Shown: positions 1-64,000 of the stretch, piece by piece
Position numbering within the stretch: position 1 is the first letter of the stretch
Layout of the letters: the number at the start of each line of letters is the position of its first letter
Origin: an uncultured Spirochaetota bacterium
Lineage (GTDB): Bacteria; Spirochaetota; Spirochaetia; SZUA-6; Fen-1364
Length of the DNA: 64,000 bases
Direction of reading: 5' to 3'
NCBI GenBank assembly: GCA_963820525.1
Contig: CAWGAA010000001.1
Coordinates: forward strand, 3,072,001 to 3,136,000
Position numbers and translations under genes: made by a program
Notes under the pieces: generated by a model
The model's database searches: none
Seen by the model: only the letters and a program-made list of their open reading frames with translations
Told to the model about the DNA's origin: nothing

Positions 1-87
1 CTTGTCGGCGAGATAGCCCACCATGGAGGTGCCGGTGAGCTTGTCAGGAAGTTTCGCGTTCGCCTTTTTCGCCTGTGTCTTTGCCAC
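1..87 (-). CDS. 5' end of a small basic protein, possibly HU-family DNA-binding protein (runs off window)
   Basis: GTG start after GAGGAAG; translates MAKTQAKKANAKLPDKLTGTSMVGYLADK, Lys/Ala-rich like HU N-termini. Confidence 0.35.
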   Translation of the reverse strand, partial: MAKTQAKKANAKLPDKLTGTSMVGYLADK

Positions 88-298
88 TGCTCTTCCTCGT
101 TTATCCCAGATTGTTCCAGCGACCTACGGTCGCGTTCGTATGTTTCCTCGAAGATATACCGAAGCGATATCACTTGTCCAGGGGTTCCCCCCCCCTTGAG
201 TTTTTCCCGCCCATCACGAGGTTCTGCGCCGCGCCGATACTCAGAAGAAGGGGGTGGTTTTCATCCCCGTATTGACAGGTGAGCGCGAGGTCGATAGC

Positions 299-808
299 AT
301 GACGCGTAACAAGATAATGGTTGTCCACCATTGCTTCGAAGGCGGCACCGTTGTTTTCCGGCTTGAGAGCACGGATAAATACGCGGCGCTCGGAGAGCTC
401 ATTCGCAAGGCCCCCGTCTTCCGGGAGGTGAGAGATCTTCCCTCGTTCGAAGAGTCCGTGTTCAGCCGCGAGAAGATGCAGAGCACCGGCCTCGGCCACG
501 GCGTGGCTGTGGCCCACGGAAGGATCGACGGCGTGAAGCGCGTGATCATCGCGTTGGGGCTTTCCCATCAGGGAATTCCCTTCGACGCGCCCGACGGTGA
601 GCCGGTGCGCCTCCTTTTCCTCATCGCCTCCCCGATGCACACCACGATCGACTACCTCCAGGCCCTTTCCACTCTCGTTCGCGTCCTGCGCGACTGCTCC
701 ATGCGCGAAACACTCCTCTCCTGCGCCGATGCCGAGCTGATCGAGAAGACAATCCGCTCCGCGTTCTCCCTCTCTCTGGGGCGCTTCGCCTGCAGCCCCG
801 CCACCTGA
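299..808 (+). CDS. PTS sugar transporter subunit IIA (EIIA-Ntr/Fru type)
   Basis: REKMQSTGLGHGVAVAHGR phospho-His motif, FDAPDGEPVRLLFLI. Confidence 0.9.
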   Translation: MTRNKIMVVHHCFEGGTVVFRLESTDKYAALGELIRKAPVFREVRDLPSFEESVFSREKMQSTGLGHGVAVAHGRIDGVKRVIIALGLSHQGIPFDAPDGEPVRLLFLIASPMHTTIDYLQALSTLVRVLRDCSMRETLLSCADAELIEKTIRSAFSLSLGRFACSPAT

Positions 809-813
809 AAGCA

Positions 814-1557
814 ATGCTCATCGTCCCCGCGATCGACCTGTATGGGGGCCGCTGCGTGCGCCTCCTGCAGGGGAGCTTCTCCAATACGACCCGCTATGAC
901 GACGATCCGGCGGCCCGGGCCGCCGGATTCGTTGATGCGGGAGCGCGCATGATTCACATCGTAGACCTGGACGCTGCCGCGGGAAAGGGAGCGGACAACC
1001 GGAAGGTGATCGCCGCGATCCGCTCCGCCGTGCCCTGCCTTCTCCAAGCAGGCGGTGGCGTCAGGAGCGAGGCGGACGCCCGCGCGCTGGTGGACCTCGG
1101 CGTGGACAGGATCGTCGTGGGAACGGCCCTGGTCCGCTCTCCCGGCGAGGTGGCCCGCTGGATCTCCCTTTTGGGCCCGCGATTCATCGGCGGCATCGAC
1201 GCACGGGATGGGCGCGTGAAGGTCTCGGGCTGGGCGGAGGATGCGGAGCTCCAGGACGAGGATGCGGCGGGGCGCCTGGGCGGGCTCGGGCTTTCAGGTC
1301 TGGTTTATACAAACATCAGCAGGGACGGCACCCTGGGCGGGCCCGATATCGAGCGGACCTCCCGGGCCGCGCTCGCCTCGGGGCTTCCCACCATCCTCTC
1401 CGGCGGCATCGGATCGGACGCCGATGTCGAAGCGGTCTTCGCTTTCGCGGATCCCCTGATTCGGGGAGTCATCGTGGGCAAGGCGCTCTACGAAGGCGCC
1501 GTGGATCTATCGGATCTGGTCAGGCGTTTCGATCGTGACCCCGAGGTCCGCTGGTAG
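814..1557 (+). CDS. hisA: ProFAR isomerase HisA
   Basis: IVPAIDLYGGRCVRLLQG, HIVDLD, GGGVRS, TNISRDGTLGGPD, GKALYEG. Confidence 0.92.
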   Translation: MLIVPAIDLYGGRCVRLLQGSFSNTTRYDDDPAARAAGFVDAGARMIHIVDLDAAAGKGADNRKVIAAIRSAVPCLLQAGGGVRSEADARALVDLGVDRIVVGTALVRSPGEVARWISLLGPRFIGGIDARDGRVKVSGWAEDAELQDEDAAGRLGGLGLSGLVYTNISRDGTLGGPDIERTSRAALASGLPTILSGGIGSDADVEAVFAFADPLIRGVIVGKALYEGAVDLSDLVRRFDRDPEVRW

Positions 1558-2059
1558 CCGCCATCTCCGCAATCATCTCGTCGACGATCTCTTCAGGGCT
1601 CTTCCCCTCGACGCTCACCAATCGTCCGACAGCCTCGTAGACGGGCAGGCGGGACCGGAACATCCTCTGCAGGGCTTCCGGCTCCTGGCCGAGCAGGGGG
1701 CGGGAAGGGCCCGGGCCCGTGCGGGCCAGAGCAGTTTCCAGCGTGACCTCGAGGTAGAACGTGAAAGCTCTGCGCAGGAAGAAGAGGCGGTTTTCCTCGC
1801 GAAGCGGCGCTCCTCCTCCGGCCGCCACGACGATTTGACTTGCCTCCTCGAGGGATTTCAGGCATTGCGACTCCAGGGCGCGGAAAGAATCTTCCCCTTG
1901 CCCGCGGAAGATTTCCGCGATCTTTTTTCCGGCCTGCTCCTCGATCAGGTCGTCGAGGTCCACGAAGCGATATCCGATCCTTTCGGCAAGCAGCCGGCCG
2001 ACGGTCGTCTTGCCGCATCCCATGAAGCCGACGAGGGCGATGCGGAGGGGCGGGCTCAT
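1520..2059 (-). CDS. aroK: Shikimate kinase
   Basis: LVGFMGCGKTTVG Walker A, DLDDLIE, GEDSFRALE, GGG, RPLL. Confidence 0.92.
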   Translation of the reverse strand: MSPPLRIALVGFMGCGKTTVGRLLAERIGYRFVDLDDLIEEQAGKKIAEIFRGQGEDSFRALESQCLKSLEEASQIVVAAGGGAPLREENRLFFLRRAFTFYLEVTLETALARTGPGPSRPLLGQEPEALQRMFRSRLPVYEAVGRLVSVEGKSPEEIVDEMIAEMAATSGPRGHDRNA

Positions 2060-2928
2060 TGGCGGGCTCCGCCTGGGTTCCGCCTGGCTAGCGCGGCGTC
2101 GATGGCCGCGTCGAGGGCCGGCTTCAGCTCGGGTGAGCTTTCGGCGTAGCGGATGATGGCGTCGATGTATCCCGCAGGCTCTCCCGTGTCCAGCCGCTCG
2201 CCTTCCATGCGCTTGTAGACCAGGCGTCCCCTCTTTGCGAGGGCCTGGAGCGCGGGAGCGTGCCAGAACTCGCCCGGCGCGTCGTCGCGTTTTTCCCACT
2301 CGCGCTCGAGCTGATCGAGGAAGTCGGGGGCATAGAGGTACCTCCCGATGGAAGCCTCGCGGCTGGGCTCCCGGCCCTTGGGAGGCTTCTCCACGATATC
2401 CGTGACGTGAAGGTTGTCGGCCCCGATGGAGATTATCCCGTAGCGGTTGATGTCCGGCGGGTCATGGATCGTCGCCATGACCGAGCAGCCCGTTTCCTCG
2501 TAGAGGTCCATCAGCTGGCGCGCCAGCGGCTTTTCTCCCCTGTGAAGGTCGTCGGCGTAGGCGACGACGAAAGGCTCGGAGCCGACGAAGGGACGCGCCA
2601 GGAGCAGGGCGTGGCCAGTGCCGCGCATTTCCCTCTGCCGCACGAAGAAGAGCTTCGCCTTGGAAGGCTGGATGCGCTCCAGCCTGGCCGTCTCTCCCCG
2701 CACGCGGAAGAAACCCTCCAGCTCAATCTCACGGTCGAAATAATCCTCCAGCGCCTTCTTGCGGCGCGATGTGACGAAGAGGATCTCCGTGATCCCCGAG
2801 GCAAGGAACTCCTCCACGATGAGATCTATGGAAGGCCGGTTGACGAGGGGGAGCATTTCCTTGGGGATTGTTTTTGTCGCGGGCAGGAACCGAACGCCAT
2901 ACCCGGCGGCGACCACGACGCCTTTCAT
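2056..2928 (-). CDS. galU: UTP--glucose-1-phosphate uridylyltransferase
   Basis: AAGYGVRFLPATKTIPKEMLP, RQREMRGTGHA, IVEKP. Confidence 0.9.
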   Translation of the reverse strand: MKGVVVAAGYGVRFLPATKTIPKEMLPLVNRPSIDLIVEEFLASGITEILFVTSRRKKALEDYFDREIELEGFFRVRGETARLERIQPSKAKLFFVRQREMRGTGHALLLARPFVGSEPFVVAYADDLHRGEKPLARQLMDLYEETGCSVMATIHDPPDINRYGIISIGADNLHVTDIVEKPPKGREPSREASIGRYLYAPDFLDQLEREWEKRDDAPGEFWHAPALQALAKRGRLVYKRMEGERLDTGEPAGYIDAIIRYAESSPELKPALDAAIDAALARRNPGGARQ

Positions 2929-3061
2929 ACGATCGAATATACCCGAAGGCGTCCGCATTGCTCAATCAGCAGCCCCGGGAAAGCCGCTTTTATTGACTTA
3001 AGCCGCGCGGAATGGTTTACTCTGGATCAAAATCGAGCATCTCGTCGGCCGTGGGAGGAAT

Positions 3062-4282
3062 ATGAAGATCTGGATCAAGCTTCTCGTGGGCTCTCTGGTG
3101 GGCTTGGTGGTGGGGCTGCTCATTCCGCAGGCGGCGGATGCCGCCCTCGCCTCGATTTCCTCCTTCCTGATCGGGATCGGCCGCTACGTGATATTCCCCT
3201 TCGTCTTCTTCTCCCTGGGCATCGGCACCTCGGAGCTGCGGCAGGAGCGGAGGCTGGGCCGCGTGTACCTTTCCTCGTTCAAGTACCTCGCCCTCTCCAC
3301 CCTGCTCCTGATCGTCATCGGAACCGTATCGGTGCTGGTGTTCCCCCCCGAGCGAATCCCCATCACGGTGGAGGCGGACAAGGCCTTCCAGCCCGTGAGC
3401 ATCATCGGGGGGCTCACCGCCATCTTTCCCCGCAACCTGTTCTCCGTGTTCATCACCAGCGGCGATTTTCTCTTTCCCCTCATGGTCCTCGCGTTCTTCC
3501 TCGGCGCCAACATGGATTTCGACAGGCAGCTCACGCGCCCCATCGTGCAGATTTTCGACTCCCTCTCCCGCATCTTCTACCACCTGAACTCGCTGATCGT
3601 GGAGCTTTTCGGTCTGGCCATGATCGCCATCACCGCGGCCTTCATGGTGAGCATCTCGCATTCGGATCTCGGGATGTACAAGCAGATCCTCATCATCCTG
3701 GCCGTCGACGTGGTGATTGTCGTGTTCGGCGTGTTTCCCGGCTGCCTCTACCTCCTGGGCGTGAAGTCCAATCCCTACCGCTGGCTGTACGCCAGCATCG
3801 GCCCGGCCATCGCGGGGTTGTTCACGGGAGACCAATACATCGCGCTGGGGGTGCTCACAAAGCACGGCAAGGAGAACCTCGGCGTGCCGCGGATGATCGG
3901 CTCCGCCGTCTATCCCCTGTTCGCCACCCTGGGGCGCGCGGGGACAGCCATGATCTCCTCGGTCTCCTTCATCCTGATCCTCCGCTCCTATTCCAGCCTG
4001 GAGATCACCTTCTTCCAGGTGCTCTGGGTCCTCGCCTTCTCCTTCGGCATCTCCTTTGTCCTGGGGGCCGTTCCGGGAAGCGGCACGTTCTTCGCGATCT
4101 TCATGTTGTGCAATCTCTATGGGAAGGGGCTTCAGGAGGGGTATCTGATCCTCAAAGGCATCGCTCCGCTCCTGGTGAGCTTTGGGGCCTTTATCGATGT
4201 GCTCGCCTCCGCGTTTACGTCGCTTCTGATCGCGCGCGAAGAGAACATCTGGAGCGAGGTGGAAACGGAGAACTTCATCTAG
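3062..4282 (+). CDS. Dicarboxylate/amino acid:cation symporter family protein
   Basis: 406-aa polytopic membrane protein with an SDF/GltP-like layout; RBS GGAGG upstream. Confidence 0.75.
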   Translation: MKIWIKLLVGSLVGLVVGLLIPQAADAALASISSFLIGIGRYVIFPFVFFSLGIGTSELRQERRLGRVYLSSFKYLALSTLLLIVIGTVSVLVFPPERIPITVEADKAFQPVSIIGGLTAIFPRNLFSVFITSGDFLFPLMVLAFFLGANMDFDRQLTRPIVQIFDSLSRIFYHLNSLIVELFGLAMIAITAAFMVSISHSDLGMYKQILIILAVDVVIVVFGVFPGCLYLLGVKSNPYRWLYASIGPAIAGLFTGDQYIALGVLTKHGKENLGVPRMIGSAVYPLFATLGRAGTAMISSVSFILILRSYSSLEITFFQVLWVLAFSFGISFVLGAVPGSGTFFAIFMLCNLYGKGLQEGYLILKGIAPLLVSFGAFIDVLASAFTSLLIAREENIWSEVETENFI

Positions 4283-4314
4283 GGATCCGTGACGCGGCCG
4301 CCTGTGGCGCGCCG

Positions 4315-4980
4315 TCACGGTTTTGCGGGTGCTTCTCCAAGCCGGATTGCGAAGCCGATCGTCCCCGACAGCATGAGCTGATCCAGAAACGGGAGGCCTT
4401 CGCCGTCCCAGAGGTGGAACACGGGATAGAAGGCCCGAAGAGAAAAGATCAAACCGAGGAAATCCAGGGCCTGCCACTTCAGGAAGATCCGCGTCTCGGG
4501 ATAGAAGAACCTCCCGGAGCCGAAAAAGTACGCCAGGGCGGGGTCCCTTCCCGCGACGCTCGCCGCGCTCGTGTTCACAAGCTCCAGGGGAAAACGCAGG
4601 AGGCAGTCCAGGCCAAGGGATCCCCCGATCTCGAGGGCCTCGGCGATGGGGAACCGCAGCGTGGCGTGGAGGCTGACGAGCGCGGCGATGGTGAAGAAGC
4701 CCGCGTTCGATTCGATTTCCGTGGGAACGGCGCGGGAGCCCGTGTACATGTAATCGAGGCCGTAGAACTCGAGCCCCGGCTCCAGGTAGAAAGGCGCCGC
4801 GATTTCGATGGGAAGAGAAGCGCCGAACATCGGCACGAGGGGGGACGGAGCGGCCTGCGGATCCGTGGCCCCGATGAACAGGAGGCCGGCGTTGATGTCC
4901 AGCTCGCCCAGCGACAGGCAGAAGGCAGGGGAGGCCGCGACGGCGGAGAGAAGAACCGCGACGAGCACTTTTCTCTTCAT
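4315..4980 (-). CDS. Exported hypothetical protein, probable outer-membrane beta-barrel
   Basis: Signal peptide, aromatic-rich alternating strands. Confidence 0.6.
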   Translation of the reverse strand: MKRKVLVAVLLSAVAASPAFCLSLGELDINAGLLFIGATDPQAAPSPLVPMFGASLPIEIAAPFYLEPGLEFYGLDYMYTGSRAVPTEIESNAGFFTIAALVSLHATLRFPIAEALEIGGSLGLDCLLRFPLELVNTSAASVAGRDPALAYFFGSGRFFYPETRIFLKWQALDFLGLIFSLRAFYPVFHLWDGEGLPFLDQLMLSGTIGFAIRLGEAPAKP

Positions 4981-5043
4981 GAAAAAAAGTATAGCACATG
5001 CAAAAGAAAACGCATATCGTGGCGAATGGGGAAGGGAGCACAG

Positions 5044-6192
5044 ATGACATCGATCCGCGCTTTTTCGATCCGCTTTTTATTCGTCCTCGCGGCCGTTTTC
5101 TCCACGGCGGTGGGGCGGGGGGAGGCGGCCGGGCAGGAGGGGCGCTTTCCATTCGTCTTCGACATCGTGCCCGTGATCTGGGGATGCGACGTGGGCATCG
5201 GCTACCGGGGTTGGAGCGCCCTTTCCGGCCTCGACACGATCCTCTGGGTGTACGCCGGCGGCGGCTACGAGCAGATGACCTATCAGCGGCTGCCCGACGG
5301 CACGCTCATCACGGGCAAGGCGCCGGCGTGGGTGGCTCCCGGCACGGACCCGTTCTACAACCGCTGGAGCGGGCGCTGGCAGCTCGGTATTGCCCAGGGG
5401 ATCTCGTGGAACCCCCGCATCGAGGCGAATCTCCTGGAAACGTTTCTCTTCTATCGCGGGCGGCTGGATTCCAATCAACAGAGCGGCGCAAGCCAGCTCC
5501 TGTTCCTCTCCACGATCCCCGACAGGAACGGGATTTTCCAGAACGCCCTGCTCGCCGGGCTGAAGCTCAACGATCTCTCCCTGGACCCTCGAACCAAGAT
5601 GAAAAAGGGCGTTCTGGCCGAGCTTTCCCTGGAGTGGGGGCCCGCGTTCTTCCTCAACAGCTTCCTCGGCACTTCCGATTACGCGCGCGCCAACCTGACA
5701 GGCCGCGTGTTTCTTCCCCTGTTCGACGTCGATCCGTCCGGCCAAATGAACCTCTTTGCCGTCTCTCTTTCCGAGTTTTTCGCGGCGGACTACGCGTTCG
5801 GCGCAAACGTCCCCCTGAACATCCGCCAGACCTTCGGCGGGCTGGATCCCCGGGTGGGCCTGGGCCTTGCCATGCGGGGGGTCGATATGGGGAGCATGGA
5901 CACGAACCTGAAGCTGGTGAACAACCTCGAGCTGCGCGCCACACTGCCGGCCCTGTGGATGCGGGACCTGGTGCCGGGCGTGGTGGCGTATTTCGATGCG
6001 GGATACTTCAATCAGATCGGCGAAGGGTTCCCCTCTCCGGCGAGCGGATTCCTCTGTTCAACCGGCGCCGGCGCGTTCATCGACGTTTTCGATATCACGT
6101 CCCTCACGGGATACGTGAACTATCGCCTCACCGGCGTCAACGGGGACGGGAGCCGGCTCACCTTCAGCTTCGAGTTCGACGTGAAGTTCTAA
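5044..6192 (+). CDS. Outer-membrane beta-barrel protein (Omp85/BamA-like barrel)
   Basis: Signal peptide, MRG motif, NLELR strand, C-terminal FSFEFDVKF ending in Phe. Confidence 0.65.
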   Translation: MTSIRAFSIRFLFVLAAVFSTAVGRGEAAGQEGRFPFVFDIVPVIWGCDVGIGYRGWSALSGLDTILWVYAGGGYEQMTYQRLPDGTLITGKAPAWVAPGTDPFYNRWSGRWQLGIAQGISWNPRIEANLLETFLFYRGRLDSNQQSGASQLLFLSTIPDRNGIFQNALLAGLKLNDLSLDPRTKMKKGVLAELSLEWGPAFFLNSFLGTSDYARANLTGRVFLPLFDVDPSGQMNLFAVSLSEFFAADYAFGANVPLNIRQTFGGLDPRVGLGLAMRGVDMGSMDTNLKLVNNLELRATLPALWMRDLVPGVVAYFDAGYFNQIGEGFPSPASGFLCSTGAGAFIDVFDITSLTGYVNYRLTGVNGDGSRLTFSFEFDVKF

Positions 6193-6223
6193 CAAGGACT
6201 TTCCGTAGACCTCGTGATGTCGG

Positions 6224-6514
6224 CTATTTGAACCTCGTGGTTGCCGATTTGACCGCCTGGCCGAGAGCCTCCCACGACTTTTCGACGCCGGTCTTCAAAT
6301 CCTCCCAGGCGCCCTCGCCGGCATGAAGGAGGGCGTCCAGCTTTTGCTGCGCCTCTGCGCGTTGTGCGCGCAGTTTTTCGATCTGCATGGCGTATTCCAC
6401 TTTCCCCTCGGCCTTGACCAGATTGGCCCGCGCTTCCAGCTTGCCGATCTCCACGTTCCACACGTCGATTCTGCTTTTCAGCTTGTTCACAAAGGCGTCT
6501 CGCTTTTCGCTCAT
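6224..6514 (-). CDS. Small coiled-coil protein (sll1863-like stress protein)
   Basis: KLKSRIDVWNVEIGKL...AWEDLKTGVEKSW pattern. Confidence 0.7.
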   Translation of the reverse strand: MSEKRDAFVNKLKSRIDVWNVEIGKLEARANLVKAEGKVEYAMQIEKLRAQRAEAQQKLDALLHAGEGAWEDLKTGVEKSWEALGQAVKSATTRFK

Positions 6515-6569
6515 CGCAATTTCCCCCTATATATATATTGTACAGAAATTCCCTTCGCGCAAGGATCAT

Positions 6570-6692
6570 AGGAATGAAAAAAGCAGCAGCATCATATGGA
6601 TCGTCTCCGCGAAACGGCCCGAGACCAGGGAAAAGCGGGCAAAGGAGGCTGCGCGCCTGCTTGAAAAGAATCAGAAGTTCGGATTGAAATAA
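6570..6692 (+). pseudogene. C-terminal fragment of YdeI/OmpD-associated family protein
   Basis: IIWIVSAKRPETREKR motif with no valid 5' portion. Confidence 0.55.
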
Positions 6693-6730
6693 AGCATCAA
6701 AACCAATACCATTCGGGCGGAGGGGGGCAT

Positions 6731-6913
6731 ATGGCGGAGAGAATCGGCGATTTCTTGCTCAGGATCGGCGCGATAGAAGCGAAGCAGCTCGAGGAAGTGC
6801 TGCGGATCCAGAAGTCGGGGGATTCGAGGCCTTTCGGCGTCATCGCAGTCGAGTCGGGCTACGTTGCGGAAAGCGCAATCGAGCAGTTCGCCACCGCCCA
6901 GAAGACGAAATAG
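6731..6913 (+). CDS. Stand-alone MshEN-like (c-di-GMP-binding motif) small protein
   Basis: RIGDFLLRIGAIEAKQLEEVLRIQ fits RLGxxLxxxGxIxxxxLxxxLxxQ; strong RBS. Confidence 0.65.
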   Translation: MAERIGDFLLRIGAIEAKQLEEVLRIQKSGDSRPFGVIAVESGYVAESAIEQFATAQKTK

Positions 6914-7069
6914 CCCTCGATACGCCTGTGGTGCTGACCCGGCAGTTGACGGTCATCGCGTCACATCGGGCACCACCGTTGCGTTCCACAGAAATCGCCA
7001 CAGACCCCCAATGGCGCACGACACGCAGCCTGCCTTGACTCTTTTACGGAATGAATTCCATCTTTAATA

Positions 7070-8092
7070 GTGGATGGAAATGCAATGCCAGGACTCGCGC
7101 GTCTCAAGCTCATCTTGTTCGCCATTATTTTTCCGTTTTACCTTGGCTGCGTCGATCTCGTCCCCATTGAAGTCACCATGCCGGGTGAAATCGACATGAC
7201 GGGATTGCGCAGGATTGCCGTGGTTCCATTTGCCCCGCCCGCGAAGGACAATGGCAATCCTACGGTCGAATCGAGTATCAAGTACGCTGCGGATCTGGCC
7301 TTGGGCCGTCCCCGCAGCAGCCCGAAGGAACAGGAAGCGGTTGCCCGCGACGTGACCGATCATGTCACCAGTCTCTTGTCGGACACGGGCTTCTTCACGG
7401 TTGTCGATTCTGAAGCCGTTCTGGCCGAGCTGGCAAAAGAAGATGATACCGCCGTCAGCCCCCAGCAATTGGGCCAGGCCATTGGAGTCGATGCCCTCAT
7501 CACGGGGAACCTCACGCGCATGAACATCATGGTGCAGGAACAATCGATCGAGAAGCCAAATGGGATGAGCGACAGCACCGTGTTTTTGAAGAGGGCTGAA
7601 ATCCAGGTCACGTATCGCGTTCTGGATGTCAAGACGAACCAGCTTGTCGTGCAGCGAAGCTTCAATGGAGACGATGCCTTCATAGGCTACGGCGGAAGTC
7701 CCGTTCTCCCTTCGGACCTCGAGATGTTCCAGAAATTATCCGCCCGGATTCTTTCCCCCATTCCCCATCAGCTTGCCCCCTACGTCGTGGTTGAAAACCG
7801 TCCGCTTCTGGCCGACAACACGGATCCTGAAATGAAAGGTTTGAAGCAGCTCGTCGACAAGAAGATGTATCCTGAGGCGCTTGAGGGGTATCAGAAAATA
7901 TGGCAGTCCACGGGCAACCGCGTTGCCGGATATAACGCCGCTATCTTGAAAGAGAAATTGGGCGACATTGACGGGGCCATCTCCGTCATGAGAGAAGTCG
8001 CCGCAGCCACCAAGGACAGCAGAGCGGCCGCCGAGCTCCAAAGAATGATGAACGCGAAAGGAGAGATGGAGGCGGCAGCGGCGGAGATGTGA
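7070..8092 (+). CDS. Lipoprotein, CsgG/LpoB-like N-terminal domain with TPR-like C-terminus
   Basis: Lipobox YLGC, RIAVVPF, LGQAIGVDALITG, helical C-terminus. Confidence 0.6.
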   Translation: MDGNAMPGLARLKLILFAIIFPFYLGCVDLVPIEVTMPGEIDMTGLRRIAVVPFAPPAKDNGNPTVESSIKYAADLALGRPRSSPKEQEAVARDVTDHVTSLLSDTGFFTVVDSEAVLAELAKEDDTAVSPQQLGQAIGVDALITGNLTRMNIMVQEQSIEKPNGMSDSTVFLKRAEIQVTYRVLDVKTNQLVVQRSFNGDDAFIGYGGSPVLPSDLEMFQKLSARILSPIPHQLAPYVVVENRPLLADNTDPEMKGLKQLVDKKMYPEALEGYQKIWQSTGNRVAGYNAAILKEKLGDIDGAISVMREVAAATKDSRAAAELQRMMNAKGEMEAAAAEM

Positions 8093-8253
8093 AGAGCTGC
8101 CGCGAGTCACCAGCGTAGAGCGTTGAAGCAGACATGCGCAGCTAGCCAAACATCTTATCATGCCAATCAACTCTCGATATCGCTAGCTATGCTATCTGTG
8201 GACTTGTGACCGGTGGAGAGCATGCAACTTATCCTGTGAAATAATTCTATTAT

Positions 8254-8478
8254 CTACGCAAAAATCAATCTATCTATTATTTTCTGGGAATATAAATCAA
8301 ATTCATCTTTATCAATAGATGTCTTTTGCAGCGAAATAGCTTGGTTTAATAGTCTCCTCCATTGTTTTAGATCTGTGAAAAACTTTGTTCGTATATCTTC
8401 TTGAAGTGGATAGTAAATAGGATCGTCATCCCAAATACCTTTTATCTTTGCCAAATAAGATTTTTGAAGTTTATCTAG
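8254..8478 (-). pseudogene. Fragment of Type IIG/N6-methyltransferase restriction-modification gene
   Basis: FFTDLKQWRRLL...SQKIIDRLIF resembles Type IIG RM proteins; truncated at both ends; AT-rich. Confidence 0.5.
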
Positions 8479-8616
8479 CAGGGTGTTGAAAAAGTTTGTT
8501 TTTCATTGAGCAAAGGCCAATATTAGCTTAATACCATCCTATCACATTAGCGCAAGAGGGGGCGACAATGCGAGGCCGTTGCGCCATTCTATGCCAATCA
8601 TTCATCACTATCTAGA
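8478..8616 (+). mobile_element. Degenerate IS5-like left-end remnant
   Basis: CTAG followed by CAGGGTGTTGAAAAAG IR-like end; RBS + ATGCGAGGC (MRG...) start; decayed frame appears to continue after the IS1634. Confidence 0.4.
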
Positions 8617-10540
8617 CCAATCTTCGACAGTTTGGCCCCCTTAAAAAGTGCATTCCCCTCGAATTTGCGGGGAATTTGAAGGTTTTTTTACAACTGGACC
8701 ACTTTATGTAGTGCCACGGAATTGGCAGTTTATGAAGAAAATGCTTGCACAGATGGCCTCTTCATGGTAGTATCCGTAGAGGGGGAGGCAGGCAATGTTC
8801 GTCCGCATCAAGAACTCGCACGGATACAAGTACCTTCAGATCGTTGAAAGCAAGCGTGAGGGCAAAAAGGTCAAACAACGTGTCCTCACCACCCTCGGCC
8901 AACTGGATGCACTCACCGCATCAGGCAAGATCGATGACCTCACCCGATCGCTGGCGAAGTTCTCCTCGATTCGAACGATCATCGATGCTCACCGCGAGGG
9001 CACCATCCAAGCGCACCGCACACTGTCCATCGGTCCCGCCCTTCTCTTCGACCGATTGTGGCAGCAGTTGGGGATCAAAGAGGCGATAAAGGGCCAAGTG
9101 GCCGCTCGCCCATGGCGCTTCTCCCTGGAACGGGCGATCTTCCTCACCGTCCTGCACCGCCTCTTCGATCCGGGAAGCGACCGCGCGGCAGAGCGCTGGA
9201 AGGAGGATTTCCAGATCAGCGGGACAGAGGGAATCGAGCTTCATCACCTCTACCGCGCCATGGGCTGGCTGGGAGAACAGAGCATCCAGCTCGGCCATGA
9301 TGCGCGAAGCCTGCGCTGCCGAAAGGACCTCATCGAAGAGGAGCTTTTTCGCCGTAACCGCGATCTGTTCAGCGAGTTGGAGCTGGTGTTCTTCGACACC
9401 ACGAGCCTGTACTTCGAGGGGCAAGGGGGAGAAAGCCTGGGACAGTACGGGCACAGCAAGGACCACAGACCCGACCTGAAACAGATGGTGGTCGGCGCGG
9501 TGCTGGACGGCACTGGGCGGCCGATCTGCTGCGAGCTGTGGCCAGGGAACCTCACCGATGTCACCTCCCTTATCCCGGTGGTCCAACGACTGAAGAGCCG
9601 CTTCGCAATCGCTTCGGTGTGCGTGGTGGCAGACCGCGGGATGATAAGCGCAGAGACGATCGAGAAACTTGAAACTGATGAGCTTGGCATGTCCTACATC
9701 CTTGGAGCGCGCATGCGCAAGGACAAGACGGTGCGCGATGAAGTGCTTCCTTCCTCTGAGAAGTTCCAAGTAGTCACAGGAGAGAAGAAGAAGCCTGGGG
9801 ATCCCTCCCCCCTATCGGTGCGGGAGCAGTGGGTGGGGGAGAAGCGTTACGTGGTCTGTTACAACGACGATCAGGCCCGAAAGGATGCCGCGGACAGAAA
9901 GGCCATCGTGGAGTCTTTGAAAGAGAAGCTCAAAAGCGGGGACAAGAGCCTCGTGGGCAATAAGGGCTACAGGCGATACCTGAAGTCCGCGGGAAAGGAG
10001 CACTTCACCGTCGACGAGGCCAAGCTCGCGAAGGAGCAGCTGTTCGACGGCATGTGGGTGCTGCGCACCAATACCGCGTTTGCCGCCGCGGATGTGGCAC
10101 TGAAGTACAAGCAGCTATGGATGGTGGAATCGATATTCCGTTCGGCCAAGAGTCTTCTGGAGACCCGCCCTATCTATCACAAAGTTGACGACACTATCCG
10201 GGGGCATGTGTTCTGCAGTTTCCTCGCGCTTGTTCTACGAAAAGAGCTGGAAACGAGACTTGAGAAGCACGGGGCCAAGCTGGAGTGGGCGGATATCAAT
10301 AGGGACCTTCGAGCACTGCAGGAAGTGGAAGTGGAAATGCATGGCAAGAAGCTGTATCTGCGCACCGACCTTCGGGGGGTATGCCACACGGTATTGCAGG
10401 CTGCGGGTGTCGCGGTGCCGCAGACGGTTCGCGAATGATCGCCATGCTAGGGGAAGTCGCGCTGTAGTGCCAAAGAAATTCCGTCGGCTTCTAATTCCTT
10501 ACGGGGCAAGTACTTCATTTTTCAAACTGTCGAAGATGGG
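8617..10540 (+). mobile_element. IS1634-family insertion sequence
   Basis: 18-bp terminal IRs CCAATCTTCGACAGTTTG / CAAACTGTCGAAGATGGG (1 mismatch); 5-bp target duplication CTAGA at 8612-8616 and 10541-10545. Confidence 0.9.
8795..10438 (+). CDS. IS1634-family DDE transposase
   Basis: YLQIVES...KVKQR N-terminus, FFDTTSLYFEG, GHSKDHRPDL, VADRGM, VESIFR..K...LETRPIYH. Confidence 0.92.
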   Translation: MFVRIKNSHGYKYLQIVESKREGKKVKQRVLTTLGQLDALTASGKIDDLTRSLAKFSSIRTIIDAHREGTIQAHRTLSIGPALLFDRLWQQLGIKEAIKGQVAARPWRFSLERAIFLTVLHRLFDPGSDRAAERWKEDFQISGTEGIELHHLYRAMGWLGEQSIQLGHDARSLRCRKDLIEEELFRRNRDLFSELELVFFDTTSLYFEGQGGESLGQYGHSKDHRPDLKQMVVGAVLDGTGRPICCELWPGNLTDVTSLIPVVQRLKSRFAIASVCVVADRGMISAETIEKLETDELGMSYILGARMRKDKTVRDEVLPSSEKFQVVTGEKKKPGDPSPLSVREQWVGEKRYVVCYNDDQARKDAADRKAIVESLKEKLKSGDKSLVGNKGYRRYLKSAGKEHFTVDEAKLAKEQLFDGMWVLRTNTAFAAADVALKYKQLWMVESIFRSAKSLLETRPIYHKVDDTIRGHVFCSFLALVLRKELETRLEKHGAKLEWADINRDLRALQEVEVEMHGKKLYLRTDLRGVCHTVLQAAGVAVPQTVRE

Positions 10541-10615
10541 CTAGAGATTTTCTTCGACGCATGCCATCCGTCACAATTGCATTCTTGCTAATTAGCTCTG
10601 GCTAGCAAACTGACC

Positions 10616-11224
10616 TTATTGTTGGGGCTTGTAGATGAAGGGTCCATCACTATCTTTATATATTTTGGTAAATTCAGGACCAATAGGAATGAGATATTTC
10701 TTGCTTTTCCTATACTCTGTCTTGGACGCAGTTTCTCTACAAACGAGTTGGGCAATTCTTGTTCCAGGATAAAGTGCGATAGGAACATTTGAGATATTCG
10801 CGAGTTCAAGAGTAATGCATCCCTTGAAACCTGGTTCAATAGTGACGGCTGTTGCAATTACTAGACCTATGCGCGCTATCGAAGATCTCCCTTCGATGGA
10901 AGCTTCGATATTTGCTGGGAGCCCTATATATTCAAACGTTGAGCCAAGCACCATTGTTTGCGGGTGGAGGTAGAACGGCGTTCCAAAAGGAACGACGACC
11001 TCTGTTTGTATAGACTTGATCTTTTCTTTGTCATGCATAAGAGATTTCGGATCAATTGCATTAATGTTTTCAATTCGAAATATAATGAATTGATTGGAGA
11101 GACGAAGATCAATTCCTATTTGATTGATCTGGAGATCACGGTCAAGCAATGGAGTTACTACGAGTTTACTCACATCGGACCGGTTAAGATATTCAATCAA
11201 TTCATTCTTAGACAAGGTGCTCAT
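10616..11224 (-). CDS. dcd: dCTP deaminase (trimeric dUTPase fold)
   Basis: IDLRL, EGRSSIARIGL, IEPGFKGCITLEL, RIAQL. Confidence 0.88.
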   Translation of the reverse strand: MSTLSKNELIEYLNRSDVSKLVVTPLLDRDLQINQIGIDLRLSNQFIIFRIENINAIDPKSLMHDKEKIKSIQTEVVVPFGTPFYLHPQTMVLGSTFEYIGLPANIEASIEGRSSIARIGLVIATAVTIEPGFKGCITLELANISNVPIALYPGTRIAQLVCRETASKTEYRKSKKYLIPIGPEFTKIYKDSDGPFIYKPQQ

Positions 11225-12530
11225 CAGCTGGACCTTTCGAATTCTGATACTCCGAGTCTACATAACTTGAAAAGAGAGACTTAAGAAGTAGACGCATTAG
11301 TATTTGATAATTCGTGATAAACTCATCACCTTTCGATATTTGATCGATCTTTTGGTAATATATCCATCCGGCAAGAATAATATCCGCCATTCCCACAGGT
11401 TTGCCGTGCAATTCATTAGCCGGAATGATATCGTCAAGCTTCAGGTACAATTCGTCGATTTGATTAGGATTGAGATAGTACTTTGGGACTTGGCTCTGAG
11501 CATAGGATATAATATCGGGAAGAGATGCCTTAAAAAGCTTGATCTCCTCTGCAATATCAGTCAGAGCTTTTTGATCCTCATTATCAGAAAGGTACTGCTC
11601 GATGTCCTGCAGATATCTTTTATAGTACTTTGAGCATTCGGACTTAGAGGTAGCTACGGGGGCCATCCTTCCGTCAATCTTTAAAATCTCTTCATATAGT
11701 ACTCTTATACGATACTTGATTGGCGGATAATAATTAGTAAATCTGCTGGGTAATTCTATTTTGCCTTCAAATATGGATATAAAATCTAAAGCAAATAGCA
11801 TCGAAGGGCCAAAGATAAGATATCCACAAATGTCTGAAAGAATCTCACGATACATACCTTCAAGTATCTTCATGCCTTCTATGGTCTTTTCATATGGACG
11901 GAATAGATCAGCGGGAAACTTCTTTCGGTAGTAGGTGCTCAGATGAACGTTCTGATCTAAAATCAGTTTCTTTGCTTCAGGTGTTTCTTTCCATCTATTA
12001 TGGTAGAAATGACCCAATTCATGACCGATCACCGAATAGAGAAGAACATTGGTCTTCTCGAGATAAGGAAACGAAAAGACATGAATTTTCTGAGTGGAAA
12101 ATAGGCTGCTAATCTCTTGTGCTCGAGTCGGGAATATGGTAAGTAGCACATTGCTTAAGGGTCTGATAAGATCGTCTGTCATAACGGAATAGTTAAAATG
12201 CCATTGCGGCCTGAATAAGAGTAGATAGTCGGTTCCAAATTGCTCCTTAAGCATGCGATCAAGATATGGAATAACACTCCATGGAATATTTGCAGTTGAT
12301 GCCCGTTCTATATAGCGAACACTAGGTATGAATCTGGTCGAAATGAATATGAACAAAACCTTGTATGTTGATTCCTCAATCTCACCAAAGTGATCAACAA
12401 AATACTGGATGAACTTCTTGTAGCTGTCTATTGCAAGCACACAGGATTGGTTATAAAAATCAACGGTCTTGATTTCATCGAGATAGTTTCTAGCGCTAAT
12501 GAGCTTTCTATATAGCTTATTCTCAATCAT
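11208..12530 (-). CDS. Hypothetical 440-aa protein with zincin-like HEXXH motif
   Basis: VIGHELGHFYH plus downstream EILSD...FGP; overlaps the dcd start by 17 bp. Confidence 0.75.
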   Translation of the reverse strand: MIENKLYRKLISARNYLDEIKTVDFYNQSCVLAIDSYKKFIQYFVDHFGEIEESTYKVLFIFISTRFIPSVRYIERASTANIPWSVIPYLDRMLKEQFGTDYLLLFRPQWHFNYSVMTDDLIRPLSNVLLTIFPTRAQEISSLFSTQKIHVFSFPYLEKTNVLLYSVIGHELGHFYHNRWKETPEAKKLILDQNVHLSTYYRKKFPADLFRPYEKTIEGMKILEGMYREILSDICGYLIFGPSMLFALDFISIFEGKIELPSRFTNYYPPIKYRIRVLYEEILKIDGRMAPVATSKSECSKYYKRYLQDIEQYLSDNEDQKALTDIAEEIKLFKASLPDIISYAQSQVPKYYLNPNQIDELYLKLDDIIPANELHGKPVGMADIILAGWIYYQKIDQISKGDEFITNYQILMRLLLKSLFSSYVDSEYQNSKGPADEHLV

Positions 12531-12547
12531 TTGTTGCGCGTGATTCT

Positions 12548-13004
12548 TTACGCATACTGAAGGGAAGATTGGCTATGCGAAAGTACGTTATAGTTTTCTG
12601 AGTAGATTTTGCTGATCTTCTCAAAGAAATCTTGGAGGTCTGTCGAGGCCTGCCCCTTGTAAAATTTGCCTAGGATTGAGATCAAAATCAGCGAGTTGCT
12701 CTCTAATCTGCGTAAAGTAGTTTTTGAGGGAATTGAGCTTTTCTCTGTTTAGCGGAGTTGTCAGGCTTTCCGTAATCTCAATGACGTCTTTGAGATTTGG
12801 GACGAATTGAAAAACACCCGTAATATCAGATTGATATATATCGACGCCAAGTGTGTCCAGTGATCTAATTAGCTGATCTAAGAATGCTAAACCTTCTTTT
12901 AAGTAGGCTTTAGAGGTTGGAGATAGTGGCGTTTTTGAAGTTATAAGGGTGTGTCGAATGTTATCAAAAATAACCTGAAGTCGAAATTCTTCAAGATTTT
13001 CCAT
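12548..13004 (-). CDS. Small helical hypothetical protein (probable frameshift near 12665)
   Basis: RBS GGGGAGG + ATG at 13004; an alternative frame FYKGQASTDLQDFFEKISKIY... continues to a stop at 12548, just upstream of the next gene. Confidence 0.6.
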
Positions 13005-13072
13005 GATCTGCCCCTCCCCTAATATATGTCCATTTATACCACTTCGGAGCACTCACTGCAAATACTTTTTTC

Positions 13073-13079
13073 GCATAAC
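13073..13079 (-). other. Isolated GTTRRRY-like core site starting the distal cassette
   Basis: Minus strand GTTATGCGAAA matches the GTT-N4-RRAA start of the other four cassettes. Confidence 0.55.
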
Positions 13080-13115
13080 ATTGTATTAAACTGCATAGGA
13101 CTCTGGCGCAATGGC

Positions 13116-13249
13116 CTATAGCGTCCTGCAAATATGTGACGCGGCCCTGAGGCCAACAAGGCCGAAGGGCCGTGTGGCGGAGCGGCGCGCTGCAGCGCCG
13201 CGGAACCCAAGGCGCCTACTGGCGCCGATGCACATATTTGCTGTTATGT
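13116..13249 (-). repeat. attC-like site A (one core degenerate, GTT to GCT)
   Basis: Arms GCAAATATGTG/CACATATTTGC, branched GC-rich interior closely similar to sites B and C; cyclase-like gene stop TAA lies in the inverse core. Confidence 0.8.
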
Positions 13250-14149
13250 GGAGCCCTGCGGTTGCGTGCGCCTTGATCGTATCTTTGTAACTCTATCTAA
13301 TTCTTTTGTGTATTCGGGCCAACTTGTATTGAAAGGTTTACTCTCATCCTTATTTGAAATGAAAGGATAGTGCAACTGACCCATTGTGGAGTTGATGTAC
13401 TCTTCAAGGTACTCCAGCAGTGTTACCTCACTCTGCGGAGTCGTGCCAGCCAACTCCATTTCTAGTTCGTTCAGTTTGTTATGCAGGTCGATCCAGATGA
13501 CTGGGTATTCCTTGTTTCCCAAGACGCCTTTCAAAACGACTTTGTTCTGACAAAAAAGTCGAATGTCATTTCTTCGAAGGGTCAGGAAGTTGTCCCTCAT
13601 CAAAAGTATGGCAAGCTCGACGGATATCACGAATTTACCAATTTCCGCAAATTTGGAGATTCTAAATCCGATGTCAATGGATTTTCCGATGAACTCTGTT
13701 CTTTCACTCTCTACTCTGGAGTTGTCAACAGGAGTATTCCCGGTCCACGCAGTTCCCTTTATCTTGAGCTCACTGGTCTCATTGAATCTCGCGATTGCCT
13801 TCCTAAATACATTGATGTACCACAGTATCAACGAATATTGGCTATCTTCAGCAGGCTTCACTTCTCGGAACGATTCAATGATGCTTATGAAAAACAGCAG
13901 CTCGTCACCATTGATTTTCCATTGAGAAGGAACGGGCAGCGTGAGTTCTCTCTTTTTGCCTGCATTGACCCTTATAGCAGCTCGACTGCATTCTTCTTTC
14001 AGTATTTGAGAAAATTCGCTGTAGAAGTCGCTAAGTGATACAGTCCAATCGCGATCCTGGTATTTTCGCTGAGTCGAATCAATTACGTCAACGCTCAGGA
14101 AGAGGAAAAAATCCTCTTTATTGACTTCTACAGGTTCATGTGGGCGCAT
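13244..14149 (-). CDS. Divergent class III nucleotidyl cyclase-like protein (single-gene cassette)
   Basis: FLSVDVIDST (first metal Asp), WKINGDE (second Asp), FIGKSIDIGFR (GxxVNxAxR-like), LKG; RBS GGAGG just inside the cassette end. Confidence 0.65.
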   Translation of the reverse strand: MRPHEPVEVNKEDFFLFLSVDVIDSTQRKYQDRDWTVSLSDFYSEFSQILKEECSRAAIRVNAGKKRELTLPVPSQWKINGDELLFFISIIESFREVKPAEDSQYSLILWYINVFRKAIARFNETSELKIKGTAWTGNTPVDNSRVESERTEFIGKSIDIGFRISKFAEIGKFVISVELAILLMRDNFLTLRRNDIRLFCQNKVVLKGVLGNKEYPVIWIDLHNKLNELEMELAGTTPQSEVTLLEYLEEYINSTMGQLHYPFISNKDESKPFNTSWPEYTKELDRVTKIRSRRTQPQGST

Positions 14150-14177
14150 CCATAGACCTCCTAGATCGCAGGGTTCC

Positions 14178-14307
14178 ACATAACGTCCCGCAAGTATACG
14201 ACTTGGCCCGAGGCCAACATGGCCGAGGGCCATGTGGTGGAGCGGCGCGCTGCAGCGCCGCGGAGCCCAAGCCGCCCGCCAGGGCGGCGAAGCACATATT
14301 TGCTGTT
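14178..14307 (-). repeat. attC-like site B (interrupted at its GTT by IS1182)
   Basis: Plus strand ACATAAC-GTCCC-GCAAGTATACG...CACATATTTGC-T-GTT; core continues as GTTAGGT at 16025. Confidence 0.85.
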
Positions 14308-16024
14308 GATTCTGTAGGAAAAGCCACGCGCCTACTTTACGCTATTTGATATCCAGCGCACAATAGCTTCATGGCGCGGTATAAGGATCATAATCAGGAT
14401 CAAGGCGAGTTTATTGTCGTCCAGTTCAGCGAGCAACTGCTTATGGATACCTTCGAATACACGCTCAATCACCTGATCAACGAGAAAATAGATTTATCAG
14501 CGCTCGATTCAAAGTATAAGAACGATCTTACCGGTGCTCCTGCATATGATCCTCGGGTTTTACTGAAAATCATTCTTTTCGCCTACTCCAGAGGCATATT
14601 TTCATCACGACGGATCATGGAGCTTTGCGAGACGAATATCATAGCCAAAGCGCTTTCGGCAAACTCCATCCCGCATTTCACGGTCATAGCGGATTTCATC
14701 TCATCGATGAAGGATGAAATCGCCGGCATATTTCTGAAAATCCTCATGGTGTGCCAGGAAATGGAGCTCATCGGCGGAAAGCTGTTTGCGATTGACGGAT
14801 GCAAGCTGCCGTCCAACGCGTCCAAAGAATCGAGCGGCACCTTCAGGGATCTCAAAAGGAGAAAAGAAAAACTTGAAAGAACGGTAAAACTGCTCATTCA
14901 AAAGCATACTGTAACCGACAGAGCTGAAACCGCATCAGGATCCGAAGTTTCGCCAAAGAAGAAAGCCATTGATAGGATCGACTCAAAGATCAAGCACATC
15001 GAGGACTTCCTTAAAACAGAAACGCCGAAACAGGGCAACCGTGGCAAGGAAATACAGTCGAATATCACGGATAACGATAGCGCAAAGATCAAGACTTCTC
15101 ACGGAATGATCCAGGGGTATAACGGGATCGCCCTCGCGGATGAACAAAACCAGGTCATTATAGCCACCGAAGCCTATGGGAAAGGGCAAGAACATGGGAC
15201 ATTCAAGCCCGTTCTTGAAATGGCGGAAGAGAATCTGAAAGCCATCACCGACAAGGAAGAACCTCTTTCAGGAAAGACCGTACTTGCGGACACGAATTAC
15301 TTCTGTGAAGAAAACCTAAAAACAGCCGCGGATAAGAAAATCGAGGCGATCATCCCGGACTACAACTTTCGAAAACGAGACGAGCGCTTCGTGGACAGGA
15401 AAGATCATTCGGGTATCGAGTATAAGTTTGGATTTCAAAATTTCACATATGATGAGAAAACAAACACGTATACATGTCCCAACGGGAAAACACTGAAACA
15501 TAGAGGACATGCAATACTTCATGGATCTTCGGGGCATCGTTATCAATCCAAAGCGTCCGACTTTAAGGGGTGTCGGTTTACAAATAAATGCTTTCATCGC
15601 AAAAAGAATAGCAGCGGCAAGCGGACACTCTTTATAGATGACAAGGATAATTCCACCAATTATTCGGCACAAATGATCCAGAAGATCGACCGGCCGGAGG
15701 TCAGGGATTTATATTCAAGACGGATGGCAATCATCGAACCAGTGTTTGCGAATATCACATTCCATAAGAGACTGAACAGATTCACTCTGAGAACGAAAGC
15801 GAAAGTGAATATTCAATGGCTGTTATATTGCATGGTTCATAATATAGGAAAGATTTCAAAGGCGATGTCTGGAGCGAATGCATGATGGAAAAGAAAATGC
15901 ACACCGATTGTCCGATGATCTATATCGATAGAGTAGTTTTCGCTTTCTGATCATTCATAAATCGTTTTTGAATCGAGTTTGAAGGAGAACTGTTGTCTTT
16001 TGGGCTATATTTTCCTACAGACTC
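14308..16024 (+). mobile_element. IS1182-family insertion sequence
   Basis: 15-bp IRs GATTCTGTAGGAAAA / TTTTCCTACAGACTC (1 mismatch), flanked by GTT on both sides. Confidence 0.88.
14371..15885 (+). CDS. IS1182-family transposase
   Basis: GAPAYDPRVLLKIILFAY..GIFSSR, AIDGCKL..NAS, ITDNDS, LADTNY, YTCPNGK, IEPVFANI. Confidence 0.92.
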   Translation: MARYKDHNQDQGEFIVVQFSEQLLMDTFEYTLNHLINEKIDLSALDSKYKNDLTGAPAYDPRVLLKIILFAYSRGIFSSRRIMELCETNIIAKALSANSIPHFTVIADFISSMKDEIAGIFLKILMVCQEMELIGGKLFAIDGCKLPSNASKESSGTFRDLKRRKEKLERTVKLLIQKHTVTDRAETASGSEVSPKKKAIDRIDSKIKHIEDFLKTETPKQGNRGKEIQSNITDNDSAKIKTSHGMIQGYNGIALADEQNQVIIATEAYGKGQEHGTFKPVLEMAEENLKAITDKEEPLSGKTVLADTNYFCEENLKTAADKKIEAIIPDYNFRKRDERFVDRKDHSGIEYKFGFQNFTYDEKTNTYTCPNGKTLKHRGHAILHGSSGHRYQSKASDFKGCRFTNKCFHRKKNSSGKRTLFIDDKDNSTNYSAQMIQKIDRPEVRDLYSRRMAIIEPVFANITFHKRLNRFTLRTKAKVNIQWLLYCMVHNIGKISKAMSGANA

Positions 16025-16049
16025 GTTAGGTGAAGGGCAGAACAGCAAA

Positions 16050-16547
16050 TTACCGATATGATTTTGCCATTTTATCCCTTTTCTGCAAAAATTCAGGTTC
16101 CAAATGTTTGGCTAATATTTTAACTATTAAAGATATAGCCTTATCTATATCTTTATAAATATCTGACTCCCAAATGCGAATGACATTCCAGCCGCTATGT
16201 ATTAATGATTTTGTGTTCTTAATATCTCTATCAATATTATTTTCGATCTTAGCAATCCAATATTTACTATTATAGCCCTTTATCAATTTCTTTCTTCTAA
16301 GATGCCAGTCTTTTCCATGCCAAAAATCTCCATCTACAAATACTACACATTTTTCTTTAGTAAATACTATATCAGGTATACCTGGCATAGTCCTCACATT
16401 TTTCCTATAGCGTAAACCGATTTTCCATAAATAATGACGAAGTAGTACTTCTGGCTTAGTATCCTTTTTCTTACTCGCTCCGCGTGCTTTAGCTGAGGCA
16501 TTTTCTGACTTTGGATATAATCCTTTAAATGATGCATTTTTATGCAT
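16050..16547 (-). CDS. vsr: Very short patch repair endonuclease
   Basis: DTKPEVLLR, PGIPDIVF, FVDGDFWHG, GWNVIRIWE. Confidence 0.92.
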   Translation of the reverse strand: MHKNASFKGLYPKSENASAKARGASKKKDTKPEVLLRHYLWKIGLRYRKNVRTMPGIPDIVFTKEKCVVFVDGDFWHGKDWHLRRKKLIKGYNSKYWIAKIENNIDRDIKNTKSLIHSGWNVIRIWESDIYKDIDKAISLIVKILAKHLEPEFLQKRDKMAKSYR

Positions 16548-16550
16548 GAT

Positions 16551-17540
16551 TTATCCAAATATCGCCTTATATAATCCCCCTAATTCTACAATCTCCATTT
16601 TTGATAATGGTAGAATATCAGTTAATTCTGACTTAAATCTAACATCGCTGACTTCTGCAGGAATGTTAGACGTAATTTGGGGAATTTCGATTGCATCATA
16701 TATACTAATAGTATTTAGAGCATTTGAGGAATCAAATCTTATGCGTATAGCATCTCTCCAATCTCTGCCTAAGCTCATCGTGATTATTTGTGAAATTCTT
16801 TCTTTTAATCTTTCTGATATATCCATACGCGAGGTTATTTTTTCCCAAAGATCTATGATGGAAAGGCCATTTGCTTTTTCATCTATCAGGAAAGAAACAA
16901 TCAGTATTCTATTGTTTTTCTTAGGAATTAATTGATCAAGATTGAAATTATGAATACGTATAGGACCTTTAGTCGATTTAACTTCTAATTGTTGTTCTCC
17001 ATTGACAAAGTCAAATAATTCATTCGGATCAGCGTGCCAAGCAGTTGCAGCTAAGTTAATATCGTGCGCATTAGCAATGAGAAATAGTTCACACCAAATG
17101 CCCTCAATAGAGCTTAATGGAGGAGCCTCCATTGATCTAAACAACTCAATTAGATTAGATATTATTAATAAAATGTCTATGTCTTTAGATTCCAAAGGCA
17201 TCAGTGAAATAATCCCAGATAACGCCCGCAAAAAGTATTCTCTTAATATCTGATCTGCTTTTGAGCATTTAATCATCGTGAGCCTTTCTGAAGCGATTGT
17301 TCCATCATTATTAATAATTTGGCACATACAACTGGGACGAAATGAAAAATATTTGAATTCTCTTGGAGGAATAGAAAGCTCGTTTGAATGGCTTTTAGTT
17401 GAGAATAAGAGAGCGGGATTTCCATAAGAATCTTTTGCAATATGAATATTGGGATGCCCAGGCAATACAAGTGCTGAATAGAATTCTCCAGAATCTTTAA
17501 TTTCTTTTAGATTAAGAAATAGTGAAAACAAGTCAATCAT
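16551..17540 (-). CDS. PD-(D/E)XK motif protein (DUF4420-like)
   Basis: GIWCELFLI, W...LFDF...LEVKST; follows the Z1 gene. Confidence 0.8.
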   Translation of the reverse strand: MIDLFSLFLNLKEIKDSGEFYSALVLPGHPNIHIAKDSYGNPALLFSTKSHSNELSIPPREFKYFSFRPSCMCQIINNDGTIASERLTMIKCSKADQILREYFLRALSGIISLMPLESKDIDILLIISNLIELFRSMEAPPLSSIEGIWCELFLIANAHDINLAATAWHADPNELFDFVNGEQQLEVKSTKGPIRIHNFNLDQLIPKKNNRILIVSFLIDEKANGLSIIDLWEKITSRMDISERLKERISQIITMSLGRDWRDAIRIRFDSSNALNTISIYDAIEIPQITSNIPAEVSDVRFKSELTDILPLSKMEIVELGGLYKAIFG

Positions 17541-19692
17541 TATTGTTCTCAGTATGTATAAGAATATCATCTTGCTGAGTAAGCCTTATAGCTACTGCGG
17601 GTACATTTTCATAATAATGATTATCATCTTCGATACGAAAAAAATGTATCTGAATCGTTGGCAAATCTTTCTGGAAAAATGCGCGATCGCCAGGATAAGA
17701 ATCAGCTCCAGAGCTTGAACGGCCTTGAAAAAGCTGCGGGATTATTCCTTTTGAAAGACGCCGCGTTCGCTTTAGGCCATAATGCATGAAATAGACTAAA
17801 CATTTCAAATTATTATCGAGATCAAGCATTGATTTTAGATTGCAATTAACATAGCAAAGGCCTATTGCATCTTCTTCATCGAGATATGATAGAGGTGCCA
17901 GTACATTCTCGAAAACTTCATTTAGAAAAGTGAAAGCCAATTTGTGTTGTGGAAACCTAGCATTTTCTTTGAATTGCATGTTTTCAAGAAGCTTTATAAG
18001 CTTAGCGTTGTGAAGACCTTCGCTGGGCGAATTATGCGGAGCTCGCGGTGCAAACCAATTATCCCCCAAATGTGGCCTTAGATAAGGTGTTGATAATATA
18101 TTATATCTTGTGGGTGCTAAGCTATGATCAAGATAAAAAAGTCTTCGCCATTCTTTTAAAGGGCGACCCCGATGAGCTTCTAACCGATTTCGCATATCTT
18201 GTTCATGCCTAACATAAGCTATATATGCGTACTTTACATCTGGGTGTAAATAAACTCTGCAAAAACCAAAATGTCCGCTATGATATCCAAAAAATCGCGC
18301 ACGTTGTTGTATCGTATCTGCTGTCCAACCACCTGGACCTCTAGGCATATAAGTTACAGTTAAACCTTTTACAGTATATCCACGACCTAGTTTCTCGCCA
18401 CCTACAAGAATATGTGAATATGAGTTTTGCCATTGAACTTCACGCCCTTCTATAGAATTAACTAAGGTTACAGTAGTTTGATTTATAGCTACAGGTAATT
18501 TGCCCTCAATTTGATTGAATGGCGGCAATGAAGAACAGGTACGACTTAAATCATCATAAGCGGTTCTAAAATCAGCCATTAATTCAATACGATCTGGTTC
18601 ATTCATAGCTTGTAATATTCTATGCCAGTTGTGCTTTATGGCTTCTATCCAATCATAATAATGACGATGTATAGCTATTTTTTTTGAAGCATGAACTAGC
18701 ATTGATCGATGCTCTTCAGAGTGAGAAATACGTCCAGCTGCTACGCCAATAAAATAAACTTGTAGCGCATGTAATAAAGACTCTGGAGGCTCTTCTGGCA
18801 TATGCTCATCATCAAAAAGATATGCTTGTGCAATTGTTTCAACATATATGCTGTTTTCAGCAAAAAACAGATCCCCACCTATGTATCCTTCACCAGGTGA
18901 AACAAGCTCTGCAAAATCTGCTGATAATGAATCTATTCTAGTAATTAGCAATGGAGCTTGCGGAGTTGCAGTGTATTGCAAGAAGGTATGAGATGGGAGG
19001 GCTTTTCTAAGCCCATCAATACTGACATAAGTTGCACTAGCATTTGGCTCATTCGGGCGTGTGTTCAAACTGGCCTGATCCGCTTCATCATCGAATATAA
19101 TAGAAGGTATTCCACCCAGATCGATTGAGCTTAGCAACTGTGTCAAATTATTTAAATGCCTGTAATTCTTCATTACAGTAATGAAAAGTGTTCGTCGGTC
19201 TTCATCAACATATTGATTACTTCGCCATTCTTCAATTAATGCTACGATAGCAGGTAATTCATTATCTTTTCGTGGGTTTTTTAACATATGCCACGTCCAA
19301 TCAGGCGATGCTGAACGCAAATGAGATTCCATTCTTTCACTATTTTGTGTTACGAGATTAGTTGTTATTCCAGCGATTAGAATAATAATTCTATAGCCAT
19401 TATCTTTTGCTAAAGCAGAAATAGCAGTCATCGATGCAGTTTTGCCACTTTGAACATACCCACATACAAGTCCAATCCCGGGATTCTCAGATGAAGTCGG
19501 TGGATTGCATTTAGATAGAATACGATGTGCCTCATCAATTAAGCGGTTTGCATCTTCCCCTGAGGGTAGAATCCCTTGAGTTATGAAATAATTCCTAAGT
19601 GAGTTTGTGACATTCCCAATTATTGGAACCCAATTACCATTCGAATCATGAATATTTATGATTTTAATAATTTCATTAGAGTTAATAGCCAT
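17533..19692 (-). CDS. Z1 domain-containing SF2 helicase-like/endonuclease subunit
   Basis: GYVQSGKT, DDEADQAS, YTATPQA, SMLVH, LGRGYT, DTIQQRARFFGY. Confidence 0.9.
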   Translation of the reverse strand: MAINSNEIIKIINIHDSNGNWVPIIGNVTNSLRNYFITQGILPSGEDANRLIDEAHRILSKCNPPTSSENPGIGLVCGYVQSGKTASMTAISALAKDNGYRIIILIAGITTNLVTQNSERMESHLRSASPDWTWHMLKNPRKDNELPAIVALIEEWRSNQYVDEDRRTLFITVMKNYRHLNNLTQLLSSIDLGGIPSIIFDDEADQASLNTRPNEPNASATYVSIDGLRKALPSHTFLQYTATPQAPLLITRIDSLSADFAELVSPGEGYIGGDLFFAENSIYVETIAQAYLFDDEHMPEEPPESLLHALQVYFIGVAAGRISHSEEHRSMLVHASKKIAIHRHYYDWIEAIKHNWHRILQAMNEPDRIELMADFRTAYDDLSRTCSSLPPFNQIEGKLPVAINQTTVTLVNSIEGREVQWQNSYSHILVGGEKLGRGYTVKGLTVTYMPRGPGGWTADTIQQRARFFGYHSGHFGFCRVYLHPDVKYAYIAYVRHEQDMRNRLEAHRGRPLKEWRRLFYLDHSLAPTRYNILSTPYLRPHLGDNWFAPRAPHNSPSEGLHNAKLIKLLENMQFKENARFPQHKLAFTFLNEVFENVLAPLSYLDEEDAIGLCYVNCNLKSMLDLDNNLKCLVYFMHYGLKRTRRLSKGIIPQLFQGRSSSGADSYPGDRAFFQKDLPTIQIHFFRIEDDNHYYENVPAVAIRLTQQDDILIHTENNND

Positions 19693-21221
19693 TATTTTCC
19701 GCTTTTTTTAATAGGCCCAGATAAAGACCTTAGAATCTGATTTAAGTTTCTACGTATCGTTCCTGCTTGCCTAACGCCTGCTTCTCTTGCTGTAATTTCT
19801 GCGATTGCCAGGCCTGCAGCTAGCCGAGTAAATGGTATTATTTCATCTCCATCTGGCGAAACGAAACGGTCCATGAAGGGATGTGCTAGATTCATACGAA
19901 TATGAACTTCAATTTCTGATTTCTGCTTGTTATTTTGAGATAGCTCATACCATTCTTCATGCGATATATCATCAATAAGCTCAATTGTTATAGACCAATG
20001 CTTAAGTGCGTGATTTACTTCAATTTTAACAGATGTACTCTTAGCTTTTTCGTCTTTAGATTTTTCAAGCCTTGTAGCTAGTGGCTCATCTTTAGGCTTA
20101 TTATTTAATTGTTCTTCTATTATCGGAGATAGGTGCTGTGCAATTATATGAGTTGCATCTTCGGGTGCTTCGCTAATAACTTCCTGTATCATGTTGCTAT
20201 GAGCCCGATAATTTGCTGCTTGATCAAGTAATGGAATTGGTTTTGTATTTAACTCCGATTTTAGCCATTTTAATATATCATCTTCCCAATCTTCCCACTG
20301 AATACCATCTTTAGTATGACTAACAGAAAATCCCTGAACTTCAAGCTCTCCAATAAGTCGCTGATAAACAAATTTATTAGCTTTTCCAAAAATATATTCT
20401 GGACGGTAAGCTTCGCCACAACTGCCCTGTATTAATCTCCTTCGCCTAAATAATGCAAAGCCAGCATTTGTAACACTTCCACGTGCAAGAATTCCTGCCC
20501 ATCCTTTAACGCTATGATCATTATTAAAAACCATATTAAAATTCTTTTGCCAAATTATTGGTTTATTGTCAGGAGTTGAATGATACGGTGCTTCAAGGAA
20601 AACAGGTGGTTCATAAATCAATGGAGTCCCATCTACTTTTATCTCTAATAAATTATCTCTGATAAACAAGCGATAAATGCTACCAAGATGATCCTTTATT
20701 TTGTCTAGCGTCCGTCCTTTTGGTTTAACCAGCAAATTACTAAGAGTTATTACAGTAAAGTGCTTCTGTTCATTAACTCGATTCTCTGTTGGCTGCAATT
20801 TTTCGATATTATTCTTAACTATCATTGGTATGTCAAATACTATTGACCTCTCTACATTTTCACCAATCGCTTTTGTTCTTACTATCCAAGTTCTCGCGAA
20901 CCAGCTAGCGGCTGCTTTCATGCCAAGACCAAATTCAGACAATCCAGAAGTATCTGGCGGGATTGCAGCTGGAAGAAAGGCTCTTGCATAATCACTTATG
21001 GCTATACCAGCTGCATTATCGCGAATCTCAATATAATCATCATGCAATTCTATCTCAACTAATAGCTTATAATACTTACCATCCAATTTTCTTAGGGCAG
21101 TAATATTTGAACAGCCACTTTGTAGGGAATTATCGACAAATTCTGCTAGCGCAAACCACGGCTTGTAATTCAGTCTTGCAAATGAAGCATACATAGCTAC
21201 TTCAGGTCTGATTATTATCAA
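19692..21221 (-). CDS. GHKL (MORC/MutL/HSP90-like) ATPase
   Basis: ALAEFVDNS, IRDNAAGI, EFGLGMKAA Bergerat-fold motifs. Confidence 0.88.
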   Translation of the reverse strand: MIIIRPEVAMYASFARLNYKPWFALAEFVDNSLQSGCSNITALRKLDGKYYKLLVEIELHDDYIEIRDNAAGIAISDYARAFLPAAIPPDTSGLSEFGLGMKAAASWFARTWIVRTKAIGENVERSIVFDIPMIVKNNIEKLQPTENRVNEQKHFTVITLSNLLVKPKGRTLDKIKDHLGSIYRLFIRDNLLEIKVDGTPLIYEPPVFLEAPYHSTPDNKPIIWQKNFNMVFNNDHSVKGWAGILARGSVTNAGFALFRRRRLIQGSCGEAYRPEYIFGKANKFVYQRLIGELEVQGFSVSHTKDGIQWEDWEDDILKWLKSELNTKPIPLLDQAANYRAHSNMIQEVISEAPEDATHIIAQHLSPIIEEQLNNKPKDEPLATRLEKSKDEKAKSTSVKIEVNHALKHWSITIELIDDISHEEWYELSQNNKQKSEIEVHIRMNLAHPFMDRFVSPDGDEIIPFTRLAAGLAIAEITAREAGVRQAGTIRRNLNQILRSLSGPIKKSGK

Positions 21222-22501
21222 ATCATATTCTCCTTAGCATGGCTTTTAGAAGGATATAAATTTTGCACAGTACTCCTTGGGCCGCGTCCGACACCAGGAT
21301 GATCAGAGTGATTTCCTTTAAGATAAAGGTATTTCTTTATGACCGGATAGCAACGAGAAGGAGGTGGACAATCCTCTCTATGAGGCGGCATTAATCGTAA
21401 AGTTAGTGGGATGCAATTTTCATTTAATAATTGCCTTCTTATTTCGAGGCCAAATAATTCTCCAATTAAGCAAGGCACTGCATTTCCTACTTGACGATGT
21501 GCTGAAGACCTATTTCCATAAATTTCATATCCATCAGGAAAAGTTTGTAAACGTGAGATTTCTTTGATACTTAGCAAGCGATTTCGCCAATGAAATGGAC
21601 CAGAAGCTGGTCCAGGACTAGCTTGTATGGTCCAAGACGGATACCTTTTTGATAATTTGAGTAGAAATGACCAGTACTTTGTCCTCCAGCCAAAAAGGGG
21701 GGTCCCATTACCACGATGAGTGTGCCATAGATAATTTTTTCCCTCAGGGATGCTTTTAATCAAATCTTTCCATTTTCCCCTAATTTGAAGGTCAGCAGAC
21801 CATTCATTTGTATCAAGATCACCAATTGCATCCCAGGAATTCCTATAAGGTTCAAGGCCGTCAGCATATCCACATATGGGAGAAGGCATATCGAGCATTT
21901 TTCCATTAATATCAGCGACAATAAAAATCCGTTTCCGTATTTGTGGAACACCATAATCTGCAGAGTTTATATAAAAGTCTTGTAGCTTATATTCAGTTCC
22001 TTTCTTTCTATTTATTCTTTCAATACCATCTTTAATTAATTCCAATCCAGATCTCTGCCTTCCATAAGCATTCCAAGATATCCCTTTTACGTTCTCGAGT
22101 AATATTACTCTTGGTAACGCTACCTCAACCACATTAAGAAAAGCTTGAAGTGTTTTTGTTCTCGGGTCACGTAAGCCAGCAGAGGTGCCATTAAACCAAT
22201 AGGTCGACTTTGAGAAAGGCTGACAAGGTGGTCCGCAAGAAAGTAGTGCGGTTTCTCCAGGTTGCAGGCCAACTTGTGATAATAGCTCAGAAGGATGAAT
22301 TCTAAAAATATCACCTGGATTGGTTAGAGTCCAAGAAGGATTATTCTTTGTTAATGTTTTTCTTGAGTCATCGTCAGCTTCGATACAGCCCTTAATACAA
22401 AATCCGGCATATTCTAGACCTAAATCCAAACCACCTGCTCCAGTGAATAATGATAAAACTAAATGTTCTGGTTTTTTTTTCTGCTTTAATCGTTTATTCA
22501 T
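21218..22501 (-). CDS. dcm: DNA cytosine-5 methyltransferase
   Basis: SLFTGAGG, GPPCQPFS, ENV, YGVPQ.RKR, RLQTFPD, QVGNAVP. Confidence 0.93.
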   Translation of the reverse strand: MNKRLKQKKKPEHLVLSLFTGAGGLDLGLEYAGFCIKGCIEADDDSRKTLTKNNPSWTLTNPGDIFRIHPSELLSQVGLQPGETALLSCGPPCQPFSKSTYWFNGTSAGLRDPRTKTLQAFLNVVEVALPRVILLENVKGISWNAYGRQRSGLELIKDGIERINRKKGTEYKLQDFYINSADYGVPQIRKRIFIVADINGKMLDMPSPICGYADGLEPYRNSWDAIGDLDTNEWSADLQIRGKWKDLIKSIPEGKNYLWHTHRGNGTPLFGWRTKYWSFLLKLSKRYPSWTIQASPGPASGPFHWRNRLLSIKEISRLQTFPDGYEIYGNRSSAHRQVGNAVPCLIGELFGLEIRRQLLNENCIPLTLRLMPPHREDCPPPSRCYPVIKKYLYLKGNHSDHPGVGRGPRSTVQNLYPSKSHAKENMI

Positions 22502-22896
22502 AATAAAAATGAATGGCTTCAATGGGTTTTTCAACGACCGCGGCCATGTACATATTGGATAAGACTTCAGCTATTGATATAGATTTAACGCTTGAATATT
22601 CCTTTAATGTCACCATATTGTCTTCAATAATCACCTTGATCACGGCATCGGTTTCAGTTGATTTGCGTTTACAGTTACCAGGATCGTGATCTATTCCCTC
22701 CTCTAGTTATGTAATATATCAGATCTTGACTATCATTGTACATTGTAAATTTTGGTCAATAGAAATCGGGACAATCACAAATCTCTACTGAGTTTATTAC
22801 TTAGCCTTGCAAGGATGTTTTTCATTATTGGGTAGAGCAAGAAACTGTCGTTGGTGACTGTTACATATGATACACACAAGTAGTGTTCTGCCTTTC

Positions 22897-23007
22897 ACCT
22901 AACGTTTCGAGCGTACACGACGTGGCCCGAGGCTAACAAGGCCGAGGGCCATGTGGCGGAGCCCGAGCCGCCCGCCATGGCGGCGAAGCGTGTACGCTCC
23001 GTTAGCT
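22897..23007 (-). repeat. attC-like site C
   Basis: Plus strand ACCTAAC-GTTTC-GAGCGTACACG...CGTGTACGCTC-C-GTTAGCT; perfect 11-bp arms; interior shared with A and B. Confidence 0.88.
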
Positions 23008-23015
23008 GAAGTGGA

Positions 23016-23536
23016 CTACGATCTTTTAAATCTTGTGGCATAAACTCTGCGTGGAAAATCGCCTTCTGCATACTCGGTTTTACTCGCATCTTTTACAATA
23101 TCTTCATTTGCGTACGCCTCTATTACTTCACCTATAAAAAGATTTTTATCTCCTGTTTCTATTTCTTGTTTAACTTTGCATTCAATATGAGCTACACACT
23201 CGGCAATAATAGGAGCTCTTACTTTTCGCGCTGGTTGTTGAGTTAATCCCGTTTCTCTAAATTTATCAAATTGATATCCTGAGTGCAAACCGCAATAATA
23301 TATTTTTGCTTTTAGCTGAGCGGGAGGAATATTTACAATAAATTCTTTATTACTTTTGATTAACTCATATGAAAAGGATTTGTTCCCTATGGCACAGGCT
23401 ATAAGTGGGGTCCCTTTGAGACAGGCATACAAAAGCTAACTGCGATGATATTTGATTTTATTTTTATCTCCCCGCAGGTTATTAAGAAATGTCTCATCGG
23501 CCACATAAATTCTAGATATTCGACATCAATATTCAT
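23016..23536 (-). pseudogene. Flavin reductase family protein cassette (one frameshift near 23410-23420)
   Basis: MNIDVEYLEFMWPMRHFLITCG...CMPVSK, then shifted frame PLIACAIG...EFIVNIP...HIECKV...GDKNLFIGEV. Confidence 0.8.
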
Positions 23537-23562
23537 TTTATCTAATCTCCCTTGTCCATTTC

Positions 23563-23757
23563 AGCTAACGTAAAGGGTTTACGACATGCCCCGTCCCGAA
23601 GGGCTGGCACAGGGGTTGCCCCGCAAAACATAGAAAAGAGTGTACCACACATCTTAGAGGACCGTAAGAAGATTTGATCTGCAAGCCCTGTGCCAGAGGG
23701 GCATGTGGCGAAGCCCGGAGCGACCGGAGGGAGCGGAGCGTAAACCCTATGTTGAAC
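23563..23757 (-). repeat. attC-like site D (long, different sub-type)
   Basis: Plus strand AGCTAAC-GTAAA-GGGTTTACG...CGTAAACCC-TAT-GTTGAAC; internal stems ACATGCCCC/GGGGCATGT and TGGCACAGGG/CCCTGTGCCA. Confidence 0.8.
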
Positions 23758-23787
23758 GAAGTCGCTCCGCCCGCGCTATGGGTTTTA

Positions 23788-24990
23788 TTACGCGCTGTTC
23801 CAATAACTTTCAGCGGTATTTTCCGGCGGGAGCTCAATAATCTGAATATTCGCGCTCTTGCAGCGGGGACATCTTTTTTCGATAGTCTCAGGCGCTTCCA
23901 AGAAAAAATCATACGATCGCTGTTGAGATTCTAGATCGATGCATAACAAACGACGGATGTATTTCAGATTCTCATTTTTGTGCCCGTTGCTCAAGAGGCC
24001 GTAAAATCGTATACGCTTGAATCCTTCCGGCAGCACATGCAGGAGAAATCTTCTCATGAACTCGGAGGCGCCAAGTGTCATTACCTTTTTCCGGTTTCTA
24101 TTCCTGTAGTCCTTCCATATAAAGCTCACGTTTCCGCCGGTGAAATTCAATATCCGTTTGTTGCTGATCGCTACCCGATGCGTATAGTGCCCTATATATT
24201 TCAGTACGCGTAACGGATTGGAAAACGGCTTTTTGGCGTAGACGATCCATTTTTTCGCATAACATTCATCCAACACCTTTGCAAACCCGGCTGTCTCTGC
24301 TGTCTTGCGTAACTTACCAAAGAAACTCAACTCTTTTGCTGCATATGCCTGTTTCAAATAATGCAGGTATTTACCTCTGAACAATCGATTGAGAATGTGT
24401 ATCGAGATAAAGAAGTTGTTCCTGCTTTCAATCCATGCGGATTTATCCCGGCTCAATCCCCCTCCGGTAACAATGCAGTGCAGATGTGGATGGTCAAGTA
24501 GGTTTTGGCTCCAGGTGTGGAGAATGGCGATAAATCCGATCTTCGCGCCGAGATTCTTCGGGTTTCCCGCGGCTTCTTGAAGAGTCTCGTTTGCGGCGTG
24601 AAAGAGAATGTCGTAGAGCACTCTTTTATTCTGGAGAATAAGGGAATTCAATACCGCCGGGACGGTGAAGACGATATGGAAATATTTTATGGGCAGAAGC
24701 TCTTGTGTCCGCTCGTAAACCCATTGCGCCTGCTTGCTCGCCTGGCATTTGGGGCAATGCCGGTTCCTGCATGAATTATAGGATATCTGTTCATACCCGC
24801 ATTCATGGCAAACAAGTTTATGGCCGCCCAATTTCGGACCGCGGCAGTTTATGATTGCGTTTACGACTTTCCAATGATCATAACTGATGCCTTTCAGTAA
24901 CTGGGTGCTTTGTCTGAAAACATCGGCGACTTCGAATTTGGGTCTTGGAAAAACCGTTGCCGCTTCAATATAGCCCATGCTGTATAACAA
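23788..24990 (-). CDS. IS91-family rolling-circle (HUH/Y2) transposase
   Basis: EVADVFR, SCRNRHCPKCQ zinc domain, HPHLH HUH motif, YIGHY tyrosine pair, RRFLLHVLP.GF.RIR.YG; exact start uncertain (24990 or 24978). Confidence 0.92.
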   Translation of the reverse strand: MLYSMGYIEAATVFPRPKFEVADVFRQSTQLLKGISYDHWKVVNAIINCRGPKLGGHKLVCHECGYEQISYNSCRNRHCPKCQASKQAQWVYERTQELLPIKYFHIVFTVPAVLNSLILQNKRVLYDILFHAANETLQEAAGNPKNLGAKIGFIAILHTWSQNLLDHPHLHCIVTGGGLSRDKSAWIESRNNFFISIHILNRLFRGKYLHYLKQAYAAKELSFFGKLRKTAETAGFAKVLDECYAKKWIVYAKKPFSNPLRVLKYIGHYTHRVAISNKRILNFTGGNVSFIWKDYRNRNRKKVMTLGASEFMRRFLLHVLPEGFKRIRFYGLLSNGHKNENLKYIRRLLCIDLESQQRSYDFFLEAPETIEKRCPRCKSANIQIIELPPENTAESYWNSA

Positions 24991-25053
24991 GCGGGAAACA
25001 TCTGTCTTGCTTTCATGGCGGCGAATGAAGACTAAGGCTTGATGAAAGCCATC

Positions 25054-25135
25054 GCGGAGCGATTTTGTTCAACTCGTTGAGTGTGAATTTCACCTTTCCA
25101 TTTCATTATAATCCTTCTTCCCCAATCATCAAGCA
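25054..25135 (-). promoter_or_regulatory. Head of array: sigma70-like promoter and terminal (attI-like) core site
   Basis: TTGATG (25132-25127)-16 bp-TATAAT (25110-25105) pointing into the array; palindrome GTGAAATTCAC 25083-25093; GTTGAAC core at 25073 with no linker upstream. Confidence 0.55.
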
Positions 25136-25476
25136 CATCTCGGTCGTATAGATAGGCATGGGAGTGCGCATTTCATGAACTATTATCTCGAGGCGTTCCT
25201 TCGGGAATCGAGGAATCGAGGGTATGTCACGGAGAAAACCGCCGCTAAAATCAAGAGCCCGCTTTGAGAATATCGTGAAATTCACGATACCAGCGCCATG
25301 CAGTCATTACGGGGAATTTCACCTTTGAGTATTTGAAGGACTTCAAAAATCTCGCCCGATGCGATTACGATCATCTTGGAGGACGGACGCGAGGGTGCGC
25401 GGCGCAGGCTTCCGGCAGACGCGGTTCAAGGAATAGACGGCCTCTTGTGACTTCAATGAATGAAGCCCTCCGCGAG

Positions 25477-26020
25477 TCAAACAATCCCGGCGCTGTCTCC
25501 AGGACCGGTGAGGAACAGTCGCCTTACCTCCTCGGATTCGATCATGCTGCTAAGCCAGTTTTTCATATCGGGGGCCCGCCAGAAAGGCTGGTTCTGAAAA
25601 ACCGAATTGAATGTGTGGAAGTGCGTATTCAAGAAGACCTTCACCCTTCCAGCCACCATTTCCTTGATTTGATGGTCAAAGGGCAGGTTTTTGTATATCA
25701 ATTTCTCCGGATTACGGTAGCCAAGCCGTATGAGCTCGGTCACTTTCAAGCGGCACCGGCATCGGGCTTTCCTGGTGACCAGACCGCAATTCTCGCTCAT
25801 GAACTTCTTCAGCTTGTTTCTCCGCCCCTAATGGAGACGGGACGTTGAAAATAACCCCGAGCACAATCACGATCCTCTGTTTTCGGTTAAGACAGATCAG
25901 CGTCGCCAATACGCAGCTCGTCATCGTGTCGATTACGGTTTCCCGGATGGACGGGGAATCCTCTGGCTCACGATCACCGACAATATCCATTCTGGCGTAA
26001 TAATTGTCGAAATCATATGC
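25477..26020 (-). pseudogene. Fragmented ECF-type RNA polymerase sigma factor
   Basis: SCVLATLICLNRKQRIVIVLGVIF and MSENCGLV..KARCRC segments in different frames; N-terminus absent. Confidence 0.55.
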
Positions 26021-26067
26021 GAATGTGGGCCAAATCCTTTCGTTTCGATTATCACGCCGGAGCGGGC

Positions 26068-26490
26068 TTATTTCGCTTGTTCTGCCGGGGCCAGGGCTTT
26101 CTTGACCGTGCTGATGAACAGATTGCGCGCCCATGTGGCTCCGCTGACCGAGTCTACCCTGTCCAGGCTTTGGGTTTCCACAGGCATCAGGGGGTACTTC
26201 TGCAGCCATTTCCAATTTTCCCTGCACTGTTGGACGTACATGTCATTTCCTGCGTAGTTTTTTTCATAGTATTGATCGAATATCTGGTTCTTAAGGACGT
26301 CCATGATCTTGAAATCGAGAGCGCTAATCCTGCCGTTTTTGATCGCGATCTTGACCTGTCCCCAGAATGGCTCGCTCGTGTAGCCGGCCTGGGATTTCCC
26401 TTCATACACCCCGTCCGCGTATGTGAGACATTCCCCCTTTTCTGCGGCAACCGCCGTTTTCCCTTTACCATTGATACACGGCTTTTCTCA
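26068..26490 (-). pseudogene. FMN-binding domain protein, N-terminally truncated
   Basis: YADGVYEGKS, VDSVSGAT motif; in-frame stop upstream and no signal peptide. Confidence 0.6.
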
Positions 26491-26539
26491 GGGTGTGACA
26501 GAGGGAGAAAACATTTTTATCCGTCTGAGCCAGGGGCCG

Positions 26540-26728
26540 CTATCGTACCCTGAGATAGTTCTTGACGGTGCGGTCATAGCTGCGCTCGGCCTCTTTCGAG
26601 AAATAGCAGGCCGGGAGCTCTCCGGCCTTCCGGTGATAGGCGACGCACTCGCAGCATATTCCCTTCCTGTCGCAAGGATACGTGCAGTTGCATGCCGTCT
26701 TGTTCGATTCTACCGTGCAGGATCTCAT
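26540..26728 (-). CDS. Small Cys-rich protein (DUF6485-like)
   Basis: CNCTYPCDRKGICCECVAYHR..GELPACYF. Confidence 0.75.
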   Translation of the reverse strand: MRSCTVESNKTACNCTYPCDRKGICCECVAYHRKAGELPACYFSKEAERSYDRTVKNYLRVR

Positions 26729-26745
26729 ATTCTTCCTCGTTCCTG

Positions 26746-28077
26746 TTACAATATGTTGGACGCCAGCTCGGCCAGCCTCGAGCGCTCTCCCTTCTCCAGG
26801 GTCACATGGGCGTAGAGCGACTCTCCCTTCATCTTGTCGATCAGGATGGTGAGGCCGTTGGAGCGCGAGTCCAGGTAGGGCGTGTCGATCTGGTAGGGGT
26901 CTCCCGTGAAGACGACCTTGGTGCCTTCTCCGGCGCGGGTGATGATGGTCTTCACCTCGTGCGGCGTGAGGTTCTGCGCCTCGTCGATGATGAAGAAAAT
27001 CTTCGACAGGTGCCTGCCGCGGATGTAGGCGAGGGGCGTGATGACCAGCTTCCCGTTGTCCACCAGGTCGTGGATCCTCTTGAAATCCGAGGACGCCTCG
27101 TCGAACTGGTTCTGGATCACGGAGAGGTTGTCGAAGAGCGGCTGCATGAAGGGGTCGAGCTTGCTCTTGATGTCCCCGGGAAGGAAGCCGATGTCGCGGT
27201 TGGACAGGGGAACGATGGGCCGGGCAAGGTAGATCTGCTTGTAGCTCGATCTCTTCTCCAGGGCCGCGGCGAGCGCCATCAGGGTCTTGCCGGTTCCCGC
27301 CTTTCCCGCCAGGGTCACCAGGGAGATGGAATCGTTGAACAGCGCGTCCAGGGAAAAAGTCTGCTCGGCGTTTCGCGGCTCGATGCCGTACGCCCTCTTC
27401 TTCACGACGTGGCGGAAGGACTTGGTCTCGGAATTGTAGGAGGCCAGGATGCTCTTGTTCTGGCCCCGGATGATGAAGTACTCGTTGGGAAGCGGATCGC
27501 GCTCCAGGGTGACCTTTTCCCGCGGGGCGGATCCCTGCTCGAAAATTTCGTCGACAAGGCTTCCGTCCACGTTCTCCACGATGTCCTTGCCCTTGTACAG
27601 CTCGTCGATGTTGCGGACCTTGCCCGTCTCGTAGTCTTCCGCCCGGATGCCAAGACCCTTTGCCTTCATCCTGATGTTGAGGTCCTTGGAGACGAGGATC
27701 ACGCGGTCCTTGCCGTATTCCTTGGTAAGATTGTAGGCGACGGAGATGATGCGGTGGTCCGGCTTGTCTTCCCAGAAGATCTCGCTCAGGTACGGGTCGC
27801 GCTTGATGTCGGTATTCACCACAACCATTCCGCCGGAATCCAGCCGGATCCCCTCATTGAGCAGCTTGTCTCCCCTCATCGCGTCGAGCTTGCGCGAGAA
27901 TTCGCGGGCGTTGAAGTTGATGATCTCGTTGCCTCTTTTGAACTTGTCGATCTCCTCCAGGACGGTGATCGGGATGACGACGTTGTGCTCCTGGAAGGAG
28001 TAGATGCTGTTGTGATCGTAGAGGATGACGTTGGTATCCAGGACAAAGATCTTGTTCTGACCGTTGAAAACTGCCAT
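26746..28077 (-). CDS. PhoH family protein (PIN + PhoH ATPase, PhoH2 type)
   Basis: FVLDTNV PIN motif, GKAGTGKT, YIRGR, IIDEAQNLTPHE, TGDPYQID. Confidence 0.93.
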   Translation of the reverse strand: MAVFNGQNKIFVLDTNVILYDHNSIYSFQEHNVVIPITVLEEIDKFKRGNEIINFNAREFSRKLDAMRGDKLLNEGIRLDSGGMVVVNTDIKRDPYLSEIFWEDKPDHRIISVAYNLTKEYGKDRVILVSKDLNIRMKAKGLGIRAEDYETGKVRNIDELYKGKDIVENVDGSLVDEIFEQGSAPREKVTLERDPLPNEYFIIRGQNKSILASYNSETKSFRHVVKKRAYGIEPRNAEQTFSLDALFNDSISLVTLAGKAGTGKTLMALAAALEKRSSYKQIYLARPIVPLSNRDIGFLPGDIKSKLDPFMQPLFDNLSVIQNQFDEASSDFKRIHDLVDNGKLVITPLAYIRGRHLSKIFFIIDEAQNLTPHEVKTIITRAGEGTKVVFTGDPYQIDTPYLDSRSNGLTILIDKMKGESLYAHVTLEKGERSRLAELASNIL

Positions 28078-28131
28078 GCCGGTAGTGTAGAGGGGGGATG
28101 CCCCGCAATCAAGAGTAGGCGGGCGAGCCTT

Positions 28132-29253
28132 TTAAGGAGCGGCGGGGGGCTGCGCGGCTGGTGTGGCGGAAGGCTGCGCGCCAGGCACGACGGCGGGGGC
28201 GGCTGCCGCGGGGGCGGAAGCGGGTGCGGCAGGCTTTTCGGCGGGCATCCTGACCGGCGGCTTGGGAAGGAGTGCGGCGCTCATGGCATCCGCCGTCTTG
28301 AAAGACAGCGGTATCCCCTGCCGGCTCGACACGGCCGAGAGCGTGGCGTCCATCCTCGCGGGATCCATGTATCCGATGCCCCGAAGCCGGTAGACCGGGG
28401 TATTGAAGAGGGGCGTGAGATCGGCGAGCTCGTCGGAGAGCTGAAGCGCCTCGTCGTGCTGGATGGGCCTGAAGCTCCCCAGGGCGGCCACGGCCTGGTC
28501 GGGGTTTCGCAGGCTGAACTCCCAGGACTTGAAGGCCGCGGAGAGGAAGGCGCGGATCGCGCCCGGCTTGCTTCCAAGAGAGTCGCGCCGGACGAAAAGA
28601 CACGTTCCGTACAGATCGAAGCCGAAATCCGCCCAGAGAAGCCTGCCCAACTGCTGCCGGCCGAATGCCCTGCCGAGGACCTGATTCTGCTGGAGGGTGC
28701 CGAAGACGGCGTCGGCGGTGCCGGTGGCCAGCGCCTCTATCCTTTGGGGAAAGCTCATGGTCAGGAAGGTGACGTCCCCCGTGCGCAGCCCGTTGGCCTC
28801 GGCGAAGAGGGGGAAAAAGACTGCCTGCCCGTCGAACGGATCCACGGCGATCTTCTTGCCGGCCAGGTCCTGGGGGGCGGCGATCTTCGAGGCGGAGAGG
28901 AAGTATGCGCAGCTTGAGCTCTTGTCTCCCAGAGACGCGATGATCACGAGGGGCATGCCCCGCGATCTGTATGCGAGCACGGCCGCCGCGTCGGCAATTC
29001 CGATATCGGCCTTTCCCGCGTTCACGGCCGCGATTGCAGAGGCCTGATCCGTCCCCGCCAGCAGGCGGGCCTCCACGCCCGCGGACCTGAACCAGCCCTT
29101 GGTGACCGCGAGGAAGAAGGGAGCCTGTGAAGCGGACAGGGGGGAGTCGAATTGAAGCGAGACGCGGACCGGCGCCGTCCAGGCCTCAAGCGCGATGAGG
29201 GCGAGGATGCCCGCCGCGAGCGCGGCCTTCATGTGGCGCGAAACCAGCTTCAT
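28132..29253 (-). CDS. ABC transporter substrate-binding protein, NMT1/THI5 family
   Basis: APFFLAVTKGWF...GVE, DLAGKKIA, DFGFDLYG; Pro/Ala tail. Confidence 0.8.
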   Translation of the reverse strand: MKLVSRHMKAALAAGILALIALEAWTAPVRVSLQFDSPLSASQAPFFLAVTKGWFRSAGVEARLLAGTDQASAIAAVNAGKADIGIADAAAVLAYRSRGMPLVIIASLGDKSSSCAYFLSASKIAAPQDLAGKKIAVDPFDGQAVFFPLFAEANGLRTGDVTFLTMSFPQRIEALATGTADAVFGTLQQNQVLGRAFGRQQLGRLLWADFGFDLYGTCLFVRRDSLGSKPGAIRAFLSAAFKSWEFSLRNPDQAVAALGSFRPIQHDEALQLSDELADLTPLFNTPVYRLRGIGYMDPARMDATLSAVSSRQGIPLSFKTADAMSAALLPKPPVRMPAEKPAAPASAPAAAAPAVVPGAQPSATPAAQPPAAP

Positions 29254-29346
29254 GATCGTGTCCGTGAGAGAGGATAGTATGAGAGGGGCGCTTTGTCCAT
29301 TGACACGGGCGGGCGGCTGCGTCTACCTTTGGGAATCGGAGGAAGT

Positions 29347-29565
29347 ATGGCCAAACTCGGGTGGCTTCGTGGGGTTCTTTCGGTGATCGTCGGCTTGCTC
29401 ATCGGGGTAGTGATCACCGCCCTGGTCAATCTCTTCATACCGACGCCTTCAGGCCTGGTCTGGACGGTGCTGCTCGCGGTCTGCGCCTCATCGGTCATCT
29501 CGTCTCTGGTCGGGTACCTGTTGGGCGCCCGCCGGAAAAAGGAAGTACAAGAGACCCCGCATTGA
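29347..29565 (+). CDS. Small two-TM membrane protein
   Basis: RBS GGAGG, two hydrophobic helices. Confidence 0.6.
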   Translation: MAKLGWLRGVLSVIVGLLIGVVITALVNLFIPTPSGLVWTVLLAVCASSVISSLVGYLLGARRKKEVQETPH

Positions 29566-29903
29566 CGGGCGCGAGCGCCCGCCTCAGACGCGAGTCCAGG
29601 ACCCTGCGGGCAATGGTCGAGCTTTTCTGCAGGAGCGCGCATCGGACAAGGAGCGGACTGTGCCGCGATTGTCAGGCGCTGTTGAGCTACGCGCTTCGAA
29701 GGCTCGAGCGGTGCAGGTTCGGCGAGGGGAAGCCGACGTGCGCGCGATGTCCCGTTCACTGCTATCGACCCGACATGCGCGAGGCGATCAGGGGCGTGAT
29801 GCGGCGGTCGGGACCCAGAATGGTTTACACTCATCCCCTCCTGGCGGTTTTTCATCTCATTGACGGCCGGCGCGGCATCCAACCGGCAAAGGAGCATGTA
29901 TGA
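29562..29903 (+). CDS. YgbA / nitrous oxide-stimulated promoter family protein
   Basis: MVELFC..H, LCRDC, C.FGEGKPTCARCPVHCY, MR.SGPRM. Confidence 0.85.
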   Translation: MTGASARLRRESRTLRAMVELFCRSAHRTRSGLCRDCQALLSYALRRLERCRFGEGKPTCARCPVHCYRPDMREAIRGVMRRSGPRMVYTHPLLAVFHLIDGRRGIQPAKEHV

Positions 29904-30344
29904 CGAGCAGGGCTGAAAACGCTGTCACGTGTTTCAACGGCGGATTCAACTGCGCGCAGGCCGTGTTTTCAACGTACGCCCCCCTCCTGGGGATCGAAGC
30001 GGAGAAGGCGCTTGCGATCGCGCGGGTTCGGGGCGGGTATGGGACGCACCCAGGAAGTCTGCGGTGCCGTTACGGGGGCGTTCATGCTGATCGGGCTGGC
30101 GAAGGGCATGCCCGAGAAGAACGACTCCGCCGCCAAGGAAGAAACCTACAGGCTCGTGCAGGAGTTTTCATCCCGGTTCGCCCAGGCGAACGGCTCCACG
30201 CTCTGCAAGACCCTCCTGGGATGCAACCTTCTCACGGAAGAGGGGCAGAGGTTCTTCAAGGAGAAGGACCTCCACAACCTGAAATGCGTGAAGTACGTCC
30301 AGGACTGCGCCCGAATGGTGGAGGAAAGCCTTTTTCCCGCGTAA
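29900..30344 (+). pseudogene. C-GCAxxG-C-C family redox protein (frameshift near 30025)
   Basis: FNCAQAV in one frame, GFGAGMGR..EVCGAVTG in the next. Confidence 0.8.
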
Positions 30345-30356
30345 GCGGCTGAGGAG

Positions 30357-30866
30357 ATGCTCAACTACGACCTCGTGACGAGCACGGCCGCCTATAGAAT
30401 CCTCAAGAGGAGGGATGTCGGCACCTTTCTCGAGATGGCCGCACGGTTCCGCGGAGAGCTTGGAAAGACCGCCGCCTTGAGCGACGCCTTGCTTAATACT
30501 TTCGAAGAGCTCACGCGTGACGAGAGGAAAGGCACGATCTTCCTCATCGAAAAGGGCGAAAGCTTCATCGGATACTGCGTCATTGTAAACCTCTGGAACG
30601 CCGAGCTCGGCGGGAACGTCCTGTGCATGGAAGAGTTGTTCGTCGATCCCGAATGGCGCAGGCGGGGGATCGCGCAGGATTTCATCACCCTGCTTGGAAA
30701 GATCGCGCCGCTGGACTCCGTCGCCATCCGGCTTGAGGTGGATCCATCGAACAAGAAAGCGGCGGCTTTGTGCCGCAAGCTCGGATTCGCCGAATCGAAG
30801 CAGAAAATTCTCTCGAAGGGCATCCAGCGGGAGAGGCCGGCAGACGCCTTGCACCATCAGCGATAA
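30357..30866 (+). CDS. GNAT family N-acetyltransferase
   Basis: ELFVDPEWRRRGIA, LEVDPSN..A..L..KLGF. Confidence 0.85.
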   Translation: MLNYDLVTSTAAYRILKRRDVGTFLEMAARFRGELGKTAALSDALLNTFEELTRDERKGTIFLIEKGESFIGYCVIVNLWNAELGGNVLCMEELFVDPEWRRRGIAQDFITLLGKIAPLDSVAIRLEVDPSNKKAAALCRKLGFAESKQKILSKGIQRERPADALHHQR

Positions 30867-30897
30867 TCGGCTTCACTCTCCTGCCGGAGGGTTCTCT

Positions 30898-31962
30898 GTG
30901 ACGAATACCGATGATTCGCTCTACGAAGCGCTGGCCGAGGCCCTCGACAGGCTTCCCAACGGGTTTCCGCGAACGCCATCCGCCCTCGAGATTCCCCTGC
31001 TCAAAAAGATATTCTCCCCAGAAGAGGCGCAGGTCGCCGGCGTCATGGGGAGGGACGCGGAATCCGGCGAGGCGATAGGGCGCCGGGTCGGGCTCTCCGC
31101 CAACTCCGCGCGAAAGCGGCTCGCGGACATGGCCAGGCGCGGGCTGGTCTGGGTATCCAAGGGGAAGGGCGGGCTTGCCTTCCGTCTGGCGCCTTTCATC
31201 GTGGGGATATTCGAAGCTCAAGGCGGCGCAATGGACCATGAGCTTGCCCACCTCATGGACGCCTACATGGCTGACGGCGGGTCCGCGGGCATCATGGGGC
31301 CACAACCGGCCGTTCACCGGGTGGTGGCTGCCCAGGGCGCCGTCAAATCCGAGTGGATCCTCCCGTACGACGATGTGAAGGGGTTCCTGCTCAACTCGAA
31401 AGCCTTCGCGGCGAGCGACTGCATCTGCCGCGTGCAGGAAGACCGCCTTGGGCGCAGAAAGTGCGCGTTTCCGCTCCATAACTGCATGAGCTTCTCGGCA
31501 GTGGAACGCCCACGTCGGGATGGCGACATCGGCCTGGAGGAGGCGCTTGCCCTCCTGGACGAGACGGAAGAGCTGGGCCTGGTGCACACGGTGAGCAATG
31601 TCGCTGAAGGGGTTTTCTACATCTGCAACTGCTGCGGCTGCTGCTGTGCGATACTGAGGGGCATAACGGAGCTGGGCATCAAGGGCTCCGTGGCCAAGGC
31701 GAACTACAGGGCCGGAATCGACACGTCGCTCTGCACGGGATGCGGGGCGTGCATCGAGCGCTGCCAGATCGGCGCGATCGGGAATGAAGGCGGAGAGGTC
31801 GTCATTCATCGTGATCGCTGCATTGGCTGCGGACTGTGCGTCTCGGGGTGCGCGGCAAGCGCGGTTTCGCTTGCCAAGCGTCCCGACGCCGAGATCCTTC
31901 ACCCTCCAGCCGATTTTGCCGCCTGGGAGAGGGAGAGGTTGAAGAACCGCGGCCTCGCGTGA
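30898..31962 (+). CDS. 4Fe-4S dicluster-binding protein
   Basis: CICR, ICNCCGCCC, CTGCGACIERC, CIGCGLCVSGC. Confidence 0.85.
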   Translation: MTNTDDSLYEALAEALDRLPNGFPRTPSALEIPLLKKIFSPEEAQVAGVMGRDAESGEAIGRRVGLSANSARKRLADMARRGLVWVSKGKGGLAFRLAPFIVGIFEAQGGAMDHELAHLMDAYMADGGSAGIMGPQPAVHRVVAAQGAVKSEWILPYDDVKGFLLNSKAFAASDCICRVQEDRLGRRKCAFPLHNCMSFSAVERPRRDGDIGLEEALALLDETEELGLVHTVSNVAEGVFYICNCCGCCCAILRGITELGIKGSVAKANYRAGIDTSLCTGCGACIERCQIGAIGNEGGEVVIHRDRCIGCGLCVSGCAASAVSLAKRPDAEILHPPADFAAWERERLKNRGLA

Positions 31963-31981
31963 GGAGAAGGAGAGGCGGGAA

Positions 31982-32683
31982 ATGCCGGAAAACAAGGAAG
32001 CTTTAAGCCGTGTTCTCGTGGTGGCGGCCCACCCCGACGACCCCGAGTACGGATGCGCGGGCACCGTCACCAAGTGGGCCTCCGAGGGGAAGGAAGTTGC
32101 GTTTCTCCTGCTCACCAGCGGCGACAAGGGAAGCAAGGACCCGGCGGTGCGTCCCGGCCAGCTCGCCTCCATCCGGGAGAGGGAGCAGGAGGAGGCGGCG
32201 CGGGAGCTGGGCGTCCGTGAGGTGATCTTCCAGCGGCATCCCGACGGCCTCCTGGAAAACACGATGAGCCTCCGCAGGGAGCTTGCCGGAATCATCCGTG
32301 CGCGCAGGCCCCATATCGTCTTCACCATCGACCCCTGGCGCCACTATCAGACCCATCCCGATCACCGCGCGGCGGGGCTTGCCGCCATGGACGCGGTATA
32401 CGCGGCCAAGGAGGTGAACCTCTTTCCCGAGCAGCTCGTGGCACCCATCGAGCCGTGGCGGGTGAAGGAGGTCTATCTCTTCTGGACGGATGCCCCCAAC
32501 TACTGGGAGGACATCGGCTGCTGCATCGAGCGGCGCATCGCGGCCCTCGGGCGGCACGCGAGCCAGGTTGACGATGAGCCCGCGGTGCTGGCAAAGAACA
32601 TCAGGGAAGCGGCGCGCAAGGCGGCCCAGTCCTCGGGGCTTTCCTACGAGTTTGCCGAGGCGTTCAAGCGGCTGGAGATCTGA
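31982..32683 (+). CDS. PIG-L family deacetylase
   Basis: AHPDDPE, REREQ, HPDH motifs. Confidence 0.9.
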   Translation: MPENKEALSRVLVVAAHPDDPEYGCAGTVTKWASEGKEVAFLLLTSGDKGSKDPAVRPGQLASIREREQEEAARELGVREVIFQRHPDGLLENTMSLRRELAGIIRARRPHIVFTIDPWRHYQTHPDHRAAGLAAMDAVYAAKEVNLFPEQLVAPIEPWRVKEVYLFWTDAPNYWEDIGCCIERRIAALGRHASQVDDEPAVLAKNIREAARKAAQSSGLSYEFAEAFKRLEI

Positions 32684-32805
32684 AAGCGCCGCGGCCGCTG
32701 AAACGAATCCGCCGTCCGCGTTGACTTTGGCATCCCTTTCCCGTAGCTTCTAAACGAACAGTTGTTTGTCGCGCGGGCATCCCCGCATCAGGGAGGGATC
32801 ATTGT

Positions 32806-33573
32806 ATGGGCCTCATGTCGGGTAAGAGAGGCGTTATTTTCGGCGTCGCCAATGACAAGAGCATCGCCTGGGGGATCGCGCAAAAGCTGCACGCCGAAGG
32901 CGCCGAGCTCGCCTTCACCTACCTCAACGAGGTTTTCGAGAAGAGGGTGAGGCCTCTGGCTGAGAGCATCGGCTCAGAGCTCATCATGGGCTGCGACGTG
33001 ACGCGGGACGCTGACGTGGAGGGTGTGTACACAGAGATCGAGCAGCGCTGGGGAAGCCTGGACTTCGTCGTGCACTCGATCGCGTACGCGAGCAGGGAAG
33101 ATCTTCGCCAGCCCTTCCATCAAACCACCAGGGAGGGATTCCGTATCGCCCTCGACATCAGCGCCTATTCCCTCATCGCCGTGACCCGGGGGGCGCTTCC
33201 CCTCATGAAGGCGGGGGGGTCCATCATCACCATGACGTACCTCGGCTCCCAGCGGGCGGTGCCCAACTACAATGTCATGGGAGTGGCCAAGGCGGCCCTT
33301 GAGGCTACCGTGCGCTACCTCGCGGCCGAGCTGGGAGAGAAGCAGATCCGCGTCAATGCGATTTCGGCCGGCCCCATACGGACCCTGGCGGCCACGGGAA
33401 TTTCCAACTTCAGCGAGATCTTCGGCATCATGGAGAACAGATCGCCCATGCACCGCTCCGTCACGCAGGAGGAGGTGGGAAAGTCTGCCCTCTACCTCCT
33501 GTCGGATCTTTCTACCGGCGTGACGGGAGACATCCATTACGTCGACACCGGCTACAACATCGTCGGTCTGTGA
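32806..33573 (+). CDS. fabI: Enoyl-ACP reductase
   Basis: [39 protein letters not shown]. Confidence 0.95.
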
Positions 33574-33656
33574 GGCCGCGCCTTCACGGCTCCGCCCTAT
33601 CGAAGCCTGCGCGTGCGGCATCCAGGGGTGCGCCCGCGCACGGGTGCCGCCTGCCG

Positions 33657-34202
33657 CTACCGAAGCTCCACGCGCGCGGAAAACCGCCCCTCCCCCTTAT
33701 AGGAAAGCTCGGCAACGCGGGCAAAGCCGGTCCGCCGTCCGGATGCCGCCACGGCGCGGATGAAGGCCATCCGCGCGGGTTGGAAGAGCACGCTCCCGTT
33801 GGCGGCCGCGCAGTCCTTCGCCGTGAAGTCGACGTCCACGGCGCTCTTTGCGGGCTGCCCCCCGCTTTCCCGAGGGACCGCGCTCACGCGATACTCGAGA
33901 ACCAGGAGCCGGCCGGCTCGGCCGGAGTCGACCTTGCGGCTGGAGAGAAGCGCATACTCGGAGGAGGACTCGGTGGATACCTGCCTGCCGCTGCTCGAGG
34001 TGAAGCGGGTCCACGAAAAAAGGGAAAAGCTTGCGGGCACCGACATCCGTTCGGCGGCGAAAATTTGGGCCTCTCCCTCGTTTTCGGCAAGGACGAACAC
34101 CTCGAATGTCTTTTCAGCCCGGGTCTTTTCCTCGGTCCCGCCCGCCAGAAGCGGCAGGGAGCCGCAGAGGCAGAGGGCGATGGCGATGATTGGAATACGC
34201 AT
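33657..34202 (-). CDS. Exported hypothetical protein
   Basis: Signal peptide followed by GG.EE. Confidence 0.55.
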   Translation of the reverse strand: MRIPIIAIALCLCGSLPLLAGGTEEKTRAEKTFEVFVLAENEGEAQIFAAERMSVPASFSLFSWTRFTSSSGRQVSTESSSEYALLSSRKVDSGRAGRLLVLEYRVSAVPRESGGQPAKSAVDVDFTAKDCAAANGSVLFQPARMAFIRAVAASGRRTGFARVAELSYKGEGRFSARVELR

Positions 34203-34273
34203 TTTGCAATTGTACCACCGCGCTCACCCTTTGACAGCCGCCGCTTCGATGCCCGAGGGGTGAGACGGGCGTG

Positions 34274-34583
34274 GTGAAGATCGTTTCCTGGAACGTGAAC
34301 GGGCTCCGCGTCATGATTGCCAAGGGCGCGATGGCGGAGCTTCACCCGCCTTCTGGATTCCGGCTTCATCGACACCTTTCGAGCCCTCCACCCCGGTGAG
34401 GCCGACCAGTACACGTGGTGGAGCTACGCCACAAGGGCGCGCGAGCGGAACGTGGGATGGCGCATCGACTACGTGTGCATCTCGGCGGAACTGTCGGAGA
34501 GGCTCCGCGACGCCTTCATTCTCCAGAAGATCGGGGGCTCGGATCACTGCCCCGTCGGGATCGTGCTGGACGGGGAGCCGTGA
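34274..34583 (+). pseudogene. xth: Exodeoxyribonuclease III with large internal deletion
   Basis: MKIVSWNVNGLR N-terminus joined out of frame to GFIDTFR...YTWWSY...GWRIDY...GSDHCP C-terminus. Confidence 0.85.
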
Positions 34584-35635
34584 GGAGCGGGGTTTGCTTC
34601 CCGCCAGACCGTTCCGTCGGGACAGCGCAGGAATATCGCCTCCGCATCCCTGTGCATAATGGTCTGCGGATTGACGGGCACCTTGCCATGGAGGGTGTCC
34701 ACCACGAAGGTCGGAACCGCGAATCCGGTGGTTGAGCCGCGGAGGGCCGAGACGATGGACAGGCCGCTCTCCACGGGGGTGCGGAAGTGGGCGGTGCCGC
34801 GGCTCAGGTGGCACTGGAAAAGGTAGTAGGGCCTCACCCTCGCCTTCACGAGGCCCTGCGCCAGGCTCTTCATTACCCGGAGATTATCGTTTACGCCGCG
34901 CAGGAGCACGGACTGGTTGCCCAGCGGAATGCCCGCGTCTGCCAGGCGGGCGCATGCCTCCAGGGCAAGGGGGGTGAGCTCGCGGGGATGATTGAAGTGC
35001 GTATTGATCCACAGGGGATGGAACGCGCGGAGCATCCGGCAGAGATCTTCCGTGATCCGCTGGGGAAGCGTCACGGGAGCCCTCGTTCCGATTCTGATGA
35101 TCTCCACGTGGGAAATCCGCCGAAGCTCTCTCAGGATGTTTTCAAGCCTGTCGTCGGAGAGAACCAGGGGATCTCCCCCCGTGACCAGAACGTCCCTGAT
35201 CTCCGGCGTGCCGCCGATGAAGGAGAGGGCTTCCTGGAAAGCCGCCTCGGAAAAATCCCCGTCGTTGCCTCCCACGAGCCTGCGCCGGAAACAGAACCGG
35301 CACAGAACGGGGCACGATCCTGACACGCACCATGCCACCCGGTCGGGGTAGAGCCGGATCAGGTTGGGGGCCACCGTGCCGGCTTCTTCGCCGATGGGGT
35401 CCGAGGTTCCCTCCTCGTCATGAAGCTCATTGAGGGACGGGATGGCCTGCTTTCTGATGGGGCAGGACGGATCGTCGGGGTCCATGAGGCCGGCGTAATA
35501 CGGGGTAATGCGCCAGCGGAATAGGGCCCCGGCCTCCTCGATTCCCCGCTCCTCCCCGGCTGAAAGCCTGATGAGGCGCCGCAGCGCCGCCGCCGAAGAG
35601 ATCCCTTCCGCCATCTGCCTCCGCCAATCAGACAT
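34544..35635 (-). CDS. kamA: KamA family radical SAM (lysine 2,3-aminomutase-like)
   Basis: YPDRV, CPVLCRFCFRR, TGGDPL, THFNHPRE, NQSVLLRGVND. Confidence 0.88.
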   Translation of the reverse strand: MSDWRRQMAEGISSAAALRRLIRLSAGEERGIEEAGALFRWRITPYYAGLMDPDDPSCPIRKQAIPSLNELHDEEGTSDPIGEEAGTVAPNLIRLYPDRVAWCVSGSCPVLCRFCFRRRLVGGNDGDFSEAAFQEALSFIGGTPEIRDVLVTGGDPLVLSDDRLENILRELRRISHVEIIRIGTRAPVTLPQRITEDLCRMLRAFHPLWINTHFNHPRELTPLALEACARLADAGIPLGNQSVLLRGVNDNLRVMKSLAQGLVKARVRPYYLFQCHLSRGTAHFRTPVESGLSIVSALRGSTTGFAVPTFVVDTLHGKVPVNPQTIMHRDAEAIFLRCPDGTVWREANPAPHGSPSSTIPTGQ

Positions 35636-36332
35636 CCGAAGCCCCCGTTGCGTAGCGGCGGGAAAAAAGCTCCGGATTGTAGGGCGCCCTGCGGCCCGAG
35701 CAGGCATCGCGCTGGCAGAGCATGCAGCTTTCGAAGCTTGTTTCAAGCGGAAAACGGATTCCCGAGACTGACTTCTGCGGGATCATGAGGAAACTCTCGG
35801 TAAGGGTCACGCCGACAAGCTCTTCGACGCCGCCGATAAGGCGGAACAGGGGAGCCTGCTCCGTTATGGGCCAGTCTTGCAGCGATCCGGGGCTCATTGA
35901 CGATGCCTTTGAAAGGGCGAAACCGCTGTCGAGATGCTCGGCAAGATAGGAAAGCGCGGCCTGTGCGGCAAGCTCCGAGATCTGATCCGCCCAGTAGCGG
36001 GAAAGGGGATCCGACACGGATGCGCTCCACGCCGCGAGCTCTCTGCCGCACGTCGCGACGAATGGAAAGACGCGGTGGGCCTCCTGGAGGTTCACGCAGA
36101 GAACGCGGCTTTTAAAAGTCACTCCCTCGATCGTCGTCGTGTCCCCGTCAGTGCTGTCCACGAAGCACGGGCGATATGCCGCCCGCGGCCGCGCCACTTC
36201 CCGGGCTGCTTCGATCAGGGCGGAGAGCTCTCTGTCGAGATCCCCTTCACCCGGCAGCGCGAGGGATTCCCGCAGCTCGCGGGAATCGACGGCAAAGGGA
36301 ACGTCGGAAAGGATGATGGGTTTGTTTGTCAC
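35628..36332 (-). CDS. Vitamin B12-dependent methionine synthase activation domain-like protein
   Basis: FVATCG, SPGSLQDW, GVTLTESFLMIPQKSVSG, C..C....C..RR. Confidence 0.75.
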   Translation of the reverse strand: MTNKPIILSDVPFAVDSRELRESLALPGEGDLDRELSALIEAAREVARPRAAYRPCFVDSTDGDTTTIEGVTFKSRVLCVNLQEAHRVFPFVATCGRELAAWSASVSDPLSRYWADQISELAAQAALSYLAEHLDSGFALSKASSMSPGSLQDWPITEQAPLFRLIGGVEELVGVTLTESFLMIPQKSVSGIRFPLETSFESCMLCQRDACSGRRAPYNPELFSRRYATGASDV

Positions 36333-36376
36333 AGCTTGAGCGCCGAAGGAATTCCCGCCGCCGCGCGCGGGAGACT

Positions 36377-36775
36377 CTAGGGGTCCCACTGCCTCCCGCT
36401 CAGGACAACGCAGAACCAATGTCCGGAGCCCTTGCGGGTGGAGAGCATGCAGACGAACTGCCCCGGACTCCCGATGGTGACGAGATTTCCCCTGGTGAGA
36501 TCGACCTCCGCGACTTTCTTTCCCGCCTTGTCGGAAACGCTCACCGTGGGCTGCATTTCGCGGGAGTCCCAGTAGAAAAGCAGATACACGGGTGACTCGT
36601 CGCTGTGCACGACGATCCTGTCCTGGGGATGCTCCGCGCCGAGATAGCCGTTGAGGCCGTCAGTCTTCAGTCCCGTGCTCCCGTAATAGACCAGCCCGGC
36701 CTCCGCCAATACGACGCACGGCGCGGCGCACAGGAAAAGCAATGCCAACGGAATCGCGAGGACGCTTCTTTTCAT
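36377..36775 (-). CDS. Exported hypothetical protein
   Basis: Signal peptide; operonic position after guaB. Confidence 0.55.
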   Translation of the reverse strand: MKRSVLAIPLALLFLCAAPCVVLAEAGLVYYGSTGLKTDGLNGYLGAEHPQDRIVVHSDESPVYLLFYWDSREMQPTVSVSDKAGKKVAEVDLTRGNLVTIGSPGQFVCMLSTRKGSGHWFCVVLSGRQWDP

Positions 36776-36785
36776 ACCTTTTGCC

Positions 36786-38306
36786 TCACACTCCTCCGGG
36801 GGTGATTTCGCTCTCTTTTAGCAGGATGTCGTGGGCCCCGCCTTCGCGGATGCTGACGGCGGAAGCGAGGGTGATCCGTGCCCTCTTTTGAAGCTCTCCA
36901 ATGGAGGCCGCGCCGCAGCTCACCATCGTCGCCTTGATCTTGCCCAGCGTGACGTCGAGGTTGTCCTTGAGCTTGCCCGCGTAGGGAACGTAGCCGTCCA
37001 CGCCCTCCTCGAAGACGAGGTGCTGGGACCCTCCGTCGTCGTAGCGCTGCCAGTTTCTTGCCCGGTTGGAGCCCTCGCCCCAGTACTCCTTGACGAAGTT
37101 GCCTCCGATGCGCAGCCGTCTTCCCGGCGCCTCGTCGAATCGGGCGAAGAAGCGCCCCATCATCACGAAATCCGCGCCCATGGCGAGGGCGAGGACGATG
37201 TGGTAGTCCAGCACGATCCCGCCGTCGGAACAAATGGGGATGTAGGAGCCGGTTTTTGCGTACAGCTCGTCCCGCGCGGCGGCGACCTCGATCACCGCCG
37301 TGGCCTGGCCGCGGCCGATGCCCTTCTGTTCGCGGGTGATGCAGATCGAGCCTCCGCCGATTCCCACCTTGATGAAGTCCGCGCCCGCGTCCGCCAGGTG
37401 GCGGAAGCCTTCGGCGTCGACGACGTTCCCGCCGCCCACTTTCACGGCGCTCCCGAAGGTCTTTTTGATCCACCGGATCGTCTCGGACTGCCATTCGGTG
37501 AATCCGTCCGAGGAATCCACGCACAGAACGTCCGCCCCCGCGTTCACGAGGGCCGGCACCCTCTCGGTGTAGTCTCGGGTGTTGATCCCCGCGCCGACCA
37601 CGAGGCGCTTGTTGCCGTCCACCAGCTCGTTGGGGTTCTCCTTGTGCTCCGCGTAATCCTTCCTGAACACGAGGTACACGAGGTTTCCCGAGCGGTTGAT
37701 CACGGGCAGGCAGTTGAGCTTGTGCTTCCAGATGAGGTCGTTGGCTTCCTTCAGGCTGATCCCTTCCTCCCCGTAGACCAGGTCGGGGAACCTGGTCATC
37801 ATGTCTCCCACGCGCGCATCGGGCTGCGCGGTGGACAGGCGGTAGTCGCGGCTGGTGAGGATGCCCAGGAGCTTGCCCGTCGGCGAGCCGTCCTGCGTGA
37901 CGGCCATGGTGGTGTGTCCGGTCTTTTCCCTCAGGGCGAGCACGTCGCGAAGCGTCGATTCCGGCTTGAGGTTGGAGTCGCTCGCCACGAACCCGGCCTT
38001 GAACTTCTTCACTTTCTCCACCATCTCGGCCTGACGCGCGATGGGCTGTGAGCCATAGATGAAGGAGATGCCGCCGGAGCGGGCAAGGGCGATGGCCATG
38101 GAGTGATCCGAGACCGCCTGCATGATGGCGGAGACGAAGGGGATGTTGAGCTGGATGGCCGACTCCTCCCCTTTTCGGAAGCGCACCAGGGGGGTCTTCA
38201 GCTGGACCGCCTCCGGCGTGCAGGTCTTTGCCGTGAGGCTCGGGATGAGCAGGTATTCGCTGAAGGTGTGGGAAGGCTCTGAATAGAAATGCGCCATCGC
38301 TTTCAT
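36786..38306 (-). CDS. guaB: IMP dehydrogenase
   Basis: [11 protein letters not shown] pair, [30 protein letters not shown]. Confidence 0.95.
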
Positions 38307-38779
38307 TTTCCTCCTGATGGTGGGAGCCGGGGTTGGTCCGGAAGCGCGGTCCACGCCACGCGCCAGCTCCCCTCTCGATAGTCGAGGCAGATCATGCCCC
38401 CGCGCTGGAACGTCACCGCCGGCGGCTCTTCCCGCCCTGCTACCAGGTGTGTCGCGAGTCTCTCCATGAAGGGGAGGTGGCCCACCACGATGCGCTCTTC
38501 GGTCCATGTCCGGACCCGCGATGCGAAAGGCTTCACCGGATCCATGGGATCGAGCCCCGCCGACGAGCTTACGGGAACGTCGAGGCTTTCCGCGATGATC
38601 TCGGCGCTCTGGGCTGCGCGCAGCTTTCCGCTGTGGATGACCTCCACGACGGAGACCCGAAAATCCTTGAGCGCTTTGGCCAGGCCCTCGATGTCCCTCC
38701 TCCCCTTGGCGGAGAGGGGTTTCTGTGGATCCACCGCCTCGGAAAGATTGTCCCCGTGCTGCACGAGGTACAGTCTCAT
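38303..38779 (-). CDS. sixA: Phosphohistidine phosphatase SixA
   Basis: LYLVQHG, HSGKLRA, VGHLP. Confidence 0.85.
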
Positions 38780-38962
38780 GGAGGGAGCATATAGAGATGA
38801 GTGAAAAGCTTCAAGGCGCCGGGGCGCTCTGCCGGTTATCGAGTTCCCACCCGGACGCTCCGCGGCGTCACGCCGATGCCCCGCCACCGGCCGCGTGCTT
38901 GAATCAGCCCTTGCCCGCTTGAGAGCCCCGGCCGCGCCCGAGTCAGCCCCCGCGTGCCCGAG

Positions 38963-39850
38963 TCAGCCCGCCACCCCGTTCAGCGCCATGAGGACCTTGT
39001 AGAGACCCTGCGTCCCCAGGTTCTCATACCCGAGAGCCATGGCGGCGACGTAGAACTGGTTGACCAGGGCGAGCCCCGGAAGGGCCAGCCTCATGCGGCG
39101 GGCCTCGTCCAGGGCGATCCCCATGTCCTTGACGAAATACTTGATGAAGAATCCGGGGGCAAAGTCGCCCTTCACGATCCGCCTGCCCAGGTTGTTGAGC
39201 GAAAATGAGGCGGCGGCGCCCTTTCCGATCACGTCGATCACCGCGTCGAGCCCGAGCCCGGCGCGGAAGGCGTACAGGAGGGATTCCACCACACCCACCA
39301 TGGAGGAGGCGATGATGATCTGGTTCGCCATCTTGGTATGCTGCCCGCTTCCCGGCCCTCCCATGAGCGCTATTGTTTCTCCCATGAGGCGGAAGAGGGG
39401 AAGCGTTTCTTCAAAGGCGGCGCGTTCTCCGCCCACCATGATGGCGAGCTTCGCTTCGCGCGCGCCGACGTCCCCGCCTGAAACCGGCGCGTCGAGGGCT
39501 GCCACCGAGAGCTTGGACGCCTCGGAGGCGATCCGCCGCGCGAGCGACGGCTCCGAGGTGCTCATGTCACAGACGATCGCGCGCGAAGGCACCCCGGCCA
39601 GGATTCCGTCGCCGCCCAGGTACACCTGCTCCACATCAGAAGGAAAGCCGACCATGGTGAAAACAACCCCGCTCCCGGCGGCCACCTCTCTGGGGGTGGA
39701 GCACCACAGCGCCCCGGCGGCCAGAAGGTCCGCCGCTTTCACGCGCGTGCGCGTATACAGGCGAACTTCGTGTCCGGCCGCCAGTATGTGGCCGCACATC
39801 GATTTCCCCATGACACCCGTCCCGATCCAACCGACCTTCCGCTTTTCCAT
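38963..39850 (-). CDS. NAD(P)-dependent oxidoreductase, 3-hydroxyisobutyrate dehydrogenase family
   Basis: GWIGTGVMG, DAPVSGGDVGA, GQHTKMANQ, KDMGIAL. Confidence 0.9.
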   Translation of the reverse strand: MEKRKVGWIGTGVMGKSMCGHILAAGHEVRLYTRTRVKAADLLAAGALWCSTPREVAAGSGVVFTMVGFPSDVEQVYLGGDGILAGVPSRAIVCDMSTSEPSLARRIASEASKLSVAALDAPVSGGDVGAREAKLAIMVGGERAAFEETLPLFRLMGETIALMGGPGSGQHTKMANQIIIASSMVGVVESLLYAFRAGLGLDAVIDVIGKGAAASFSLNNLGRRIVKGDFAPGFFIKYFVKDMGIALDEARRMRLALPGLALVNQFYVAAMALGYENLGTQGLYKVLMALNGVAG

Positions 39851-40023
39851 CGTATTCCTCCGATATGATCCCCGCGGTATCCCGCCTGCAAGCGGATGAT
39901 AGCTCACTCGTAGCGCTCCTGTACATGCCATGAGGTTTTTACAAAACTTTTACGCCGAATTTTCCTCCCCATGACATGGGACCCCGCCCGCCCGGGTAGG
40001 CTCTCCCTTATGGAGGAGAAAAA

Positions 40024-41028
40024 ATGAAAGCGAGATTGCTCGGTCTTTCCTGCGCCCTCTGCCTGATGGCCGCACAGGCCGTATCCGCCCAGGATGCTAA
40101 GCTGCTCTGGGACACGCTCGGCTCCCTCTCCCCGGGCACGCCGGCAGTGTCCGCCAACCTCACCGTGATTCCGCTCGTCGCGTCGAAGCCGCGGAGCTCG
40201 GCAGGCTATACGACGCTCGACGAAGCGATGCGGAAGGGTTGGCTGGAGGTGACGGAGCTGGACGGGGGAAACGTTCCCCGGGTCAAGCTCACGAACAAAA
40301 GCGACAGGATCATCTATCTCATGGGCGGGGAGATCCTCACGGGCTGCCGCCAGGACAGGATGATCGGAAACGACGTGATCATCGGAGCCAGGGCGCGTGA
40401 CGTGATCCTGCCCGTCTATTGCGTCGAGCACGGAAGGTGGACCTCCACATCTTCCCGTTTCAGCTCGAAGCAGGTCCTGGGCACCTGGGGCTTGAGATCC
40501 AAGGCCCGGGCCGCCGAGCCTTCCGCTCAATCCAAGATCTGGGACGAGGTGGCCGACATCTCCCAGGCGAACAAGACGGACTCGGAAACGGGCGCCTATC
40601 AGGAGATTTATGAGAACGGGAAGGTGAAGGACCGGATCGCGGAGCTGGAGAGCGGATTGAAGGACATTCCCCGCTCGGCCGCAGGGATCGTCGGCGCCGC
40701 CTGCGCCGTGGGCGGGCGGATCGTGAGCATCGACGTCTTCGCCGACCCGTCGCTCTTCCAGCGGATGTGGCCGAAGATCCTGCGCTCGACGGCTCTCTCC
40801 GCGATCAGCGAGGGAGGCGAGGGCGCGGCAAGCAAGGAAGGCGCCGTGCGTTTCCTCAAGTCCCTCATCGGCTGCAAATCGACCATTGTCCGCGCGGCGG
40901 GCCTGGGCTGGGAGCTTCGGGCCAGCTCCCTGCCGATGAGCGCCCTGCTCTACGATGGCGCGGTGGTTCACATGGCGGGATACCCCCAGGGGATTCAACC
41001 CACAGTTCTCCAGGGAGGACAGGAATAA
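40024..41028 (+). CDS. Exported ARPP-1/DUF6569-like protein
   Basis: Signal peptide; GEILTGCRQDR, VYCVEHGRW, QSKIWDEV. Confidence 0.7.
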   Translation: MKARLLGLSCALCLMAAQAVSAQDAKLLWDTLGSLSPGTPAVSANLTVIPLVASKPRSSAGYTTLDEAMRKGWLEVTELDGGNVPRVKLTNKSDRIIYLMGGEILTGCRQDRMIGNDVIIGARARDVILPVYCVEHGRWTSTSSRFSSKQVLGTWGLRSKARAAEPSAQSKIWDEVADISQANKTDSETGAYQEIYENGKVKDRIAELESGLKDIPRSAAGIVGAACAVGGRIVSIDVFADPSLFQRMWPKILRSTALSAISEGGEGAASKEGAVRFLKSLIGCKSTIVRAAGLGWELRASSLPMSALLYDGAVVHMAGYPQGIQPTVLQGGQE

Positions 41029-41139
41029 CGGCGGCGGGGCGCCTTCCCGCCGTCACGAGGCGACGGGAGGCGCTTTTTCTGCTACAATGTTTGGAGGGCC
41101 CGATGCGGCCTGGAGCCTGCTCGGGCGCACGGCGCGAGA

Positions 41140-43425
41140 ATGAAGACACGGGAGTTGCTCTCGAAAATCGGCCTGACCCGCCTCAAGTCCCAATACCTGG
41201 GGGTGATCTTCATTTTCGCCGTCATCGTGCCCAGCATCCTTCTGGCCGTCCTCTCCATCCGCGCCGCCGGCCGGGAGGAGGCGTACGTGGAGAAGCAGCT
41301 TCAGACCGCGCTCCTGGCGGAGGTCATCCACACCGCCACCCTTGCCGACGCGGAGGTCAAGGAGATGGCCGAAGAGCTTCGCGAGAGCCTGGATGTGCCT
41401 CCGGGCGAAGATGGAGGCTCCGCTCTTTCCCGCTGGAAAGCCGCAACACCTCTGGTAGGCGTTCCCTTCCTCCTGTCCGCCCGCTACGCGATCCTCCAGC
41501 CCCGCCTCTCCGCAACGCTCCATGAGAGCGAGCGCTCATTCCTGGAGGAGAACGCCGAGTTTCTTGCAAACAAGACATCAATCACCCTGTACCGGAACAT
41601 CGCGCTCCTGTACAAAGAGGAGATTCTCGCCGAATCAACGAAGATGAAAAACGAGCCTTCCCGTGCCGACGCGCAGGGCGGGGGGGCTGGCCCCCTCGGT
41701 GAGTCCGCCGCGGAGGAGGCGGCGCAGCAGGCCGCGGGCGGACAACGGGAGACCGCCCCCTCTGTTGAACAGGCAGTCGCGCAGAATGCGGCCCCGCCGG
41801 CTCCGCAGGCCGCCCAGGATGCCGCCTCGGTAGCTGCGCGCCCCGCTGCCATGCAGGCATCTCCCCCGCCGGCTCCGCAGGCCGCCGGGCAGGAGGCTGC
41901 CCCGCGGTCCTTGCAGGCGGCGGAAAACCCTCCTGCCGGTTTTCTGGCCAAGAAGGACAACCTCGAACAGCCGCGGGAGGAGGAAAAACTCAAGGAGTCC
42001 CCCCAGGTTGCCGCAGAGGCGCCCGCTGCCCCAGATCGCGTCCCGTCGTCCTCCTCGGCTCAAAGCGACGTCCTGTCCACCCAGAAGGCGATCGACGTGT
42101 TTACAGCATCCGAGCCGATCCGCCAGAAGGTCTACAGGCAGGCGAAGGAAAAAGGGGAAACGCTCAACAAGCGCATCGTCTCCCCCGCTGCCCAGACATC
42201 AAAGCCCTCCGCGGCCGAGGATCAACAGCAGTCGTTCCTGGTGACGGAAACGGGGAAGTTCAGTCAGATCGCCTCCGGCGCGGAGTACGGAATCATTCCG
42301 CGCTTTGTCGGCGAGCGGATCACCTTCCTTTTCTGGGAGAGGCAGAAGGAAGGGCGAATCGCCGGCTGCGGGATCGACTCGACTGCGTTCAAAGACCGCA
42401 TCGCGGGCGTGATAACAGCCTCCTACTCAACGGCGCGGATCCTCGCCATTCTCGATGAGAGGGGAAATCCGCTTGCCCCCCCGCAGGACGCGGGAAGCCG
42501 CGACTGGCGGCGCCCCTTCGTGTCGCAGGAGATCGGCGAGTCTCTGCCCCGCTGGGAGGCCGCAAGCTATCTCTCGGATCCCCACGAGATTTCCTCCCGC
42601 GCCCACGCATCCTCCCTGGTGATCTGGGTGCTCGTGCTGATCCTCTTCGTCTCCGTGGCCAGCGGCGGCACCCTGGTCCTCACCTCCCTGGCCGGGGAGG
42701 TCCGCCTGGCCCGCAACAAGGCGACCTTCGTGACCAACGTGTCCCACGAGCTGAAAACCCCGCTCACCTCGATCAGCCTCTTCGCGGAGCTCTTGAGGAA
42801 GGGCAAGCGCACAGACCCGCGCAAGGTCGAGCAGTACCTCTCCCAGATCTCGGGGGAAACCGAGCGGCTCACGCGGCTGATAAACAACGTGCTCGATTTT
42901 TCCTCGATGGAGCGGGGCACCAAGAAGTACGCGTGGGCGACCGTCGATATCGCGGACGTCTGCCGCGAGGCGGTCGAAGGCCAGAGAGTCGGGCTTGAGA
43001 GCCGCGGCTTTTCACTTGAGTTCCTCTCGGGCAAAGAGGACCTTTCCGTGAGCGCCGACGCGGAGGCGATCAGGCAGGCGCTCCTCAACCTGCTCTCCAA
43101 CGCGGAAAAGTACTCGCCGCAGAACAAGGAGATCGAGGTCGAGGTGTCGCAGGAAGGGAGTGCCGTCGGGATCCACGTGCGCGACAGGGGGATGGGAGTG
43201 GCGGAGAAGCACAGGGAGCGGATCTTCCAGGAGTTCTTCAGGGCCGACGATTCTCTCACCTCCCGCGTCCGCGGAACCGGCCTGGGGCTTTCCATAGCGC
43301 GGAGGATCGCGCGGGACCACGGAGGCGACATCACCTACAGCCCGCGCCCCGGCGGGGGAAGCGAGTTCACGATCCGGCTGCCCCGCGCCCGAAGCGGCCG
43401 CGCGGAAGGCGGGGAAGAGCCATGA
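41140..43425 (+). CDS. Sensor histidine kinase
   Basis: Two TMs, NVSHELKTPL, NLLSNAEKY, DRGMG, GTGLGL. Confidence 0.92.
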   Translation: MKTRELLSKIGLTRLKSQYLGVIFIFAVIVPSILLAVLSIRAAGREEAYVEKQLQTALLAEVIHTATLADAEVKEMAEELRESLDVPPGEDGGSALSRWKAATPLVGVPFLLSARYAILQPRLSATLHESERSFLEENAEFLANKTSITLYRNIALLYKEEILAESTKMKNEPSRADAQGGGAGPLGESAAEEAAQQAAGGQRETAPSVEQAVAQNAAPPAPQAAQDAASVAARPAAMQASPPPAPQAAGQEAAPRSLQAAENPPAGFLAKKDNLEQPREEEKLKESPQVAAEAPAAPDRVPSSSSAQSDVLSTQKAIDVFTASEPIRQKVYRQAKEKGETLNKRIVSPAAQTSKPSAAEDQQQSFLVTETGKFSQIASGAEYGIIPRFVGERITFLFWERQKEGRIAGCGIDSTAFKDRIAGVITASYSTARILAILDERGNPLAPPQDAGSRDWRRPFVSQEIGESLPRWEAASYLSDPHEISSRAHASSLVIWVLVLILFVSVASGGTLVLTSLAGEVRLARNKATFVTNVSHELKTPLTSISLFAELLRKGKRTDPRKVEQYLSQISGETERLTRLINNVLDFSSMERGTKKYAWATVDIADVCREAVEGQRVGLESRGFSLEFLSGKEDLSVSADAEAIRQALLNLLSNAEKYSPQNKEIEVEVSQEGSAVGIHVRDRGMGVAEKHRERIFQEFFRADDSLTSRVRGTGLGLSIARRIARDHGGDITYSPRPGGGSEFTIRLPRARSGRAEGGEEP

Positions 43426-44129
43426 AGGAGCGCATCCTGGTGGTCGAGGACGATCCGGCGATCCTCTTGGGGCTTTCGGACCTCCTGGAGGACGAGGGAT
43501 TCGTCGTCGAACAGGTATCCGACGGAAAGGCGGCCCTCGAGTGCTGGGCGCGGGCGAAGCCGGACCTGGTTCTCCTGGACGTGATGATCCCGGAGAAGAG
43601 CGGCTTCGACGTGTGCCGGGAGATCCGCCTCAAGGACTCCCTCACCCCCGTGGTCATGCTGACGGCCAAGGGCGAGGAAGTGGACAAGGTGGTGGGGCTG
43701 GAGCTGGGAGCCGACGACTACGTGGTGAAGCCCTTTGCCGCTGCGGAGCTCCTGGCCCGCATCCGTGCCTGCCTGCGGAGGTCCCGGGCGCGCGCTCATG
43801 AGGGAAGCGGGGCGGGGGAGGAGCGCATCATAGAGTTCGCCGACGTTTCGCTTGACCCGCGCACCCTCATGGGGAGGAAGGGGGAAGCGCGGTTCCCCGT
43901 GTCTCCCCGGGAAATGAAGCTGATGCGGATGTTCGTCCAGCGGGAAGGCGAGGCACTGGACCGGTGCACAATTCTCGACGTCGTGTGGGGAATCCGATAC
44001 GAGGGAACCACGCGGACCCTGGATCAGCACATCGCCGGCCTGCGAAAGAAAGTGGAAGATGATCCCGCCAATCCCCGCTTCATCACGACGGTGCACGGGG
44101 TGGGCTACCGCTTCTCTTCAGAGGGGTGA
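43422..44129 (+). CDS. OmpR-family response regulator
   Basis: VVEDD, LLDVMIP, GADDYVVKPF, TVHGVGYR. Confidence 0.95.
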   Translation: MKERILVVEDDPAILLGLSDLLEDEGFVVEQVSDGKAALECWARAKPDLVLLDVMIPEKSGFDVCREIRLKDSLTPVVMLTAKGEEVDKVVGLELGADDYVVKPFAAAELLARIRACLRRSRARAHEGSGAGEERIIEFADVSLDPRTLMGRKGEARFPVSPREMKLMRMFVQREGEALDRCTILDVVWGIRYEGTTRTLDQHIAGLRKKVEDDPANPRFITTVHGVGYRFSSEG

Positions 44130-44219
44130 GGGGGCGCCGGCGCTGGATACGAGTAGAAAGTCGCGCGGCGGCGGGCGGGGGCGCCGGCCCCGCGAGAGGG
44201 CATCCGGGGCGTCCGCGAG

Positions 44220-44867
44220 TCAAATGGCCAACAGCCGATACAAGACGTCGAAGACGAGGAAGGTGGTCACCCTTCCGATGGGCAGGATGTCGATCTTGGA
44301 GAAGCGCTCCACCACGATGAGGCCGAGGAGCGCGAGGGAGCCGTAGCGGAAAAAGTTCACCGCAGCCGCGGTATTCCAGCGCGTCAGGAACACGGAGATG
44401 AGATGAGAGCCGTCCAGCGGAGGGATGGGAAGCAGGTTGAACAGGGCGAGGCCCAGGTTCATCGCCGCGGCCAGTGTGAACACGGTGAACACCTTGCGAA
44501 GCATATCGGGCGAAGTCGACGGCGCAGCCAGAAGAAACGCCTTGAAGAGGAGCGCCGCGAAGACCGCGAAAAGCACGTTGGAGATCGGACCGGCAAGGGA
44601 TATGAGGATCTCGTCCCGCCTCGGCCTCTTCAGCTTGCTCGTATCGATCCTCACCGGCTTCGCCCAGCCGAATCCCGCGATGATGAGAAGAATGAAGCCG
44701 ACGATGTCGATGTGCGCCATGGGGTTCAGGGTAAGCCTCCCGTCCCGTCTCGGGGTGTCGTCCCCGAGCCTGATAGCCATGAGGGAGTGGGCGAATTCGT
44801 GGACCGTCAGGCTGATCACGATGATGGCGATCCGAAGCAGCAGGTCGGGAAGGGTCAGATTCAACAC
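44220..44867 (-). CDS. Site-2 protease (M50)
   Basis: HEFAH, AGP..N, FNLLPIPPLDG. Confidence 0.9.
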   Translation of the reverse strand: MLNLTLPDLLLRIAIIVISLTVHEFAHSLMAIRLGDDTPRRDGRLTLNPMAHIDIVGFILLIIAGFGWAKPVRIDTSKLKRPRRDEILISLAGPISNVLFAVFAALLFKAFLLAAPSTSPDMLRKVFTVFTLAAAMNLGLALFNLLPIPPLDGSHLISVFLTRWNTAAAVNFFRYGSLALLGLIVVERFSKIDILPIGRVTTFLVFDVLYRLLAI

Positions 44868-45114
44868 GAACGGGTCTCCTTGAGCCGCATGCCTTGGTGA
44901 AGGACGAGCTTGGCCGCAGTTGGCAACTCTATCAGTACCAGCCGAAGGTCCGCAAGGCCTCGGCTTTCTCCGCTCGAGCCGGCGACGGCCGCTCCCGTGA
45001 AAATCCGCCGCGCGCTCCAGTGGAGCCCGCCGCTGCTGTATCAACCCGCCGCGCTCGCCCCGGCGCAACCCTGCCGCCCATAATGCTTTCGTGATAGAAT
45101 CGCCGTACCATACC

Positions 45115-45693
45115 GTGAGCACAAAATCAGGCGCTGTCTTTCGTTTCATGGCCGCTGCTCTCCTGATCTCTCTCGGCGGCTGCCAGACTCCTGCGCTGGC
45201 AGTTCAAGCTCCCCAGGAGCCCGTCGCAAGGCCTGCGCCCGAATCGCTTTACCTGGAGCCGCTCGCCCTGGGAGACATCCAGCTCTCGGTCACCAGGGGA
45301 AAGGCGTCGGCGGTTTTCGAGGGCAAGGATTTCACGCTGGCGGTTCGCCCGCTCTCTTTTCCCTATGGCGGCAGCTTCCTTATCGTGAGCATCAGAAACA
45401 AGACGGAGCGGGCGCTCAGGTTCAGCGAAGAGGCGACGTATCTGGAAGCCTCCGATGACGGAGAAGTCTGGTCGGAGAGCAAACTGGCCGGCCCCGAGAC
45501 GGGGCGGGATCTCGGTCCCCTGCGCGACTATCAACCTCTGAAGGAATCAGACGTGCTTGCCAAATCCACTTTTGAAGGCTATATCGAGATCGACCTGGAG
45601 GCAGCTCACCCGCGCCACAAGCTCTACAGGCTGAGCCTCGGCGTCGGCGACACGACGACCCTGTTTGAGTTCCTCAGCGTCCCTGCCCAGTAG
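45115..45693 (+). CDS. Lipoprotein, hypothetical
   Basis: Lipobox LGGC; start uncertain. Confidence 0.55.
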   Translation: MSTKSGAVFRFMAAALLISLGGCQTPALAVQAPQEPVARPAPESLYLEPLALGDIQLSVTRGKASAVFEGKDFTLAVRPLSFPYGGSFLIVSIRNKTERALRFSEEATYLEASDDGEVWSESKLAGPETGRDLGPLRDYQPLKESDVLAKSTFEGYIEIDLEAAHPRHKLYRLSLGVGDTTTLFEFLSVPAQ

Positions 45694-45755
45694 CAGCATT
45701 GGCCCGCTCCAGACTGGGGCGGGGGCTTCCTCCTGACGCCGCGGCTCTGATTCGG

Positions 45756-48700
45756 TCAGCCGCTGAAATCGAAAAATACTTCCATGCGCTTCACTTTGCC
45801 CGTGCGCTGGAATATCGCCGTGCTCGTTTCGGCGTCGAGCTCCAGCCCGTCGAACGCCTCGAGCGATCCATCGTCGACGCGAACCTCGATGCGCCTGCCT
45901 CCGGACAGGTGAAGGACGACCGGCACCTGGCAGATCGTAAAGGCGAGGGTGCCCGGGCCCAGCTCCAGGACGCTCCGGGCGCCTTCCAGATCGAAGAAGC
46001 GGAATCGTGCCGGGTTTTTCAGGAACTCATCTCGCGCCACCAGGGCGGGGTCGAAAGAAATCCGCCCGCCGACGATGCGCACCCCCATTTCGCCCAATCT
46101 GGTGATGATGTCTTCCTTTACCTGGCCGGTCATGCCGGGCTGCTGCGCGCCGGCGAAGCCGGGCGTGTGGGAGTACGGGTCAGTGGGGATGGCGCCGTAC
46201 TGGCGGGGAGACTTATGCACCCCGATTCCCTCTCGAATATCGCGGTACGCGGTTCTCAAGGAGTCCACCGTTTCGGCGCTTGCGCCGGCCTCTATCGCTC
46301 GCGCCAGCACCTCGTGCACGGCCAAAGCCAGCTTGGAGACCATGTGCCAGTAAACGCAGCCCAGCCCCTCGTACTTGAAAAAAGCTCCGGATCTGCCCGT
46401 GAAAGATTCATGATCGAAGACCTGCTCGTACAGCTCCAGGAGAGTCTTCCCTTCATCTTCCACGAGCGGGCCATACTCCCCCTTCAAGCCCTCCAACGCT
46501 TCCCTGAGAAGCTCCGCGTTCCTGAAAGAGCCGTTGAAGTGGGCTTCTCCTTCAACGTCCCTGATCGCGATGCGCCGGTCTCCCTTTCCGAGCATCTCGC
46601 GCAAAAGCTTCGACTTCTCCACCGCGCGGCCCGGGATCCTGTTTTTCTCGAGGAACCGGGGAAGACGGCGGTCGGGGTAGAGGAGGTAGCTGTTCTGGTC
46701 TTCGCGGTACAGGCGGCTCGAGCGAAGCGTATCGAGAAGCGCGGCAGACTCCTCCGGTGAAAGCGCCCCCGAGCTCAGCACGGCCACCTGCCCCTCGAGC
46801 ATCTCGGAGAGGCGCCGGATCGCGATCCGCTGCCCGTCGATCACTCTCATCACGTTATACGAATGATACAGACCGTCCGGCCGCCTGTTGGCGCGGATCG
46901 AGTGGTCGACGTGCCGAAGCGCAATCCCGGAGAACTCCTCCAGCTCCGAAGCATTCACCGCCACGCGCATCTCTGAGAATCCCCGGGAATAGATCCCGCT
47001 CCTGTAATCGCTTCCGGCCTTTCCCAAAAGGTCCAGGACCGCTTTTCGATCTCGATCCGATATCGGACCATCCAGCAGGGGCGTGGAGTGAAGAAGGGCT
47101 TCGCGCGTCCGCTGGAAGAGCGTGAAAACCTCTTCGGAGATTTCCATCTCCCGCGAAGCGGCCGAGGCGAAAAGGCCGCTTGAGAACGCGAGGAACCTGC
47201 GAAGGTAATAGAGCGTCACCATGGAGACGCCGTAGCCGACGAGCGCGTTGTTCGCGTCGTTCCACTCCGGCCGCTGCGTGTTCATCCAGATGCCGGCCTC
47301 GGGGATGTAGTTGGAAAGCCGCGTGAGCACGAGGAGGAGGAGCTTCTCGGTCAGGTTGACGCGGTAGGGAGAGCCGTCCCGGCTCGAAAGCGACTTGCCT
47401 TCCGCTCCCATCCTGGCCGCGCGGGCCAGGATCTCCTCGCTTCTGGCCGCGGCGAACTCGATGGTCTTTCTGGGATTCTCGAGCATGGCATCGTAGCCCT
47501 TGATGCGGTAGGGGACGTTCGCGTAGGTGAATACGGCCCGTGAGAGCAGGCCGTCGAGGGCATCGGGGTGATAGCGCGTCGACTCTTCCAGCAGCTTCAA
47601 GAGATAGATCACCTGGTGATCTCCCCAATAGCCGATGAACGACCACGCGTCGTGGGGGTTGATCACTTCCCAGTCGAAGCCCTCACGCGTGATCCGGTAG
47701 GGGTTGTAGCCGTCCGCGGTCGACGCATCGACGAACTTGAAGATCATGCTCTCGATGTACCCGGGAAAGGAGAGGCAGAGCGCTTCCCAATTCTGGAAGA
47801 TGTCGCGCCAGTTGCCCTGGTAGTTCCTGATTTTCAACCCGTGCTCGTCCTTCACCTCGATGGCGAAATTGTTCCAGGGCCGGCTGGGGTCGCCGTGGCG
47901 CCGGCTGAAGGTGAGGGGAAGGTACTCGTGGGTCAGCCTCTCCAGGTCGGGATCTCCACGGCCGCGGGCAAGCGCCAGGAGATCGCCATGGAGGATCGTC
48001 TCGGGCAGGGGCGTGAAAAAGTCCCTCTGCTCTTCGGCCACCCTTCGGTTGGCATTCCGCACGAAGGATTCCAGGTCCTGGCGGCTGATGCGGTAGCCGT
48101 CATCGGGCACCCCCCCGCGCATCACGTTGAACAGGGTGTTGGAGAAATGGCGCCAGGTTGCTAGGTGATCTTCAGTGAGCTGGAGGCCGTCGCTGCTTGC
48201 GGCTATCCGCACGAGATTCTCGGTCCCCCGCGCAACGTCGCGCTCTACCTCGGCGGCGAGATCGCCATTCCCCCTCAGGGCCTGGAGAGTCGCTTTCACG
48301 TTCGCGGCGTCCTGGTTCACGTCCGCAACGACGTGCCATTCCCTGCGGCAGTTGGAGGGAAGCGCCAGGCCTGCGCTCACCAGATACGCTCCCCGTCTTC
48401 CGCGGACCTCCGTTTCCTCGAGAACCGACCCCTCGCAGCGAAATCGATCGATCTGGGATACCGAGAGGAGCGTCTTCCTGGACTGAAGCCCGCCGCACCA
48501 GACGGTGGTCACCCTGAGGGCCTCGCTCGGCTCCGCCTTGTCCATGGGAATCGAGCTGAGCTTGAACAACCCCAGACCCGTCTCCGCCTCGAGCTCGCTT
48601 TCCCTGTATCCGTCCGCGAGCGTGCTGTACATGAGCTGGAAACGATTGGTGAGCCCGTAGGGCATGACATTCTGGATGCCGTCGAGAATCTCGACCGCGG

Positions 48701-49217
48701 CCGGATTTCGGCCGTGATTGGCCAGCGCTGCACGCCGGACGAACCCGAAGCGCTCGCTGGTCATCCAGGCGTACGAGAAGGTCATGGAGAGGTCGTGGTT
48801 GGTCTCCTCGAAGATGATCTTGTTGCCGTATGCGCTCTTCATGAGACGGCGCGAGACCCGGTACAGCCCGTCGAAGCGCCGGGAGAACGGCTCCCACAGC
48901 CACGTCTTTCCGCTTCGAGCGACGCGAAGGACCGTCACGCTCCCGGTCTGGTCCTGGCTGTCGTGGATCCGGTCGTCCGTGTAATAGGGGAAGAGAGCGT
49001 GATCCGGGTCCCTGCGGCCCGCGGTGAGCGCGCCATTGCTGGAGATGAACAGCCAGTGATCGGATTCGCTTACCAGGCTCATGAAGAACGGCGGCATGGC
49101 GTCGTAGTTGGCGATGCAGTAGAACGGCTCCCCGTCGATCTCGACGCAACCGCCCTCCACGGGCCGCGAGCCGTCCTTCAAGGCGATGCCGGCCACGGAG
49201 ACGTCACAATCCATCAC
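45756..49217 (-). CDS. Putative beta-1,3-glucan phosphorylase (GH149-like)
   Basis: 1153 aa; FSRRHGDPSRPWN, YQGNWRDIFQNWE, RPEWNDANNAL, YEGLGC.YWHM; adjacent to GH16. Confidence 0.7.
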   Translation of the reverse strand: MMDCDVSVAGIALKDGSRPVEGGCVEIDGEPFYCIANYDAMPPFFMSLVSESDHWLFISSNGALTAGRRDPDHALFPYYTDDRIHDSQDQTGSVTVLRVARSGKTWLWEPFSRRFDGLYRVSRRLMKSAYGNKIIFEETNHDLSMTFSYAWMTSERFGFVRRAALANHGRNPAAVEILDGIQNVMPYGLTNRFQLMYSTLADGYRESELEAETGLGLFKLSSIPMDKAEPSEALRVTTVWCGGLQSRKTLLSVSQIDRFRCEGSVLEETEVRGRRGAYLVSAGLALPSNCRREWHVVADVNQDAANVKATLQALRGNGDLAAEVERDVARGTENLVRIAASSDGLQLTEDHLATWRHFSNTLFNVMRGGVPDDGYRISRQDLESFVRNANRRVAEEQRDFFTPLPETILHGDLLALARGRGDPDLERLTHEYLPLTFSRRHGDPSRPWNNFAIEVKDEHGLKIRNYQGNWRDIFQNWEALCLSFPGYIESMIFKFVDASTADGYNPYRITREGFDWEVINPHDAWSFIGYWGDHQVIYLLKLLEESTRYHPDALDGLLSRAVFTYANVPYRIKGYDAMLENPRKTIEFAAARSEEILARAARMGAEGKSLSSRDGSPYRVNLTEKLLLLVLTRLSNYIPEAGIWMNTQRPEWNDANNALVGYGVSMVTLYYLRRFLAFSSGLFASAASREMEISEEVFTLFQRTREALLHSTPLLDGPISDRDRKAVLDLLGKAGSDYRSGIYSRGFSEMRVAVNASELEEFSGIALRHVDHSIRANRRPDGLYHSYNVMRVIDGQRIAIRRLSEMLEGQVAVLSSGALSPEESAALLDTLRSSRLYREDQNSYLLYPDRRLPRFLEKNRIPGRAVEKSKLLREMLGKGDRRIAIRDVEGEAHFNGSFRNAELLREALEGLKGEYGPLVEDEGKTLLELYEQVFDHESFTGRSGAFFKYEGLGCVYWHMVSKLALAVHEVLARAIEAGASAETVDSLRTAYRDIREGIGVHKSPRQYGAIPTDPYSHTPGFAGAQQPGMTGQVKEDIITRLGEMGVRIVGGRISFDPALVARDEFLKNPARFRFFDLEGARSVLELGPGTLAFTICQVPVVLHLSGGRRIEVRVDDGSLEAFDGLELDAETSTAIFQRTGKVKRMEVFFDFSG

Positions 49218-49996
49218 CGCTTCTCCGTCGTGATCTGCACCCAGTCGACAAGCATCCTCGCCTTGTCCTCCTTGATCAAAGCGACCGTGGATGAGGGAAT
49301 GCCCAGGTAGGGAGAGCGGACCCCGTTGGTGTTCACGGGGTAGACGCCGCCCAGGGCGAGGTTGAGGATCAGGTACTTGTCGTTGTCGTATGCCCAGCGG
49401 CCAAAGCGTTCGACGGTTTCCCGCCTCATATCGCGCACCGGCGTTTCATCAACCGTAAAAAGCAGGCTGTCCGGCGTCCACTCCACGGCATACACGTGCC
49501 AGGAGGCGGCGTCCTCGCCCGGCGGGAAAAATCTTTTGGCAACCAGCGCCGAATCCGCGCTGTATCCGGGACCGTGAAGCGCAACGCTCACCCAGTCCGG
49601 CTCGCCCACGTTCTCCATGATGTCGATCTCTCCGGTATCGGGCCATAGCCCCCTCGCGCCCAGAGCCCAGAACGCGGGCCACAGCCCGGGCCCCGACGGC
49701 AGCTTCAGCCGTGCGGCCACTTTCCCATAGCGGAACTCCAGCTTTCCCCGCGTATCTATCCGTCCGGAGATGAAGTCACGCGTCTTTCCTTCGGAGGTGA
49801 CGAACTTTTCCCGGTAGCGCGCGGCGATGACCAGCGCGGCCCCCGCGGCCCCCTGCGCCTCCTCGCCCCGGGCGATAAAGATCGTCTCGGGTGAATCCAC
49901 GTACGCCTGCTCCTCGTTGTTGGGCGGCCGGCCGGACACCGTGACGTTCCAGACCGAACGATCCAGGCCCGATGAAAAATCGTCGAAAAAATGCAT
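49214..49996 (-). CDS. GH16 beta-glucanase (laminarinase-like)
   Basis: GLWPAFW, GEIDIMEN catalytic motif, LILNLALGG. Confidence 0.92.
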   Translation of the reverse strand: MHFFDDFSSGLDRSVWNVTVSGRPPNNEEQAYVDSPETIFIARGEEAQGAAGAALVIAARYREKFVTSEGKTRDFISGRIDTRGKLEFRYGKVAARLKLPSGPGLWPAFWALGARGLWPDTGEIDIMENVGEPDWVSVALHGPGYSADSALVAKRFFPPGEDAASWHVYAVEWTPDSLLFTVDETPVRDMRRETVERFGRWAYDNDKYLILNLALGGVYPVNTNGVRSPYLGIPSSTVALIKEDKARMLVDWVQITTEKR

Positions 49997-50061
49997 GTGT
50001 CTCCTCAAAAGTGCGCGGAAGCTGGTCGCGAAGCGCCGGCCGGTGGGGCCAAGCACGACGC

Positions 50062-50940
50062 CTACCCCCGTATGGACCCCTGCAGCACCCCCGCGATGAT
50101 CCATCTCTGGAGAGCGAGGTAGAGCGCTACCATTGGGATCATCAGCATCAGAATCGCCGCCGCCAGTGTGGTCCAATCGTTTCCGAACTGGCCGTAGAAG
50201 ACCATCAAGCCCCGCGTGATGGGCATGAGGGCCTTCTTGGGCAGGTAGATCAACGGCGTCACGTAGTCGTTCCAGATCCCGATCGCGTGCAGCACGATGA
50301 CGCTGGCAAGGGCGGGTTTCATCAGCGGGATCGCTATCCGCGTCACGAAACGGAAATATCCGCACCCGTCCATGGCCGCCGCCTCGTCGAGCTCCCGGGG
50401 AAGCCCGCTGAGATAGTTGATGAGGATCACCACGCCGATGGGATCCACGACGAACAGAAGGATGTACCCCAGGCGCGTATTGTAGAGGTGAAGGCGGAGC
50501 ATCATCTGGAACTGCGGGATCAACGCGTTGGGCAGGAACAGGGCGATCACGAACAGGGTGAAGAAAAAAGAGCTGCCCTTCACGTAGCGCCGTGAAATCG
50601 GGAACGCGACGAATACCGCGGTGATGACGTAGAACGCGGTCGCGATCACGGCATAGAGAAGTGAGTTGGAGACGTACAGGGGGAAGCTCGCCCGGTTCCA
50701 GGCGTTGGGGAAGTTCTCGGCGTGAAAGCCCGTGGCAAGCGAGGTGGGATCGAGATTGAACTCCTGCTTGGTCTTGAGGGCGACGTTGACCACGGTGAAC
50801 ATCGGCACGAGGTAGACGGCGGCCACCACGATGAGCACCGCGTACACGGAGGCGCTTTTACCCAGGCGCTGCCGGAGCGCTTCCCGCCTCATCGCGGGAG
50901 CGCGGGCGGCGGAATCGCCGCGTTCAGGTGTCGTGTTCAT
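50062..50940 (-). CDS. Carbohydrate ABC transporter permease
   Basis: LPRELDEAAAMDG EAA motif. Confidence 0.92.
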   Translation of the reverse strand: MNTTPERGDSAARAPAMRREALRQRLGKSASVYAVLIVVAAVYLVPMFTVVNVALKTKQEFNLDPTSLATGFHAENFPNAWNRASFPLYVSNSLLYAVIATAFYVITAVFVAFPISRRYVKGSSFFFTLFVIALFLPNALIPQFQMMLRLHLYNTRLGYILLFVVDPIGVVILINYLSGLPRELDEAAAMDGCGYFRFVTRIAIPLMKPALASVIVLHAIGIWNDYVTPLIYLPKKALMPITRGLMVFYGQFGNDWTTLAAAILMLMIPMVALYLALQRWIIAGVLQGSIRG

Positions 50941-51872
50941 CCCAGTATCCGCCTCTCTCTCCGCCGCATGAGGTATTGCGCCGTCAGTCCCACCACGAGC
51001 ACGAGCAGGAACAGGGCGACCGATGCCGCGGCGCCGTAGCCCTGCCGCATCGCGACGGAGGTGGGGTTAGCCGTCTGGCGTCCGAAGGCAAGGGCGTACA
51101 CCCAGATGCCGAGGACCTGCGTGCCGTTGGTCACCCCTTTCATGACGAGGAGCAGCTGCCACGCCTGGAGAGACCCGATGATCGCCAAGAGCAGGTTGGT
51201 GTTCAGGCTGGGCGTCAGCAGGGGATAGGTGATATGGCGGAAGGCCTCCCACCCCGTGGCGCCGTCGATCCGCGCCGACTCGATGAGCTCGTTGGGGATG
51301 GTCTGAAGACCTCCCAGGAAGATGATCATCGTGATCCCCATGTTGGCCCAGATCTGCACCCAGATGACCCAGCTGAAGGCCTGGAGGGGAGGTCCGCCCA
51401 GGAACTCGCTTCTGCCGCCGAGCAGCCCGAGGAGCTTCGCCGCCGGGCCGCCCAGGGGGTAGAGGAACAGGGTCCACATGAGGCCCACGATGGTCACGCC
51501 GAGGATGACGGGCAGAAAGAAGAGCGTGCGGAAAAAGTTCGTGCCTTTCAGCCGCTGGTTGAGAAGCACGGCGACCAGGAGCCCGAACGCGGTCTGTACC
51601 ACCGTCACGACGAGGGAGAACTCCAGGGTCCGCACGAAGATGTCCCGGTTGTCCCGGACGTTGGCGCCCATGAGGAGGAACTCCTTGTAGTTGTCCAGCC
51701 CGATCCAGCGGATGGGAGTGCCCAGAAGGCCGGAGGCGTCGGTGAATGAGAGGGCCGCGGTGGCCAGTGACGGGCCGAGCGATACGAAAAAATAGAAGAA
51801 GATCCCGGGGAGCATGAGCAGGTACGGAGCCAGCCGGGTCCGCCTGCTTCCGAAATGGTAAACCGATCTCAT
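50937..51872 (-). CDS. Carbohydrate ABC transporter permease
   Basis: WIGLDNY, GLQTIPNELIESARIDGA. Confidence 0.92.
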   Translation of the reverse strand: MRSVYHFGSRRTRLAPYLLMLPGIFFYFFVSLGPSLATAALSFTDASGLLGTPIRWIGLDNYKEFLLMGANVRDNRDIFVRTLEFSLVVTVVQTAFGLLVAVLLNQRLKGTNFFRTLFFLPVILGVTIVGLMWTLFLYPLGGPAAKLLGLLGGRSEFLGGPPLQAFSWVIWVQIWANMGITMIIFLGGLQTIPNELIESARIDGATGWEAFRHITYPLLTPSLNTNLLLAIIGSLQAWQLLLVMKGVTNGTQVLGIWVYALAFGRQTANPTSVAMRQGYGAAASVALFLLVLVVGLTAQYLMRRRERRILG

Positions 51873-51959
51873 CGTTTCGTTCCTTCGCGGAAGCGCTTGG
51901 AAGCGAGGCTTCCCGGCATGGGCCGGGAAGCCTCATTGTCAATGATAGCGGAGATGCGC

Positions 51960-53249
51960 CTACTTCGACGCCTTGAGACCGGCGTCAAGGTCTGCCTGGG
52001 CCTGGGCGGCCATTTTTTTGGGGTCGTCCCACTGGTTGAAAGGCTTGAAGAACGCGGCATTGGGCTGCGCCCACTGTCCGGTTCCCTTGGGCTGCACCCA
52101 GAGCAGCTCGTAGCCCAGGCGGAAGTTGGCGAGGTACGGCGCCACTTCCTTGCCGAGGGTGGTTCCGAGCTTGGCGGTGGGCTGGGTCGGCATGATGCCG
52201 GTCGCGTTGACATACGCCTGATAGTTTTCGGGCTGGGAGAAGAACGCCAGCCATTTCAGCGCCGCGTCCTTGTTCGCCGTCTTCGCTGCCACAACCCAAC
52301 CCACGTCGTATTTTCCGGCCAGATATTTGTTGTCGTTGGGGTTGTCGCTGCCCGGCATGGGGAAGTAGCCGTAGTTCAGCTTGGGGTTGGCGCTTTCGAT
52401 TGCGGGCGCGTCCCACGAACCCGCCGGAAGCATGGCCGCCGCGCCGGAAGCGAAGCGCCCCGGGGCGCCGTCAAAGGAGATGCCGCTTGCGCCCTGCTCG
52501 ATCATGTCCCGCGCCATGACCTGCATCTTCTTCCACATGTCGAGGGACTTCGCGTCGTTCCACTTCGCCGTGCCCGTCCACAGCCCCTTCACCAGGGCCG
52601 CCTGGTCGGGGTACTGGGCAACGAGGATTCCATAGCCGGCCACCAGGACGGGCCAGCCGTCCTTGCCGCCCGCCGTCATCGCGCTCACGCCGTTTTTCTT
52701 GAAGGTGTTGCAGGCCGCCACAAGCTCGTTCCAGGTCTTGGGGACTTTCACGCCGTACTTGGCGAACAGGTCCTTGTTGTAGAACACGCCGGTGAACGCA
52801 TAGCGTCCCGTGTTGACCTCGTACACCCTGCCGTTGAACGAGCCGGCGTCCTTGACCGCGGACGCATCGTAGTACTTCAGGAAGGGCTGGCCGGTAAGGT
52901 CCATCAGCATCCCCGCCTCGATCAGGGTCTGCCAGTTCGGCTTGTCCGCGTTCTTCATGAAGGGCTGAATGCCTTGAGCGAACCCGAACATGTCGATGAC
53001 ATCCACGTCGTTCGCCGTGAGGCGCGTCTGGGTGGAAGTAGCCAGCTCGTCCGCCTTCACCACCGACGTGTTGACGCTGATGTCGGGGTACTGGGCCTGG
53101 AACTTCGTGTTGAAGGCGGTGATGTAGTCCACCAGGGGCGCGTTCTGGTGGATCAGGAGCTCCAGCGTCACCTTCTTGCCCTGGCCGAATGCCAGGCAGG
53201 GAAGGACCAGGAGCAGGACGATCGCGAGAAAGAGCCACCTCTTCTTCAT
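51960..53249 (-). CDS. Sugar ABC transporter substrate-binding protein
   Basis: Signal peptide, VFYNKDLFAKYG.KVPKTWNEL. Confidence 0.9.
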   Translation of the reverse strand: MKKRWLFLAIVLLLVLPCLAFGQGKKVTLELLIHQNAPLVDYITAFNTKFQAQYPDISVNTSVVKADELATSTQTRLTANDVDVIDMFGFAQGIQPFMKNADKPNWQTLIEAGMLMDLTGQPFLKYYDASAVKDAGSFNGRVYEVNTGRYAFTGVFYNKDLFAKYGVKVPKTWNELVAACNTFKKNGVSAMTAGGKDGWPVLVAGYGILVAQYPDQAALVKGLWTGTAKWNDAKSLDMWKKMQVMARDMIEQGASGISFDGAPGRFASGAAAMLPAGSWDAPAIESANPKLNYGYFPMPGSDNPNDNKYLAGKYDVGWVVAAKTANKDAALKWLAFFSQPENYQAYVNATGIMPTQPTAKLGTTLGKEVAPYLANFRLGYELLWVQPKGTGQWAQPNAAFFKPFNQWDDPKKMAAQAQADLDAGLKASK

Positions 53250-53278
53250 TTCTCCCTCCTTGTAGGATTTGGATTCAA

Positions 53279-53335
53279 TTAGTTCGTTTCCGATACGAAC
53301 TAACCTGATATTACCATACATCTCCCTTTTGTCAA
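53279..53335 (-). promoter_or_regulatory. Promoter and ROK/XylR-type operator of the sugar operon
   Basis: Perfect IR TTAGTTCGT-N7-ACGAACTAA (53279-53303) downstream of TTGACA (53335-53330). Confidence 0.7.
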
Positions 53336-53574
53336 GTGAAACTTTCAAGGCGAGCGGGGAGCCATGGCGCCGCCGGAGGGGGCGGCGTTCCCGCCTTGAC
53401 GCCCTGCACGATCGCGGCGCCCTCCCCGTGAGATACGGCGCGCCCGCCACGACACGCGGCACGGTTCTCGTGAAACGCGGCGCCCGGGATGCGGCGTGCG
53501 GCGCCCCCGCCTCTTGCAGGATGGGTGCTTTCCTCATAAGCTGTCGGGCAGAACGATTCGCGCACGAGCTTGGT

Positions 53575-54735
53575 ATGGCGAATAAGATAAACGAAATCAA
53601 TACTTCCCGCGTTCTTCAGAAACTCTGGTACAGCAAGGGAATCAGCCGTGCCGACATCTCCCGGGAGCTGGGGCTGGGCAAGTCCACGATAACCAAGATC
53701 ATGAACGTGCTTCTCGCGCGCAATCTGGTGAAGATCGTTCGGGGAGGGCAGTCGGGACCCAGCGGCGGACGCAGGCCGCTGCACCTGATGATCAATGGCC
53801 AATACGGATACATCCTCGGGCTGGAGATCCAGACCGAGTTCTTCAAGGCCGTCGCGGTGGACCTTTTGGGCGAGATCATCTTTTCCCATTCCCAACCCAT
53901 CTCGTTTTCCCAAAAGAGCATCGTCTCCACCTTCCTCAAGGTGATGCGGACGCTGAAGGGCAAGATGCGCGCCATCGATCTCCCTCTTATTGGAATCGGC
54001 GTCGGGATCGCCGGGATCATCGACCCGTTCCAGGGCGTCATCGTTCAGTCAAACCCTCTGAACATCGACAGGCAGGTCCGCTTCTACGACGAGATCGCGG
54101 GCGCCCTGGAGGCTCCCGTGCTGATCGAGAACGACGCCAACTGCTGCTGCTGGGGCGAGCTCGCTTTCCGCAAGACCGAGAGGCACAATAACTTCGTCTT
54201 TGTGCTGGGAGAGTTCCGCCGGGGACGCACCTTGAGCTCGGAGTATTGGGGCATCGCCGTCGGGCTGGGCTTCGTGCTCAACGGCAAGGTGTACCACGGG
54301 CAGGAGTTCTCCGCGGGGGAGTTTCAGAGCATCCTCTGGGACGCCTCGAACCACGGTCAATTCTCGGTCACCGATGAGGAGTCCAAGCGGATAAAGAAGG
54401 ACAAGAAAGTGCTTCGCAAGGTGATCACGGAGCTTTCATCGCACGTCGGATTCCTCGTGAACACCCTCAACCTCAAGTCCGTAGTGATCGGGGGACAGAT
54501 CAGCGAGTACAAGGAAGATGTCTTTCGGATCCTCGACGCGGAGGTCCAGAAGAACTGGTCATACCCGAACCGTGTGGAGTGCTCCATCGAGTTCGCGGTT
54601 CTTGGAGACATGGCGGTCGCCTACGGGGCGGCGGGAATGTTCCTGGAGAGGTTCTTTTCCATCCCCGAGGTCATCGAATCTCCTGCCCGCGCAACTCCAT
54701 CAATGGTCGGCGCGCTTCGGGCGCTCAGGCGCTGA
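53575..54735 (+). CDS. ROK family transcriptional regulator
   Basis: ISRADISRELGL HTH, GGRRP, IENDAN, AGE. Confidence 0.9.
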   Translation: MANKINEINTSRVLQKLWYSKGISRADISRELGLGKSTITKIMNVLLARNLVKIVRGGQSGPSGGRRPLHLMINGQYGYILGLEIQTEFFKAVAVDLLGEIIFSHSQPISFSQKSIVSTFLKVMRTLKGKMRAIDLPLIGIGVGIAGIIDPFQGVIVQSNPLNIDRQVRFYDEIAGALEAPVLIENDANCCCWGELAFRKTERHNNFVFVLGEFRRGRTLSSEYWGIAVGLGFVLNGKVYHGQEFSAGEFQSILWDASNHGQFSVTDEESKRIKKDKKVLRKVITELSSHVGFLVNTLNLKSVVIGGQISEYKEDVFRILDAEVQKNWSYPNRVECSIEFAVLGDMAVAYGAAGMFLERFFSIPEVIESPARATPSMVGALRALRR

Positions 54736-54829
54736 TCCCGGGTTCGACCCATTGTCGACTCACCCCCTTGACGCCGGGGTATGATATGCAATCAGATCAA
54801 AAGAGACCGGCGACAAGCGGAAAGGGCGC

Positions 54830-56599
54830 ATGGCGAAAGCGGCTGGCAAACATCGACGAACGGAGGCTCGTTCCCTTGCGGAAACGGTTCGCTCGATTCT
54901 GGCCGGCCCGGATCAGGAAGCACTTCGGCGGGTAATCGAAAAATCAATCGCGGTGAGCTCCGGCAAGGGGGGTGTTGGAAAGACCATCACCGCCTGCAAC
55001 CTGGCCATCCACTATGCCCGCAAGGGCCTGCGCGTCGGTCTGGTCGACCTCGACCCTCTCTCCGACGTTGCGTCTCTGCTCGACCTCCATGAATCCGAAC
55101 AGGCCCTGTCGGAATCCGAAAGCGACGGACAGAACGCAGGCGATGGTCTGGAGGCGAACCTTCTTCCCGTTTTCAAGAGCCTGGAGATCGTATTCCCTTT
55201 CCAGAAGCTGGCAGATGAGCAGGCACGGAGCCTGATCGAGAAGCTCTACAGCCGGTTTCTCAAGGAGCTCGATGCTCGGTTCAACGTGCTTCTCTTCGAC
55301 ATGCCCGCGGGAATGCGCTACGACGACAACCTCGCCTACATTCCATTCATGAAGCGCTTGATTCTGGTGACAAACCCCGAGCCGACGGCGCACGCCTCCG
55401 CCGGAGCCTACGCCAAGGAAGTCCAGCGGCTCTTCCCCGGCACAACGATCCACATCTGGCACAATCGCTACTCCGCGAACCTGAAAGAGGGATTTCATCC
55501 CAGCGACGTCGCCGGGAACTACAACCGCTTCGTCGACCCGGCGGACCAGTTGACCGCCCAGGAGCAGACCCTGCTCAAGGATTTCGCCTTTGTCCCTGAA
55601 GATCCTGCCCTCGATCTCCTGCAGGGGGAGCCCAGCCCGGCAATCCACACATTGAAGTGCATGAGGGACAGCCTGGACCACGTTCACGGGAGGCTGCTCT
55701 CCCAGGCAGCACGGAAACTGCAAGTTCCCCACCCGCTTCGCAGCCTCGTCACGTTCTATGTCCACCGCCATCCGAAAATCGACAAGCCCTCCGAGTACAT
55801 CGCGAGTCTCGCCGAGTATATCGCAGGCGTTGTCGCGGCAATTGCCAAAGACACCGCACAGATGGCAGGCGGAAACTCGGGGTCTGGGGACGGGCTTCAA
55901 GTCTTCTCCCCGGAGGAGAAGAGCGCCATCGAGGGGTTCCTAACCAGGATCAAGGCAAGCGGGCTGCGCCGCGAGCTCCTCCAGCTGCAGGAGCTTTTAT
56001 CCGAGAAGGCCAGACGGATGGAGGAAGCCCGCGGCACGTTCACGAGCGGCTTGCCCGTGAACCAGGACAATTCGGTGGACCGCGATATCGGCCGCCTCCT
56101 TGTTGTGCTGAACAAGGCGGCGCGGGGAAACGCTGTGCTGCGAAGCCATGGCGTACTGCTTCTGTTTCACTTCTCCCTGTACAAGCTGTTCCAGTCCAAG
56201 ACGCTGCTGCGGCTGCTCCATGACCTGATTCCGCGAAAGACAAACCGCCAGGGAAAGAAGGTGCGGGACCGCTTCCGCCAGATCCAGATCCTCGTGGAAG
56301 GAGATCCCGAGTATCGGGCGAGCTATCTGAAGACGATGCGAAGCCTTTTCACGATCGTCCGGCGTCAGCTCGTTTCGATTGCGGAGGCGTTGGAGCTTTC
56401 GGACCTCGTCCTCCTTGACGGCGAGTCCCGGGTAGACAGCCGCTCCTATGTGAAGCTTCTCACCGCGTTCCTGCACGAAACGCTGTACAGCGGGCTGAGC
56501 GTCATCGTCGGGTTCGACTACCGGTCCACCGCGATCTCATTCCGAAGCGCCGCGGACAGGCTGCTGGCGACGATACGACCGGCAGTAGGGAGCGGGTAG
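54830..56599 (+). CDS. MinD/FlhG/ParA-family ATPase with long C-terminal extension
   Basis: SGKGGVGKT deviant Walker A, VDLD, DMPAG, VTNPEPTA. Confidence 0.8.
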   Translation: MAKAAGKHRRTEARSLAETVRSILAGPDQEALRRVIEKSIAVSSGKGGVGKTITACNLAIHYARKGLRVGLVDLDPLSDVASLLDLHESEQALSESESDGQNAGDGLEANLLPVFKSLEIVFPFQKLADEQARSLIEKLYSRFLKELDARFNVLLFDMPAGMRYDDNLAYIPFMKRLILVTNPEPTAHASAGAYAKEVQRLFPGTTIHIWHNRYSANLKEGFHPSDVAGNYNRFVDPADQLTAQEQTLLKDFAFVPEDPALDLLQGEPSPAIHTLKCMRDSLDHVHGRLLSQAARKLQVPHPLRSLVTFYVHRHPKIDKPSEYIASLAEYIAGVVAAIAKDTAQMAGGNSGSGDGLQVFSPEEKSAIEGFLTRIKASGLRRELLQLQELLSEKARRMEEARGTFTSGLPVNQDNSVDRDIGRLLVVLNKAARGNAVLRSHGVLLLFHFSLYKLFQSKTLLRLLHDLIPRKTNRQGKKVRDRFRQIQILVEGDPEYRASYLKTMRSLFTIVRRQLVSIAEALELSDLVLLDGESRVDSRSYVKLLTAFLHETLYSGLSVIVGFDYRSTAISFRSAADRLLATIRPAVGSG

Positions 56600-59563
56600 G
56601 TGCCGATCCCGGATACGTGCATCATTACGGCTTCGGATGAGCGGCAGGCAGGCGTTTTTCGCGCTCTCCTCGGGCGGCGGATCGATCGAGGCCTGTACCC
56701 GCGCGAGATCGACTTCCGGGTGTATTCGGATCCTCCCGCCGGCAGAGCCGGATCAGGGGGAGCTACGATCTGGGCGCTTGTGAGCCTTCTGCGCGACGAA
56801 GGGCTGGACCTCACAAAGGGCTGTGAGATGAGCGGCGTCGAGGAAGCGCTCGAGCGGCTTGCGTCGCGACGCATTCTGGTGATCCACGCGGGCGGGGAAG
56901 CGCGCCGACTTCCTTCGTATATACCCGAAGGGAAGATTTTCGCCCCCGTGCCTGCCGCTTCCAGCTCGCTCCTCCCGCCGGTTGTGCTGGATGTCGAGCT
57001 GTCACTCTTCCTGAGATATCCCTGGAGAGACGGAGAGCTGCTCGTCACCTCGGGTGACGCGGTGGTCGACTTCAACACCGTCCTGCTGAACCTCCCGGAG
57101 GCGCCGCTGTGCGGCTTCTCCGCACCCCAAAGCTTCGAGCGGGGATCGCGTCACGGCGTGTTCGCATTTGATCCTCGCTCGGGAGCCGTGCGCGACTACC
57201 ACCAGAAAGCCTCGCCCGAGTTCCTTGGGCGCGAAGCGAGGATTGAAGGCACAGAGTCCTGTGCAGTCGACCTCGGTCCCGTATCTTTCCGCGCAGAAGC
57301 GCTCCGGGCCCTTCTTTCAAGCGCGGCGACGCCGCTTCCCGGCGGCAGCATCGCGGAGCGTATAGGCAGGGGAGGGCTGCCGCTCGATCTCTATCTCGAG
57401 CTGCTCACTGCCTGCCTGGGAAGTCTCGACAGGGAGGCCTACCTCTCGAGATTGGAAGGCAGGAGCGCGGCGCCGAAGGAAATCCTGGAACTGCTTTTCA
57501 GGTCGTTCCATCCCTGCGGTCTGTCCGGCGCGCTCGTGAGGCAGACCTCGTTCATCCACTTTGGCAGCGTTTCTGAGTTTCCCGAGGCCTGCCGTGAGCT
57601 TCAAATCCGTCAGCTGCTCCCGTTCTACGCGCTCGCCCACGAAGAGCTGGTTCCCGAGGCCGGCCCATCCATCGTCTGCTTCAACTCCTGGGACACGGAA
57701 GTGGACTCTGGCTCGGGCGGCGTGTGCGTCGAGGGCTGCCGCGGCGTAAAGATCGCCTGCGAAGGAGAGAACCTCCTTGTCGGGCTCAAGGATTTGATCC
57801 TTCCCGCGGCCCTGCCTCGGGGAATCTGCTTGGACGAGCGAAGATTTCTCGATGAAGGCACCAGGGTAACGCTCCGCCTCGTTTATCACAGGGATGACAC
57901 ATTCAAGCCGCAGCCGAAGATGGACGACCTGATCTTCTGCGGCCGCCCCCTGCCGGAGTGGCTGAGGGAGCGCAGCCTGTCCGCTGATGATATTTTCCCG
58001 ACCGGCGCCGGGAGAGATCTCTACGGGGCGGATCTGTTCGCCGCCGGCGCCGATGGGGAACGCCTTGAAGGCTATTGGCGCCCCCCCTCGAACAAAACAT
58101 CGTGGGCCGGATGGTTTCGATCGGCGCGCCGCTACTCCATCGCCGTCGCGAATTCGCTCACCGATGCCGCTGTTCGGGACTCGGAGCGTTCCGAAGCGCG
58201 CCGCAAAAAGATTGCGCACGGCATCGAGGCAGGCGGCTTCTTCGCGGTTCCTGCCATGGAGTTCACCGAGCTCGTCAACGACGGCCTGGATGTGGCCCCC
58301 CTTGTCAGGCGATGCGGCGCGACCGACGAGCCGCTTCTGAAAGCCTACCGAAGCGCCGTCCTTCGCGCGGCACGGGTTTCAGGCGTGCCGCCCGCTGACC
58401 GGGTGGAAGTGCCATTCGCGCCTCGAGCGGCGGGCGGGTCCCTGCGATGCGCGGTCAAGCTCGATCAGATCGTCTGGGCCCGCTCACCGGTGCGCCTTGA
58501 TCTGGCCGGGGGATGGACGGACACCCCGCCGTACACCAACCGCTACGGCGGCGCTGTTCTGAACGTTGCCGTGGACCTGAACGGCCAGAGCCCGATCCAG
58601 GTATTCGCGCGGCGCACGCCCGAGCCGCGGCTCACGCTGCATTCGATAGACCTTGGATCCACGGAGGTCATAACGGACACCGCCAGCTTGCGGGGCTACG
58701 AGGACCCGGGCAGCCCATTTGCCCTGCCGCGGGCCGCGCTCGTTCTCCTTGGCCTGGGTACCGGGCAGGCCGACGGTGCTCCGCTCGCCCCGGCGTTCGA
58801 AGCAGCCGGCGGCGGCCTCGAGCTGACCCTGCTCTGCGCGGTGCCGAAGGGATCGGGCCTCGGAACCTCGTCAGTTCTTGCGGGCACGATCCTGGCTGCG
58901 CTGGAGCGTTTCTACGGCATTGCCGCGCCGCGCGACGAGCTTTTCCTGCAGGTCCTCGAGATGGAGCAGATGCTCACCACGGGCGGCGGCTGGCAGGACC
59001 AGATCGGCGGCCTCGTGGGCGGGGTCAAGTACGTCGAGTCGCGGCCGTCCCTGAAGCCGCGGCCGGTTGTCCACCAGCTCGACCCCTGGATGTTCGAATC
59101 CGCTGAATGCACGGAAAAGATGACCCTTTTCTATATCGGGGTCACCCGGCTCGCAAAAAGCATCCTCAAGGACGTGGTGGACCGGGTCAACGGCATGGGG
59201 AGGGCCTATCTGTTCACCCACGACCGCATCCGTGAGCTTGCCCGGGAGGGGCGCGATGCGATTGCGCTTCGTGACCTGGGGCGCCTCTCCCGCGTCATCG
59301 CCGAATCGTTTCGGGAGAACAAGCTCGTGCACGCCAGCACAACGAACGACGAGATCGAGGCGGTGATCGCCGCAACGGCTCCATTCACCTCCGGCATGAA
59401 GCTCCTGGGCGCCGGCGGGGGCGGCTTTGCGCTCTTTCTCTCTCCCGACACCTCCGCTGCCCGCTCGCTGCGCTCCCTTCTATCGGAGCGCTTTGAAAAC
59501 GACCGCGCGCGCCTCGTGGATTTTTCTCTCAACAAAGTCGGATTGGAAGTGACTGTGAGCTGA
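56600..59563 (+). CDS. Bifunctional fucokinase / fucose-1-phosphate guanylyltransferase-like protein
   Basis: GSGGAT, HAGG..RRLP, RLDLAGGWTDTPP, PKGSGLGTSS, GGGWQDQ, KLLGAGGGG. Confidence 0.85.
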   Translation: MPIPDTCIITASDERQAGVFRALLGRRIDRGLYPREIDFRVYSDPPAGRAGSGGATIWALVSLLRDEGLDLTKGCEMSGVEEALERLASRRILVIHAGGEARRLPSYIPEGKIFAPVPAASSSLLPPVVLDVELSLFLRYPWRDGELLVTSGDAVVDFNTVLLNLPEAPLCGFSAPQSFERGSRHGVFAFDPRSGAVRDYHQKASPEFLGREARIEGTESCAVDLGPVSFRAEALRALLSSAATPLPGGSIAERIGRGGLPLDLYLELLTACLGSLDREAYLSRLEGRSAAPKEILELLFRSFHPCGLSGALVRQTSFIHFGSVSEFPEACRELQIRQLLPFYALAHEELVPEAGPSIVCFNSWDTEVDSGSGGVCVEGCRGVKIACEGENLLVGLKDLILPAALPRGICLDERRFLDEGTRVTLRLVYHRDDTFKPQPKMDDLIFCGRPLPEWLRERSLSADDIFPTGAGRDLYGADLFAAGADGERLEGYWRPPSNKTSWAGWFRSARRYSIAVANSLTDAAVRDSERSEARRKKIAHGIEAGGFFAVPAMEFTELVNDGLDVAPLVRRCGATDEPLLKAYRSAVLRAARVSGVPPADRVEVPFAPRAAGGSLRCAVKLDQIVWARSPVRLDLAGGWTDTPPYTNRYGGAVLNVAVDLNGQSPIQVFARRTPEPRLTLHSIDLGSTEVITDTASLRGYEDPGSPFALPRAALVLLGLGTGQADGAPLAPAFEAAGGGLELTLLCAVPKGSGLGTSSVLAGTILAALERFYGIAAPRDELFLQVLEMEQMLTTGGGWQDQIGGLVGGVKYVESRPSLKPRPVVHQLDPWMFESAECTEKMTLFYIGVTRLAKSILKDVVDRVNGMGRAYLFTHDRIRELAREGRDAIALRDLGRLSRVIAESFRENKLVHASTTNDEIEAVIAATAPFTSGMKLLGAGGGGFALFLSPDTSAARSLRSLLSERFENDRARLVDFSLNKVGLEVTVS

Positions 59564-59564
59564 G

Positions 59565-60617
59565 ATGAACATGTACGCACCTCTTGGGCGGCCTTCGCTC
59601 TGGTGGCGGGCTCTTCGATACCATTTCGTTCCCCCCAGTTTCCTGCCGGCCGCGCTGGGGGCCGTGGTTGCCTGGGCGATAACGGGAAAGTTCTTCCTTG
59701 GATACTATGTCGTGGTGATGCTCGCCGTGACGTTGAACCACATTGCGCTCAACATGACCGACGATTACTACGACTTCATGCATTCCGTGGATCAGGCCTC
59801 GGGCCGCGAGAGAAACCCCTATTCCGGCGGCAGCGGCCTTCTCACCTCCGGCGCGCTGAAACCCGCAAGCATGCGCCTCGCCTTCCTCAGCCTGTACCTG
59901 TTCGCGTGCGCCGCCGGTGTCTACCTGACGGTGACCCGCGGCTGGCCCGTGCTTGCGTTCGGGCTTGTTGGCGTGCTGTGCGCGTACTTCTACACGGCGC
60001 CGCCCATCCGCTATGCCTACCGCGGCTTTGGCGAGGTCTCCCAGCTCGTCAACTTCAGCCTTACCATCGGCCTGGGGTCCTACTTCGTACAGGCGCAGGC
60101 GCTTTCCTGGGAGGCAGTGCTGGCAGTTCTGCCTCTCGGCCTGATGATGTTCTCCATGATCACCATCAACGAGATTCCCGACGCGCACGACGACGGGGCG
60201 GGAGGCAAGCGGACGCTGGTGGTGCGCTTCGGAAGGCCGGCGGCCGTATGGCTGTACGGCGCCGGGCTCGCGATTGCCTATCTCGTCATCCTCGTCTCCC
60301 CTCTCGTCGGCCTGGCAACCTACTGGATCTTTCTCGGTCTCCTCACTCTCCCCTGGTCCATAAGAGCGTTCGCCGTGCTTCGGAAAAACTTCACGAACCC
60401 CGCGGCCATGTCCCCGGCGAACATGCTCACCATCCGCGCGCACAACCTGACCGGGCTCCTGCTGATTGCGGCATACATCATCAGGGGAGCCGTGGGGCAG
60501 CGCCCCTTGCGGCAGATGGCGATCCCCCTTGTCCTCCTCCTGGTCCTGTATTTTCCGGTGGCAGTCACGATATTCCTCCCACCACGCGGCCTGCATCCTC
60601 GCGAGGGCATGGATTGA
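59565..60617 (+). CDS. UbiA/MenA-family prenyltransferase
   Basis: DDYYD...D, YSGGSG, YTAPP, NEIPD...D...GKRTL. Confidence 0.88.
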   Translation: MNMYAPLGRPSLWWRALRYHFVPPSFLPAALGAVVAWAITGKFFLGYYVVVMLAVTLNHIALNMTDDYYDFMHSVDQASGRERNPYSGGSGLLTSGALKPASMRLAFLSLYLFACAAGVYLTVTRGWPVLAFGLVGVLCAYFYTAPPIRYAYRGFGEVSQLVNFSLTIGLGSYFVQAQALSWEAVLAVLPLGLMMFSMITINEIPDAHDDGAGGKRTLVVRFGRPAAVWLYGAGLAIAYLVILVSPLVGLATYWIFLGLLTLPWSIRAFAVLRKNFTNPAAMSPANMLTIRAHNLTGLLLIAAYIIRGAVGQRPLRQMAIPLVLLLVLYFPVAVTIFLPPRGLHPREGMD

Positions 60618-60755
60618 CGCCGGCTTCACGCTCACGGGAGCGCCCCGGGGCCCGCGGCAGCAGTATTCACTTGCCGCGATGATAGTTTTATAGTAAAATC
60701 ATTTTAGTATCAAATGAAAATCCGCCACGGCGGAATTCTCCGCGGGAGGTCACGA

Positions 60756-61244
60756 ATGCCTGAAGGTGAGGCCGGAACGAAGACGCTGAAAGACAATGGC
60801 CCGCAGTCGGACCGCCGAACCGCGAGCCGCTTTCTCGAGCTTCTGGGGGCGATGAAGCGATACGCGCGCGAGGAGCTTCCCCCCTTCCCCGAGCGCGGCA
60901 TGAGCGAAGAAAAGTTCCGCTCCCTCTTGGGCCTTCGGCTTCTCGGCAGGGCCCCGCTCAAGTCTCTCGCGGCGCACGACGGTCTGTCCGCTTCGGCGCA
61001 GTGCATCATGCTGAACCGGCTCGTCGAGGAGGGGTTCGCGGAACGCACCGCAGATCCGCGCGACCGGCGGAGCGTGTTCTACGAGCTGAACGATTCTGGC
61101 CTGGCTCTGTTGAACGCGGAGATTGCACGTCGCACCGACCTTCTCAGCTCCAGCCTCGATCGGCTGGGCAAGAGCGAGAAGGCCCGTTTCGCGCGGGCAA
61201 TCGAAACCCTCCTCGCCGGGGTGGCGAAGCTGCGGTGCACCTAG
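60756..61244 (+). CDS. MarR family transcriptional regulator
   Basis: LNRLVEEG...R..DPRDRR...LNDSG. Confidence 0.85.
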   Translation: MPEGEAGTKTLKDNGPQSDRRTASRFLELLGAMKRYAREELPPFPERGMSEEKFRSLLGLRLLGRAPLKSLAAHDGLSASAQCIMLNRLVEEGFAERTADPRDRRSVFYELNDSGLALLNAEIARRTDLLSSSLDRLGKSEKARFARAIETLLAGVAKLRCT

Positions 61245-61422
61245 CGCCGCGTCTTACGCAGTGCACAAGAAAGGCAGCAAGATGGCAAGGATGAAAGCGG
61301 CTGGAACAGGCCGCAGCGGCCTTTGAGAAGATGATGGCTTCGAAAGTCCATTTCCGCGCAGTCTTGAAGATGGACGCGGGACTCAAGCGAGGGAAAGCGG
61401 AGAAATGAGAGGTCAGGAGGCA

Positions 61423-62145
61423 ATGGCCATGGAAGATCTATTGGCGATGATCGAGAAGCGGCAGTCGGCGCGGACTCCTTTCGACTCCAAGCGCGCGATA
61501 CCGAAGGAGCATCTGCGGCAGATCCTGGAGGCGGCGCGCTGGTCGCCCACGGCGCACAACATGCAGAACTATGAGGTGATTGTCGTCGACGACCGGAAGC
61601 TTCTTGAAAGCCTGGGGGCAATCCAAAGCTCGGTTTCCGAGAGCTTCATCAGGGAGAACTACCGGCAGCTTTCCTTCTCGGAAGAGGAGCTGAAGAAGAA
61701 AAAGGTCGGAATCCTCGCAGCGGTGTTCCCGCCTTCGTGGAGAACTCCCGGAGTCTCACCGAAGCCGGGGGCGGATGCGGAGGCGCCTTCCCAGACCCGG
61801 CTCGTGCAAGCGAGTGCAGCCCTTGTCGTCGTGCTCTATGACCCCGCGCGGAGGGCGCCCGCCTCTGAGGGTGACTTCCTGGGCATCATGAGCCTCGGCT
61901 GCGTCATGCAAAACATGTGGCTTGCGGCCCACTCACTCGGAATCGGTTTTCAAATCCTCAGCGCTTATAGCGCTGAGAACGTGGAAGGCGAGGTGAAGAG
62001 AATCCTCGGCATTCCCGCTCATCTCAAGATCGCCTTCTCCGCCCGTCTGGGCTACCCGCTCTCCTCGCCGGGCTACCTTCGGGTCCGGCGCGACGTGGAG
62101 GACTTCGTGCACCGCAACCACTACGGCAACAAGGAGATCGGCTGA
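61423..62145 (+). CDS. Nitroreductase family protein
   Basis: KRQSAR, ARWSPTAHNMQ, QNMWLAAHSLGIG. Confidence 0.9.
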   Translation: MAMEDLLAMIEKRQSARTPFDSKRAIPKEHLRQILEAARWSPTAHNMQNYEVIVVDDRKLLESLGAIQSSVSESFIRENYRQLSFSEEELKKKKVGILAAVFPPSWRTPGVSPKPGADAEAPSQTRLVQASAALVVVLYDPARRAPASEGDFLGIMSLGCVMQNMWLAAHSLGIGFQILSAYSAENVEGEVKRILGIPAHLKIAFSARLGYPLSSPGYLRVRRDVEDFVHRNHYGNKEIG

Positions 62146-62146
62146 A

Positions 62147-63655
62147 ATGGCTCTTTTCCCGCGGAGATCGCAATTGCCCGCCGGCGCCCGGAAGGGCATC
62201 GAATACAAGTGGATCGCCCTCAGCGTGACGACGATCGGGGCGCTCATGGCCTCCATCGACGCCACGATCGTCATCCTTGCCCTTCCGGACATGATGGTGA
62301 AACTTCATGCCGGCCTGGTCGAGATGATCTGGGTGATCATGTCGTACATCCTCGTGAGCACGGTGTTCCTGCTCACCATCGGCCGCGTGGCGGACATGTT
62401 CGGCCGCGTCCGGCTCTACAACCTGGGATTCGTGGTGTTCACCGTCGGATCGGCGTTGTGCGGCTTTTCTCAAAGCTCGGCGGCGCTCATCCTCTTTCGA
62501 GTCGTCCAGGGCTCGGGCGCCGCGCTCATGATGGTGAACAGCCCCGCGATCATCACCGAGGTTTTCCCGCCGCACGAGCGGGGCCGAGCGCTCGGCATCA
62601 ACGGCATCACCTGGGCGATCGGCGGAATCGCCGGCCCTCTGCTCGGGGGATTGATCCTCGCCGCCGCCAACTGGCGCTGGATCTTCTTCATCAACGTGCC
62701 GATCGGCATCCTGGGCACGGCGTGGGGTATCTATTCGCTCAAGGAGATGTCCGTCCGCAACCGCACGGAAAAATTCGACCTGCTCGGCGCCGCGACCTTC
62801 AGCGTCGGTCTCGTCGCCCTGCTCTTCGCCCTGACCCTTGGCATCGAGTACAGCTGGACCTCGCTCCCGATAGTGTCGCTCTTCATTCTGTTCGCTCTGA
62901 TGCTCGTGCTGTTCTTCGTCCGGGAGCGGCACGCCGCCAGCCCGGTTCTGGACTTCAGCCTCTTCGCCAATCGCGTGTACAACTTCTCGGTCCTCGCCGC
63001 GATGCTCCAGGCCCTTGCGGTCTTTGCCGTCAATTTCCTCGTCATCTTCTATCTCCAGGGAGTCCGGGGCTACAGTCCTCTCACGGCGGCGCTCCTGCTT
63101 ATCCCGTTTTCAGTCGTCAGCTCGGTGATAGGCCCCCTGAGCGGCCGGCTTTCCGACCGTATCGGGGCGCGGCTTCCCGCCACCGTCGGCCTCCTCGTGC
63201 AGGGCGTGGCGCTCATTTGGTTTGTCGGCTGGCTCGCGCCCACCACGCCATACTGGGCGATCGCCGTGGGGCTTGTCCTGATGGGGCTGGGCGGAGGCCT
63301 TTTCTGGTCGCCGAACACCAGCGCGGCGATGAACGCCGCCCCGCGCCATCGCCTGGGCATCGCCTCGGCGACCCTCGCCACACTGCGCCAGACGGGAATG
63401 GTCACCAGCTTCGCGCTCGCCCTGGCGGTGGCGGCCGGGAGCCTTCCGCGCCAAGTAATGATGCAGCTCTTCGTGGGGACCGACGTCTCGCTGGGCTCGA
63501 CGGCGATGCAGGCTTTCGTCGTGGGCATCCGCAGCACTTTCATCGTCTCGGTGGGCCTGTGCGTCGTCGCGGCGGCTCTGTCGCTCGTGCGCGGCAAAGA
63601 AAACCGAAGGATGGCAGACCCGCCGACGAACACCCGCGATGACGTAAGATCATAG
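62147..63655 (+). CDS. MFS efflux transporter (DHA2 type)
   Basis: DATIVILALP, GRVADMFGR, GPLLGG, WRWIFFINVPIG. Confidence 0.92.
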   Translation: MALFPRRSQLPAGARKGIEYKWIALSVTTIGALMASIDATIVILALPDMMVKLHAGLVEMIWVIMSYILVSTVFLLTIGRVADMFGRVRLYNLGFVVFTVGSALCGFSQSSAALILFRVVQGSGAALMMVNSPAIITEVFPPHERGRALGINGITWAIGGIAGPLLGGLILAAANWRWIFFINVPIGILGTAWGIYSLKEMSVRNRTEKFDLLGAATFSVGLVALLFALTLGIEYSWTSLPIVSLFILFALMLVLFFVRERHAASPVLDFSLFANRVYNFSVLAAMLQALAVFAVNFLVIFYLQGVRGYSPLTAALLLIPFSVVSSVIGPLSGRLSDRIGARLPATVGLLVQGVALIWFVGWLAPTTPYWAIAVGLVLMGLGGGLFWSPNTSAAMNAAPRHRLGIASATLATLRQTGMVTSFALALAVAAGSLPRQVMMQLFVGTDVSLGSTAMQAFVVGIRSTFIVSVGLCVVAAALSLVRGKENRRMADPPTNTRDDVRS

Positions 63656-63681
63656 CACGCGGCGGACGCCATCGTCCGCGC

Positions 63682-64000
63682 TCATATCTCCACGCCGCCG
63701 CGCTGGGTTTCGTAGAGTTTCTTGAAATAGCCGTCCCGCGCCGCAAGCTCTTCGGGGTTTCCCCGTTCCACGATCCGTCCCGCCTCCACGACGAGCACGG
63801 CATCCGCGTCGCGGATGGTGGAAAGACGGTGCGCAATGATGAAGCTCGTGCGGCCCCTCATCAACTCCATCATCCCCCGCTGGATGTGAAGCTCCGTGCG
63901 CGCATCCACGGAGCTCGTGGCCTCGTCCAGGATCAGGAAGGTGGGCGCGGCGAGGACCGCCCGCGCAATGGAGATCAGCTGGCGCTGACCCTGGCTCAAG
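63682..64000 (-). CDS. ABC transporter ATP-binding protein, C-terminus (partial)
   Basis: [27 protein letters not shown]. Confidence 0.92.

Follow-up and report, generated by a model that had tools for sequence, protein, structure and literature searches.

A rare, horizontally mobile gene trio links a trimeric-fold dCTP deaminase to an M48-like HEXXH protein and may form a protease-gated conflict system

The described system that comes closest in predicted chemistry is the defensive dCTP deaminase, to which the name AvcD is related. In E. coli this enzyme is a single chain of 576 amino acids with kinase and zinc-dependent cytosine-deaminase domains, according to the preprint that describes it (Tal et al., bioRxiv 10.1101/2021.04.26.441389), and the earlier note on the present DNA was right to place the published enzyme in the zinc-dependent deaminase type. 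The locus described here shares with it the predicted depletion of dCTP, and both are accessory and located in mobile DNA; however, the deaminase of our locus has the trimeric Dcd/dUTPase fold, is only one of three genes and, in Pfam and PADLOC searches, is without the kinase plus zinc-dependent deaminase architecture. It belongs to the same family as the housekeeping Dcd enzymes and the bifunctional dCTP deaminase-dUTPase, solved in M. tuberculosis (2qxx), E. coli (1xs1) and M. jannaschii (1ogh), and keeps their Ser/Arg/Glu core, whereas the Dcds linked in this way form a clade of their own, carry insertions and always follow, or are fused to, a gene for a HEXXH protein. The latter protein has the HEXXH motif and a downstream Glu in common with the M48 peptidases (Ste24/ZMPSTE24, BepA, HtpX), which are its best structural matches, but it stays below the family thresholds and has large extra helical domains. 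Lit, the zinc-peptidase (Peptidase_U49) of prophage e14, is annotated in E. coli as 'cell death peptidase Lit'. In this enzyme, in the CapP-CapH pair of CBASS and in ImmA/IrrE-type pairs, a metallopeptidase is tied to an output that is lethal or regulatory, and the gating proposed for our trio follows the same idea; set against these zinc-peptidase-gated modules, the small partner in our trio has neither a helix-turn-helix (HTH) domain nor any other family match in Pfam and NCBIfam. When 100 members of the HEXXH family were compared by hhalign with the single E. coli Lit sequence, 13 columns were aligned, confined to the HEXXH helix, with a probability of 1.9%. Integron cassettes are reportedly carriers of defence systems, and upstream of our trio there is likewise an attC-type repeat that belongs to the integron family of this genome, but the window has no integrase and the trio no downstream attC. 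In the part of the literature searched, no Dcd-fold deaminase is described together with a metallopeptidase.

The window, a stretch of 64,000 nucleotides from an uncultured Spirochaetota bacterium, carries three co-directional open reading frames on its minus strand (12621-13052, 11208-12530 and 10616-11224 in the ORF list). Together with the flanking elements, the trio is laid out as follows:

about 13100-13245, minus strand: attC-like imperfect palindrome, GC-rich, on the upstream side of the trio (cassette boundary), with direct-repeat families D2, D3 and D5
12548-13004, minus strand: gene for a small helical protein, from the alignment with homologues in two frames
11208-12530, minus strand: gene for a 440-aa HEXXH protein with an M48-like gluzincin core, from its invariant motif and fold
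10616-11224, minus strand: gene for a 202-aa dCTP deaminase of the trimeric Dcd/dUTPase fold (PF22769, TIGR02274)
8795-10438, plus strand: IS4-type DDE transposase directly next to the 3' end of the trio (PF01609, 7.2e-13)

The HEXXH gene shares 17 nt with the Dcd gene, and the GC content is 0.376-0.389 at 11-13 kb versus about 0.60-0.67 in the flanking chromosome. The open reading frames, this composition and the attC-like repeat agree with the earlier description of three linked AT-rich genes following a cassette core site; the HELGH motif and distal E/D reported for the 440-aa protein were likewise found (H170-H174 and E229/D233), as was the overlap of its 3' end with the Dcd gene. A scan for promoters and terminators did not rise above shuffled sequences (6 promoter-like sites versus a mean of 6.6).

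The three genes are a real, conserved unit. In 9 of 10 genome loci, the next gene downstream of the HEXXH gene is a co-directional Dcd gene (the contig of the tenth stops 215 nt past the match), and the same is true of all 57 metagenome loci that continue, a few near-duplicates among them, the other 23 of the 80 stopping at most 307 nt past the last aligned HEXXH residue. Since all related loci of sufficient length show this gene order again, the association of the trio goes far beyond chance, and the lack of conserved linkage that could have overturned the earlier proposal is contradicted by these counts. An open reading frame of 100-230 aa is found upstream of the HEXXH gene in 42 of the 48 loci with room for one. 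Moreover, at least ten proteins or frames are HEXXH-Dcd fusions, such as those of L008 (746 aa), L034 (730 aa), L037 (731 aa) and L039 and the 730-aa frame of genome G071, and six of the top 150 HEXXH representatives are 713-737 aa long, all six with a C-terminal PF22769 domain. A word-based search for longer fused forms of 771-2200 aa found none, the real fusions (713-750 aa) being outside that range. Because the HEXXH protein and the Dcd are invariably neighbours, are coupled in translation and recur as fusions, they probably act as one unit, and the trio as a whole probably makes up a single switchable enzyme. Whatever its role, the trio brings together several novelties: a HEXXH family outside any Pfam, NCBIfam, PHROG or PADLOC family, its strict coupling to a Dcd clade of its own, and a small partner predicted to bind the HEXXH protein.

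Adjacency and fusion suggest that the peptidase controls the Dcd, as the earlier note had it. Our preferred reading, which we hold tentatively and at slightly less than even confidence, is a conflict system, anti-phage or abortive-infection in type, in which a protease gates the dCTP deaminase. In such a system the Dcd would be the effector, converting dCTP into dUTP (or dUMP) and starving replication of dCTP; the HEXXH protein and the small protein would hold it silent until a trigger arrives, upon which the HEXXH protein would cleave the small protein, or an inhibitory segment, and the Dcd would be released. What is inferred here is that HEXXH protein and Dcd form a physical complex, that proteolysis is the switch, that there is a trigger and that the role is immune. 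We advance with somewhat more reserve the possibility of an undescribed immune system in which a Dcd of the trimeric fold, the type of the housekeeping enzyme and not a CDA-fold deaminase, would have been recruited as nucleotide-depleting effector; control by an M48-like metallopeptidase together with a small, rapidly evolving sensor or inhibitor would make it a protease-gated metabolic effector. If the trio does serve in defence, nucleotide-depletion immunity would have arisen at least twice, from unrelated deaminase folds, and a protease-gated on/off switch for a core metabolic enzyme would be added to it. The fusions may also be viewed differently, as metabolic enzymes that act in succession or are regulated together are commonly fused. 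The main rival explanation, a serious one that we nevertheless consider unlikely, is a regulated nucleotide-metabolism module without immune function: the Dcd would feed thymidylate supply by an accessory conversion of dCTP into dUTP/dUMP, and the zincin-fold protein with its small partner would be an allosteric regulator, a chaperone or an assembly factor or, alternatively, the zincin-fold protein would be a metal-dependent hydrolase acting on the product nucleotide. Were this right, the trio would include the first dedicated protein regulator of Dcd, none having been found described in the literature searched.

The assignment of the 202-aa protein to Dcd is based on PF22769 (2.1e-33, 116 bits versus a cut-off of 27) and TIGR02274 (139.8 bits versus a cut-off of 92.8); in Pfam it matches families of the DCD/dUTPase fold only, and its best solved relative is the M. 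tuberculosis Dcd 2qxx (3.6e-26). S114, R118 and E140 align to the core of the M. tuberculosis enzyme and are invariant in all 54 linked Dcds; these are the catalytic residues by reference to the E. coli enzyme. The Dcd of the window thus keeps the sequence features of a catalytically intact enzyme, and this strict conservation is also what a metabolic module would show. In the phylogenetic tree, 53 linked and 29 free Dcds fall on opposite sides of one branch (support 95/71, recovered in 92% of the bootstrap trees), and the linked Dcds carry insertions of 9 and 3 residues and a C-terminal extension, none of which occurs in any of the 29 free Dcds. The window Dcd groups with linked Dcds of other phyla, its nearest relatives being from Bacteroidota and Spirochaetota; the housekeeping dcd of this genome (G000) is located at C1:2637101-2637610 (190.9 bits) and groups with a Dcd of the same phylum. 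Judged by its sequence, the window Dcd is an accessory second copy and not the housekeeping dcd of this organism. Grouping with housekeeping dcd genes, which would have told against the earlier proposal, is accordingly at odds with both the separate clade and the presence of a second dcd elsewhere.

The distribution of Dcd among genomes bears on thymidylate supply in both directions. In five of the ten other genomes (G001, G002, G003, G004 and G010) the linked Dcd is the sole Dcd over the cut-off, which favours a metabolic role, but another Dcd is already present in G000, G005, G008 and G009, which does not. Furthermore, a Dcd over the cut-off occurs in only 8 of 41 genomes among the relatives of G002, so that being the sole Dcd there does not mean housekeeping. 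After this count, a sole Dcd in a genome was no longer taken as decisive for a housekeeping function.

The Dcd sequence also raises the question of DNA modification. The window Dcd matches the phage-type dCTP deaminase family phrog_1663 (3.5e-37), and the linked clade has specific residues in the conserved core region, N143 in 54 of 54 and W116 in 51 of 54 linked Dcds. Both features, together with the cytosine-methylase cluster in the same attC-bounded region, would suit a supply of dUTP for DNA modification (e.g. uracil-containing or further modified DNA) or a removal of modified dCTP. Such a role is nonetheless very improbable, as the trio has no conserved association with a glycosylase, polymerase, thymidylate-synthase-like or transferase gene, and no copies are present in phage records or viral contigs.

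The HEXXH protein, on which the gating of the preferred conflict system would depend, belongs to a large family with 2,429 representatives at E <= 0.001, that is, about 2,400 cluster representatives at 50% identity, yet no family in four libraries (Pfam, NCBIfam, PHROG and PADLOC) covers the window protein. The 440-aa chain has the motif H170-E-L-G-H174 followed by E229 and D233, and H170, E171, H174, E229, D233 and R274 are invariant among 122 diverse representatives. The AF2 model has a pLDDT of 87.5 for the full-length protein and 85.1 for the core alone, which spans about residues 70-300 between N- and C-terminal helical domains. With the full-length model, Foldseek found nothing at E <= 0.001, its top rows being unrelated membrane proteins, and VIA-align gave mainly helical bundles, M48 entries reaching only Z 6.1 and 5.5; for this reason the core was folded alone. 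VIA-align on the core placed ZMPSTE24 first (Z 8.4), then Ste24 (7.8) and BepA (7.1), with PprI/IrrE at Z 5.0; the M48 matches at Z 8.4 and Z 7.1 have an rmsd of 7.4 over 169 aligned residues and of 3.7 over 138, respectively. All top 10 Foldseek matches of the core are ZMPSTE24/Ste24, the best with an E of 0.026; the ranking of the two programs is consistent, and the range of their scores supports a shared arrangement with M48 and nothing closer. Sequence profiles point the same way: PF01435 matches the window protein below threshold (E 0.21, 11.9 bits versus a gathering score of 20.3), and Peptidase_M48, the sole Pfam family matched repeatedly, gives sub-threshold matches in 13 of 100 members (E <= 1, best 0.0088) that are confined to the HEXXH helix. 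An Atlas lookup returned unnamed clusters, the nearest named being U49/M48 with a score of 0.78, to be taken as a lead only. On reading the HEXXH sequence by eye, no signal peptide or long hydrophobic segment was seen. We therefore model this protein, on weak scores, as a soluble, cytoplasmic protein of M48-like zinc-metallopeptidase fold with putative peptidase activity; that it is zincin-like, as claimed earlier, is upheld by the invariant motif and the fold.

In this assembly the small gene is split between frame 1 (13004-12621) and a second frame that ends with the stop at 12548. Translation probably begins at the ATG at 13004, which a GGGGAGGGG stretch precedes, and frame 1 then encodes 127 aa. 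The homologues in L001 (150 aa) and L002 (156 aa) match frame 1 in their first part and frame 2 after it. In run X1 (public short reads), a contig covering 12599-12750 at a depth of 3.3 has one base fewer at 12669, which would yield a single frame of about 151 aa, matching the lengths of the homologues. The frameshift is thus probably an assembly error within one gene of about 151 aa, and a true pseudogene is less likely given this contig. The small protein has no match in Pfam, NCBIfam, PHROG or PADLOC and evolves fast (mean column identity 21%, zero invariant residues), a point against the metabolic module. For the L001 homologues from Treponema, rather than the window's own proteins, the predicted complex of small protein and HEXXH protein scored 0.69, against 0.00 for the best of three controls; this mark is reached by 116 of 157 solved complexes and by 2 of 215 mismatched pairs, counts that hold only roughly here owing to custom alignments and three chains in the job. 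The runs had at least 56% of contacts in common, and the pLDDT of the partner was at least 78. The small protein is thus predicted to dock on the HEXXH protein beside its catalytic helix. The predicted interface involves residues 53-69, 127-139 and 193-219 of the HEXXH protein in L001 numbering.

A fast-evolving small partner that is predicted to bind the HEXXH protein, in a compact trio with overlaps between genes, is also reminiscent of toxin-antitoxin modules, and zinc-peptidase components are known in toxin-antitoxin-like systems. The trio might then be an addiction or stabilisation module of mobile DNA (integron cassettes, islands), with unrestrained Dcd as toxin, the peptidase and small partner as labile antidote, and phage defence as a side effect at most. 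The cassette or transposon context of some copies fits this explanation, but many others reside in stable core-gene neighbourhoods, and no DNA-binding domain was detected by Pfam or NCBIfam in any component; we consider it improbable.

The trio is a rare but widespread, horizontally mobile three-gene module with a very patchy distribution. HEXXH homologues occur in 1 of 100 relatives, in 0 of 40 relatives of G002 and in 0 of 400 others in the phylum, an extreme patchiness that speaks against the metabolic module. No relatives of the HEXXH protein were found in IMG/VR contigs, PLSDB plasmids or GenBank phages, and this absence from phages and plasmids is in turn a point for the metabolic explanation. 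The repeat at about 13100-13245 aligns with copies in the window at about 14174-14307 and 22893-22989, and the attC-like repeat has at least 17 matches in the genome. Eleven copies stand in one orientation at C3:831229-891441, beside a broken intI (C3:825829-826608), and two intact intI genes are located elsewhere in the genome. The attC family of the trio is therefore one arrayed beside an integrase, as in integron cassettes, whereas attC sites on both sides and an array attached to an integrase were not found: no repeat copy lies between 10440 and 10616, the IS4-type transposase occupies the place where a downstream attC copy would be expected, and there is no intI within the window. The locus is at best an attC cluster without integrase. 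The best explanation is that the module entered this genome as an integron-type cassette, in addition to a housekeeping dcd. Such AT-rich cassette DNA, amid transposases and a restriction-modification-like cluster, counts against a metabolic module. A cassette or transposon context is seen in the window and in L044, L054 and L078.

Seven of 34 loci have recognised defence genes within about 5 kb, and genes of deoxynucleotide or pyrimidine metabolism are nearby in 6 of 34, both being raw counts that do not by themselves show enrichment. The latter, which favour a nucleotide-metabolism module, include RNR (L002), dNK (L008), dut (L030), cmk (L069), dUTPase_2 (L096 and L097) and PyrI (L097). Outside the window, most neighbourhoods are ordinary and consist of housekeeping genes, again in line with metabolism, and other loci lie among core genes such as dnaA-dnaN, ftsA-ftsZ and def-fmt. 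None of the three proteins matched a family of PADLOC-DB 2.0.0 at E <= 0.01, which is also easier to reconcile with the metabolic alternative. The anti-phage nucleotide-depletion reading of the earlier note thus stands in part: the unit is conserved and is not a housekeeping one, but it has no PADLOC match, and defence genes (7 of 34 loci) are set against deoxynucleotide genes (6 of 34). Among the loci with defence genes, the window has a Dcm/Vsr/Z1 cluster in the same attC-bounded region as the trio, L054 has a type I restriction-modification system and PtuA/PtuB-like genes, and L058 has PDC-S11 (2.2e-135), a CapP-like gene and an E1-E2 gene. A type I REase is found in L061, a type IIG enzyme in L083 and a PDC-S14/RAMA gene in L005. 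In L086, a Panacea antitoxin domain is found along with a second copy of the trio system. Two divergent copies of the trio stand side by side on one contig, an arrangement that argues against a purely metabolic module.

An ORF listing of the window gives three co-directional minus-strand genes, which make up the trio:

start ATG at 13004, after a purine-rich stretch, minus strand: small gene, 127-aa frame
12530-11208, minus strand: ORF of the 440-aa HEXXH protein
11224-10616, minus strand: ORF of the 202-aa dCTP deaminase (Dcd), overlapping the HEXXH gene by 17 nt

The G+C content of this DNA is 38-39%, against ~60-67% in the chromosome. Neither the 440-aa nor the small protein has a match in Pfam, NCBIfam or PHROGs, and the PADLOC check proposed in the earlier note returned no model for either of them. 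The small-protein homologs of a Treponema MAG (L001, 150 aa) and of locus L002 (156 aa) align to the 127-aa frame and then to a second frame, which ends at a stop at 12548; since these homologs span both frames, the assembly contains a one-base frame change near 12669. A short-read contig from a freshwater sediment metagenome run spans 12599-12750 with exactly one base fewer at 12669, this being a single contig with a depth of 3.3 from a public run that may be the window's own source sample. Without the extra base, the small gene would be one reading frame of ~151 aa. The coincidence of the base difference with the frame switch suggests an assembly indel, and the small gene is probably intact in the organism itself.

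When 5.8 billion proteins were searched by words, the HEXXH protein yielded only 40 relatives, which lack any Pfam domain and are either unnamed or annotated as "hypothetical"; a profile built from 20 members extended the family to 2,429 representatives (50% clusters) at E <= 0.001, 1,279 at 1e-10 and 451 at 1e-30. Species-representative genomes contain 10 HEXXH loci, in widely different lineages (Treponema, Croceivirga, Bacteroidales, Aminicenantes, two in Scalindua, Zixibacteria, Thermoanaerobaculia, Verrucomicrobiia and one unclassified). The linkage is conserved: a Dcd homolog directly follows the HEXXH gene on the same strand in 9 of these 10 loci, the contig of the tenth stopping 215 nt past the HEXXH match, and lies directly downstream in 57 of 80 metagenome loci, the contigs of the other 23 ending at most 307 nt past the last aligned HEXXH residue (near-duplicates among the metagenome loci are L029/L004, L048/L009, L067/L010, L047/L046 and L037/L034). 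Of the 48 loci that extend 520 nt or more upstream, 42 have an ORF of 100-230 aa ending where the HEXXH gene starts; among the six misses, at least L041, L054 and L090 have an upstream ORF outside these limits. HEXXH and Dcd are also found fused in a single protein, in loci L008 (746 aa, encoded by DNA without stop or N), L034 (730 aa), L037 (731 aa) and L039 (cut by the contig end), as well as in a 730-aa frame of G071, a genome of the same order as that of the window. Six of the best 150 representatives are 713-737 aa long, and all six carry a C-terminal PF22769 domain. The 13-kb metagenome contig L086 has two divergent HEXXH-Dcd pairs (3345-5556, plus strand; 8761-10781, minus strand), with a SocA/Panacea antitoxin-domain gene between them.

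By profile, the 202-aa protein belongs to the dCTP deaminases with the Dcd/dUTPase fold (PF22769, 2.1e-33; TIGR02274, 139.8 bits, cut-off 92.8). It matches the phage family phrog_1663 (3.5e-37), and among solved structures the M. tuberculosis Dcd is closest to it (2qxx, 3.6e-26). Elsewhere, the genome of the window encodes a housekeeping dcd (190.9 bits) and a dut-like gene. The earlier note had considered that the Dcd might group with housekeeping dcd; instead, in a maximum-likelihood tree of 53 linked Dcds (adjoining a HEXXH gene) and 29 free Dcds (without such a partner), a single branch separates the linked ones from the free ones (support 95/71; 92% of 200 bootstrap trees). The free Dcds were those of the same phylum and of flavobacterial relatives, plus the second copies of genomes G005 and G009; rows shorter than 165 aa, among them the second copy of G008, were excluded. 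The window Dcd groups with those of Croceivirga and Treponema, and its housekeeping paralog is placed elsewhere in the tree. S114, R118, G120, E98 and E140 are invariant in 54/54 linked Dcds, whose clade is further marked by a 9-residue insertion (window residues 65-73), a 3-residue insertion (14-16), a C-terminal extension, N143 (54/54) and W116 (51/54; Ile in the window protein). Judged by these residues and the tree, the linked Dcds are a separate and apparently intact lineage. The linked copy is the only Dcd over the cut-off in 5 of 10 other genomes (G001-G004, G010), which is weak evidence for a housekeeping role because a Dcd over the cut-off is present in only 8 of the 41 genomes around that of Croceivirga (G002). 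A second Dcd is found in each of G005, G008 and G009.

The motifs first noticed in the 440-aa protein, H170-E-L-G-H174 and E229...S232-D233, are real: across 122 diverse representatives, only H170, E171, H174, E229, D233 and R274 are invariant. A full-length AF2 model, although confident (pLDDT 87.5), gave no clear match in structural searches. With a model of the core (residues 70-300, 43-row alignment, pLDDT 85.1), zinc metallopeptidases occupy 21/21 top rows of an all-against-all structural search, led by ZMPSTE24 (Z 8.4, rmsd 7.4, 169 residues aligned), Ste24p (Z 7.8) and BepA (Z 7.1, rmsd 3.7, 138 residues aligned), with neprilysin/PepO, DPP III, M1 aminopeptidases, PprI, minigluzincins, BlaR1 and thermolysin next. 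ZMPSTE24/Ste24 also fill the Foldseek top 10 (best E 0.026, probability 0.90), and Peptidase_M48 is the sole Pfam family matched repeatedly (13 of 100 members, best E 0.0088, motif helix only). These scores are weak singly; combined, they support a predicted gluzincin fold to which M48 is the closest family, without placing the protein in M48. In a comparison with Lit, a phage-exclusion peptidase, the aligned region is the motif helix only.

The small-protein family is highly divergent, with a mean column identity of 21% and no invariant residue; its best-conserved part is a C-terminal FFxxL-like motif, located past the frame change. In a three-chain complex prediction with the intact homologs of the Treponema MAG, the small protein, as the scored partner, obtained 0.69, while none of 3 controls exceeded 0.00. 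Among solved complexes, 116 of 157 attain this mark, as do 2 of 215 mismatched pairs; these counts hold only roughly here because our own alignments and three chains were used. The runs had at least 56% of contacts in common, with a partner pLDDT of at least 78. All confident predicted contacts of the small protein are with the HEXXH protein (residues 53-69, 127-139 and 193-219), on helices adjacent to the catalytic helix (HEXXH at 173-177, L001 numbering). The model thus supports binding of the small protein to the HEXXH protein.

HEXXH homologs were found in 1 of 100 relatives of the window genome (the fused copy of G071). None turned up among 400 other genomes sampled from the whole phylum (E <= 1e-10) or among 40 genomes related to that of Croceivirga, and searches of viral contigs, plasmids and phage records likewise found none. 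Together with the loci from different phyla, these counts indicate a module that is rare, patchy and common to several phyla, i.e. horizontally transferred. Taken together, the comparisons show the trio to be a co-evolving, mobile three-part unit, with a Dcd predicted to be catalytically intact and a metallopeptidase-fold partner at its centre.

In the window, the trio is located next to one of three GC-rich, attC-like repeats, which delimit the following features:

~13100-13245: attC-like repeat, upstream of the trio
13244-14233, minus strand: 329-aa ORF, phrog_18024 (function unknown), 4.9e-29
~14174-14307: attC-like repeat
14371-15885: IS1182-type transposase
16050-22534, minus strand: five-gene cluster
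~22893-22989: attC-like repeat

The inter-repeat segments thus hold the trio, the single 329-aa ORF, and a block with the transposase and the five-gene cluster. No repeat copy occurs downstream of the Dcd gene, where an IS4-type transposase is found in its place. The genome contains at least 17 matches to the 134-nt repeat family: 11, in one orientation (C3:831229-891441), adjoin an integron integrase split into two pieces (C3:825829-826608), and three more are on contig C1 (C1:2067847-2094246). As the two intact intI genes over the curated cut-off are likewise elsewhere (C1:1954228 and C1:682092), the window contains an attC cluster without integrase. The 329-aa ORF has no match in Pfam, NCBIfam or PADLOC; flanked by two repeats, it constitutes a single-gene cassette, and its true start is probably further in, since the listed N-terminus overlaps a repeat. 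The five-gene cluster encodes a Vsr-like nicking endonuclease, a DUF4420 PD-(D/E)XK protein, a Z1-domain helicase-like protein (PADLOC Helicase_II 7.2e-59, MzaC 3.5e-22), a GHKL HATPase_c_3 protein and a C-5 cytosine methylase (Dcm), and resembles a modification-dependent or RM-like system of several components. Immediately past the third repeat (23016-24990) is a short flavin-reductase-like gene (138 aa) and, after it, an IS91-family (Y2) transposase, and the AT-rich island ends near 27 kb.

Neighbors within ~5 kb were surveyed in 34 loci (the window, 8 genome and 25 metagenome loci), after removal of four near-duplicates and with a PADLOC check on selected neighbors; one locus had no neighbor of at least 100 aa. 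Of the two linkages to be checked according to the earlier note, that to dcd is conserved and that to defence genes is not established: recognised defence genes occur in 7/34 loci (the window, L005, L054, L058, L061, L083, L086) and genes of deoxynucleotide or pyrimidine metabolism in 6/34, and these counts lack a background rate, so that neither association is established. Mobile-element genes are present in 5/34 (the window, L034, L044, L054, L078). We tentatively favor a candidate conflict system, in which dCTP depletion would be gated by the protease. Such a role is favored by the presence of an additional copy in genomes with a dcd of their own, by the extreme patchiness of the module, by its cassette and island settings, by the fast-evolving small partner and by precedent, dCTP deamination being a known defence mechanism as outlined in a preprint (bioRxiv 10.1101/2021.04.26.441389). 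A regulated metabolic module is the main, less likely alternative, for which speak the lack of a match in the defence library, the lack of relatives in phages or plasmids, the many ordinary neighborhoods of the remaining loci (e.g. dnaA-dnaN, ftsA-ftsZ, def-fmt) and the nucleotide-metabolism neighbors: a class I ribonucleotide reductase pair with ATP-cone (L002:3933-6998) and a deoxynucleoside kinase (L008:5917-7098), both directly upstream of the trio, dut (L030), cmk (L069), dUTPase_2 (L096, L097) and PyrI (L097). That the trio would be a toxin-antitoxin-like addiction module is improbable, and a supply route for DNA modification highly so. We found no description of the HEXXH-Dcd architecture in the literature searched or in PADLOC-DB 2.0.0; newer catalogues or the supplements of discovery papers could list it. 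The surroundings of one surveyed locus, L058 (7769-13017), are a dense defence island: a CapP-like peptidase with an HTH_3 gene lies upstream of the trio, a PDC-S11 candidate defence gene (2.2e-135) directly downstream and an E1-E2-like gene nearby.

Follow-up and report, generated by a model that had tools for sequence, protein, structure and literature searches.

The stretch analysed here, 64,000 nucleotides of a Spirochaetota genome and referred to below as the window, contains at 13.1−25.3 kb what we take, with a probability of about 0.7, to be a secondary, now decayed platform belonging to a gene-cassette system of the integron type with a non-classical integrase. We read it as a decayed secondary platform because its own recombinase gene is dead, an intact version accompanied by the same sites is present on another contig of the genome (C3), and an IS91-family transposase gene is carried as cargo. 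From head to tail, the layout would comprise a dead, divergent recombinase gene, a promoter-like site, an attI-like core, four cassettes and a gene tail cut by an insertion sequence (IS):

25175..25270, plus strand: remnant of a short tyrosine recombinase gene, 30 codons, translation MNYYLEAFLRESRNRGYVTEKTAAKIKSPL followed by a stop
25105..25132, minus strand: Pc-like promoter, TTGATG-16-TATAAT (10/12; consensus match only), directed into the array
25067..25093, minus strand: attI-like site, consisting of the GTGAAATTCAC motif, 9 nt and the lone core GTTGAAC (25073−25067)
23569..25072, minus strand: cassette 1, 1504 bp, IS91-family HUH transposase gene (23788−24990) and linker L4
22903..23568, minus strand: cassette 2, 666 bp, flavin-reductase-like gene (23016−23432, PF01613) and linker L3
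14184..22902, minus strand: cassette 3, 8.7 kb in total and 7.0 kb after subtraction of the IS, genes at 16050−22534 and linker L2 (14178−14307, R'' at 16025−16031)
14308..16024, plus strand: IS1182-family IS, transposase 14371−15885 (NF033551, 278 bits), 15-nt inverted ends
13122..14183, minus strand: cassette 4, 1062 bp, ORF of about 301 aa from 14149 and linker L1, R' mutated to GCTATAG
10616..13115, minus strand: gene tail in the same orientation, with no linker at its end (143-aa ORF, 440-aa ORF, dCTP-deaminase-like gene)
8617..10540 (about), plus strand: DDE IS, transposase 8795−10438 (Pfam DDE_Tnp_1), flanked by a CTAGA duplication

The first-pass annotation had described an array of integron logic, in which four folded linkers separate co-oriented minus-strand units, three linkers have intact AAC...GTT cores and one has a mutated core. 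Our analysis bears out this reading. The linker-type sites of the window are designated family B, and the other site family of the same genome family A. With site model R1 the four linkers, all on the minus strand, proved to be mutually homologous: L1 (13116−13249, 136.1 bits), L2 (14178−14311, 138.3 bits), L3 (22897−23007, 102.5 bits) and L4 (23623−23757, 17.5 bits; 23563−23757 in full by core parse). The model detected no fifth family-B site in the window, the next match having an E-value of 0.04. L1−L3 fold better than their shuffled versions on both strands (z from −2.7 to −7.0, with at most 1 of 200 shuffles equally good). At Rfam gathering thresholds the linkers matched no family, and at E ≤ 1 they produced just two unrelated weak matches.

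Read on the minus strand, the cores are GTTCAAC...GTTAGCT in L4, AGCTAAC...GTTAGGT in L3, ACCTAAC...GTTATGT in L2 and ACATAAC...GCTATAG in L1. In all four window junctions R'' exactly matches the preceding R' in reverse complement, whereas in none of the four linkers is it complementary to its own R'. Thus, AGCTAAC of cassette 2 corresponds to R' of L4, ACCTAAC of cassette 3, split off by the IS and now found at its far junction, to GTTAGGT of L3, and ACATAAC of cassette 4 to R' of L2. Stop codons had been placed in or near the inverse core; indeed, the TAA of ORF 13244−14233 lies inside R'' of L1, and the remaining ones are 9−31 nt upstream of R''. By hand count of cores in all family-B arrays examined, the same cassette rule holds for 34 of 43 consecutive detected pairs (window 4/4, C3 16/20, the array at C1:2.09 Mb 1/2, other genomes 13/17); the 6/6 of locus L018 was excluded because its cores are uniform. 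Most of the nine exceptions span multi-kb gaps with possibly missed sites or involve later-found sites that had not been parsed. As in integrons, cassettes are bounded at G|TT of R', and R'' pairs with the beginning of the cassette to which it belongs. The crossover is placed at G|TT because R'' matches the six bases that start its own cassette.

Genome-wide, the same site family recurs in the C3 array. A naive scan for AAC...GTT with a stem retrieved 2102 matches versus 2149 on the reversed sequence, so that such totals are uninformative and local density alone is informative. Model R1 is specific: it detects none of the 175 family-A sites of the genome and gave one weak match in the 734 kb that surround 75 relatives of the recombinase in other phyla. 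Over 28 aligned sites, pairing in the L stem amounts to 96.7%, 9 of its 11 pairs show compensatory changes, and the covariation score was reached by none of 500 shuffles. Nearly all of the 38 parsed sites (5 of them mis-parsed, 3 of these re-read) and of 20 sites from other genomes have an R''−L'' gap of 0−1 nt and an L'−R' gap of 4−5 nt. Accordingly, the unpaired surplus is on the L'−R' arm, whereas canonical attC sites have it on the R''−L'' arm, as do family-A sites of this genome with their canonical extra base. The attC hallmark described in PMC2727003, extrahelical bases on the R''−L'' arm together with a central spacer that is unpaired on either arm, does not apply to family-B sites; one extra A in L'' occurs in 6 of the 28.

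The transposase of cassette 1 (NF033538, 420 bits; Pfam Y2_Tnp and Zn_Tnp_IS91) had been regarded as heading the array; instead, its gene makes up the leading cassette and is delimited by cores in the way all other cassettes are. This cassette has six copies in the genome, each following a different site ending in GTTGAAC, with boundaries that agree with the G|TT rule; the window copy is 100% identical to C3:826724−828233. The IS91 transposase is thus cargo riding as a cassette. In G149, an IS91 gene is located inside the array, but cassette boundaries could not be demonstrated for it. Cassette 2 has a paralogue in the C3 array (90.5% identity). From its domain content (Dcm methylase, HATPase_c_3, Z1, DUF4420 and Vsr by Pfam and PADLOC), cassette 3 is a restriction-modification-like operon. 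The ORF of cassette 4 has no Pfam or PADLOC match. Among the trailing genes, the dCTP-deaminase-like one matches PF22769, while the 143-aa and 440-aa ORFs have no Pfam match, the latter containing a HELGH string. The earlier description of the array as defence-rich thus stands for one 7-kb cassette, PADLOC matching 3 of the 10 proteins tested; the other units have no defence match.

The IS1182-family element is inserted after AAC of the L2 R'', duplicating AAC, and all three genome copies occupy the identical position and orientation in family-B sites. It is a parasite homing to these sites. ISs of the IS1111-attC group target attC. The window element resembles that group in always occupying a single position, in one orientation, within the recombination sites of cassettes, but is an IS1182-family DDE transposon rather than a member of IS110/IS1111. 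The DDE IS, of which the genome has at least 8 copies with 95−97% identity, ends the low-GC island and cuts off the trailing genes of the array.

The head of the array is organized as an integron platform. A promoter and a lone core had been noted there, and both are present, the promoter by consensus only and reading into the co-oriented cassettes. It had also been stated that no intI ORF is visible, which is literally true, since TIGR02249 has no match inside the window; the trace of a recombinase gene, divergent from the array, was nevertheless overlooked. In the remnant, the N-terminal 17 residues are fused to about 10 C-terminal ones by an internal deletion of about 700 bp. By blastn, the window platform shares 244 nt with that of C3 at 88.5% identity (the 5′ part of the recombinase gene and the attI-like region) and 106 nt with the 3′ end of the C3 recombinase gene at 75%, the middle being absent. 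The promoter-like stretch is kept in the C3 platform, and the motif-plus-core arrangement is also found upstream of the recombinase gene in C3 and in locus L021. In relatives, the recombinase gene may be either divergent from or co-oriented with the array. The identity of 88.5% between the two platforms versus 100% between their core-bounded IS91 cassettes is consistent with a recent insertion of one cassette at two attI-like sites.

On C3, an intact 265-aa IntI/Xer-like tyrosine recombinase heads an array of family-B sites of about 63 kb. It scores 191 bits, in two pieces, on TIGR02249 and thus falls short of the cut-off of at least 265 bits used for the IntI-specific region (I2). Compared with V. 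cholerae IntI (2A3V), it has 24 residues opposite 67, a 43-residue deficit located between residues 170 and 195, and the catalytic Lys box is separated from the HxxRH box by 65 residues versus 105−112 in 16 canonical IntIs. Its predicted structure (pLDDT 87) is nearest to 2A3V and then to XerA, and the invariant columns of A6 fit the R-K-H-R-H-Y catalytic set. Judging from sequence, the C3 recombinase retains the catalytic residues and is devoid of the IntI-specific I2 insertion. The length of 265−270 aa is kept over roughly 100 protein clusters of this short family, and recombinase and sites lie within a few kb of each other in L017, L018, L019, G092, G149, G104 and others. The phylogenetic tree of these recombinases comes from a quick search, and its outgroup is weak. 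The first-pass annotation had proposed that the array is mobilized either in trans or through a recombinase of non-classical type; the internally deleted local gene and the intact C3 paralogue without the IntI insertion fit both.

To relate sites to recombinases, we cross-counted 150 Spirochaetota genomes, 29 with and 121 without family-B sites. Family-B sites are associated with the short recombinase family, not with canonical IntI. Members of the short family occur in 20 of the 29 site-bearing genomes versus 19 of the 121 others, at a cut of 217 bits set after the scores were known (195 bits would add two genomes without sites), and all genomes belong to one phylum and hence are not independent. 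The nine site-bearing genomes without a recognized short recombinase mostly have single weak matches or fragmented assemblies. Canonical IntI is found in 3 of 29 versus 12 of 121 genomes and, above the cut-off, in none of the five well-assembled genomes with arrays. G092, a single contig, has rule-obeying sites but neither an IS91 gene nor a canonical IntI that exceeds the cut-off.

These counts bear on the strongest alternative, namely, that the window is an ordinary CALIN with a lineage-specific attC flavour on which two canonical IntIs act in trans, the short recombinase being a bystander. By our own site model and TIGR02249, the window has four sites and no intact recombinase. The genome encodes two canonical IntIs above the cut-off (C1:682 kb and C1:1954 kb), one family-A-like site is present inside the C3 array, and IntIs are reported, in the part of the source available, to accept diverse attC sites (PMC4889954). 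However, both IntIs head arrays of the other site family, which model R1 does not detect, and the R''−L'' arm of family-B sites has none of the spare bases that define extrahelical bases in the available part of PMC2727003. Together with the distribution of canonical IntI among genomes, this makes the CALIN explanation unlikely.

Less likely still is that the short recombinase is the partner of an IS91-type element parasitizing attC rather than the array integrase. I2-less IntI relatives have been reported in IS91 and IS3 elements (bioRxiv 10.1101/542381, available part), and the IS91 gene, the first cassette in both the window and C3, adjoins the recombinase gene in both. In G067:C236 a 3′ fragment of a recombinase gene immediately precedes an IS91 gene of the same orientation. 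On the other hand, no IS91 gene flanks any of 21 short-family recombinase loci, and in four of its six copies the IS91 cassette lacks an adjacent recombinase. In the window the two genes are divergent, with the promoter-like site and attI-like core in between, and do not form a co-oriented pair inside a single element that has ends of its own.

HUH enzymes act on single-stranded hairpin DNA. This activity and the leading position of the transposase gene in both arrays could suggest that cleavage and joining of the hairpin sites are the work of the IS91 transposase, but rule-obeying arrays without any IS91 gene (G092), the common cores around the transposase gene and the integron-type crossover position render this very improbable. 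One-ended rolling-circle mobilization by the HUH enzyme was considered separately and, under the usual model of IS91 polarity, rejected, because L4 lies past the 3′ end of the transposase gene yet always moves along with it. Finally, the linkers are GC-rich, structured and intergenic, as REP-/MITE-like repeats or terminators would be, but such an origin is the least credible of all given neighbour-specific core complementarity, a multi-copy cassette with exact core boundaries and the confinement of family-B sites to three clusters in the genome.

Returning to the decayed platform, we propose that each cassette ends in a folding site R''−L''...L'−4/5 nt−R', with G|TT of R' as the point at which it would be cut and joined. 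The array was probably served in trans, the intact 265-aa C3 paralogue being the most likely enzyme, and the 4−5 nt bulge beside R' may replace the role of extrahelical bases. Since R' of L1 is mutated, L2 is split by the IS and the recombinase is dead, the window copy may be immobile today. All 15 public runs listed exist as assembled contigs. Of the four compared with the window, one covers the entire stretch and may come from the source sample; contigs by nature cannot reveal circles, and the joints in them reflect site-to-site similarity and differing neighbours of IS91 cassettes.

According to the current view, as presented in the available part of PMC7790495, the I2 helix is an innovation for safe IntI recombination of folded attC; accordingly, IntegronFinder counts recombinases without the IntI-specific region as non-integrases (PMC4889954, available part). 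In the literature searched, as far as its text was available, we found no description of cassette arrays headed by I2-less recombinases. A conserved I2-less clade with long rule-obeying arrays and a differently built asymmetry offers a natural test of the I2 view and, if our reading is correct, some CALINs would be complete systems overlooked by current tools. The window adds a dated example of platform decay, sequence evidence compatible with recent insertion of the same cassette at two attI-like sites, a 7-kb R-M-like cassette and a site-homing IS1182-family element. More tentatively, and with the odds rather against it, the short I2-less Spirochaetota recombinases might represent a sister system to integrons, which would recombine folded single-stranded sites without I2, with the R'-side bulge in place of extrahelical bases; their IS91-linked kinship might then mark the origin of integrons from a recombinase handling the single-stranded circles of a rolling-circle transposon.

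Three known systems invite comparison, each on the basis of the parts of the cited sources that were available. The DUF1874 motif (Weinberg et al. 2017, PMC5737381), a suspected unusual attC whose array 5′ end has no visible integrase, is likewise a multi-stem motif in consecutive intergenic regions, but the window linkers have no Rfam match at the gathering threshold or, the two unrelated weak ones aside, at E ≤ 1, which extends to DUF1874 provided that the library contains it. The 'integron-like subgroup' of IS91/IS3 recombinases (Smyshlyaev et al., bioRxiv 10.1101/542381) also consists of IntI relatives without the helical insertion, and the C3 recombinase is physically linked to an IS91-family HUH gene. 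However, the C3 recombinase gene is divergent from the transposase gene and heads a 63-kb array, its family has no neighbouring IS91 gene in 21/21 loci examined, and cassette arrays are not ascribed to the subgroup in the available part of that preprint. The third comparison is with sedentary chromosomal integrons and with CALINs, which Cury et al. 2016 (PMC4889954) define as attC clusters without an integron integrase. Shared features are a divergent integrase gene, a promoter, an attI-like core, co-oriented cassettes, folding sites with RYYYAAC/GTTRRRY cores, and the G|TT crossover with C before GTT; as in CALINs, there is no working integrase near the window array. By contrast, the cognate-looking integrase of family-B sites lacks the IntI-specific region, the criterion applied by IntegronFinder, and the sites differ from integron attC in carrying their unpaired bases on the L'−R' arm and in having a three-hairpin junction as their variable part.

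The four folded linkers described in the first-pass annotation (L1-L4) are borne out: they are mutually homologous, fold better than shuffles and, read on the minus strand, all have the layout R'' (7 nt)-L''...three small hairpins...L'-4/5 nt-R' (7 nt). The complementarity proposed for cassette ends also holds, as R'' is the exact reverse complement of the preceding R' at 4/4 junctions: lone core GTTGAAC at the head of the array to L4 R'' GTTCAAC, L4 R' GTTAGCT to L3 R'' AGCTAAC, L3 R' GTTAGGT to L2 R'' ACCTAAC, and L2 R' GTTATGT to L1 R'' ACATAAC. Since AAC/GTT is fixed and four positions can vary, we estimate the chance of a match at no more than ~1/16 per junction. None of the four linkers has an R'' complementary to its own R'. 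L2 is only a seeming exception to this cassette rule: its R'' is split by an IS1182-family element and reads ACCTAAC at the far junction. R' of L1 is mutated, as had been noted. Such a core pattern arises when units are excised and inserted at G|TT of R', as integron cassettes are (PMC2727003).

The source genome (5.05 Mb, 60% GC, 4 contigs) has at ~8-27 kb of the window a low-GC island (33-50% GC vs ~63% around). No tRNA gene was found in the window, and the closest relatives of its genes come from named Spirochaetota MAGs, so that the source is probably an uncultured spirochaete. Between 25 and 10.6 kb every gene is on the minus strand, the sole exception being the transposase of one insertion sequence.

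Features (location, strand where assigned, identity)
25-10.6 kb stretch, minus: IS91-family HUH transposase
25-10.6 kb stretch, minus: flavin-reductase-like protein
25-10.6 kb stretch, minus: Dcm methylase + HATPase_c_3 + Z1 + DUF4420 + Vsr operon
25-10.6 kb stretch, plus: IS1182-family transposase
25-10.6 kb stretch, minus: three ORFs, no family match
25-10.6 kb stretch, minus: dCTP-deaminase-like protein
window 14308-16024; G000:C3:860893-862591; G000:C3:~873620-875323: copies of the IS1182-family element
window ~8617-10540; also G000:C1:2088913-2096195: DDE insertion sequence, at least 8 copies

The dCTP-deaminase-like gene overlaps a 440-aa ORF with the string HELGH (window 10616-12530); neither had a PADLOC match, and the two may form an unclassified gene pair.

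The window's recombinase gene is deleted, and the statement that no recombinase ORF is visible missed a 30-codon remnant on the opposite strand beyond the lone core. In this remnant the N-terminal 17 and C-terminal ~10 residues of a tyrosine recombinase are fused; the full 265-aa enzyme is encoded on contig C3. A promoter-like site lies directly beyond the lone core and faces the array. When the C3 platform (recombinase gene, promoter-like site and attI-like core) was compared by blastn, the window matched both ends of the recombinase gene (88.5% and 75% identity) and lacked the ~700 bp in the middle. On C3 the intact gene is divergent from the ~63-kb array that it heads, whose sites belong to the same family as those of the window (family B). 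Profile search gave ~21 sites, and a covariance model run on the whole genome gave 25, all in three clusters. By hand count, the cassette rule holds on C3 for 16/20 consecutive detected pairs, and at least 2 of the 4 failures span sites detected later and left unparsed. A GTGAAATTCAC-type motif occurs on both sides of the recombinase gene and ~9 nt before the attI-like core. It is retained at the locus of a 48%-identical relative (L021) as well, and may be a recombinase-binding site.

window 25083-25093 and 25275-25285; G000:C3:825774, 825813, 826708; L021 upstream of the recombinase: GTGAAATTCAC-type motif

Pairing in the L stem is 96.7% across 28 family-B sites (this genome plus three MAG loci), and 9/11 pairs show compensatory changes; the covariation score was reached by 0/500 shuffles, and 87.8% of cells were paired vs 33-47% in slid controls.

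The same genome also carries a canonical system. A 411-aa canonical IntI at C1:682 kb, with a ~95-aa N-terminal extension, heads a giant array of a different site family (family A), and 4 sites of that family accompany another canonical IntI, at C1:1954 kb.

G000:C1:683000-820000: giant classical integron, 166 sites, ~115-nt attC family

Profile searches gave 175 family-A matches, 166 of them in C1:650-850 kb. Family A resembles canonical attC sites in carrying a single extra base on the R''-L'' arm; its array follows the cassette rule at 67/105 consecutive detected pairs, and the family-B model matched no family-A site. A lone family-A-like site (G000:C3:828849-828964) lies within the C3 array, immediately following the first IS91 cassette. 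Its neighbouring cores violate the rule, and it may reflect cross-talk between the two systems.

Beyond this genome, short-family recombinases have family-B-type arrays no more than a few kb away at L017, L018, L019, G104, G092, G149, G100, G029, G043, G119 and G143; the layout is divergent in some cases and co-oriented in others, and the sites share the same architecture. Hand counts of the cassette rule were 3/3 (L109), 4/4 (L110), 2/2 (L111), 1/3 (L112) and 1/3 (L107). In a single sample of 150 Spirochaetota genomes, site-model matches (E<=1e-5) were found in 29, short-family members (>=217 bits) in 39 and canonical IntI in 15. The short family was present in 20/29 genomes with sites vs 19/121 without, and canonical IntI in 3/29 vs 12/121; the 217-bit cut was set post hoc, and the sample includes kin, which do not count as independent. 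In five array-bearing genomes of good assembly, no canonical IntI scored above cut-off (0/5). At L108 (G149:C1:1218001-1230000), restriction-modification-type genes (cytosine methylase, adenine-methylase-like and DUF262-like) lie between the short-type recombinase and the first detected site; the head of such arrays thus seems to be a recurrent place for defence cargo.

The HUH transposase, which the first-pass annotation placed at the head of the array, does not drive it. It belongs to a core-bounded 1504-bp cassette (TTGAAC to the G of L4's R') present in six copies, each preceded by a different site or an attI-like region, and contigs from three runs (three studies) link its start to yet another site; the transposase is therefore cargo. 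The first-position copies in the window and on C3 are 100% identical, whereas their platforms differ by 11.5%; this fits a recent insertion into each of the two attI-like sites, or else gene conversion. G092 has arrays and lacks an IS91 gene. The short recombinase might instead be the partner gene of an IS91 element, an arrangement reported for such elements and seen at L114 (G067:C236, 1-1828), where the 3' end of a tyrosine recombinase immediately precedes a co-oriented IS91-family transposase gene; however, this fits poorly, because no IS91 gene lies near any of 21 recombinase loci (0/21).

The window copy is decayed, with its recombinase gene deleted, R' of L1 mutated and L2 interrupted by an insertion sequence; the site model found no terminal site after L1 in the array's tail, which ends at another insertion sequence. 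For any mobility at present, the array would need the C3 enzyme. The IS1182-family element looks like a site-specific parasite of family-B sites. Three copies of the DDE insertion sequence lie within the family-B cluster at C1:2.09 Mb, their ends abutting sites.

Against the integron-integrase model (cut-off 265) the C3 recombinase reaches 191 bits, with the match broken into two pieces and positions 179-237 left out; archaeal XerA, the best match in NCBIfam, is likewise under cut-off. Identity to the two canonical IntIs of the genome is 39% and 33%, and three segments common to both are missing from the C3 enzyme. Its residues 12-170 and 195-265 align with chain residues 13-179 and 247-317 of the solved V. 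cholerae IntI, so that 24 residues stand for 67. The AlphaFold model (pLDDT 87), nearest to the V. cholerae IntI structure with XerA next, shows a single helix and short strands at the position of the IntI insertion. The short length is native: of roughly 100 clusters (44-90% identity), nearly all have 265-270 aa. A quick tree built from 45 sequences places the IntIs bearing the insertion I2 in one clade (support 98) and the nine Spirochaetota short recombinases in a separate clade outside it (support 90), both apart from Xer. In the published view, attC recombination is made possible by I2 (PMC7790495); IntI relatives without I2 are known from IS91 and IS3 elements (10.1101/542381).

Follow-up and report, generated by a model that had tools for sequence, protein, structure and literature searches.

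The window, a stretch of 64,000 nucleotides from an uncultured Spirochaetota bacterium, contains a satellite copy of an integron-like cassette array in which deletion has left 30 codons of the recombinase gene. The ends of each cassette pair over approximately 18 bp, and at position 11, counted from the GTT, a G stands opposite a T on the plus strand in all 20 distinct cassettes of this type in the genome. The system is a new variant of integron. The explanation favoured here, which is probably correct, is that these sites form a distinct class of attC with a long wobble-containing stem, run by spirochaete recombinases of 265 amino acids that lack the IntI domain, and that the window array is a satellite copy of such a system. 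Integron integrases are defined by an extra domain which reads extrahelical bases of the folded attC strand, and programs tell integrons from integrase-less clusters by this IntI-specific domain. In several spirochaete genomes, arrays with at least 20 cassettes are headed by a conserved recombinase without it, and the sites in these arrays swap the extrahelical bases for other asymmetries, namely a bulge on one side only and, within a long outer stem, a fixed G-T wobble.

The window array and the pairing of cassette ends

The array is bounded on its distal side by an attC-like site, w1 (13108..13257, plus strand), recognised by sequence inspection and by a match of 127.8 bits to the covariance model R1; its 5' triplet is AGC, not AAC, and it is probably a degenerate site marking the distal array end. 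Cassette 1 has a 3' arm (GTT and 15 nucleotides, G at position 11) at 13243..13260 and a 5' arm (15 nucleotides and AAC, T at position 11) at 14167..14184, both on the plus strand and located by the inverted-pair scan of the window and by arm alignment, and it holds a minus-strand ORF of 302 amino acids without a family match (13244..14152). The adjoining site, attC w2 (14182..14307, plus strand), was delimited by folding and gives an R1 match of 120.1 bits at 14170-14318; it reads AAC, a 5-nt spacer, L stem, branched tip, L stem, 1 nt and GTT. An insertion sequence (14308..16024, plus strand) with a DDE_Tnp_1_6/DUF772 transposase at 14371-15885 and the terminal inverted repeats GATTCTGTAGGAAAA / GAGTCTGTAGGAAAA split this site at its GTT, which is now found on both flanks. 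A second copy of the insertion sequence in the C3 array of the same genome has an identical junction arrangement, and the element lies exactly at an attC GTT at three places in the genome and, in a different context, in one metagenome contig. By starting the second cassette at 16025, the original prediction rightly skipped it.

Cassette 2 extends from a 3' arm with G at position 11 (16025..16044) to a 5' arm with T at position 11 (22884..22903), both on the plus strand and found in the inverted-pair scan, and its five minus-strand genes (16050..22534), encoding Vsr, DUF4420, Z1/helicase, HATPase_c_3 and C5 cytosine methyltransferase proteins, are a restriction-modification-like defence module. 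It is followed by attC w3 (22901..23003, plus strand; folding and an R1 match of 108.9 bits) and by cassette 3 (23001..23569, minus strand), which consists of a 3' arm (23001-23016), a flavin-reductase-like ORF (23016-23432) and a 5' arm (23554-23569). The next site, attC w4 (23567..23753, plus strand; R1 match of 53.6 bits), is of a long form that in every case accompanies the Y2-transposase cassette, here cassette 4 (23751..25073, minus strand), with its 3' arm at 23751-23770, the ORF of an IS91-family Y2 transposase at 23788-24990 and its 5' arm at 25054-25073. The stretch from this first cassette to the recombinase start (25074..25174, plus strand) is an attI-like junction with 98.3% identity to the C3 locus, the identity continuing to window position 25226, where the deletion begins. 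Codons 1-17 of the recombinase remnant (25175..25267, plus strand), identified by comparison with the intact C3 gene, fall inside this 98.3% identical stretch; the interior of the gene is gone, and the last 13 codons resemble, by eye, the C-terminus of the C3 gene.

A promoter-like consensus match at 25132-25105 on the minus strand is directed into the array; it is a consensus match alone, and a promoter and terminator scan of 10400-25400 returned sites no more numerous than in shuffled sequences. By eye, a TTGCGC-N15-17-TATAAT motif can be seen at many cassette starts. Rfam gave zero family matches anywhere in the window, and PADLOC had no match to cassette 1 or to any of the three ORFs located at 10.6-13.1 kb. 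With four sites in the window, 20 or more in C3 and three in a further array (C1b), with ends of the form RYYYAAC ... GTTRRRY, the sites form arrays as integron cassettes do.

The four pairs of cassette ends that had been proposed from the window alone are all present at the positions given for them, and after reverse complementation the left and right ends are identical at 17/18 positions (13243-13260 / 14167-14184), 19/20 (16025-16044 / 22884-22903), 15/16 (23001-23016 / 23554-23569) and 18/20 (23751-23770 / 25054-25073). Each of the five mismatches sets a left-end G against an A of the reverse-complemented right end, which is a G opposite a T on the plus strand, as had been claimed; every cassette has one such mismatch at position 11, and cassette 4 has a further one at position 8. 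When the entire window was scanned without bias for inverted pairs of the form GTT...AAC, allowing up to two mismatches in 16 and a distance of 60-9000 bp, seven pairs emerged, of which four are the cassette end pairs; the other three (4573-5922, 35647-41516 and 53109-55000) lie outside the array and have their mismatches elsewhere than at 11. Applied to the C3 array, the same scan gave 23 pairs; G/A stands at position 11 in 21, and genome-wide this signature is confined to the three arrays of this site type with the exception of one pair (C1:1345467), which is likely a chance occurrence. The G opposite T that had been seen in four cassettes is shared by the arrays of this type elsewhere in the genome.

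Watson-Crick pairing between cognate arms amounts to 90-100% at positions 1-10 and 12-15 and to 80-85% at positions 16-18, and falls to about background past position 20. Cognate arms form on average 13.05 of 14 Watson-Crick pairs as against 6.38 of 14 in 380 non-cognate combinations, a cognate mean that none of 10,000 partner permutations equalled, and three to four types of pair occur at most arm positions, which amounts to covariation. The original prediction had named covariation as a check on the stem, and it is plainly present. Because cognate arms covary far above non-cognate ones, the pairing outside the 7-bp R box is, as judged from these sequences, under selection.

Strand, fold and conservation

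Folding of both strands of the reconstructed junctions, another check that had been proposed, favours the plus strand in 20/20 cases by a mean of 6.3 kcal/mol, and the minimum-energy folds contain 63 G-T pairs on the plus strand versus 11 on the minus strand. On the plus strand AAC is followed by G, and in the available text of PMC2727003 the bottom-strand R' box is likewise described as AAC followed by a conserved G. The six copies of the Y2-transposase cassette share a C and the interior up to GTTCAA and diverge in their flanks outside AAC, which places the break at AA|C, the exact bond within AAC being beyond the resolution of this comparison as AAC is universal. These six breaks, together with the stronger plus-strand folds, identify the plus strand of the window, on sequence grounds, as the bottom or recombined strand, in agreement with what had been assumed at the outset. 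In a duplicate within C1 the interior stays with the 3' arm, and in metagenome contigs from two studies window position 25073 is joined to a different attC interior; the parts of the stretch left uncovered in the metagenome contigs X2-X4 are no evidence of absence. The flavin-reductase cassette was considered as a second boundary test and dropped, since its C3 copy, in which 90.7% identity is confined to GTT-AAC, has no attC on the distal side and is silent on which interior travels; two GTTAAATGAC... cassettes were uninformative in this respect, being only about 77% alike.

In the folds, four nucleotides bulge out of the 5' arm and the L stems are for the most part continuous; the spacer measures 5 nt on the AAC (R'-L') arm versus 1 nt on the GTT (R''-L'') arm; by eye, a single bulged base is found on the 3' arm in about 5 of the 20. 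The wobble at position 11 accounts for approximately 1.3 of the 6.3 kcal/mol of strand asymmetry, which would imply that a strand choice made by stability alone would not need it.

Position 11 is conserved beyond this genome. Among covariance-model matches in 16 spirochaete genomes, T(-11) is present in 65/66 distinct 5' arms and G(+11) in 61/64 distinct 3' arms, counts which do not represent independent events as the genomes are related, and in which weak matches are slightly biased towards these bases as the model was built on sites already having them. The exceptions are one 5' arm and three 3' arms, and one distal cassette in L101 has A-T at position 11. In an alignment of 23 in-array sites from five genomes T(-11), AACG, GTT and G(+11) are among 13 invariant columns, and arrays upstream of recombinases that are 71%, 69%, 53% and 54% identical have equal polarity. 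In this larger sample the mismatch is therefore fixed in position and specific to one strand, as the four window cassettes had led to expect. With the presence of the short recombinase defined by E <= 1e-40, the site type occurs in 9 of the 11 genomes that have the recombinase versus 7 of the 81 that do not; the discordant genomes are these seven and two of the reverse kind.

The short recombinase and possible mechanisms

The C3 array has, at its attI-like end, an intact gene (C3:825826-826623) for an IntI/Xer-like recombinase of 265 amino acids that is oriented divergently to the cassette genes, and the same position beside an array is occupied by the window remnant and by the recombinase genes of L009, L010, L011 and L101. 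The protein is short by about 40 amino acids of the IntI signature region: against TIGR02249 it reaches 191 bits, below the cut-off of 265, in two pieces that skip model positions 179-237, by which measure it does not have the IntI domain. Alignment with the two canonical integrases of the genome, IntI_a and IntI_b, leaves gaps of 12, 19 and 9 amino acids over the AL.RK.P..W.WQ..FP region, and the match to VchIntIA (2a3v) skips residues 180-246. In a neighbour-joining tree (Kimura distances, 263 columns, 40 bootstraps) the short family falls outside the IntI clade and is monophyletic in 33 of 40 bootstraps, a value too weak to tell loss of the region from its never having been gained. IntI_a and IntI_b score above the family cut-off and have arrays of their own with a different type of attC; no TIGR02249 match was found in the window, the nearest IntI genes being at C1:682092 and C1:1954228. 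These two integrases might also act on wobble-type sites, a point that counts against the explanation favoured here.

In that explanation, a cassette consists of a gene with its downstream attC on the minus strand of the window, which on the plus strand would read as C, attC interior, GTT-arm, gene (antisense) and arm-AA. Excision as a circle would bring both arms together around the cassette's own attC interior, and the plus strand could then fold into an outer stem of approximately 18 bp, composed of the R box and an extension, in which the G of the 3' arm faces the T of the 5' arm at position 11. Next in the fold would come the AA|C crossover followed by the conserved G, then four nucleotides bulging from the cleaved arm alone, and finally an L stem of approximately 11 bp and a branched tip. 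The folded bottom strand would be the substrate and the short recombinase the enzyme, and the wobble, read either as a shape or as a base, may aid the binding of the R arm by the enzyme. It may also discriminate the bottom strand, with G-T and an intact stem, from the top strand, with A-C and a broken one, and could take the place of the extrahelical bases, which canonical IntI recognises through the domain that is absent here. The wobble at position 11 is hence put forward, as in the original prediction, as a candidate recognition determinant. It is conceivable, if somewhat short of probable, that the short recombinases represent a second kind of integron, having lost the domain or never had it, with a site grammar of its own that would comprise a long R stem specific to each cassette, a bulge confined to the cleaved arm and an obligatory wobble by which the enzyme could tell both strand and arm.

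The I2 helix of IntI has reportedly been linked to single-strand attC recombination, and an enzyme without it might for this reason prefer duplex DNA. A readout of the duplex, in which the recombinase acts on double-stranded DNA like Xer, G(+11) and T(-11) are separate base contacts in two half-sites without any wobble pair, and the arms are complementary as one protein binds both, is nevertheless unlikely. Base-specific contacts would explain the near-invariance of the two bases equally well, the best whole-length solved relative of this enzyme without an IntI-specific region is XerA, and the consensus 5' arm may resemble the XerC arm of dif. However, positions 4-10 and 12-18 vary among cassettes and co-vary within them, which sequence-specific reading of a duplex cannot explain, the G-T pairs are biased to one strand throughout the site, and inspection by eye revealed no dif-like two-arm duplex site at the junctions.

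A further point against the favoured explanation is that non-cognate arms in the array pair poorly beyond the R box, so that the long stem would be unable to support excision as it normally proceeds. Both ends of a cassette might pair in single-stranded DNA prior to excision, looping out the gene and joining the flanking attC sites such that exactly one cassette leaves, with the wobble tuning or marking the stem. Such a synapsis in cis is compatible with the favoured explanation and in keeping with a long stem that is possible between cognate ends only, with cognate ends that in the array flank the gene and not the attC interior, and with the approximately 12 bp of cognate pairing likewise seen in the canonical array; it is very doubtful, as it requires single-stranded loops of up to 6.9 kb (cassette 2) and the circular form accounts for the same complementarity more simply.

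The system could also be an ordinary integron: canonical IntI proteins would move the cassettes, with the short recombinase as an onlooker or a regulator and the G-T as a peculiarity that one attC lineage has inherited. The genome does have the two IntI genes, IntI accepts diverse attC sites according to the available text of PMC2727003, and Cury et al. 2016, in the part accessible (PMC4889954), judged attC-adjacent recombinases without the IntI domain not to be IntI. This account is nonetheless very improbable: the two types of attC are segregated by neighbouring recombinase, the canonical type adjoining IntI_a or IntI_b and the wobble type adjoining the short recombinase in this genome and four others, zero IntI matches above the cut-off were found in three genomes with the short recombinase (G028, G076 and G074, 87-95% complete), and a neutral peculiarity would be expected to have changed to G-C or A-T in some of the more than 60 arms whose neighbouring positions vary freely. 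That the inverted repeats are termini of small transposons moved by a transposase is scarcely credible, since the Y2 transposase, albeit in six copies, is encoded by only one of the four units and the other three have none, the repeats are unlike between units, and every unit, that of the Y2 transposase included, is laid out with its boundary at the AAC/GTT of an attC-like hairpin.

If the short recombinase is active at the wobble-type sites, the system would show, as an experiment of nature, how single-stranded DNA can encode the choice of strand and the polarity of a site, with one base pair as a simple and directly testable determinant; the definition of integrons would be widened, and part of the many integrase-less clusters may be accounted for. 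Should it be a second kind of integron, cassettes would recombine as single strands without need for the IntI-specific domain, and many arrays filed as integrase-less may have an unrecognised enzyme.

Relation to known systems

Site definitions for the comparison with integrons follow the available text of PMC2727003. With sedentary chromosomal integrons such as the VCR array of V. cholerae the system shares cassettes made of a gene and an imperfect palindrome bounded by ...AAC and GTT..., the AA|C bottom-strand crossover and subsequent conserved G, a divergent recombinase gene that closes the array on one side, complementarity between the starts and the ends of cassettes, and a branched tip in long sites; it differs in that the neighbouring recombinase lacks the approximately 40-residue IntI-specific region. 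In a canonical attC, extrahelical bases lie on the R''-L'' arm, among them a conserved G in L'', and both arms have a central spacer of about 5 nt that is left unpaired (PMC2727003, text available), whereas the present sites have no such G and spacers of 5 and 1 nt, and hence fall outside this description. The original prediction of a non-canonical architecture stands as regards the length of approximately 18 bp, the invariant G-T, the 5/1-nt spacer and the recombinase without IntI domain, but not as regards pairing beyond the R box as such: the cognate ends in this genome's canonical IntI array pair over a median of 12 bp (with G-T at 11 in 0/50), and those of the class 1 aadA5 cassette over 11 bp. 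Canonical end pairing of about 12 bp, not 7, suggests that the circular cassette presents the full recombinase-binding arm. The parts of the integron literature consulted (including passages of PMC2727003, PMC8352920, PMC4889954 and PMC7439510) describe neither a fixed wobble in an attC stem that reaches past the R box nor any array operated by a recombinase that lacks the IntI domain.

The window array has no IntI gene and so fits the definition of a CALIN (at least two attC sites and no integron integrase nearby, as judged by TIGR02249), and the C3 array would probably be filed as one too; what sets these arrays apart is that their attI-like end is occupied by a conserved recombinase other than IntI, or by what remains of it. 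Cury et al. 2016 report only four intermediate recombinases, each with fewer than three attC sites (PMC4889954, in the part available), as compared with 20 or more in the C3 array.

Activity of an Xer-type recombinase without IntI domain on a folded single strand would have a parallel in the integration of CTX phage. There, XerCD acts at dif on a hairpin of the folded strand that mimics the duplex, one strand is exchanged and replication resolves the product; the phage uses the host XerC and XerD and a single chromosomal dif, with no cassette array and no attI/attC logic. Chromosome dimer resolution by the housekeeping XerC/XerD takes place on a duplex dif of approximately 28 bp with two 11-bp arms and a centre of 6-8 bp, and the fixed place of the short recombinase gene at array ends in five genomes would argue against a housekeeping role. 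Members of the IS91 family have a Y2 HUH transposase and their own ori and ter ends; the fourth unit of the window encodes Y2_Tnp and Zn_Tnp_IS91 domains, yet it ends at the AAC/GTT of attC sites and includes an attC of the type described here. Lastly, IS1111-attC elements and group IIC-attC introns are mobile elements which target attC sites, and the insertion sequence in w2 shares with them insertion at an attC site, although it is not an intron and encodes a DDE_Tnp_1_6/DUF772 transposase in place of an IS110-family enzyme.

Cassette ends and the wobble at position 11

The island of low G+C content at ~10.5-25.1 kb of the window (0.33-0.50 compared with ~0.63 in its surroundings) has all of its genes on the minus strand with the exception of one insertion-sequence transposase, and between the genes lie G+C-rich imperfect palindromes of 103-187 nt which on the plus strand start with ...AAC and end with GTT.... 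Together these genes and palindromes form an integron-type cassette array. Four cassettes had been predicted to possess inverted ends of 16-20 bp with a G-T mismatch fixed at position 11, counted from the G of GTT, and their end pairs (13243/14184, 16025/22903, 23001/23569 and 23751/25073) are exact to the nucleotide. All mismatches are G-T on the plus strand, where G in the left end meets A in the reverse-complemented right end, and there are no other differences; the mismatch is found at position 11 in 4/4 cassettes and additionally at position 8 in the fourth. An unbiased scan of the window for GTT...AAC inverted pairs (up to two mismatches in 16) returned seven pairs, namely these four and three elsewhere with mismatches at other positions.

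The palindrome family is present at two further loci of the source genome, a long array at 828-891 kb of contig C3 and a short one at 2.09 Mb of contig C1, as detected with nhmmer and a structural scan. The curated set comprises 20 distinct cassettes (4 from the window, 15 from C3 and 1 from the short C1 array) and leaves out five more copies of a Y2-transposase cassette, a second flavin-reductase copy, one duplicate in the short C1 array, one cassette with an attC interrupted by an insertion sequence and sites with degenerate ends. At position 11, G in the 3' arm (after GTT) is opposite T in the 5' arm (before AAC) in 20/20 cassettes, and this is the sole position that is never Watson-Crick. 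Positions 1-10 and 12-15 are 90-100% Watson-Crick, pairing amounts to 80-85% at positions 16-18 and ~45% at positions 19-20, and beyond position 20 it is near background. Variable arm positions mostly display three or four Watson-Crick pair types each. Cognate arms form 13.05 of 14 pairs compared with 6.38 of 14 in 380 non-cognate combinations; 0/10000 partner permutations reach the cognate mean, and complementarity between a cassette's two ends is therefore under selection. A less probable rival explanation is that the sites are read as duplex DNA, in two different half-sites.

Four other genomes, whose recombinases are 71, 69, 53 and 54% identical, carry upstream cassettes with the same site layout and with G-T at position 11 in the same polarity. 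One exception, among few to the rule, is the distal cassette of the small array of locus L101 in genome G028 (3497-4114), where position 11 is A-T and no attC can be recognised beyond the cassette. Among all matches of a covariance model of the site, T(-11) occurs in 65/66 distinct 5' arms and G(+11) in 61/64 distinct 3' arms, with a slight bias towards both bases because the model itself contained them. Covariation of the arms and the G-T at position 11, for which homologous cassettes had been proposed as a check, thus hold in the larger sample (20/20) and in other genomes. The G-T end-pair rule is genuine: it far exceeds what chance would give and is conserved from genome to genome. Selection on the wobble has good support, and the structural reading of the original prediction is largely right.

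The 6.9 kb cassette at 16025-22903 encodes a C5 cytosine methyltransferase, a HATPase_c_3 protein, a Z1/helicase, a DUF4420 nuclease-like protein and Vsr, and is a restriction-modification-like defence module that is mobile as one cassette. The unit at 14308-16024, which the original prediction passed over, is an insertion sequence with a 504 aa transposase (DDE_Tnp_1_6 and DUF772) that splits an attC site at its GTT. This DDE insertion sequence lies exactly at an attC GTT in three places (here and at ~860.9-862.6 kb and ~875.3 kb of C3) with GTT present at both sides, and in a metagenome contig its end is followed by the start of a further, different cassette; it looks like an attC-targeting element of a family not known for such targeting. 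At the distal end of the array a dCTP-deaminase-like gene (10616-11224) and ORFs of 440 and 143 aa without family matches together span 10616-13052, with no attC seen beyond them, and the IS4-like DDE transposase immediately outside (8795-10438) may have truncated the array. Many cassette starts (13074-13122 on the minus strand, and in C3) read GTTAT.GGCCATTGCGCC on the sense strand with TATAAT-like hexamers 15-17 nt further on, and the outer stem of the site appears to double there as a -35-like TTGCGC, both as judged by eye; a generic promoter scan showed no enrichment.

Bottom strand, crossover and predicted fold

The fourth unit, a Y2 transposase gene with a long attC on its left, has six copies in the source genome. 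The block common to them consists exactly of C and the interior, GTTGAAC, the gene and GTTCAA; both flanks diverge directly outside AAC, and the right-hand attC varies from copy to copy. In the duplicated site of the short C1 array, the interior stays with the 3' arm and the downstream sequence while the 5' arm differs. It follows from both that a cassette is a gene with its downstream attC (on the minus strand) and that the crossover is AA|C on the plus strand, as described for integrons (PMC2727003). In metagenome contigs from two studies, position 25073 of the window is joined to a further, different attC interior. In this unit (23567-25072) the gene for an IS91-family rolling-circle transposase takes the form of an ordinary cassette that carries a long attC of its own; with five further copies (C1:2097889 and C3:859723, 838997, 837052 and 828232) it is the most multiplied cassette of the genome, and in the C3 array as in the window it occupies the first place, beside the attI-like site.

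G follows AAC on the plus strand in nearly all sites and corresponds to the conserved base that follows the bottom-strand R' box (PMC2727003). A number of observations converge on the plus strand as the bottom and the minus strand as the top strand, as had been predicted; in folds of reconstructed circle junctions the plus strand is the stabler in 20/20 cases, by a mean of 6.3 kcal/mol, and it has 63 G-T pairs where the minus strand has 11. Of the 6.3 kcal/mol, the position-11 wobble contributes ~1.3; it is one part of a general strand asymmetry, but its sole fixed part. The predicted fold has an outer stem of 18-21 bp that includes AACG paired with YGTT, a bulge of 4 nt confined to the 5' arm (R'-L', the cleaved one), and an L stem of ~11 bp followed by a branched tip; by eye, only about 5 of 20 folds have one base bulging from the 3' arm.

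The short recombinase

A family-model search of the source genome, in which the window occupies C1:3072001-3136000, found no integron integrase in the window and two IntI genes above the family cut-off, at C1:682092-683030 and C1:1954228-1955157. Rightwards from the first cassette, the window matches C3 at 98.3% identity up to 25226, over a stretch that contains the attI-like region and codons 1-17 of a recombinase gene. The C3 gene product is a tyrosine recombinase of 265 aa with all catalytic residues present, of which the window retains a remnant with the N-terminal and C-terminal ends only (25175-25267). In alignment the protein lacks ~40 aa found in both IntI proteins of the genome, and the IntI signature falls within the missing stretch. 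It scores 191 bits against the IntI model (cut-off 265) and 202 against archaeal XerA (cut-off 220); its closest solved relative is VchIntIA, in a two-piece match that skips residues 180-246, followed by XerA in one piece. Many relatives share this length, and those with a named source come from spirochaetes. Near-palindromic GTGAATTTCAC-like motifs on both sides of the gene, in C3 and around the remnant (25080-25096, 25272-25285 and 25313-25329), may serve as binding sites or mark where a gene-carrying unit ends.

The covariance model has matches in 16 of 92 genomes of the order and none among 122 canonical attC sites of the source genome. The site type occurs in 9/11 genomes with the short recombinase compared with 7/81 without it, in a sample of kindred and often incomplete genomes. 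Canonical IntI proteins as the acting enzymes are a less probable rival explanation. The source genome encodes two, but their genes adjoin arrays of another, canonical attC type, and in three genomes that are 87-95% complete (G028, G076 and G074) the short recombinase is present with no IntI match above the cut-off.

Proposed substrate and comparison with canonical sites

The long stem requires that the two ends of one cassette are brought together, either in an excised circle or with the gene looped out in single-stranded DNA. Most likely, the short recombinase would insert the circle's bottom strand, in its folded form, at the attI-like site. The position-11 wobble, close to the outer margin of a binding arm of 11-13 bp, would be read by shape or base and would help to separate the bottom from the top strand, in which an A-C mismatch takes its place. 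Acting jointly with the one-sided bulge, it would replace extrahelical bases that the short recombinase has no domain to hold; this role of the wobble is inferred. A rival explanation, which likewise draws on the pairing of one cassette's ends, is that the stem brings two flanking sites together before excision.

Cury et al. 2016 describe recombinases without the IntI domain beside attC sites, which they concluded not to be IntI; the four of these at an intermediate tree position had fewer than three attC sites each (PMC4889954). A full-text literature search found no description of such a site grammar or of short-recombinase arrays.

Canonical attC sites have ~5 unpaired or partly paired bases per arm, and the extra bases are by definition on R''-L'' (PMC2727003), whereas the surplus bases of the short-recombinase sites are on the opposite arm, R'-L'. 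The canonical array beside one of the two IntI genes (C1:683000-775000) holds at least 122 attC sites, and the comparison covers 122 sites with 50 distinct end pairs. Cognate pairing of these ends has a median of 12 bp, in contrast to the textbook 7, and falls to background at position 14; a length of ~12 bp would fit a full recombinase-binding arm. Two class 1 cassettes pair over 11 bp (aadA5) and 7 bp (dfrA17). Pairing that extends past the 7-bp R box is therefore no peculiarity of the short-recombinase system, and this part of the claim that a stem outside the core is non-canonical does not stand by itself. What does stand is the enzyme, together with three features of the site, namely the invariant wobble, the additional stem length and the bulge on one arm only: the short-recombinase arrays are Watson-Crick to position 10, have G-T at position 11 in 20/20 cassettes compared with 0/50 canonical end pairs, and pair on to a median of 17.5.

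Follow-up and report, generated by a model that had tools for sequence, protein, structure and literature searches.

IS91-family elements, which include IS91, IS801 and IS1294 and have the ISCR elements as relatives, insert without target duplication, with a GTTC/CTTG target tetranucleotide abutting one end. Their two ends (oriIS and terIS) differ from each other and carry no terminal inverted repeats, and ISfinder lists members with a 'phage integrase' gene upstream. Two other types of element, the IS1111-attC group, which uses a DEDD transposase, and the group IIC-attC introns, which use a reverse transcriptase, target integron recombination sites. Smyshlyaev et al. (bioRxiv 10.1101/542381) describe an 'integron-like' subgroup of the simple tyrosine recombinases, in which the recombinases of IS91 transposons come closest to IntI by homology and lack the IntI insertion.

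The window, which is the whole stretch of 64,000 nucleotides analysed here, contains a repeated unit that resembles both IS91 elements and the cassettes of sedentary chromosomal integrons (IntI, attI, attC). As in the IS91 family, its transposase has both the Zn_Tnp_IS91 and the Y2_Tnp domain and passes the family cut-off, its insertion leaves no target duplication, and it has an end motif and an inverted copy of this motif in common with two-gene IS91 relatives. It departs from the family in lacking a recombinase gene, in its compact size, in its long right-end hairpin, and in lying, oriented like a cassette, at the G↓TT (the arrow marks the crossover) of attC and attI-like sites. On the ends the comparison is mixed: the two ends of the unit differ, as those of IS91 do, yet an inverted repeat brackets the gene in the unit and in its relatives.

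As in an integron cassette, a single ORF precedes an imperfect hairpin that has R and L boxes, G↓TT marks the ends, several copies lie within arrays, and the first position is occupied beside attI-like and promoter-like sites. Nevertheless, its ends are of insertion-sequence type, the hairpin falls outside the attC family of the array, and the cargo is a DNA-mobility enzyme under selection. Specialisation on integron sites, with one position and one orientation, is also seen in IS1111-attC elements and group IIC-attC introns, but these use other enzymes and interrupt attC sites, whereas the unit imitates a whole cassette. The features of the locus are as follows.

22897–23007, minus strand: attC ('linker') in the second cassette, a member of the array's attC family
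23016–23432, minus strand: flavin-reductase-like gene of the second cassette (Pfam Flavin_Reduct, E 1.6e-22; a 91% paralogue lies in the array on contig C3)
23566–25073, minus strand: repeated mobile unit of 1508 bp, composed of left-end motif, transposase gene, inverted motif copy and attC-like hairpin; six genome copies have the same ends
23566–23757, minus strand: attC-like imperfect hairpin of 192 nt (R''-spacer-L''...L'-spacer-G↓TT), the right end of the unit, from DNA folds
23751–23770, plus strand: inverted copy of the end motif (second repeat arm), which gives GTTCAAC on the minus strand
23788–24990, minus strand: IS91-family HUH/Y2 transposase gene, an intact 400-aa ORF (Pfam, NCBIfam, conserved HxH and Yx3Y, dN/dS)
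25051–25073, minus strand: left-end motif GTTGAAC-AAA-ATCGC-TCC-GCGAT (core and small hairpin)
25074–25174, no strand assigned: attI-like junction and divergent promoter region between unit and recombinase remnant, homologous to the C3 array head and diverged from it
25175–25267, plus strand: remnant of the array recombinase, 30 codons (N-terminal 17 aa fused to C-terminal 13 aa), with an intact paralogue on C3

The unit, its ends and its transposase

The limits of the unit were set by BLAST against its own genome. They extend the interval 23751–25073, which the initial annotation had taken as the element, by the 192-nt hairpin located 3' of the gene. Read as a cassette, with array polarity taken from gene orientation, recombinase position and unit composition, the unit has its crossovers inside the GTT of either junction, from about 25072 down to 23569. 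Contigs of four public runs break at 23567/23570 and at 25073, and neither the joints nor a circle junction of the unit was seen in these assembled contigs.

The two ends of the unit are unlike each other, a short motif on one side and a long hairpin on the other. The left-end motif is almost the same as its counterpart in the closest canonical relative, GTTGTACGAAATCGCTTCGCGAT, and the 20 nt with which it begins make up one arm of an inverted repeat (23751–23770 / 25054–25073) that brackets the transposase gene and is complementary at 18 of 20 positions (90%); the matched 20-bp ends with core boxes GTTGAAC and GTTCAAC that were noted initially are indeed both there. The GTTCAAC of the inverted copy corresponds to an R''-like box that opens the hairpin and complements the G+TTGAAC with which the unit starts. 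Beginning 31 nt past the transposase stop codon, the hairpin is predicted to fold as DNA at -39 to -45 kcal/mol, with spacers of 2 nt versus 4 nt and a fully paired L box; in a circular form of the unit the 20-nt arms lengthen the stem, giving -55 to -65 kcal/mol. With its ORF followed by R'', L'', L' and R' boxes within G↓TT bounds, the unit has the layout of a cassette.

The unit hairpins were absent from the 17 genome sites found with the attC profile of the array (13 linkers, E<=0.01). Scored directly on this profile, the hairpin of the unit reached 6.6 bits, against 2.1 for the best of 200 shuffles, and with so low a score its membership of the array's linker family was rejected. Given this poor match, recognition of the hairpin by the array's recombinase is an assumption.

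The transposase gene is intact and of HUH/Y2 IS91 type, as first described. The protein matches Zn_Tnp_IS91 (PF14319, E 2.7e-30), Y2_Tnp (PF04986, E 5.8e-60) and NF033538 transpos_IS91 (420 bits, cut-off 125), and an alignment of 26 homologues shows no variation at residues H167/H169/H171 and Y265/Y269. The ATG at 24978 is the likely start, giving 396 aa, the length found in the nearest homologues. Between the two lineages of the unit, dN/dS is 0.14 (17 non-synonymous and 30 synonymous changes), which indicates that the transposase is kept by purifying selection and is therefore not a dead passenger, in line with the early suggestion that its presence was not due to chance. Part of this selection may predate the loss of the recombinase gene, if both lineages lost that gene independently.

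Copies in the genome and insertion points

The genome contains six copies of the unit, five full and one truncated, with common ends and unrelated flanks. All three arrays of this linker type have a copy at their head, and the first-cassette position initially assigned to the transposase is confirmed. Over its 1508 bp, the window copy is 100% identical to the one at C3:826726-828233, both lying at array heads, while the adjoining flanks on the recombinase side are visibly diverged, suggesting that the unit moved recently. The three internal copies on C3 do not differ from each other and share 95.8% identity with the window copy.

The junctions have the sequences ...G↓TTGAAC and ...ACG↓TT(A/G) in every case. 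Insertion has neither duplicated nor removed target bases, and only the core GTT is common to the junctions of the five full copies. The upstream flank of the three internal C3 copies is a full array attC body, and deletion of the unit restores a normal attC-cassette junction. In the source genome the unit occurs only at the G↓TT crossover of array sites, either the attI-like site, which adjoins the recombinase gene and holds two of the six copies, or attC sites inside the array, and always in the orientation of the cassette genes. The bases just outside the unit (window minus strand) are ...GA, ...CC and ...TC on the transposase-upstream side and TTAG/TTAT/TTAA/TTGG on the other. No GTTC/CTTG abutting the unit ends was found in the flanks of the copies, the GTT at the junction being the sole constant.

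Beyond the unit ends, the five full copies have no flank in common, and hence we observe no sign of rolling-circle read-through moving the array, which had been one of the roles proposed for the transposase.

Between the unit and the remnant of the recombinase, a promoter-like TTGATG-16 nt-TATAAT (10/12 matches; minus strand, 25132–25105) is directed into the unit. The array promoter placed here by the initial annotation is matched by this site, but as a consensus match only, since the region holds four promoter-like sites versus 2.3 +/- 1.5 in shuffles.

Two-gene relatives and the array recombinase

A recombinase homologue lies less than 400 nt upstream of the transposase gene, on the same strand, at 76 of the 78 related loci; of the remaining two, one has no recombinase and the other is cut by a contig end, and the divergent orientation was seen at none of the 78. 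This scoring of neighbours agrees with the original statement that relatives carry an adjacent tyrosine recombinase gene. No such upstream, same-strand gene was found at any of the six copies of the unit in this genome, and the comparison identifies the unit as a derivative of a two-gene IS91 subgroup that has lost its own recombinase gene.

The same class of end motif is found in the relatives upstream of the recombinase gene, and an inverted copy occurs 240–310 nt past the transposase gene, with hairpins following it. Among 44 testable related loci, 19 had an inverted repeat of 14/16 or better, versus 2 of 44 shuffled controls. These observations indicate that the end motif with its inverted copy after the genes is a trait of the IS family, and not, as the 20-bp ends had first been interpreted, cassette packaging. 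The unit shows the complete end layout of the subgroup: the core-GAA-stem-loop motif, the inverted copy after the genes and the terminal hairpin.

Tandem relatives are 2.5–2.6 kb long, compared with 1508 bp for the unit, and in the tandem copies of L042 and L053 right and left ends are joined with 4 nt of overlap. A cassette-like crossover does not occur throughout the family: L128 and L129, the two canonical relatives nearest to the unit, lie at sites other than G↓TT, and on the right they end with ...CCTAAT. No consistent hairpin was found in the flanks of the left ends of 20 relatives (fold z -4.5 to +1.2). That canonical relatives sit in attC hairpins was thus not confirmed in this set, given these flanks without a common pattern and the position of L128 and L129.

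The initial annotation saw no partner recombinase. This is incorrect in detail, as the remnant of the array recombinase lies 101 bp away from the unit, in divergent orientation, though it groups outside the IS91-linked clade. Its intact paralogue, an IntI-like tyrosine recombinase of 265 aa, is located at the head of the paralogous array (G000:C3:825826-826623). The array recombinase differs from that of an integron platform: it reaches 191 bits on TIGR02249 (cut-off 265), leaves model positions 178–238 unmatched, and lacks both IntI-specific insertions in an alignment with the two canonical IntI of the genome, which themselves score above the cut-off.

In the tree, the array recombinase is outside the clade of IS91-linked recombinases (branch support 100/99); nevertheless, IS91-linked, array and IntI recombinases are close to each other and all have a C-terminal SPL motif. 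This tree and alignment are in agreement with the accessible part of Smyshlyaev et al. (10.1101/542381; PMC8138268), in which cassette-like ends, attC arrays with a short recombinase, and a transposase-only derivative are not described. We also rejected the neighbouring recombinase as the lost partner of the unit in inverted form, because it is outside the IS91-linked clade and the arrays of relatives keep the recombinase without the transposase.

Possible modes of movement

With moderate confidence, we interpret the unit at 23566–25073 as a recombinase-less IS91 element that mimics a cassette and uses the recombination sites of the array. The ends of the subgroup are built like those of an integron cassette, with a left end in which a short hairpin follows the core (G↓TTGAAC in the unit), and with the inverted left-end copy after the genes opening a long imperfect hairpin that runs to the right terminus; once joined in a circle, the ends of the unit would make a single attC-like stem-loop. 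Movement would then take two steps. The transposase, on which selection acts, may copy the element out as single-stranded circular DNA, and an integron-type tyrosine recombinase, acting in trans, may insert the folded circle at G↓TT like a cassette. Candidates for the latter are the 265-aa enzyme of the array, intact on C3, or either of the two canonical IntI. Because it is placed like an ordinary cassette and has lost its own recombinase, the element looks like a parasite or guest of the array and not a working component.

Several observations stand against this interpretation: the hairpin is off the attC profile of the array, the recombinase beside the unit in the window has been deleted, L128 and L129 occupy sites other than G↓TT, the left-end flanks of the 20 relatives have no consistent hairpin, and the assembled contigs contain no circle junction. 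A wider version is doubtful, though worth stating: a single mechanism might serve both the two-gene IS91 subgroup and integrons, in which an HUH transposase makes a single-stranded circle, the joined ends are attC-like, and an IntI-like recombinase inserts the circle at G↓TT. The unit would then be a natural split that keeps the circle-making enzyme and borrows the short integrase of the array. If true, this mechanism would connect the origin of cassettes and their attC sites with rolling-circle transposons.

It is unlikely that the unit is a passive cassette, a transposase gene captured with an attC and shuffled by integron-type recombinases alone while the transposase stays idle for element and array. 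One ORF and one hairpin between G↓TT crossovers would fit this, as would the first position by the attI-like site at two array heads, which integrase insertion predicts, and the absence of the usual partner gene and of the canonical long right-end region. However, the low dN/dS and the conserved catalytic residues argue against an idle enzyme, the ends are the left-end motif of an IS family and its inverted copy instead of generic cassette ends, and the attC family of the array does not include the hairpin.

We also consider it improbable that the unit is an autonomous attC-homing IS, whose HUH transposase alone excises and inserts it through folded hairpins and a GTT target with no need of a tyrosine recombinase. 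Insertion without target duplication, as known from IS91, selection on the transposase, and the presence of six copies with two recently expanded lineages are consistent with such an element. Nevertheless, the two copies at the attI-like site by the recombinase gene are not in an attC hairpin, and the classical IS91 tetranucleotides are absent from the flanks; moreover, nearly all relatives (76/78) keep their recombinase gene, which suggests that the transposase alone is not sufficient.

That the array has the transposase as one of its working parts, as the initial annotation proposed, either as a source of single-stranded DNA for linker folding or as a motor of rolling-circle read-through, is very improbable in spite of the three array-head copies and the selection on the gene, as the full copies share no flank beyond their ends, the window and C3 heads are identical within the unit and diverged beyond it, and the relatives are ordinary two-gene insertion sequences. 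Indeed, two related genomes, G001 and G004, have arrays with an orthologous recombinase (69–71% identity) and no transposase at these loci, and in G004 (99% complete) none was detected anywhere at E<=1e-30; the array thus does not need the transposase.

The element bears on the origin of cassettes and attC sites and on the reason why an IS91 subgroup carries an IntI-like recombinase. An element with attC-folding IS91 ends, a cassette insertion site, no recombinase of its own and a selected transposase makes a functional link between the two single-stranded DNA systems testable with two proteins and one 1.5-kb substrate. In the full-text literature searched, with subscription journals and TnPedia and ISfinder pages outside its scope, no IS91 transposase was found as a cassette and no IS91 ends that mimic attC. 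Automated annotation would report a cassette cluster without a recombinase that contains an 'IS91 family transposase', missing the true ends and the short integrase.

A single-protein search of genome contigs for relatives of the transposase gave 24 pattern matches and no relative, metagenome contigs contained only three distant loci (45–49% identity), and a class-wide search of 401 genomes gave no homologue above 49% identity beyond the source genome. By protein, the nearest homologues are P0001, with 94% identity, and P0002–P0007, with 71–76%.

Transposase gene and repeated unit

The first cassette position of the array is occupied by an IS91-family transposase gene, which we find to be part of a larger unit that is repeated in the source genome. 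Its copies lie on contigs C1 and C3 of this genome, the window itself being C1:3072001-3136000:

23788..24990, minus strand: IS91-family transposase ORF, 400 aa
23566-25073, minus strand: repeated mobile unit, 1508 bp, from whole-genome BLAST
C3:826726-828233: unit copy, 100% identical to the window copy
C3 835545, 837490 and 858216: three unit copies inside the C3 array, mutually identical and 95.8% identical to the window copy
C1:2097889-2099255: sixth unit copy, first ~140 nt missing, stop codon present

The ORF comprises zinc-binding and Y2 catalytic domains, as in IS91 transposases, and scores 420 bits against NCBIfam NF033538 (cut-off 125). In an alignment with 25 homologues (48-94% identity), H167, H169 and H171 (HxH) as well as Y265 and Y269 are invariant. 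Translation likely starts at the ATG at 24978, which would make a protein of 396 aa, equal in length to the nearest homologues. A 20-nt inverted repeat with 90% complementarity surrounds the gene (23751-23770 / 25054-25073), and GTTGAAC and GTTCAAC are found within its arms. The initial annotation, an intact HUH/Y2 transposase between matched 20-bp ends with these two core boxes, is thus correct as to the components. A TTGATG-16 nt-TATAAT sequence on the minus strand (25132-25105) is directed into the unit; its 10/12 matches are to the consensus only, in a region with 4 promoter-like sites versus 2.3 +/- 1.5 in shuffles.

BLAST against the whole genome reveals six unit copies, which extend past the gene to include a 192-nt structured stretch 3' of it. 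The interval first proposed, 23751..25073, therefore holds the transposase and its 20-bp ends and falls short of the full mobile unit, 23566-25073. Beyond the unit ends the flanks of the copies are unrelated. The boundaries recur in public metagenomes: in four runs from three studies, contigs part from the window sequence at 23567/23570 and 25073 and continue into different flanks. In minus-strand orientation, all copies begin with ...G|TTGAAC and end with ...CCCTTTACG|TT(A/G). The upstream flank of the three internal copies is a complete array linker, and in silico removal of the unit from them yields a normal linker-cassette junction. The 192-nt stretch forms an extended imperfect hairpin, R''(GTTCAAC)-2 nt-L''...L'-4 nt-G|TT, and in the predicted fold of the circular form the two 20-nt arms add ~20 pairs to the stem. 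The geometry of the unit is that of a gene cassette. We also observe an isolated 42-nt fragment in the C3 array (C3:843856-843897), 98% identical to the mid-hairpin of the unit and possibly the remains of a copy that has been lost.

Relatives of the element and recombinase of the array

IS91-family transposases and integron cassettes are already known, and ISfinder lists an IS91 subgroup with an upstream integrase gene. The protein family of the transposase is very large, with at least 8000 matches at E<=1e-20. From a genome-wide scan, we took the 80 top-scoring matches, which correspond to 78 related loci (42-55% identity). In 76/78 of these loci, the transposase gene is preceded at <400 nt by a co-oriented gene for a tyrosine recombinase homologue, which bears out the earlier statement that some IS91 members carry such a gene beside the transposase. 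The two remaining loci are L035, which has no recombinase and is seemingly disrupted upstream, and one truncated by a contig end; a divergent arrangement occurs in 0/78. Three more two-gene copies are present in the related genomes G015, G003, and G006.

In the two-gene relatives, a core-GAA-stem-loop motif (for example TTGAAC GAA GCCGC NNN GCGGC) precedes the recombinase gene by 110-215 nt, and an inverted copy is found 240-310 nt 3' of the transposase gene, followed by a hairpin. The two regions share an inverted repeat (14/16 or better) in 19/44 testable loci, compared to 2/44 with the downstream region shuffled. The left end is GTTGTACGAAATCGCTTCGCGAT in the closest relative (loci L027/L128, 55% identity) and GTTGAACAAAATCGCTCCGCGAT in the window unit (25073-25051). 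Tandem copies at two loci, L042 (2633-bp unit) and L053 (2506-bp unit), show a right-to-left end joint with a 4-nt overlap. Motif, inverted copy, and hairpin being shared, the window unit is a compact form of the two-gene architecture without the recombinase gene, and the presumed cassette ends of 20 bp are actually the terminal motif of the IS and its inverted copy, as in these relatives.

The array lies in a low-GC island (~8.1-26 kb; genome 63% GC) with GC-rich linkers of ~111-139 nt that have attC-like folds. All island genes are on the minus strand, and a recombinase remnant lies beside the unit:

Minus strand: flavin reductase
Minus strand: five-gene block of Vsr, DUF4420, Z1, HATPase, and C5-methylase
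Minus strand: dCTP-deaminase-like gene
Minus strand: two DDE insertion sequences
25175-25267: recombinase remnant, 30-codon ORF, divergent from the unit, 101 bp to its right

Searched with a profile built from 13 linkers, the genome yields 17 sites, confined to three arrays (window, C3:831-891 kb, and C1:2.07-2.09 Mb), each with a unit at its head. The unit hairpin scores 6.6 bits against this profile (best of 200 shuffles, 2.1), and we place it outside the linker family of the array.

The remnant fuses 17 residues from the N terminus of a 265-aa tyrosine recombinase to 13 from its C terminus, and the intact gene is found at the equivalent place beside the C3 head copy (C3:825826-826623). A recombinase is therefore visible at the window locus in the form of a deletion remnant, where none had been noticed before. 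The 265-aa protein has the catalytic signature R, K, HxxR, H/Y, scores under the cut-offs of the IntI model TIGR02249 (191 bits; cut-off 265) and the XerA/integron integrase model NF040815 (201.6; cut-off 220), and has neither of the insertions of the two bona fide IntI of the genome (C1:682092-683030 and C1:1954228-1955157). These two IntI head arrays with another attC family, and the genome therefore has two linker families, each with its own kind of recombinase. Behind the first IntI, >170 BLAST matches to the 116-nt attC family over ~140 kb (C1:683764-824374) delineate a very large sedentary integron; behind the second, a short array has matches to the same family at C1:1956606-1963775.

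Two related genomes, G001 and G004, carry orthologues that are 69-71% identical to the short recombinase. At these loci, L115:6144-6941 and L116:6041-6838, the gene lies to the right of an array of window-type linkers, two in L115 and seven in L116. An IS91 transposase is absent from both loci; no match at E<=1e-30 was found in G004 (99% complete), and the only match in G001 is partial (43%) and on a different contig. Array and recombinase therefore exist without the transposase, which speaks against it being a functional part of the array. This looks like a short-integrase integron-like system, conserved in the two related genomes.

In a maximum-likelihood tree of 66 recombinases, from which three fragments <230 aa had been left out beforehand, a branch with 100/99 support separates the 55 IS91-linked recombinases from the array recombinases, the two IntI, and two Xer. 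The recombinase beside the window unit is thus the array's own, and we reject it as the lost partner of the element. A C-terminal SPL motif is common to IS91-linked, array, and IntI proteins and missing in Xer. This distribution fits a kinship already known: Smyshlyaev et al. (bioRxiv 10.1101/542381) present IS91-transposon recombinases as the closest IntI homologues, without the IntI insertion. Full-text literature searches turned up neither an IS91 element whose ends resemble attC nor one that lives as a recombinase-less cassette in an array with a short IntI-like recombinase at its head.

Mobility of the unit

Sixty-three positions separate the two unit lineages; within the transposase gene, the differences are 30 synonymous and 17 non-synonymous (dS 0.128, dN 0.018). 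The resulting dN/dS of 0.14 argues against a dead passenger, in agreement with the earlier view that the transposase is no chance passenger. The recombinase-less state is derived and common to both lineages, so selection has probably maintained the transposase in it.

The window and C3 head copies are identical within the unit and diverged outside. As no copy shares sequence past the unit ends and the head flanks are diverged, the rolling-circle read-through suggested to mobilize the array has left no trace. Recombinase-mediated cassette insertion would be expected to leave this pattern, with two separate arrays each holding an identical copy at its attI-like site. With moderate confidence, we favor a two-step model, in which the transposase would make a single-stranded circular copy of the unit and a candidate integron-type recombinase would then insert the circle in trans at G|TT. 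Some results weaken this model: G|TT is not the insertion point of the closest canonical relatives, no common hairpin was found in the flanks of 20 relatives, and no circle junction was found in the material searched, the assembled contigs of the four public runs. A cassette driven purely by the recombinase and an attC-homing IS driven purely by the transposase are live rivals of the two-step model.

Other cassettes and elements of the array

Between two linkers, a 6.5 kb stretch (16050-22534) carries five co-oriented genes, encoding a Vsr endonuclease, DUF4420 (PD-(D/E)XK), a Z1-domain helicase-like protein, HATPase_c_3, and a C5 cytosine methylase. Their predicted products indicate a restriction/defence module in an unusually large multi-gene cassette. 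At 10616-12530, a 202-aa dCTP-deaminase-like gene overlaps a 440-aa gene without Pfam match, and this pair may be a nucleotide-depletion defence pair within the array.

A DDE insertion sequence (DDE_Tnp_1_6/DUF772) is present in three copies, each in the R' box of an array linker:

Window 14311-16025: DDE insertion sequence, transposase ORF 14371-15885
C3:860865-862641: DDE insertion sequence
C3:873596-875343: DDE insertion sequence

These copies have common junctions, ...GCTGTTGAT|TCTGTAGG... and ...CCTACAGACTC|GTTA..., and the insertion sequence seems to be a second element specialized on array linker sites. A conserved TAGGCCATTGCGCC-like motif opens many cassettes of the window-type arrays, on the minus strand after G|TTA (window 13100-13130, 14160-14180, and the left flanks of unit copies), and also occurs in L115 and L116.
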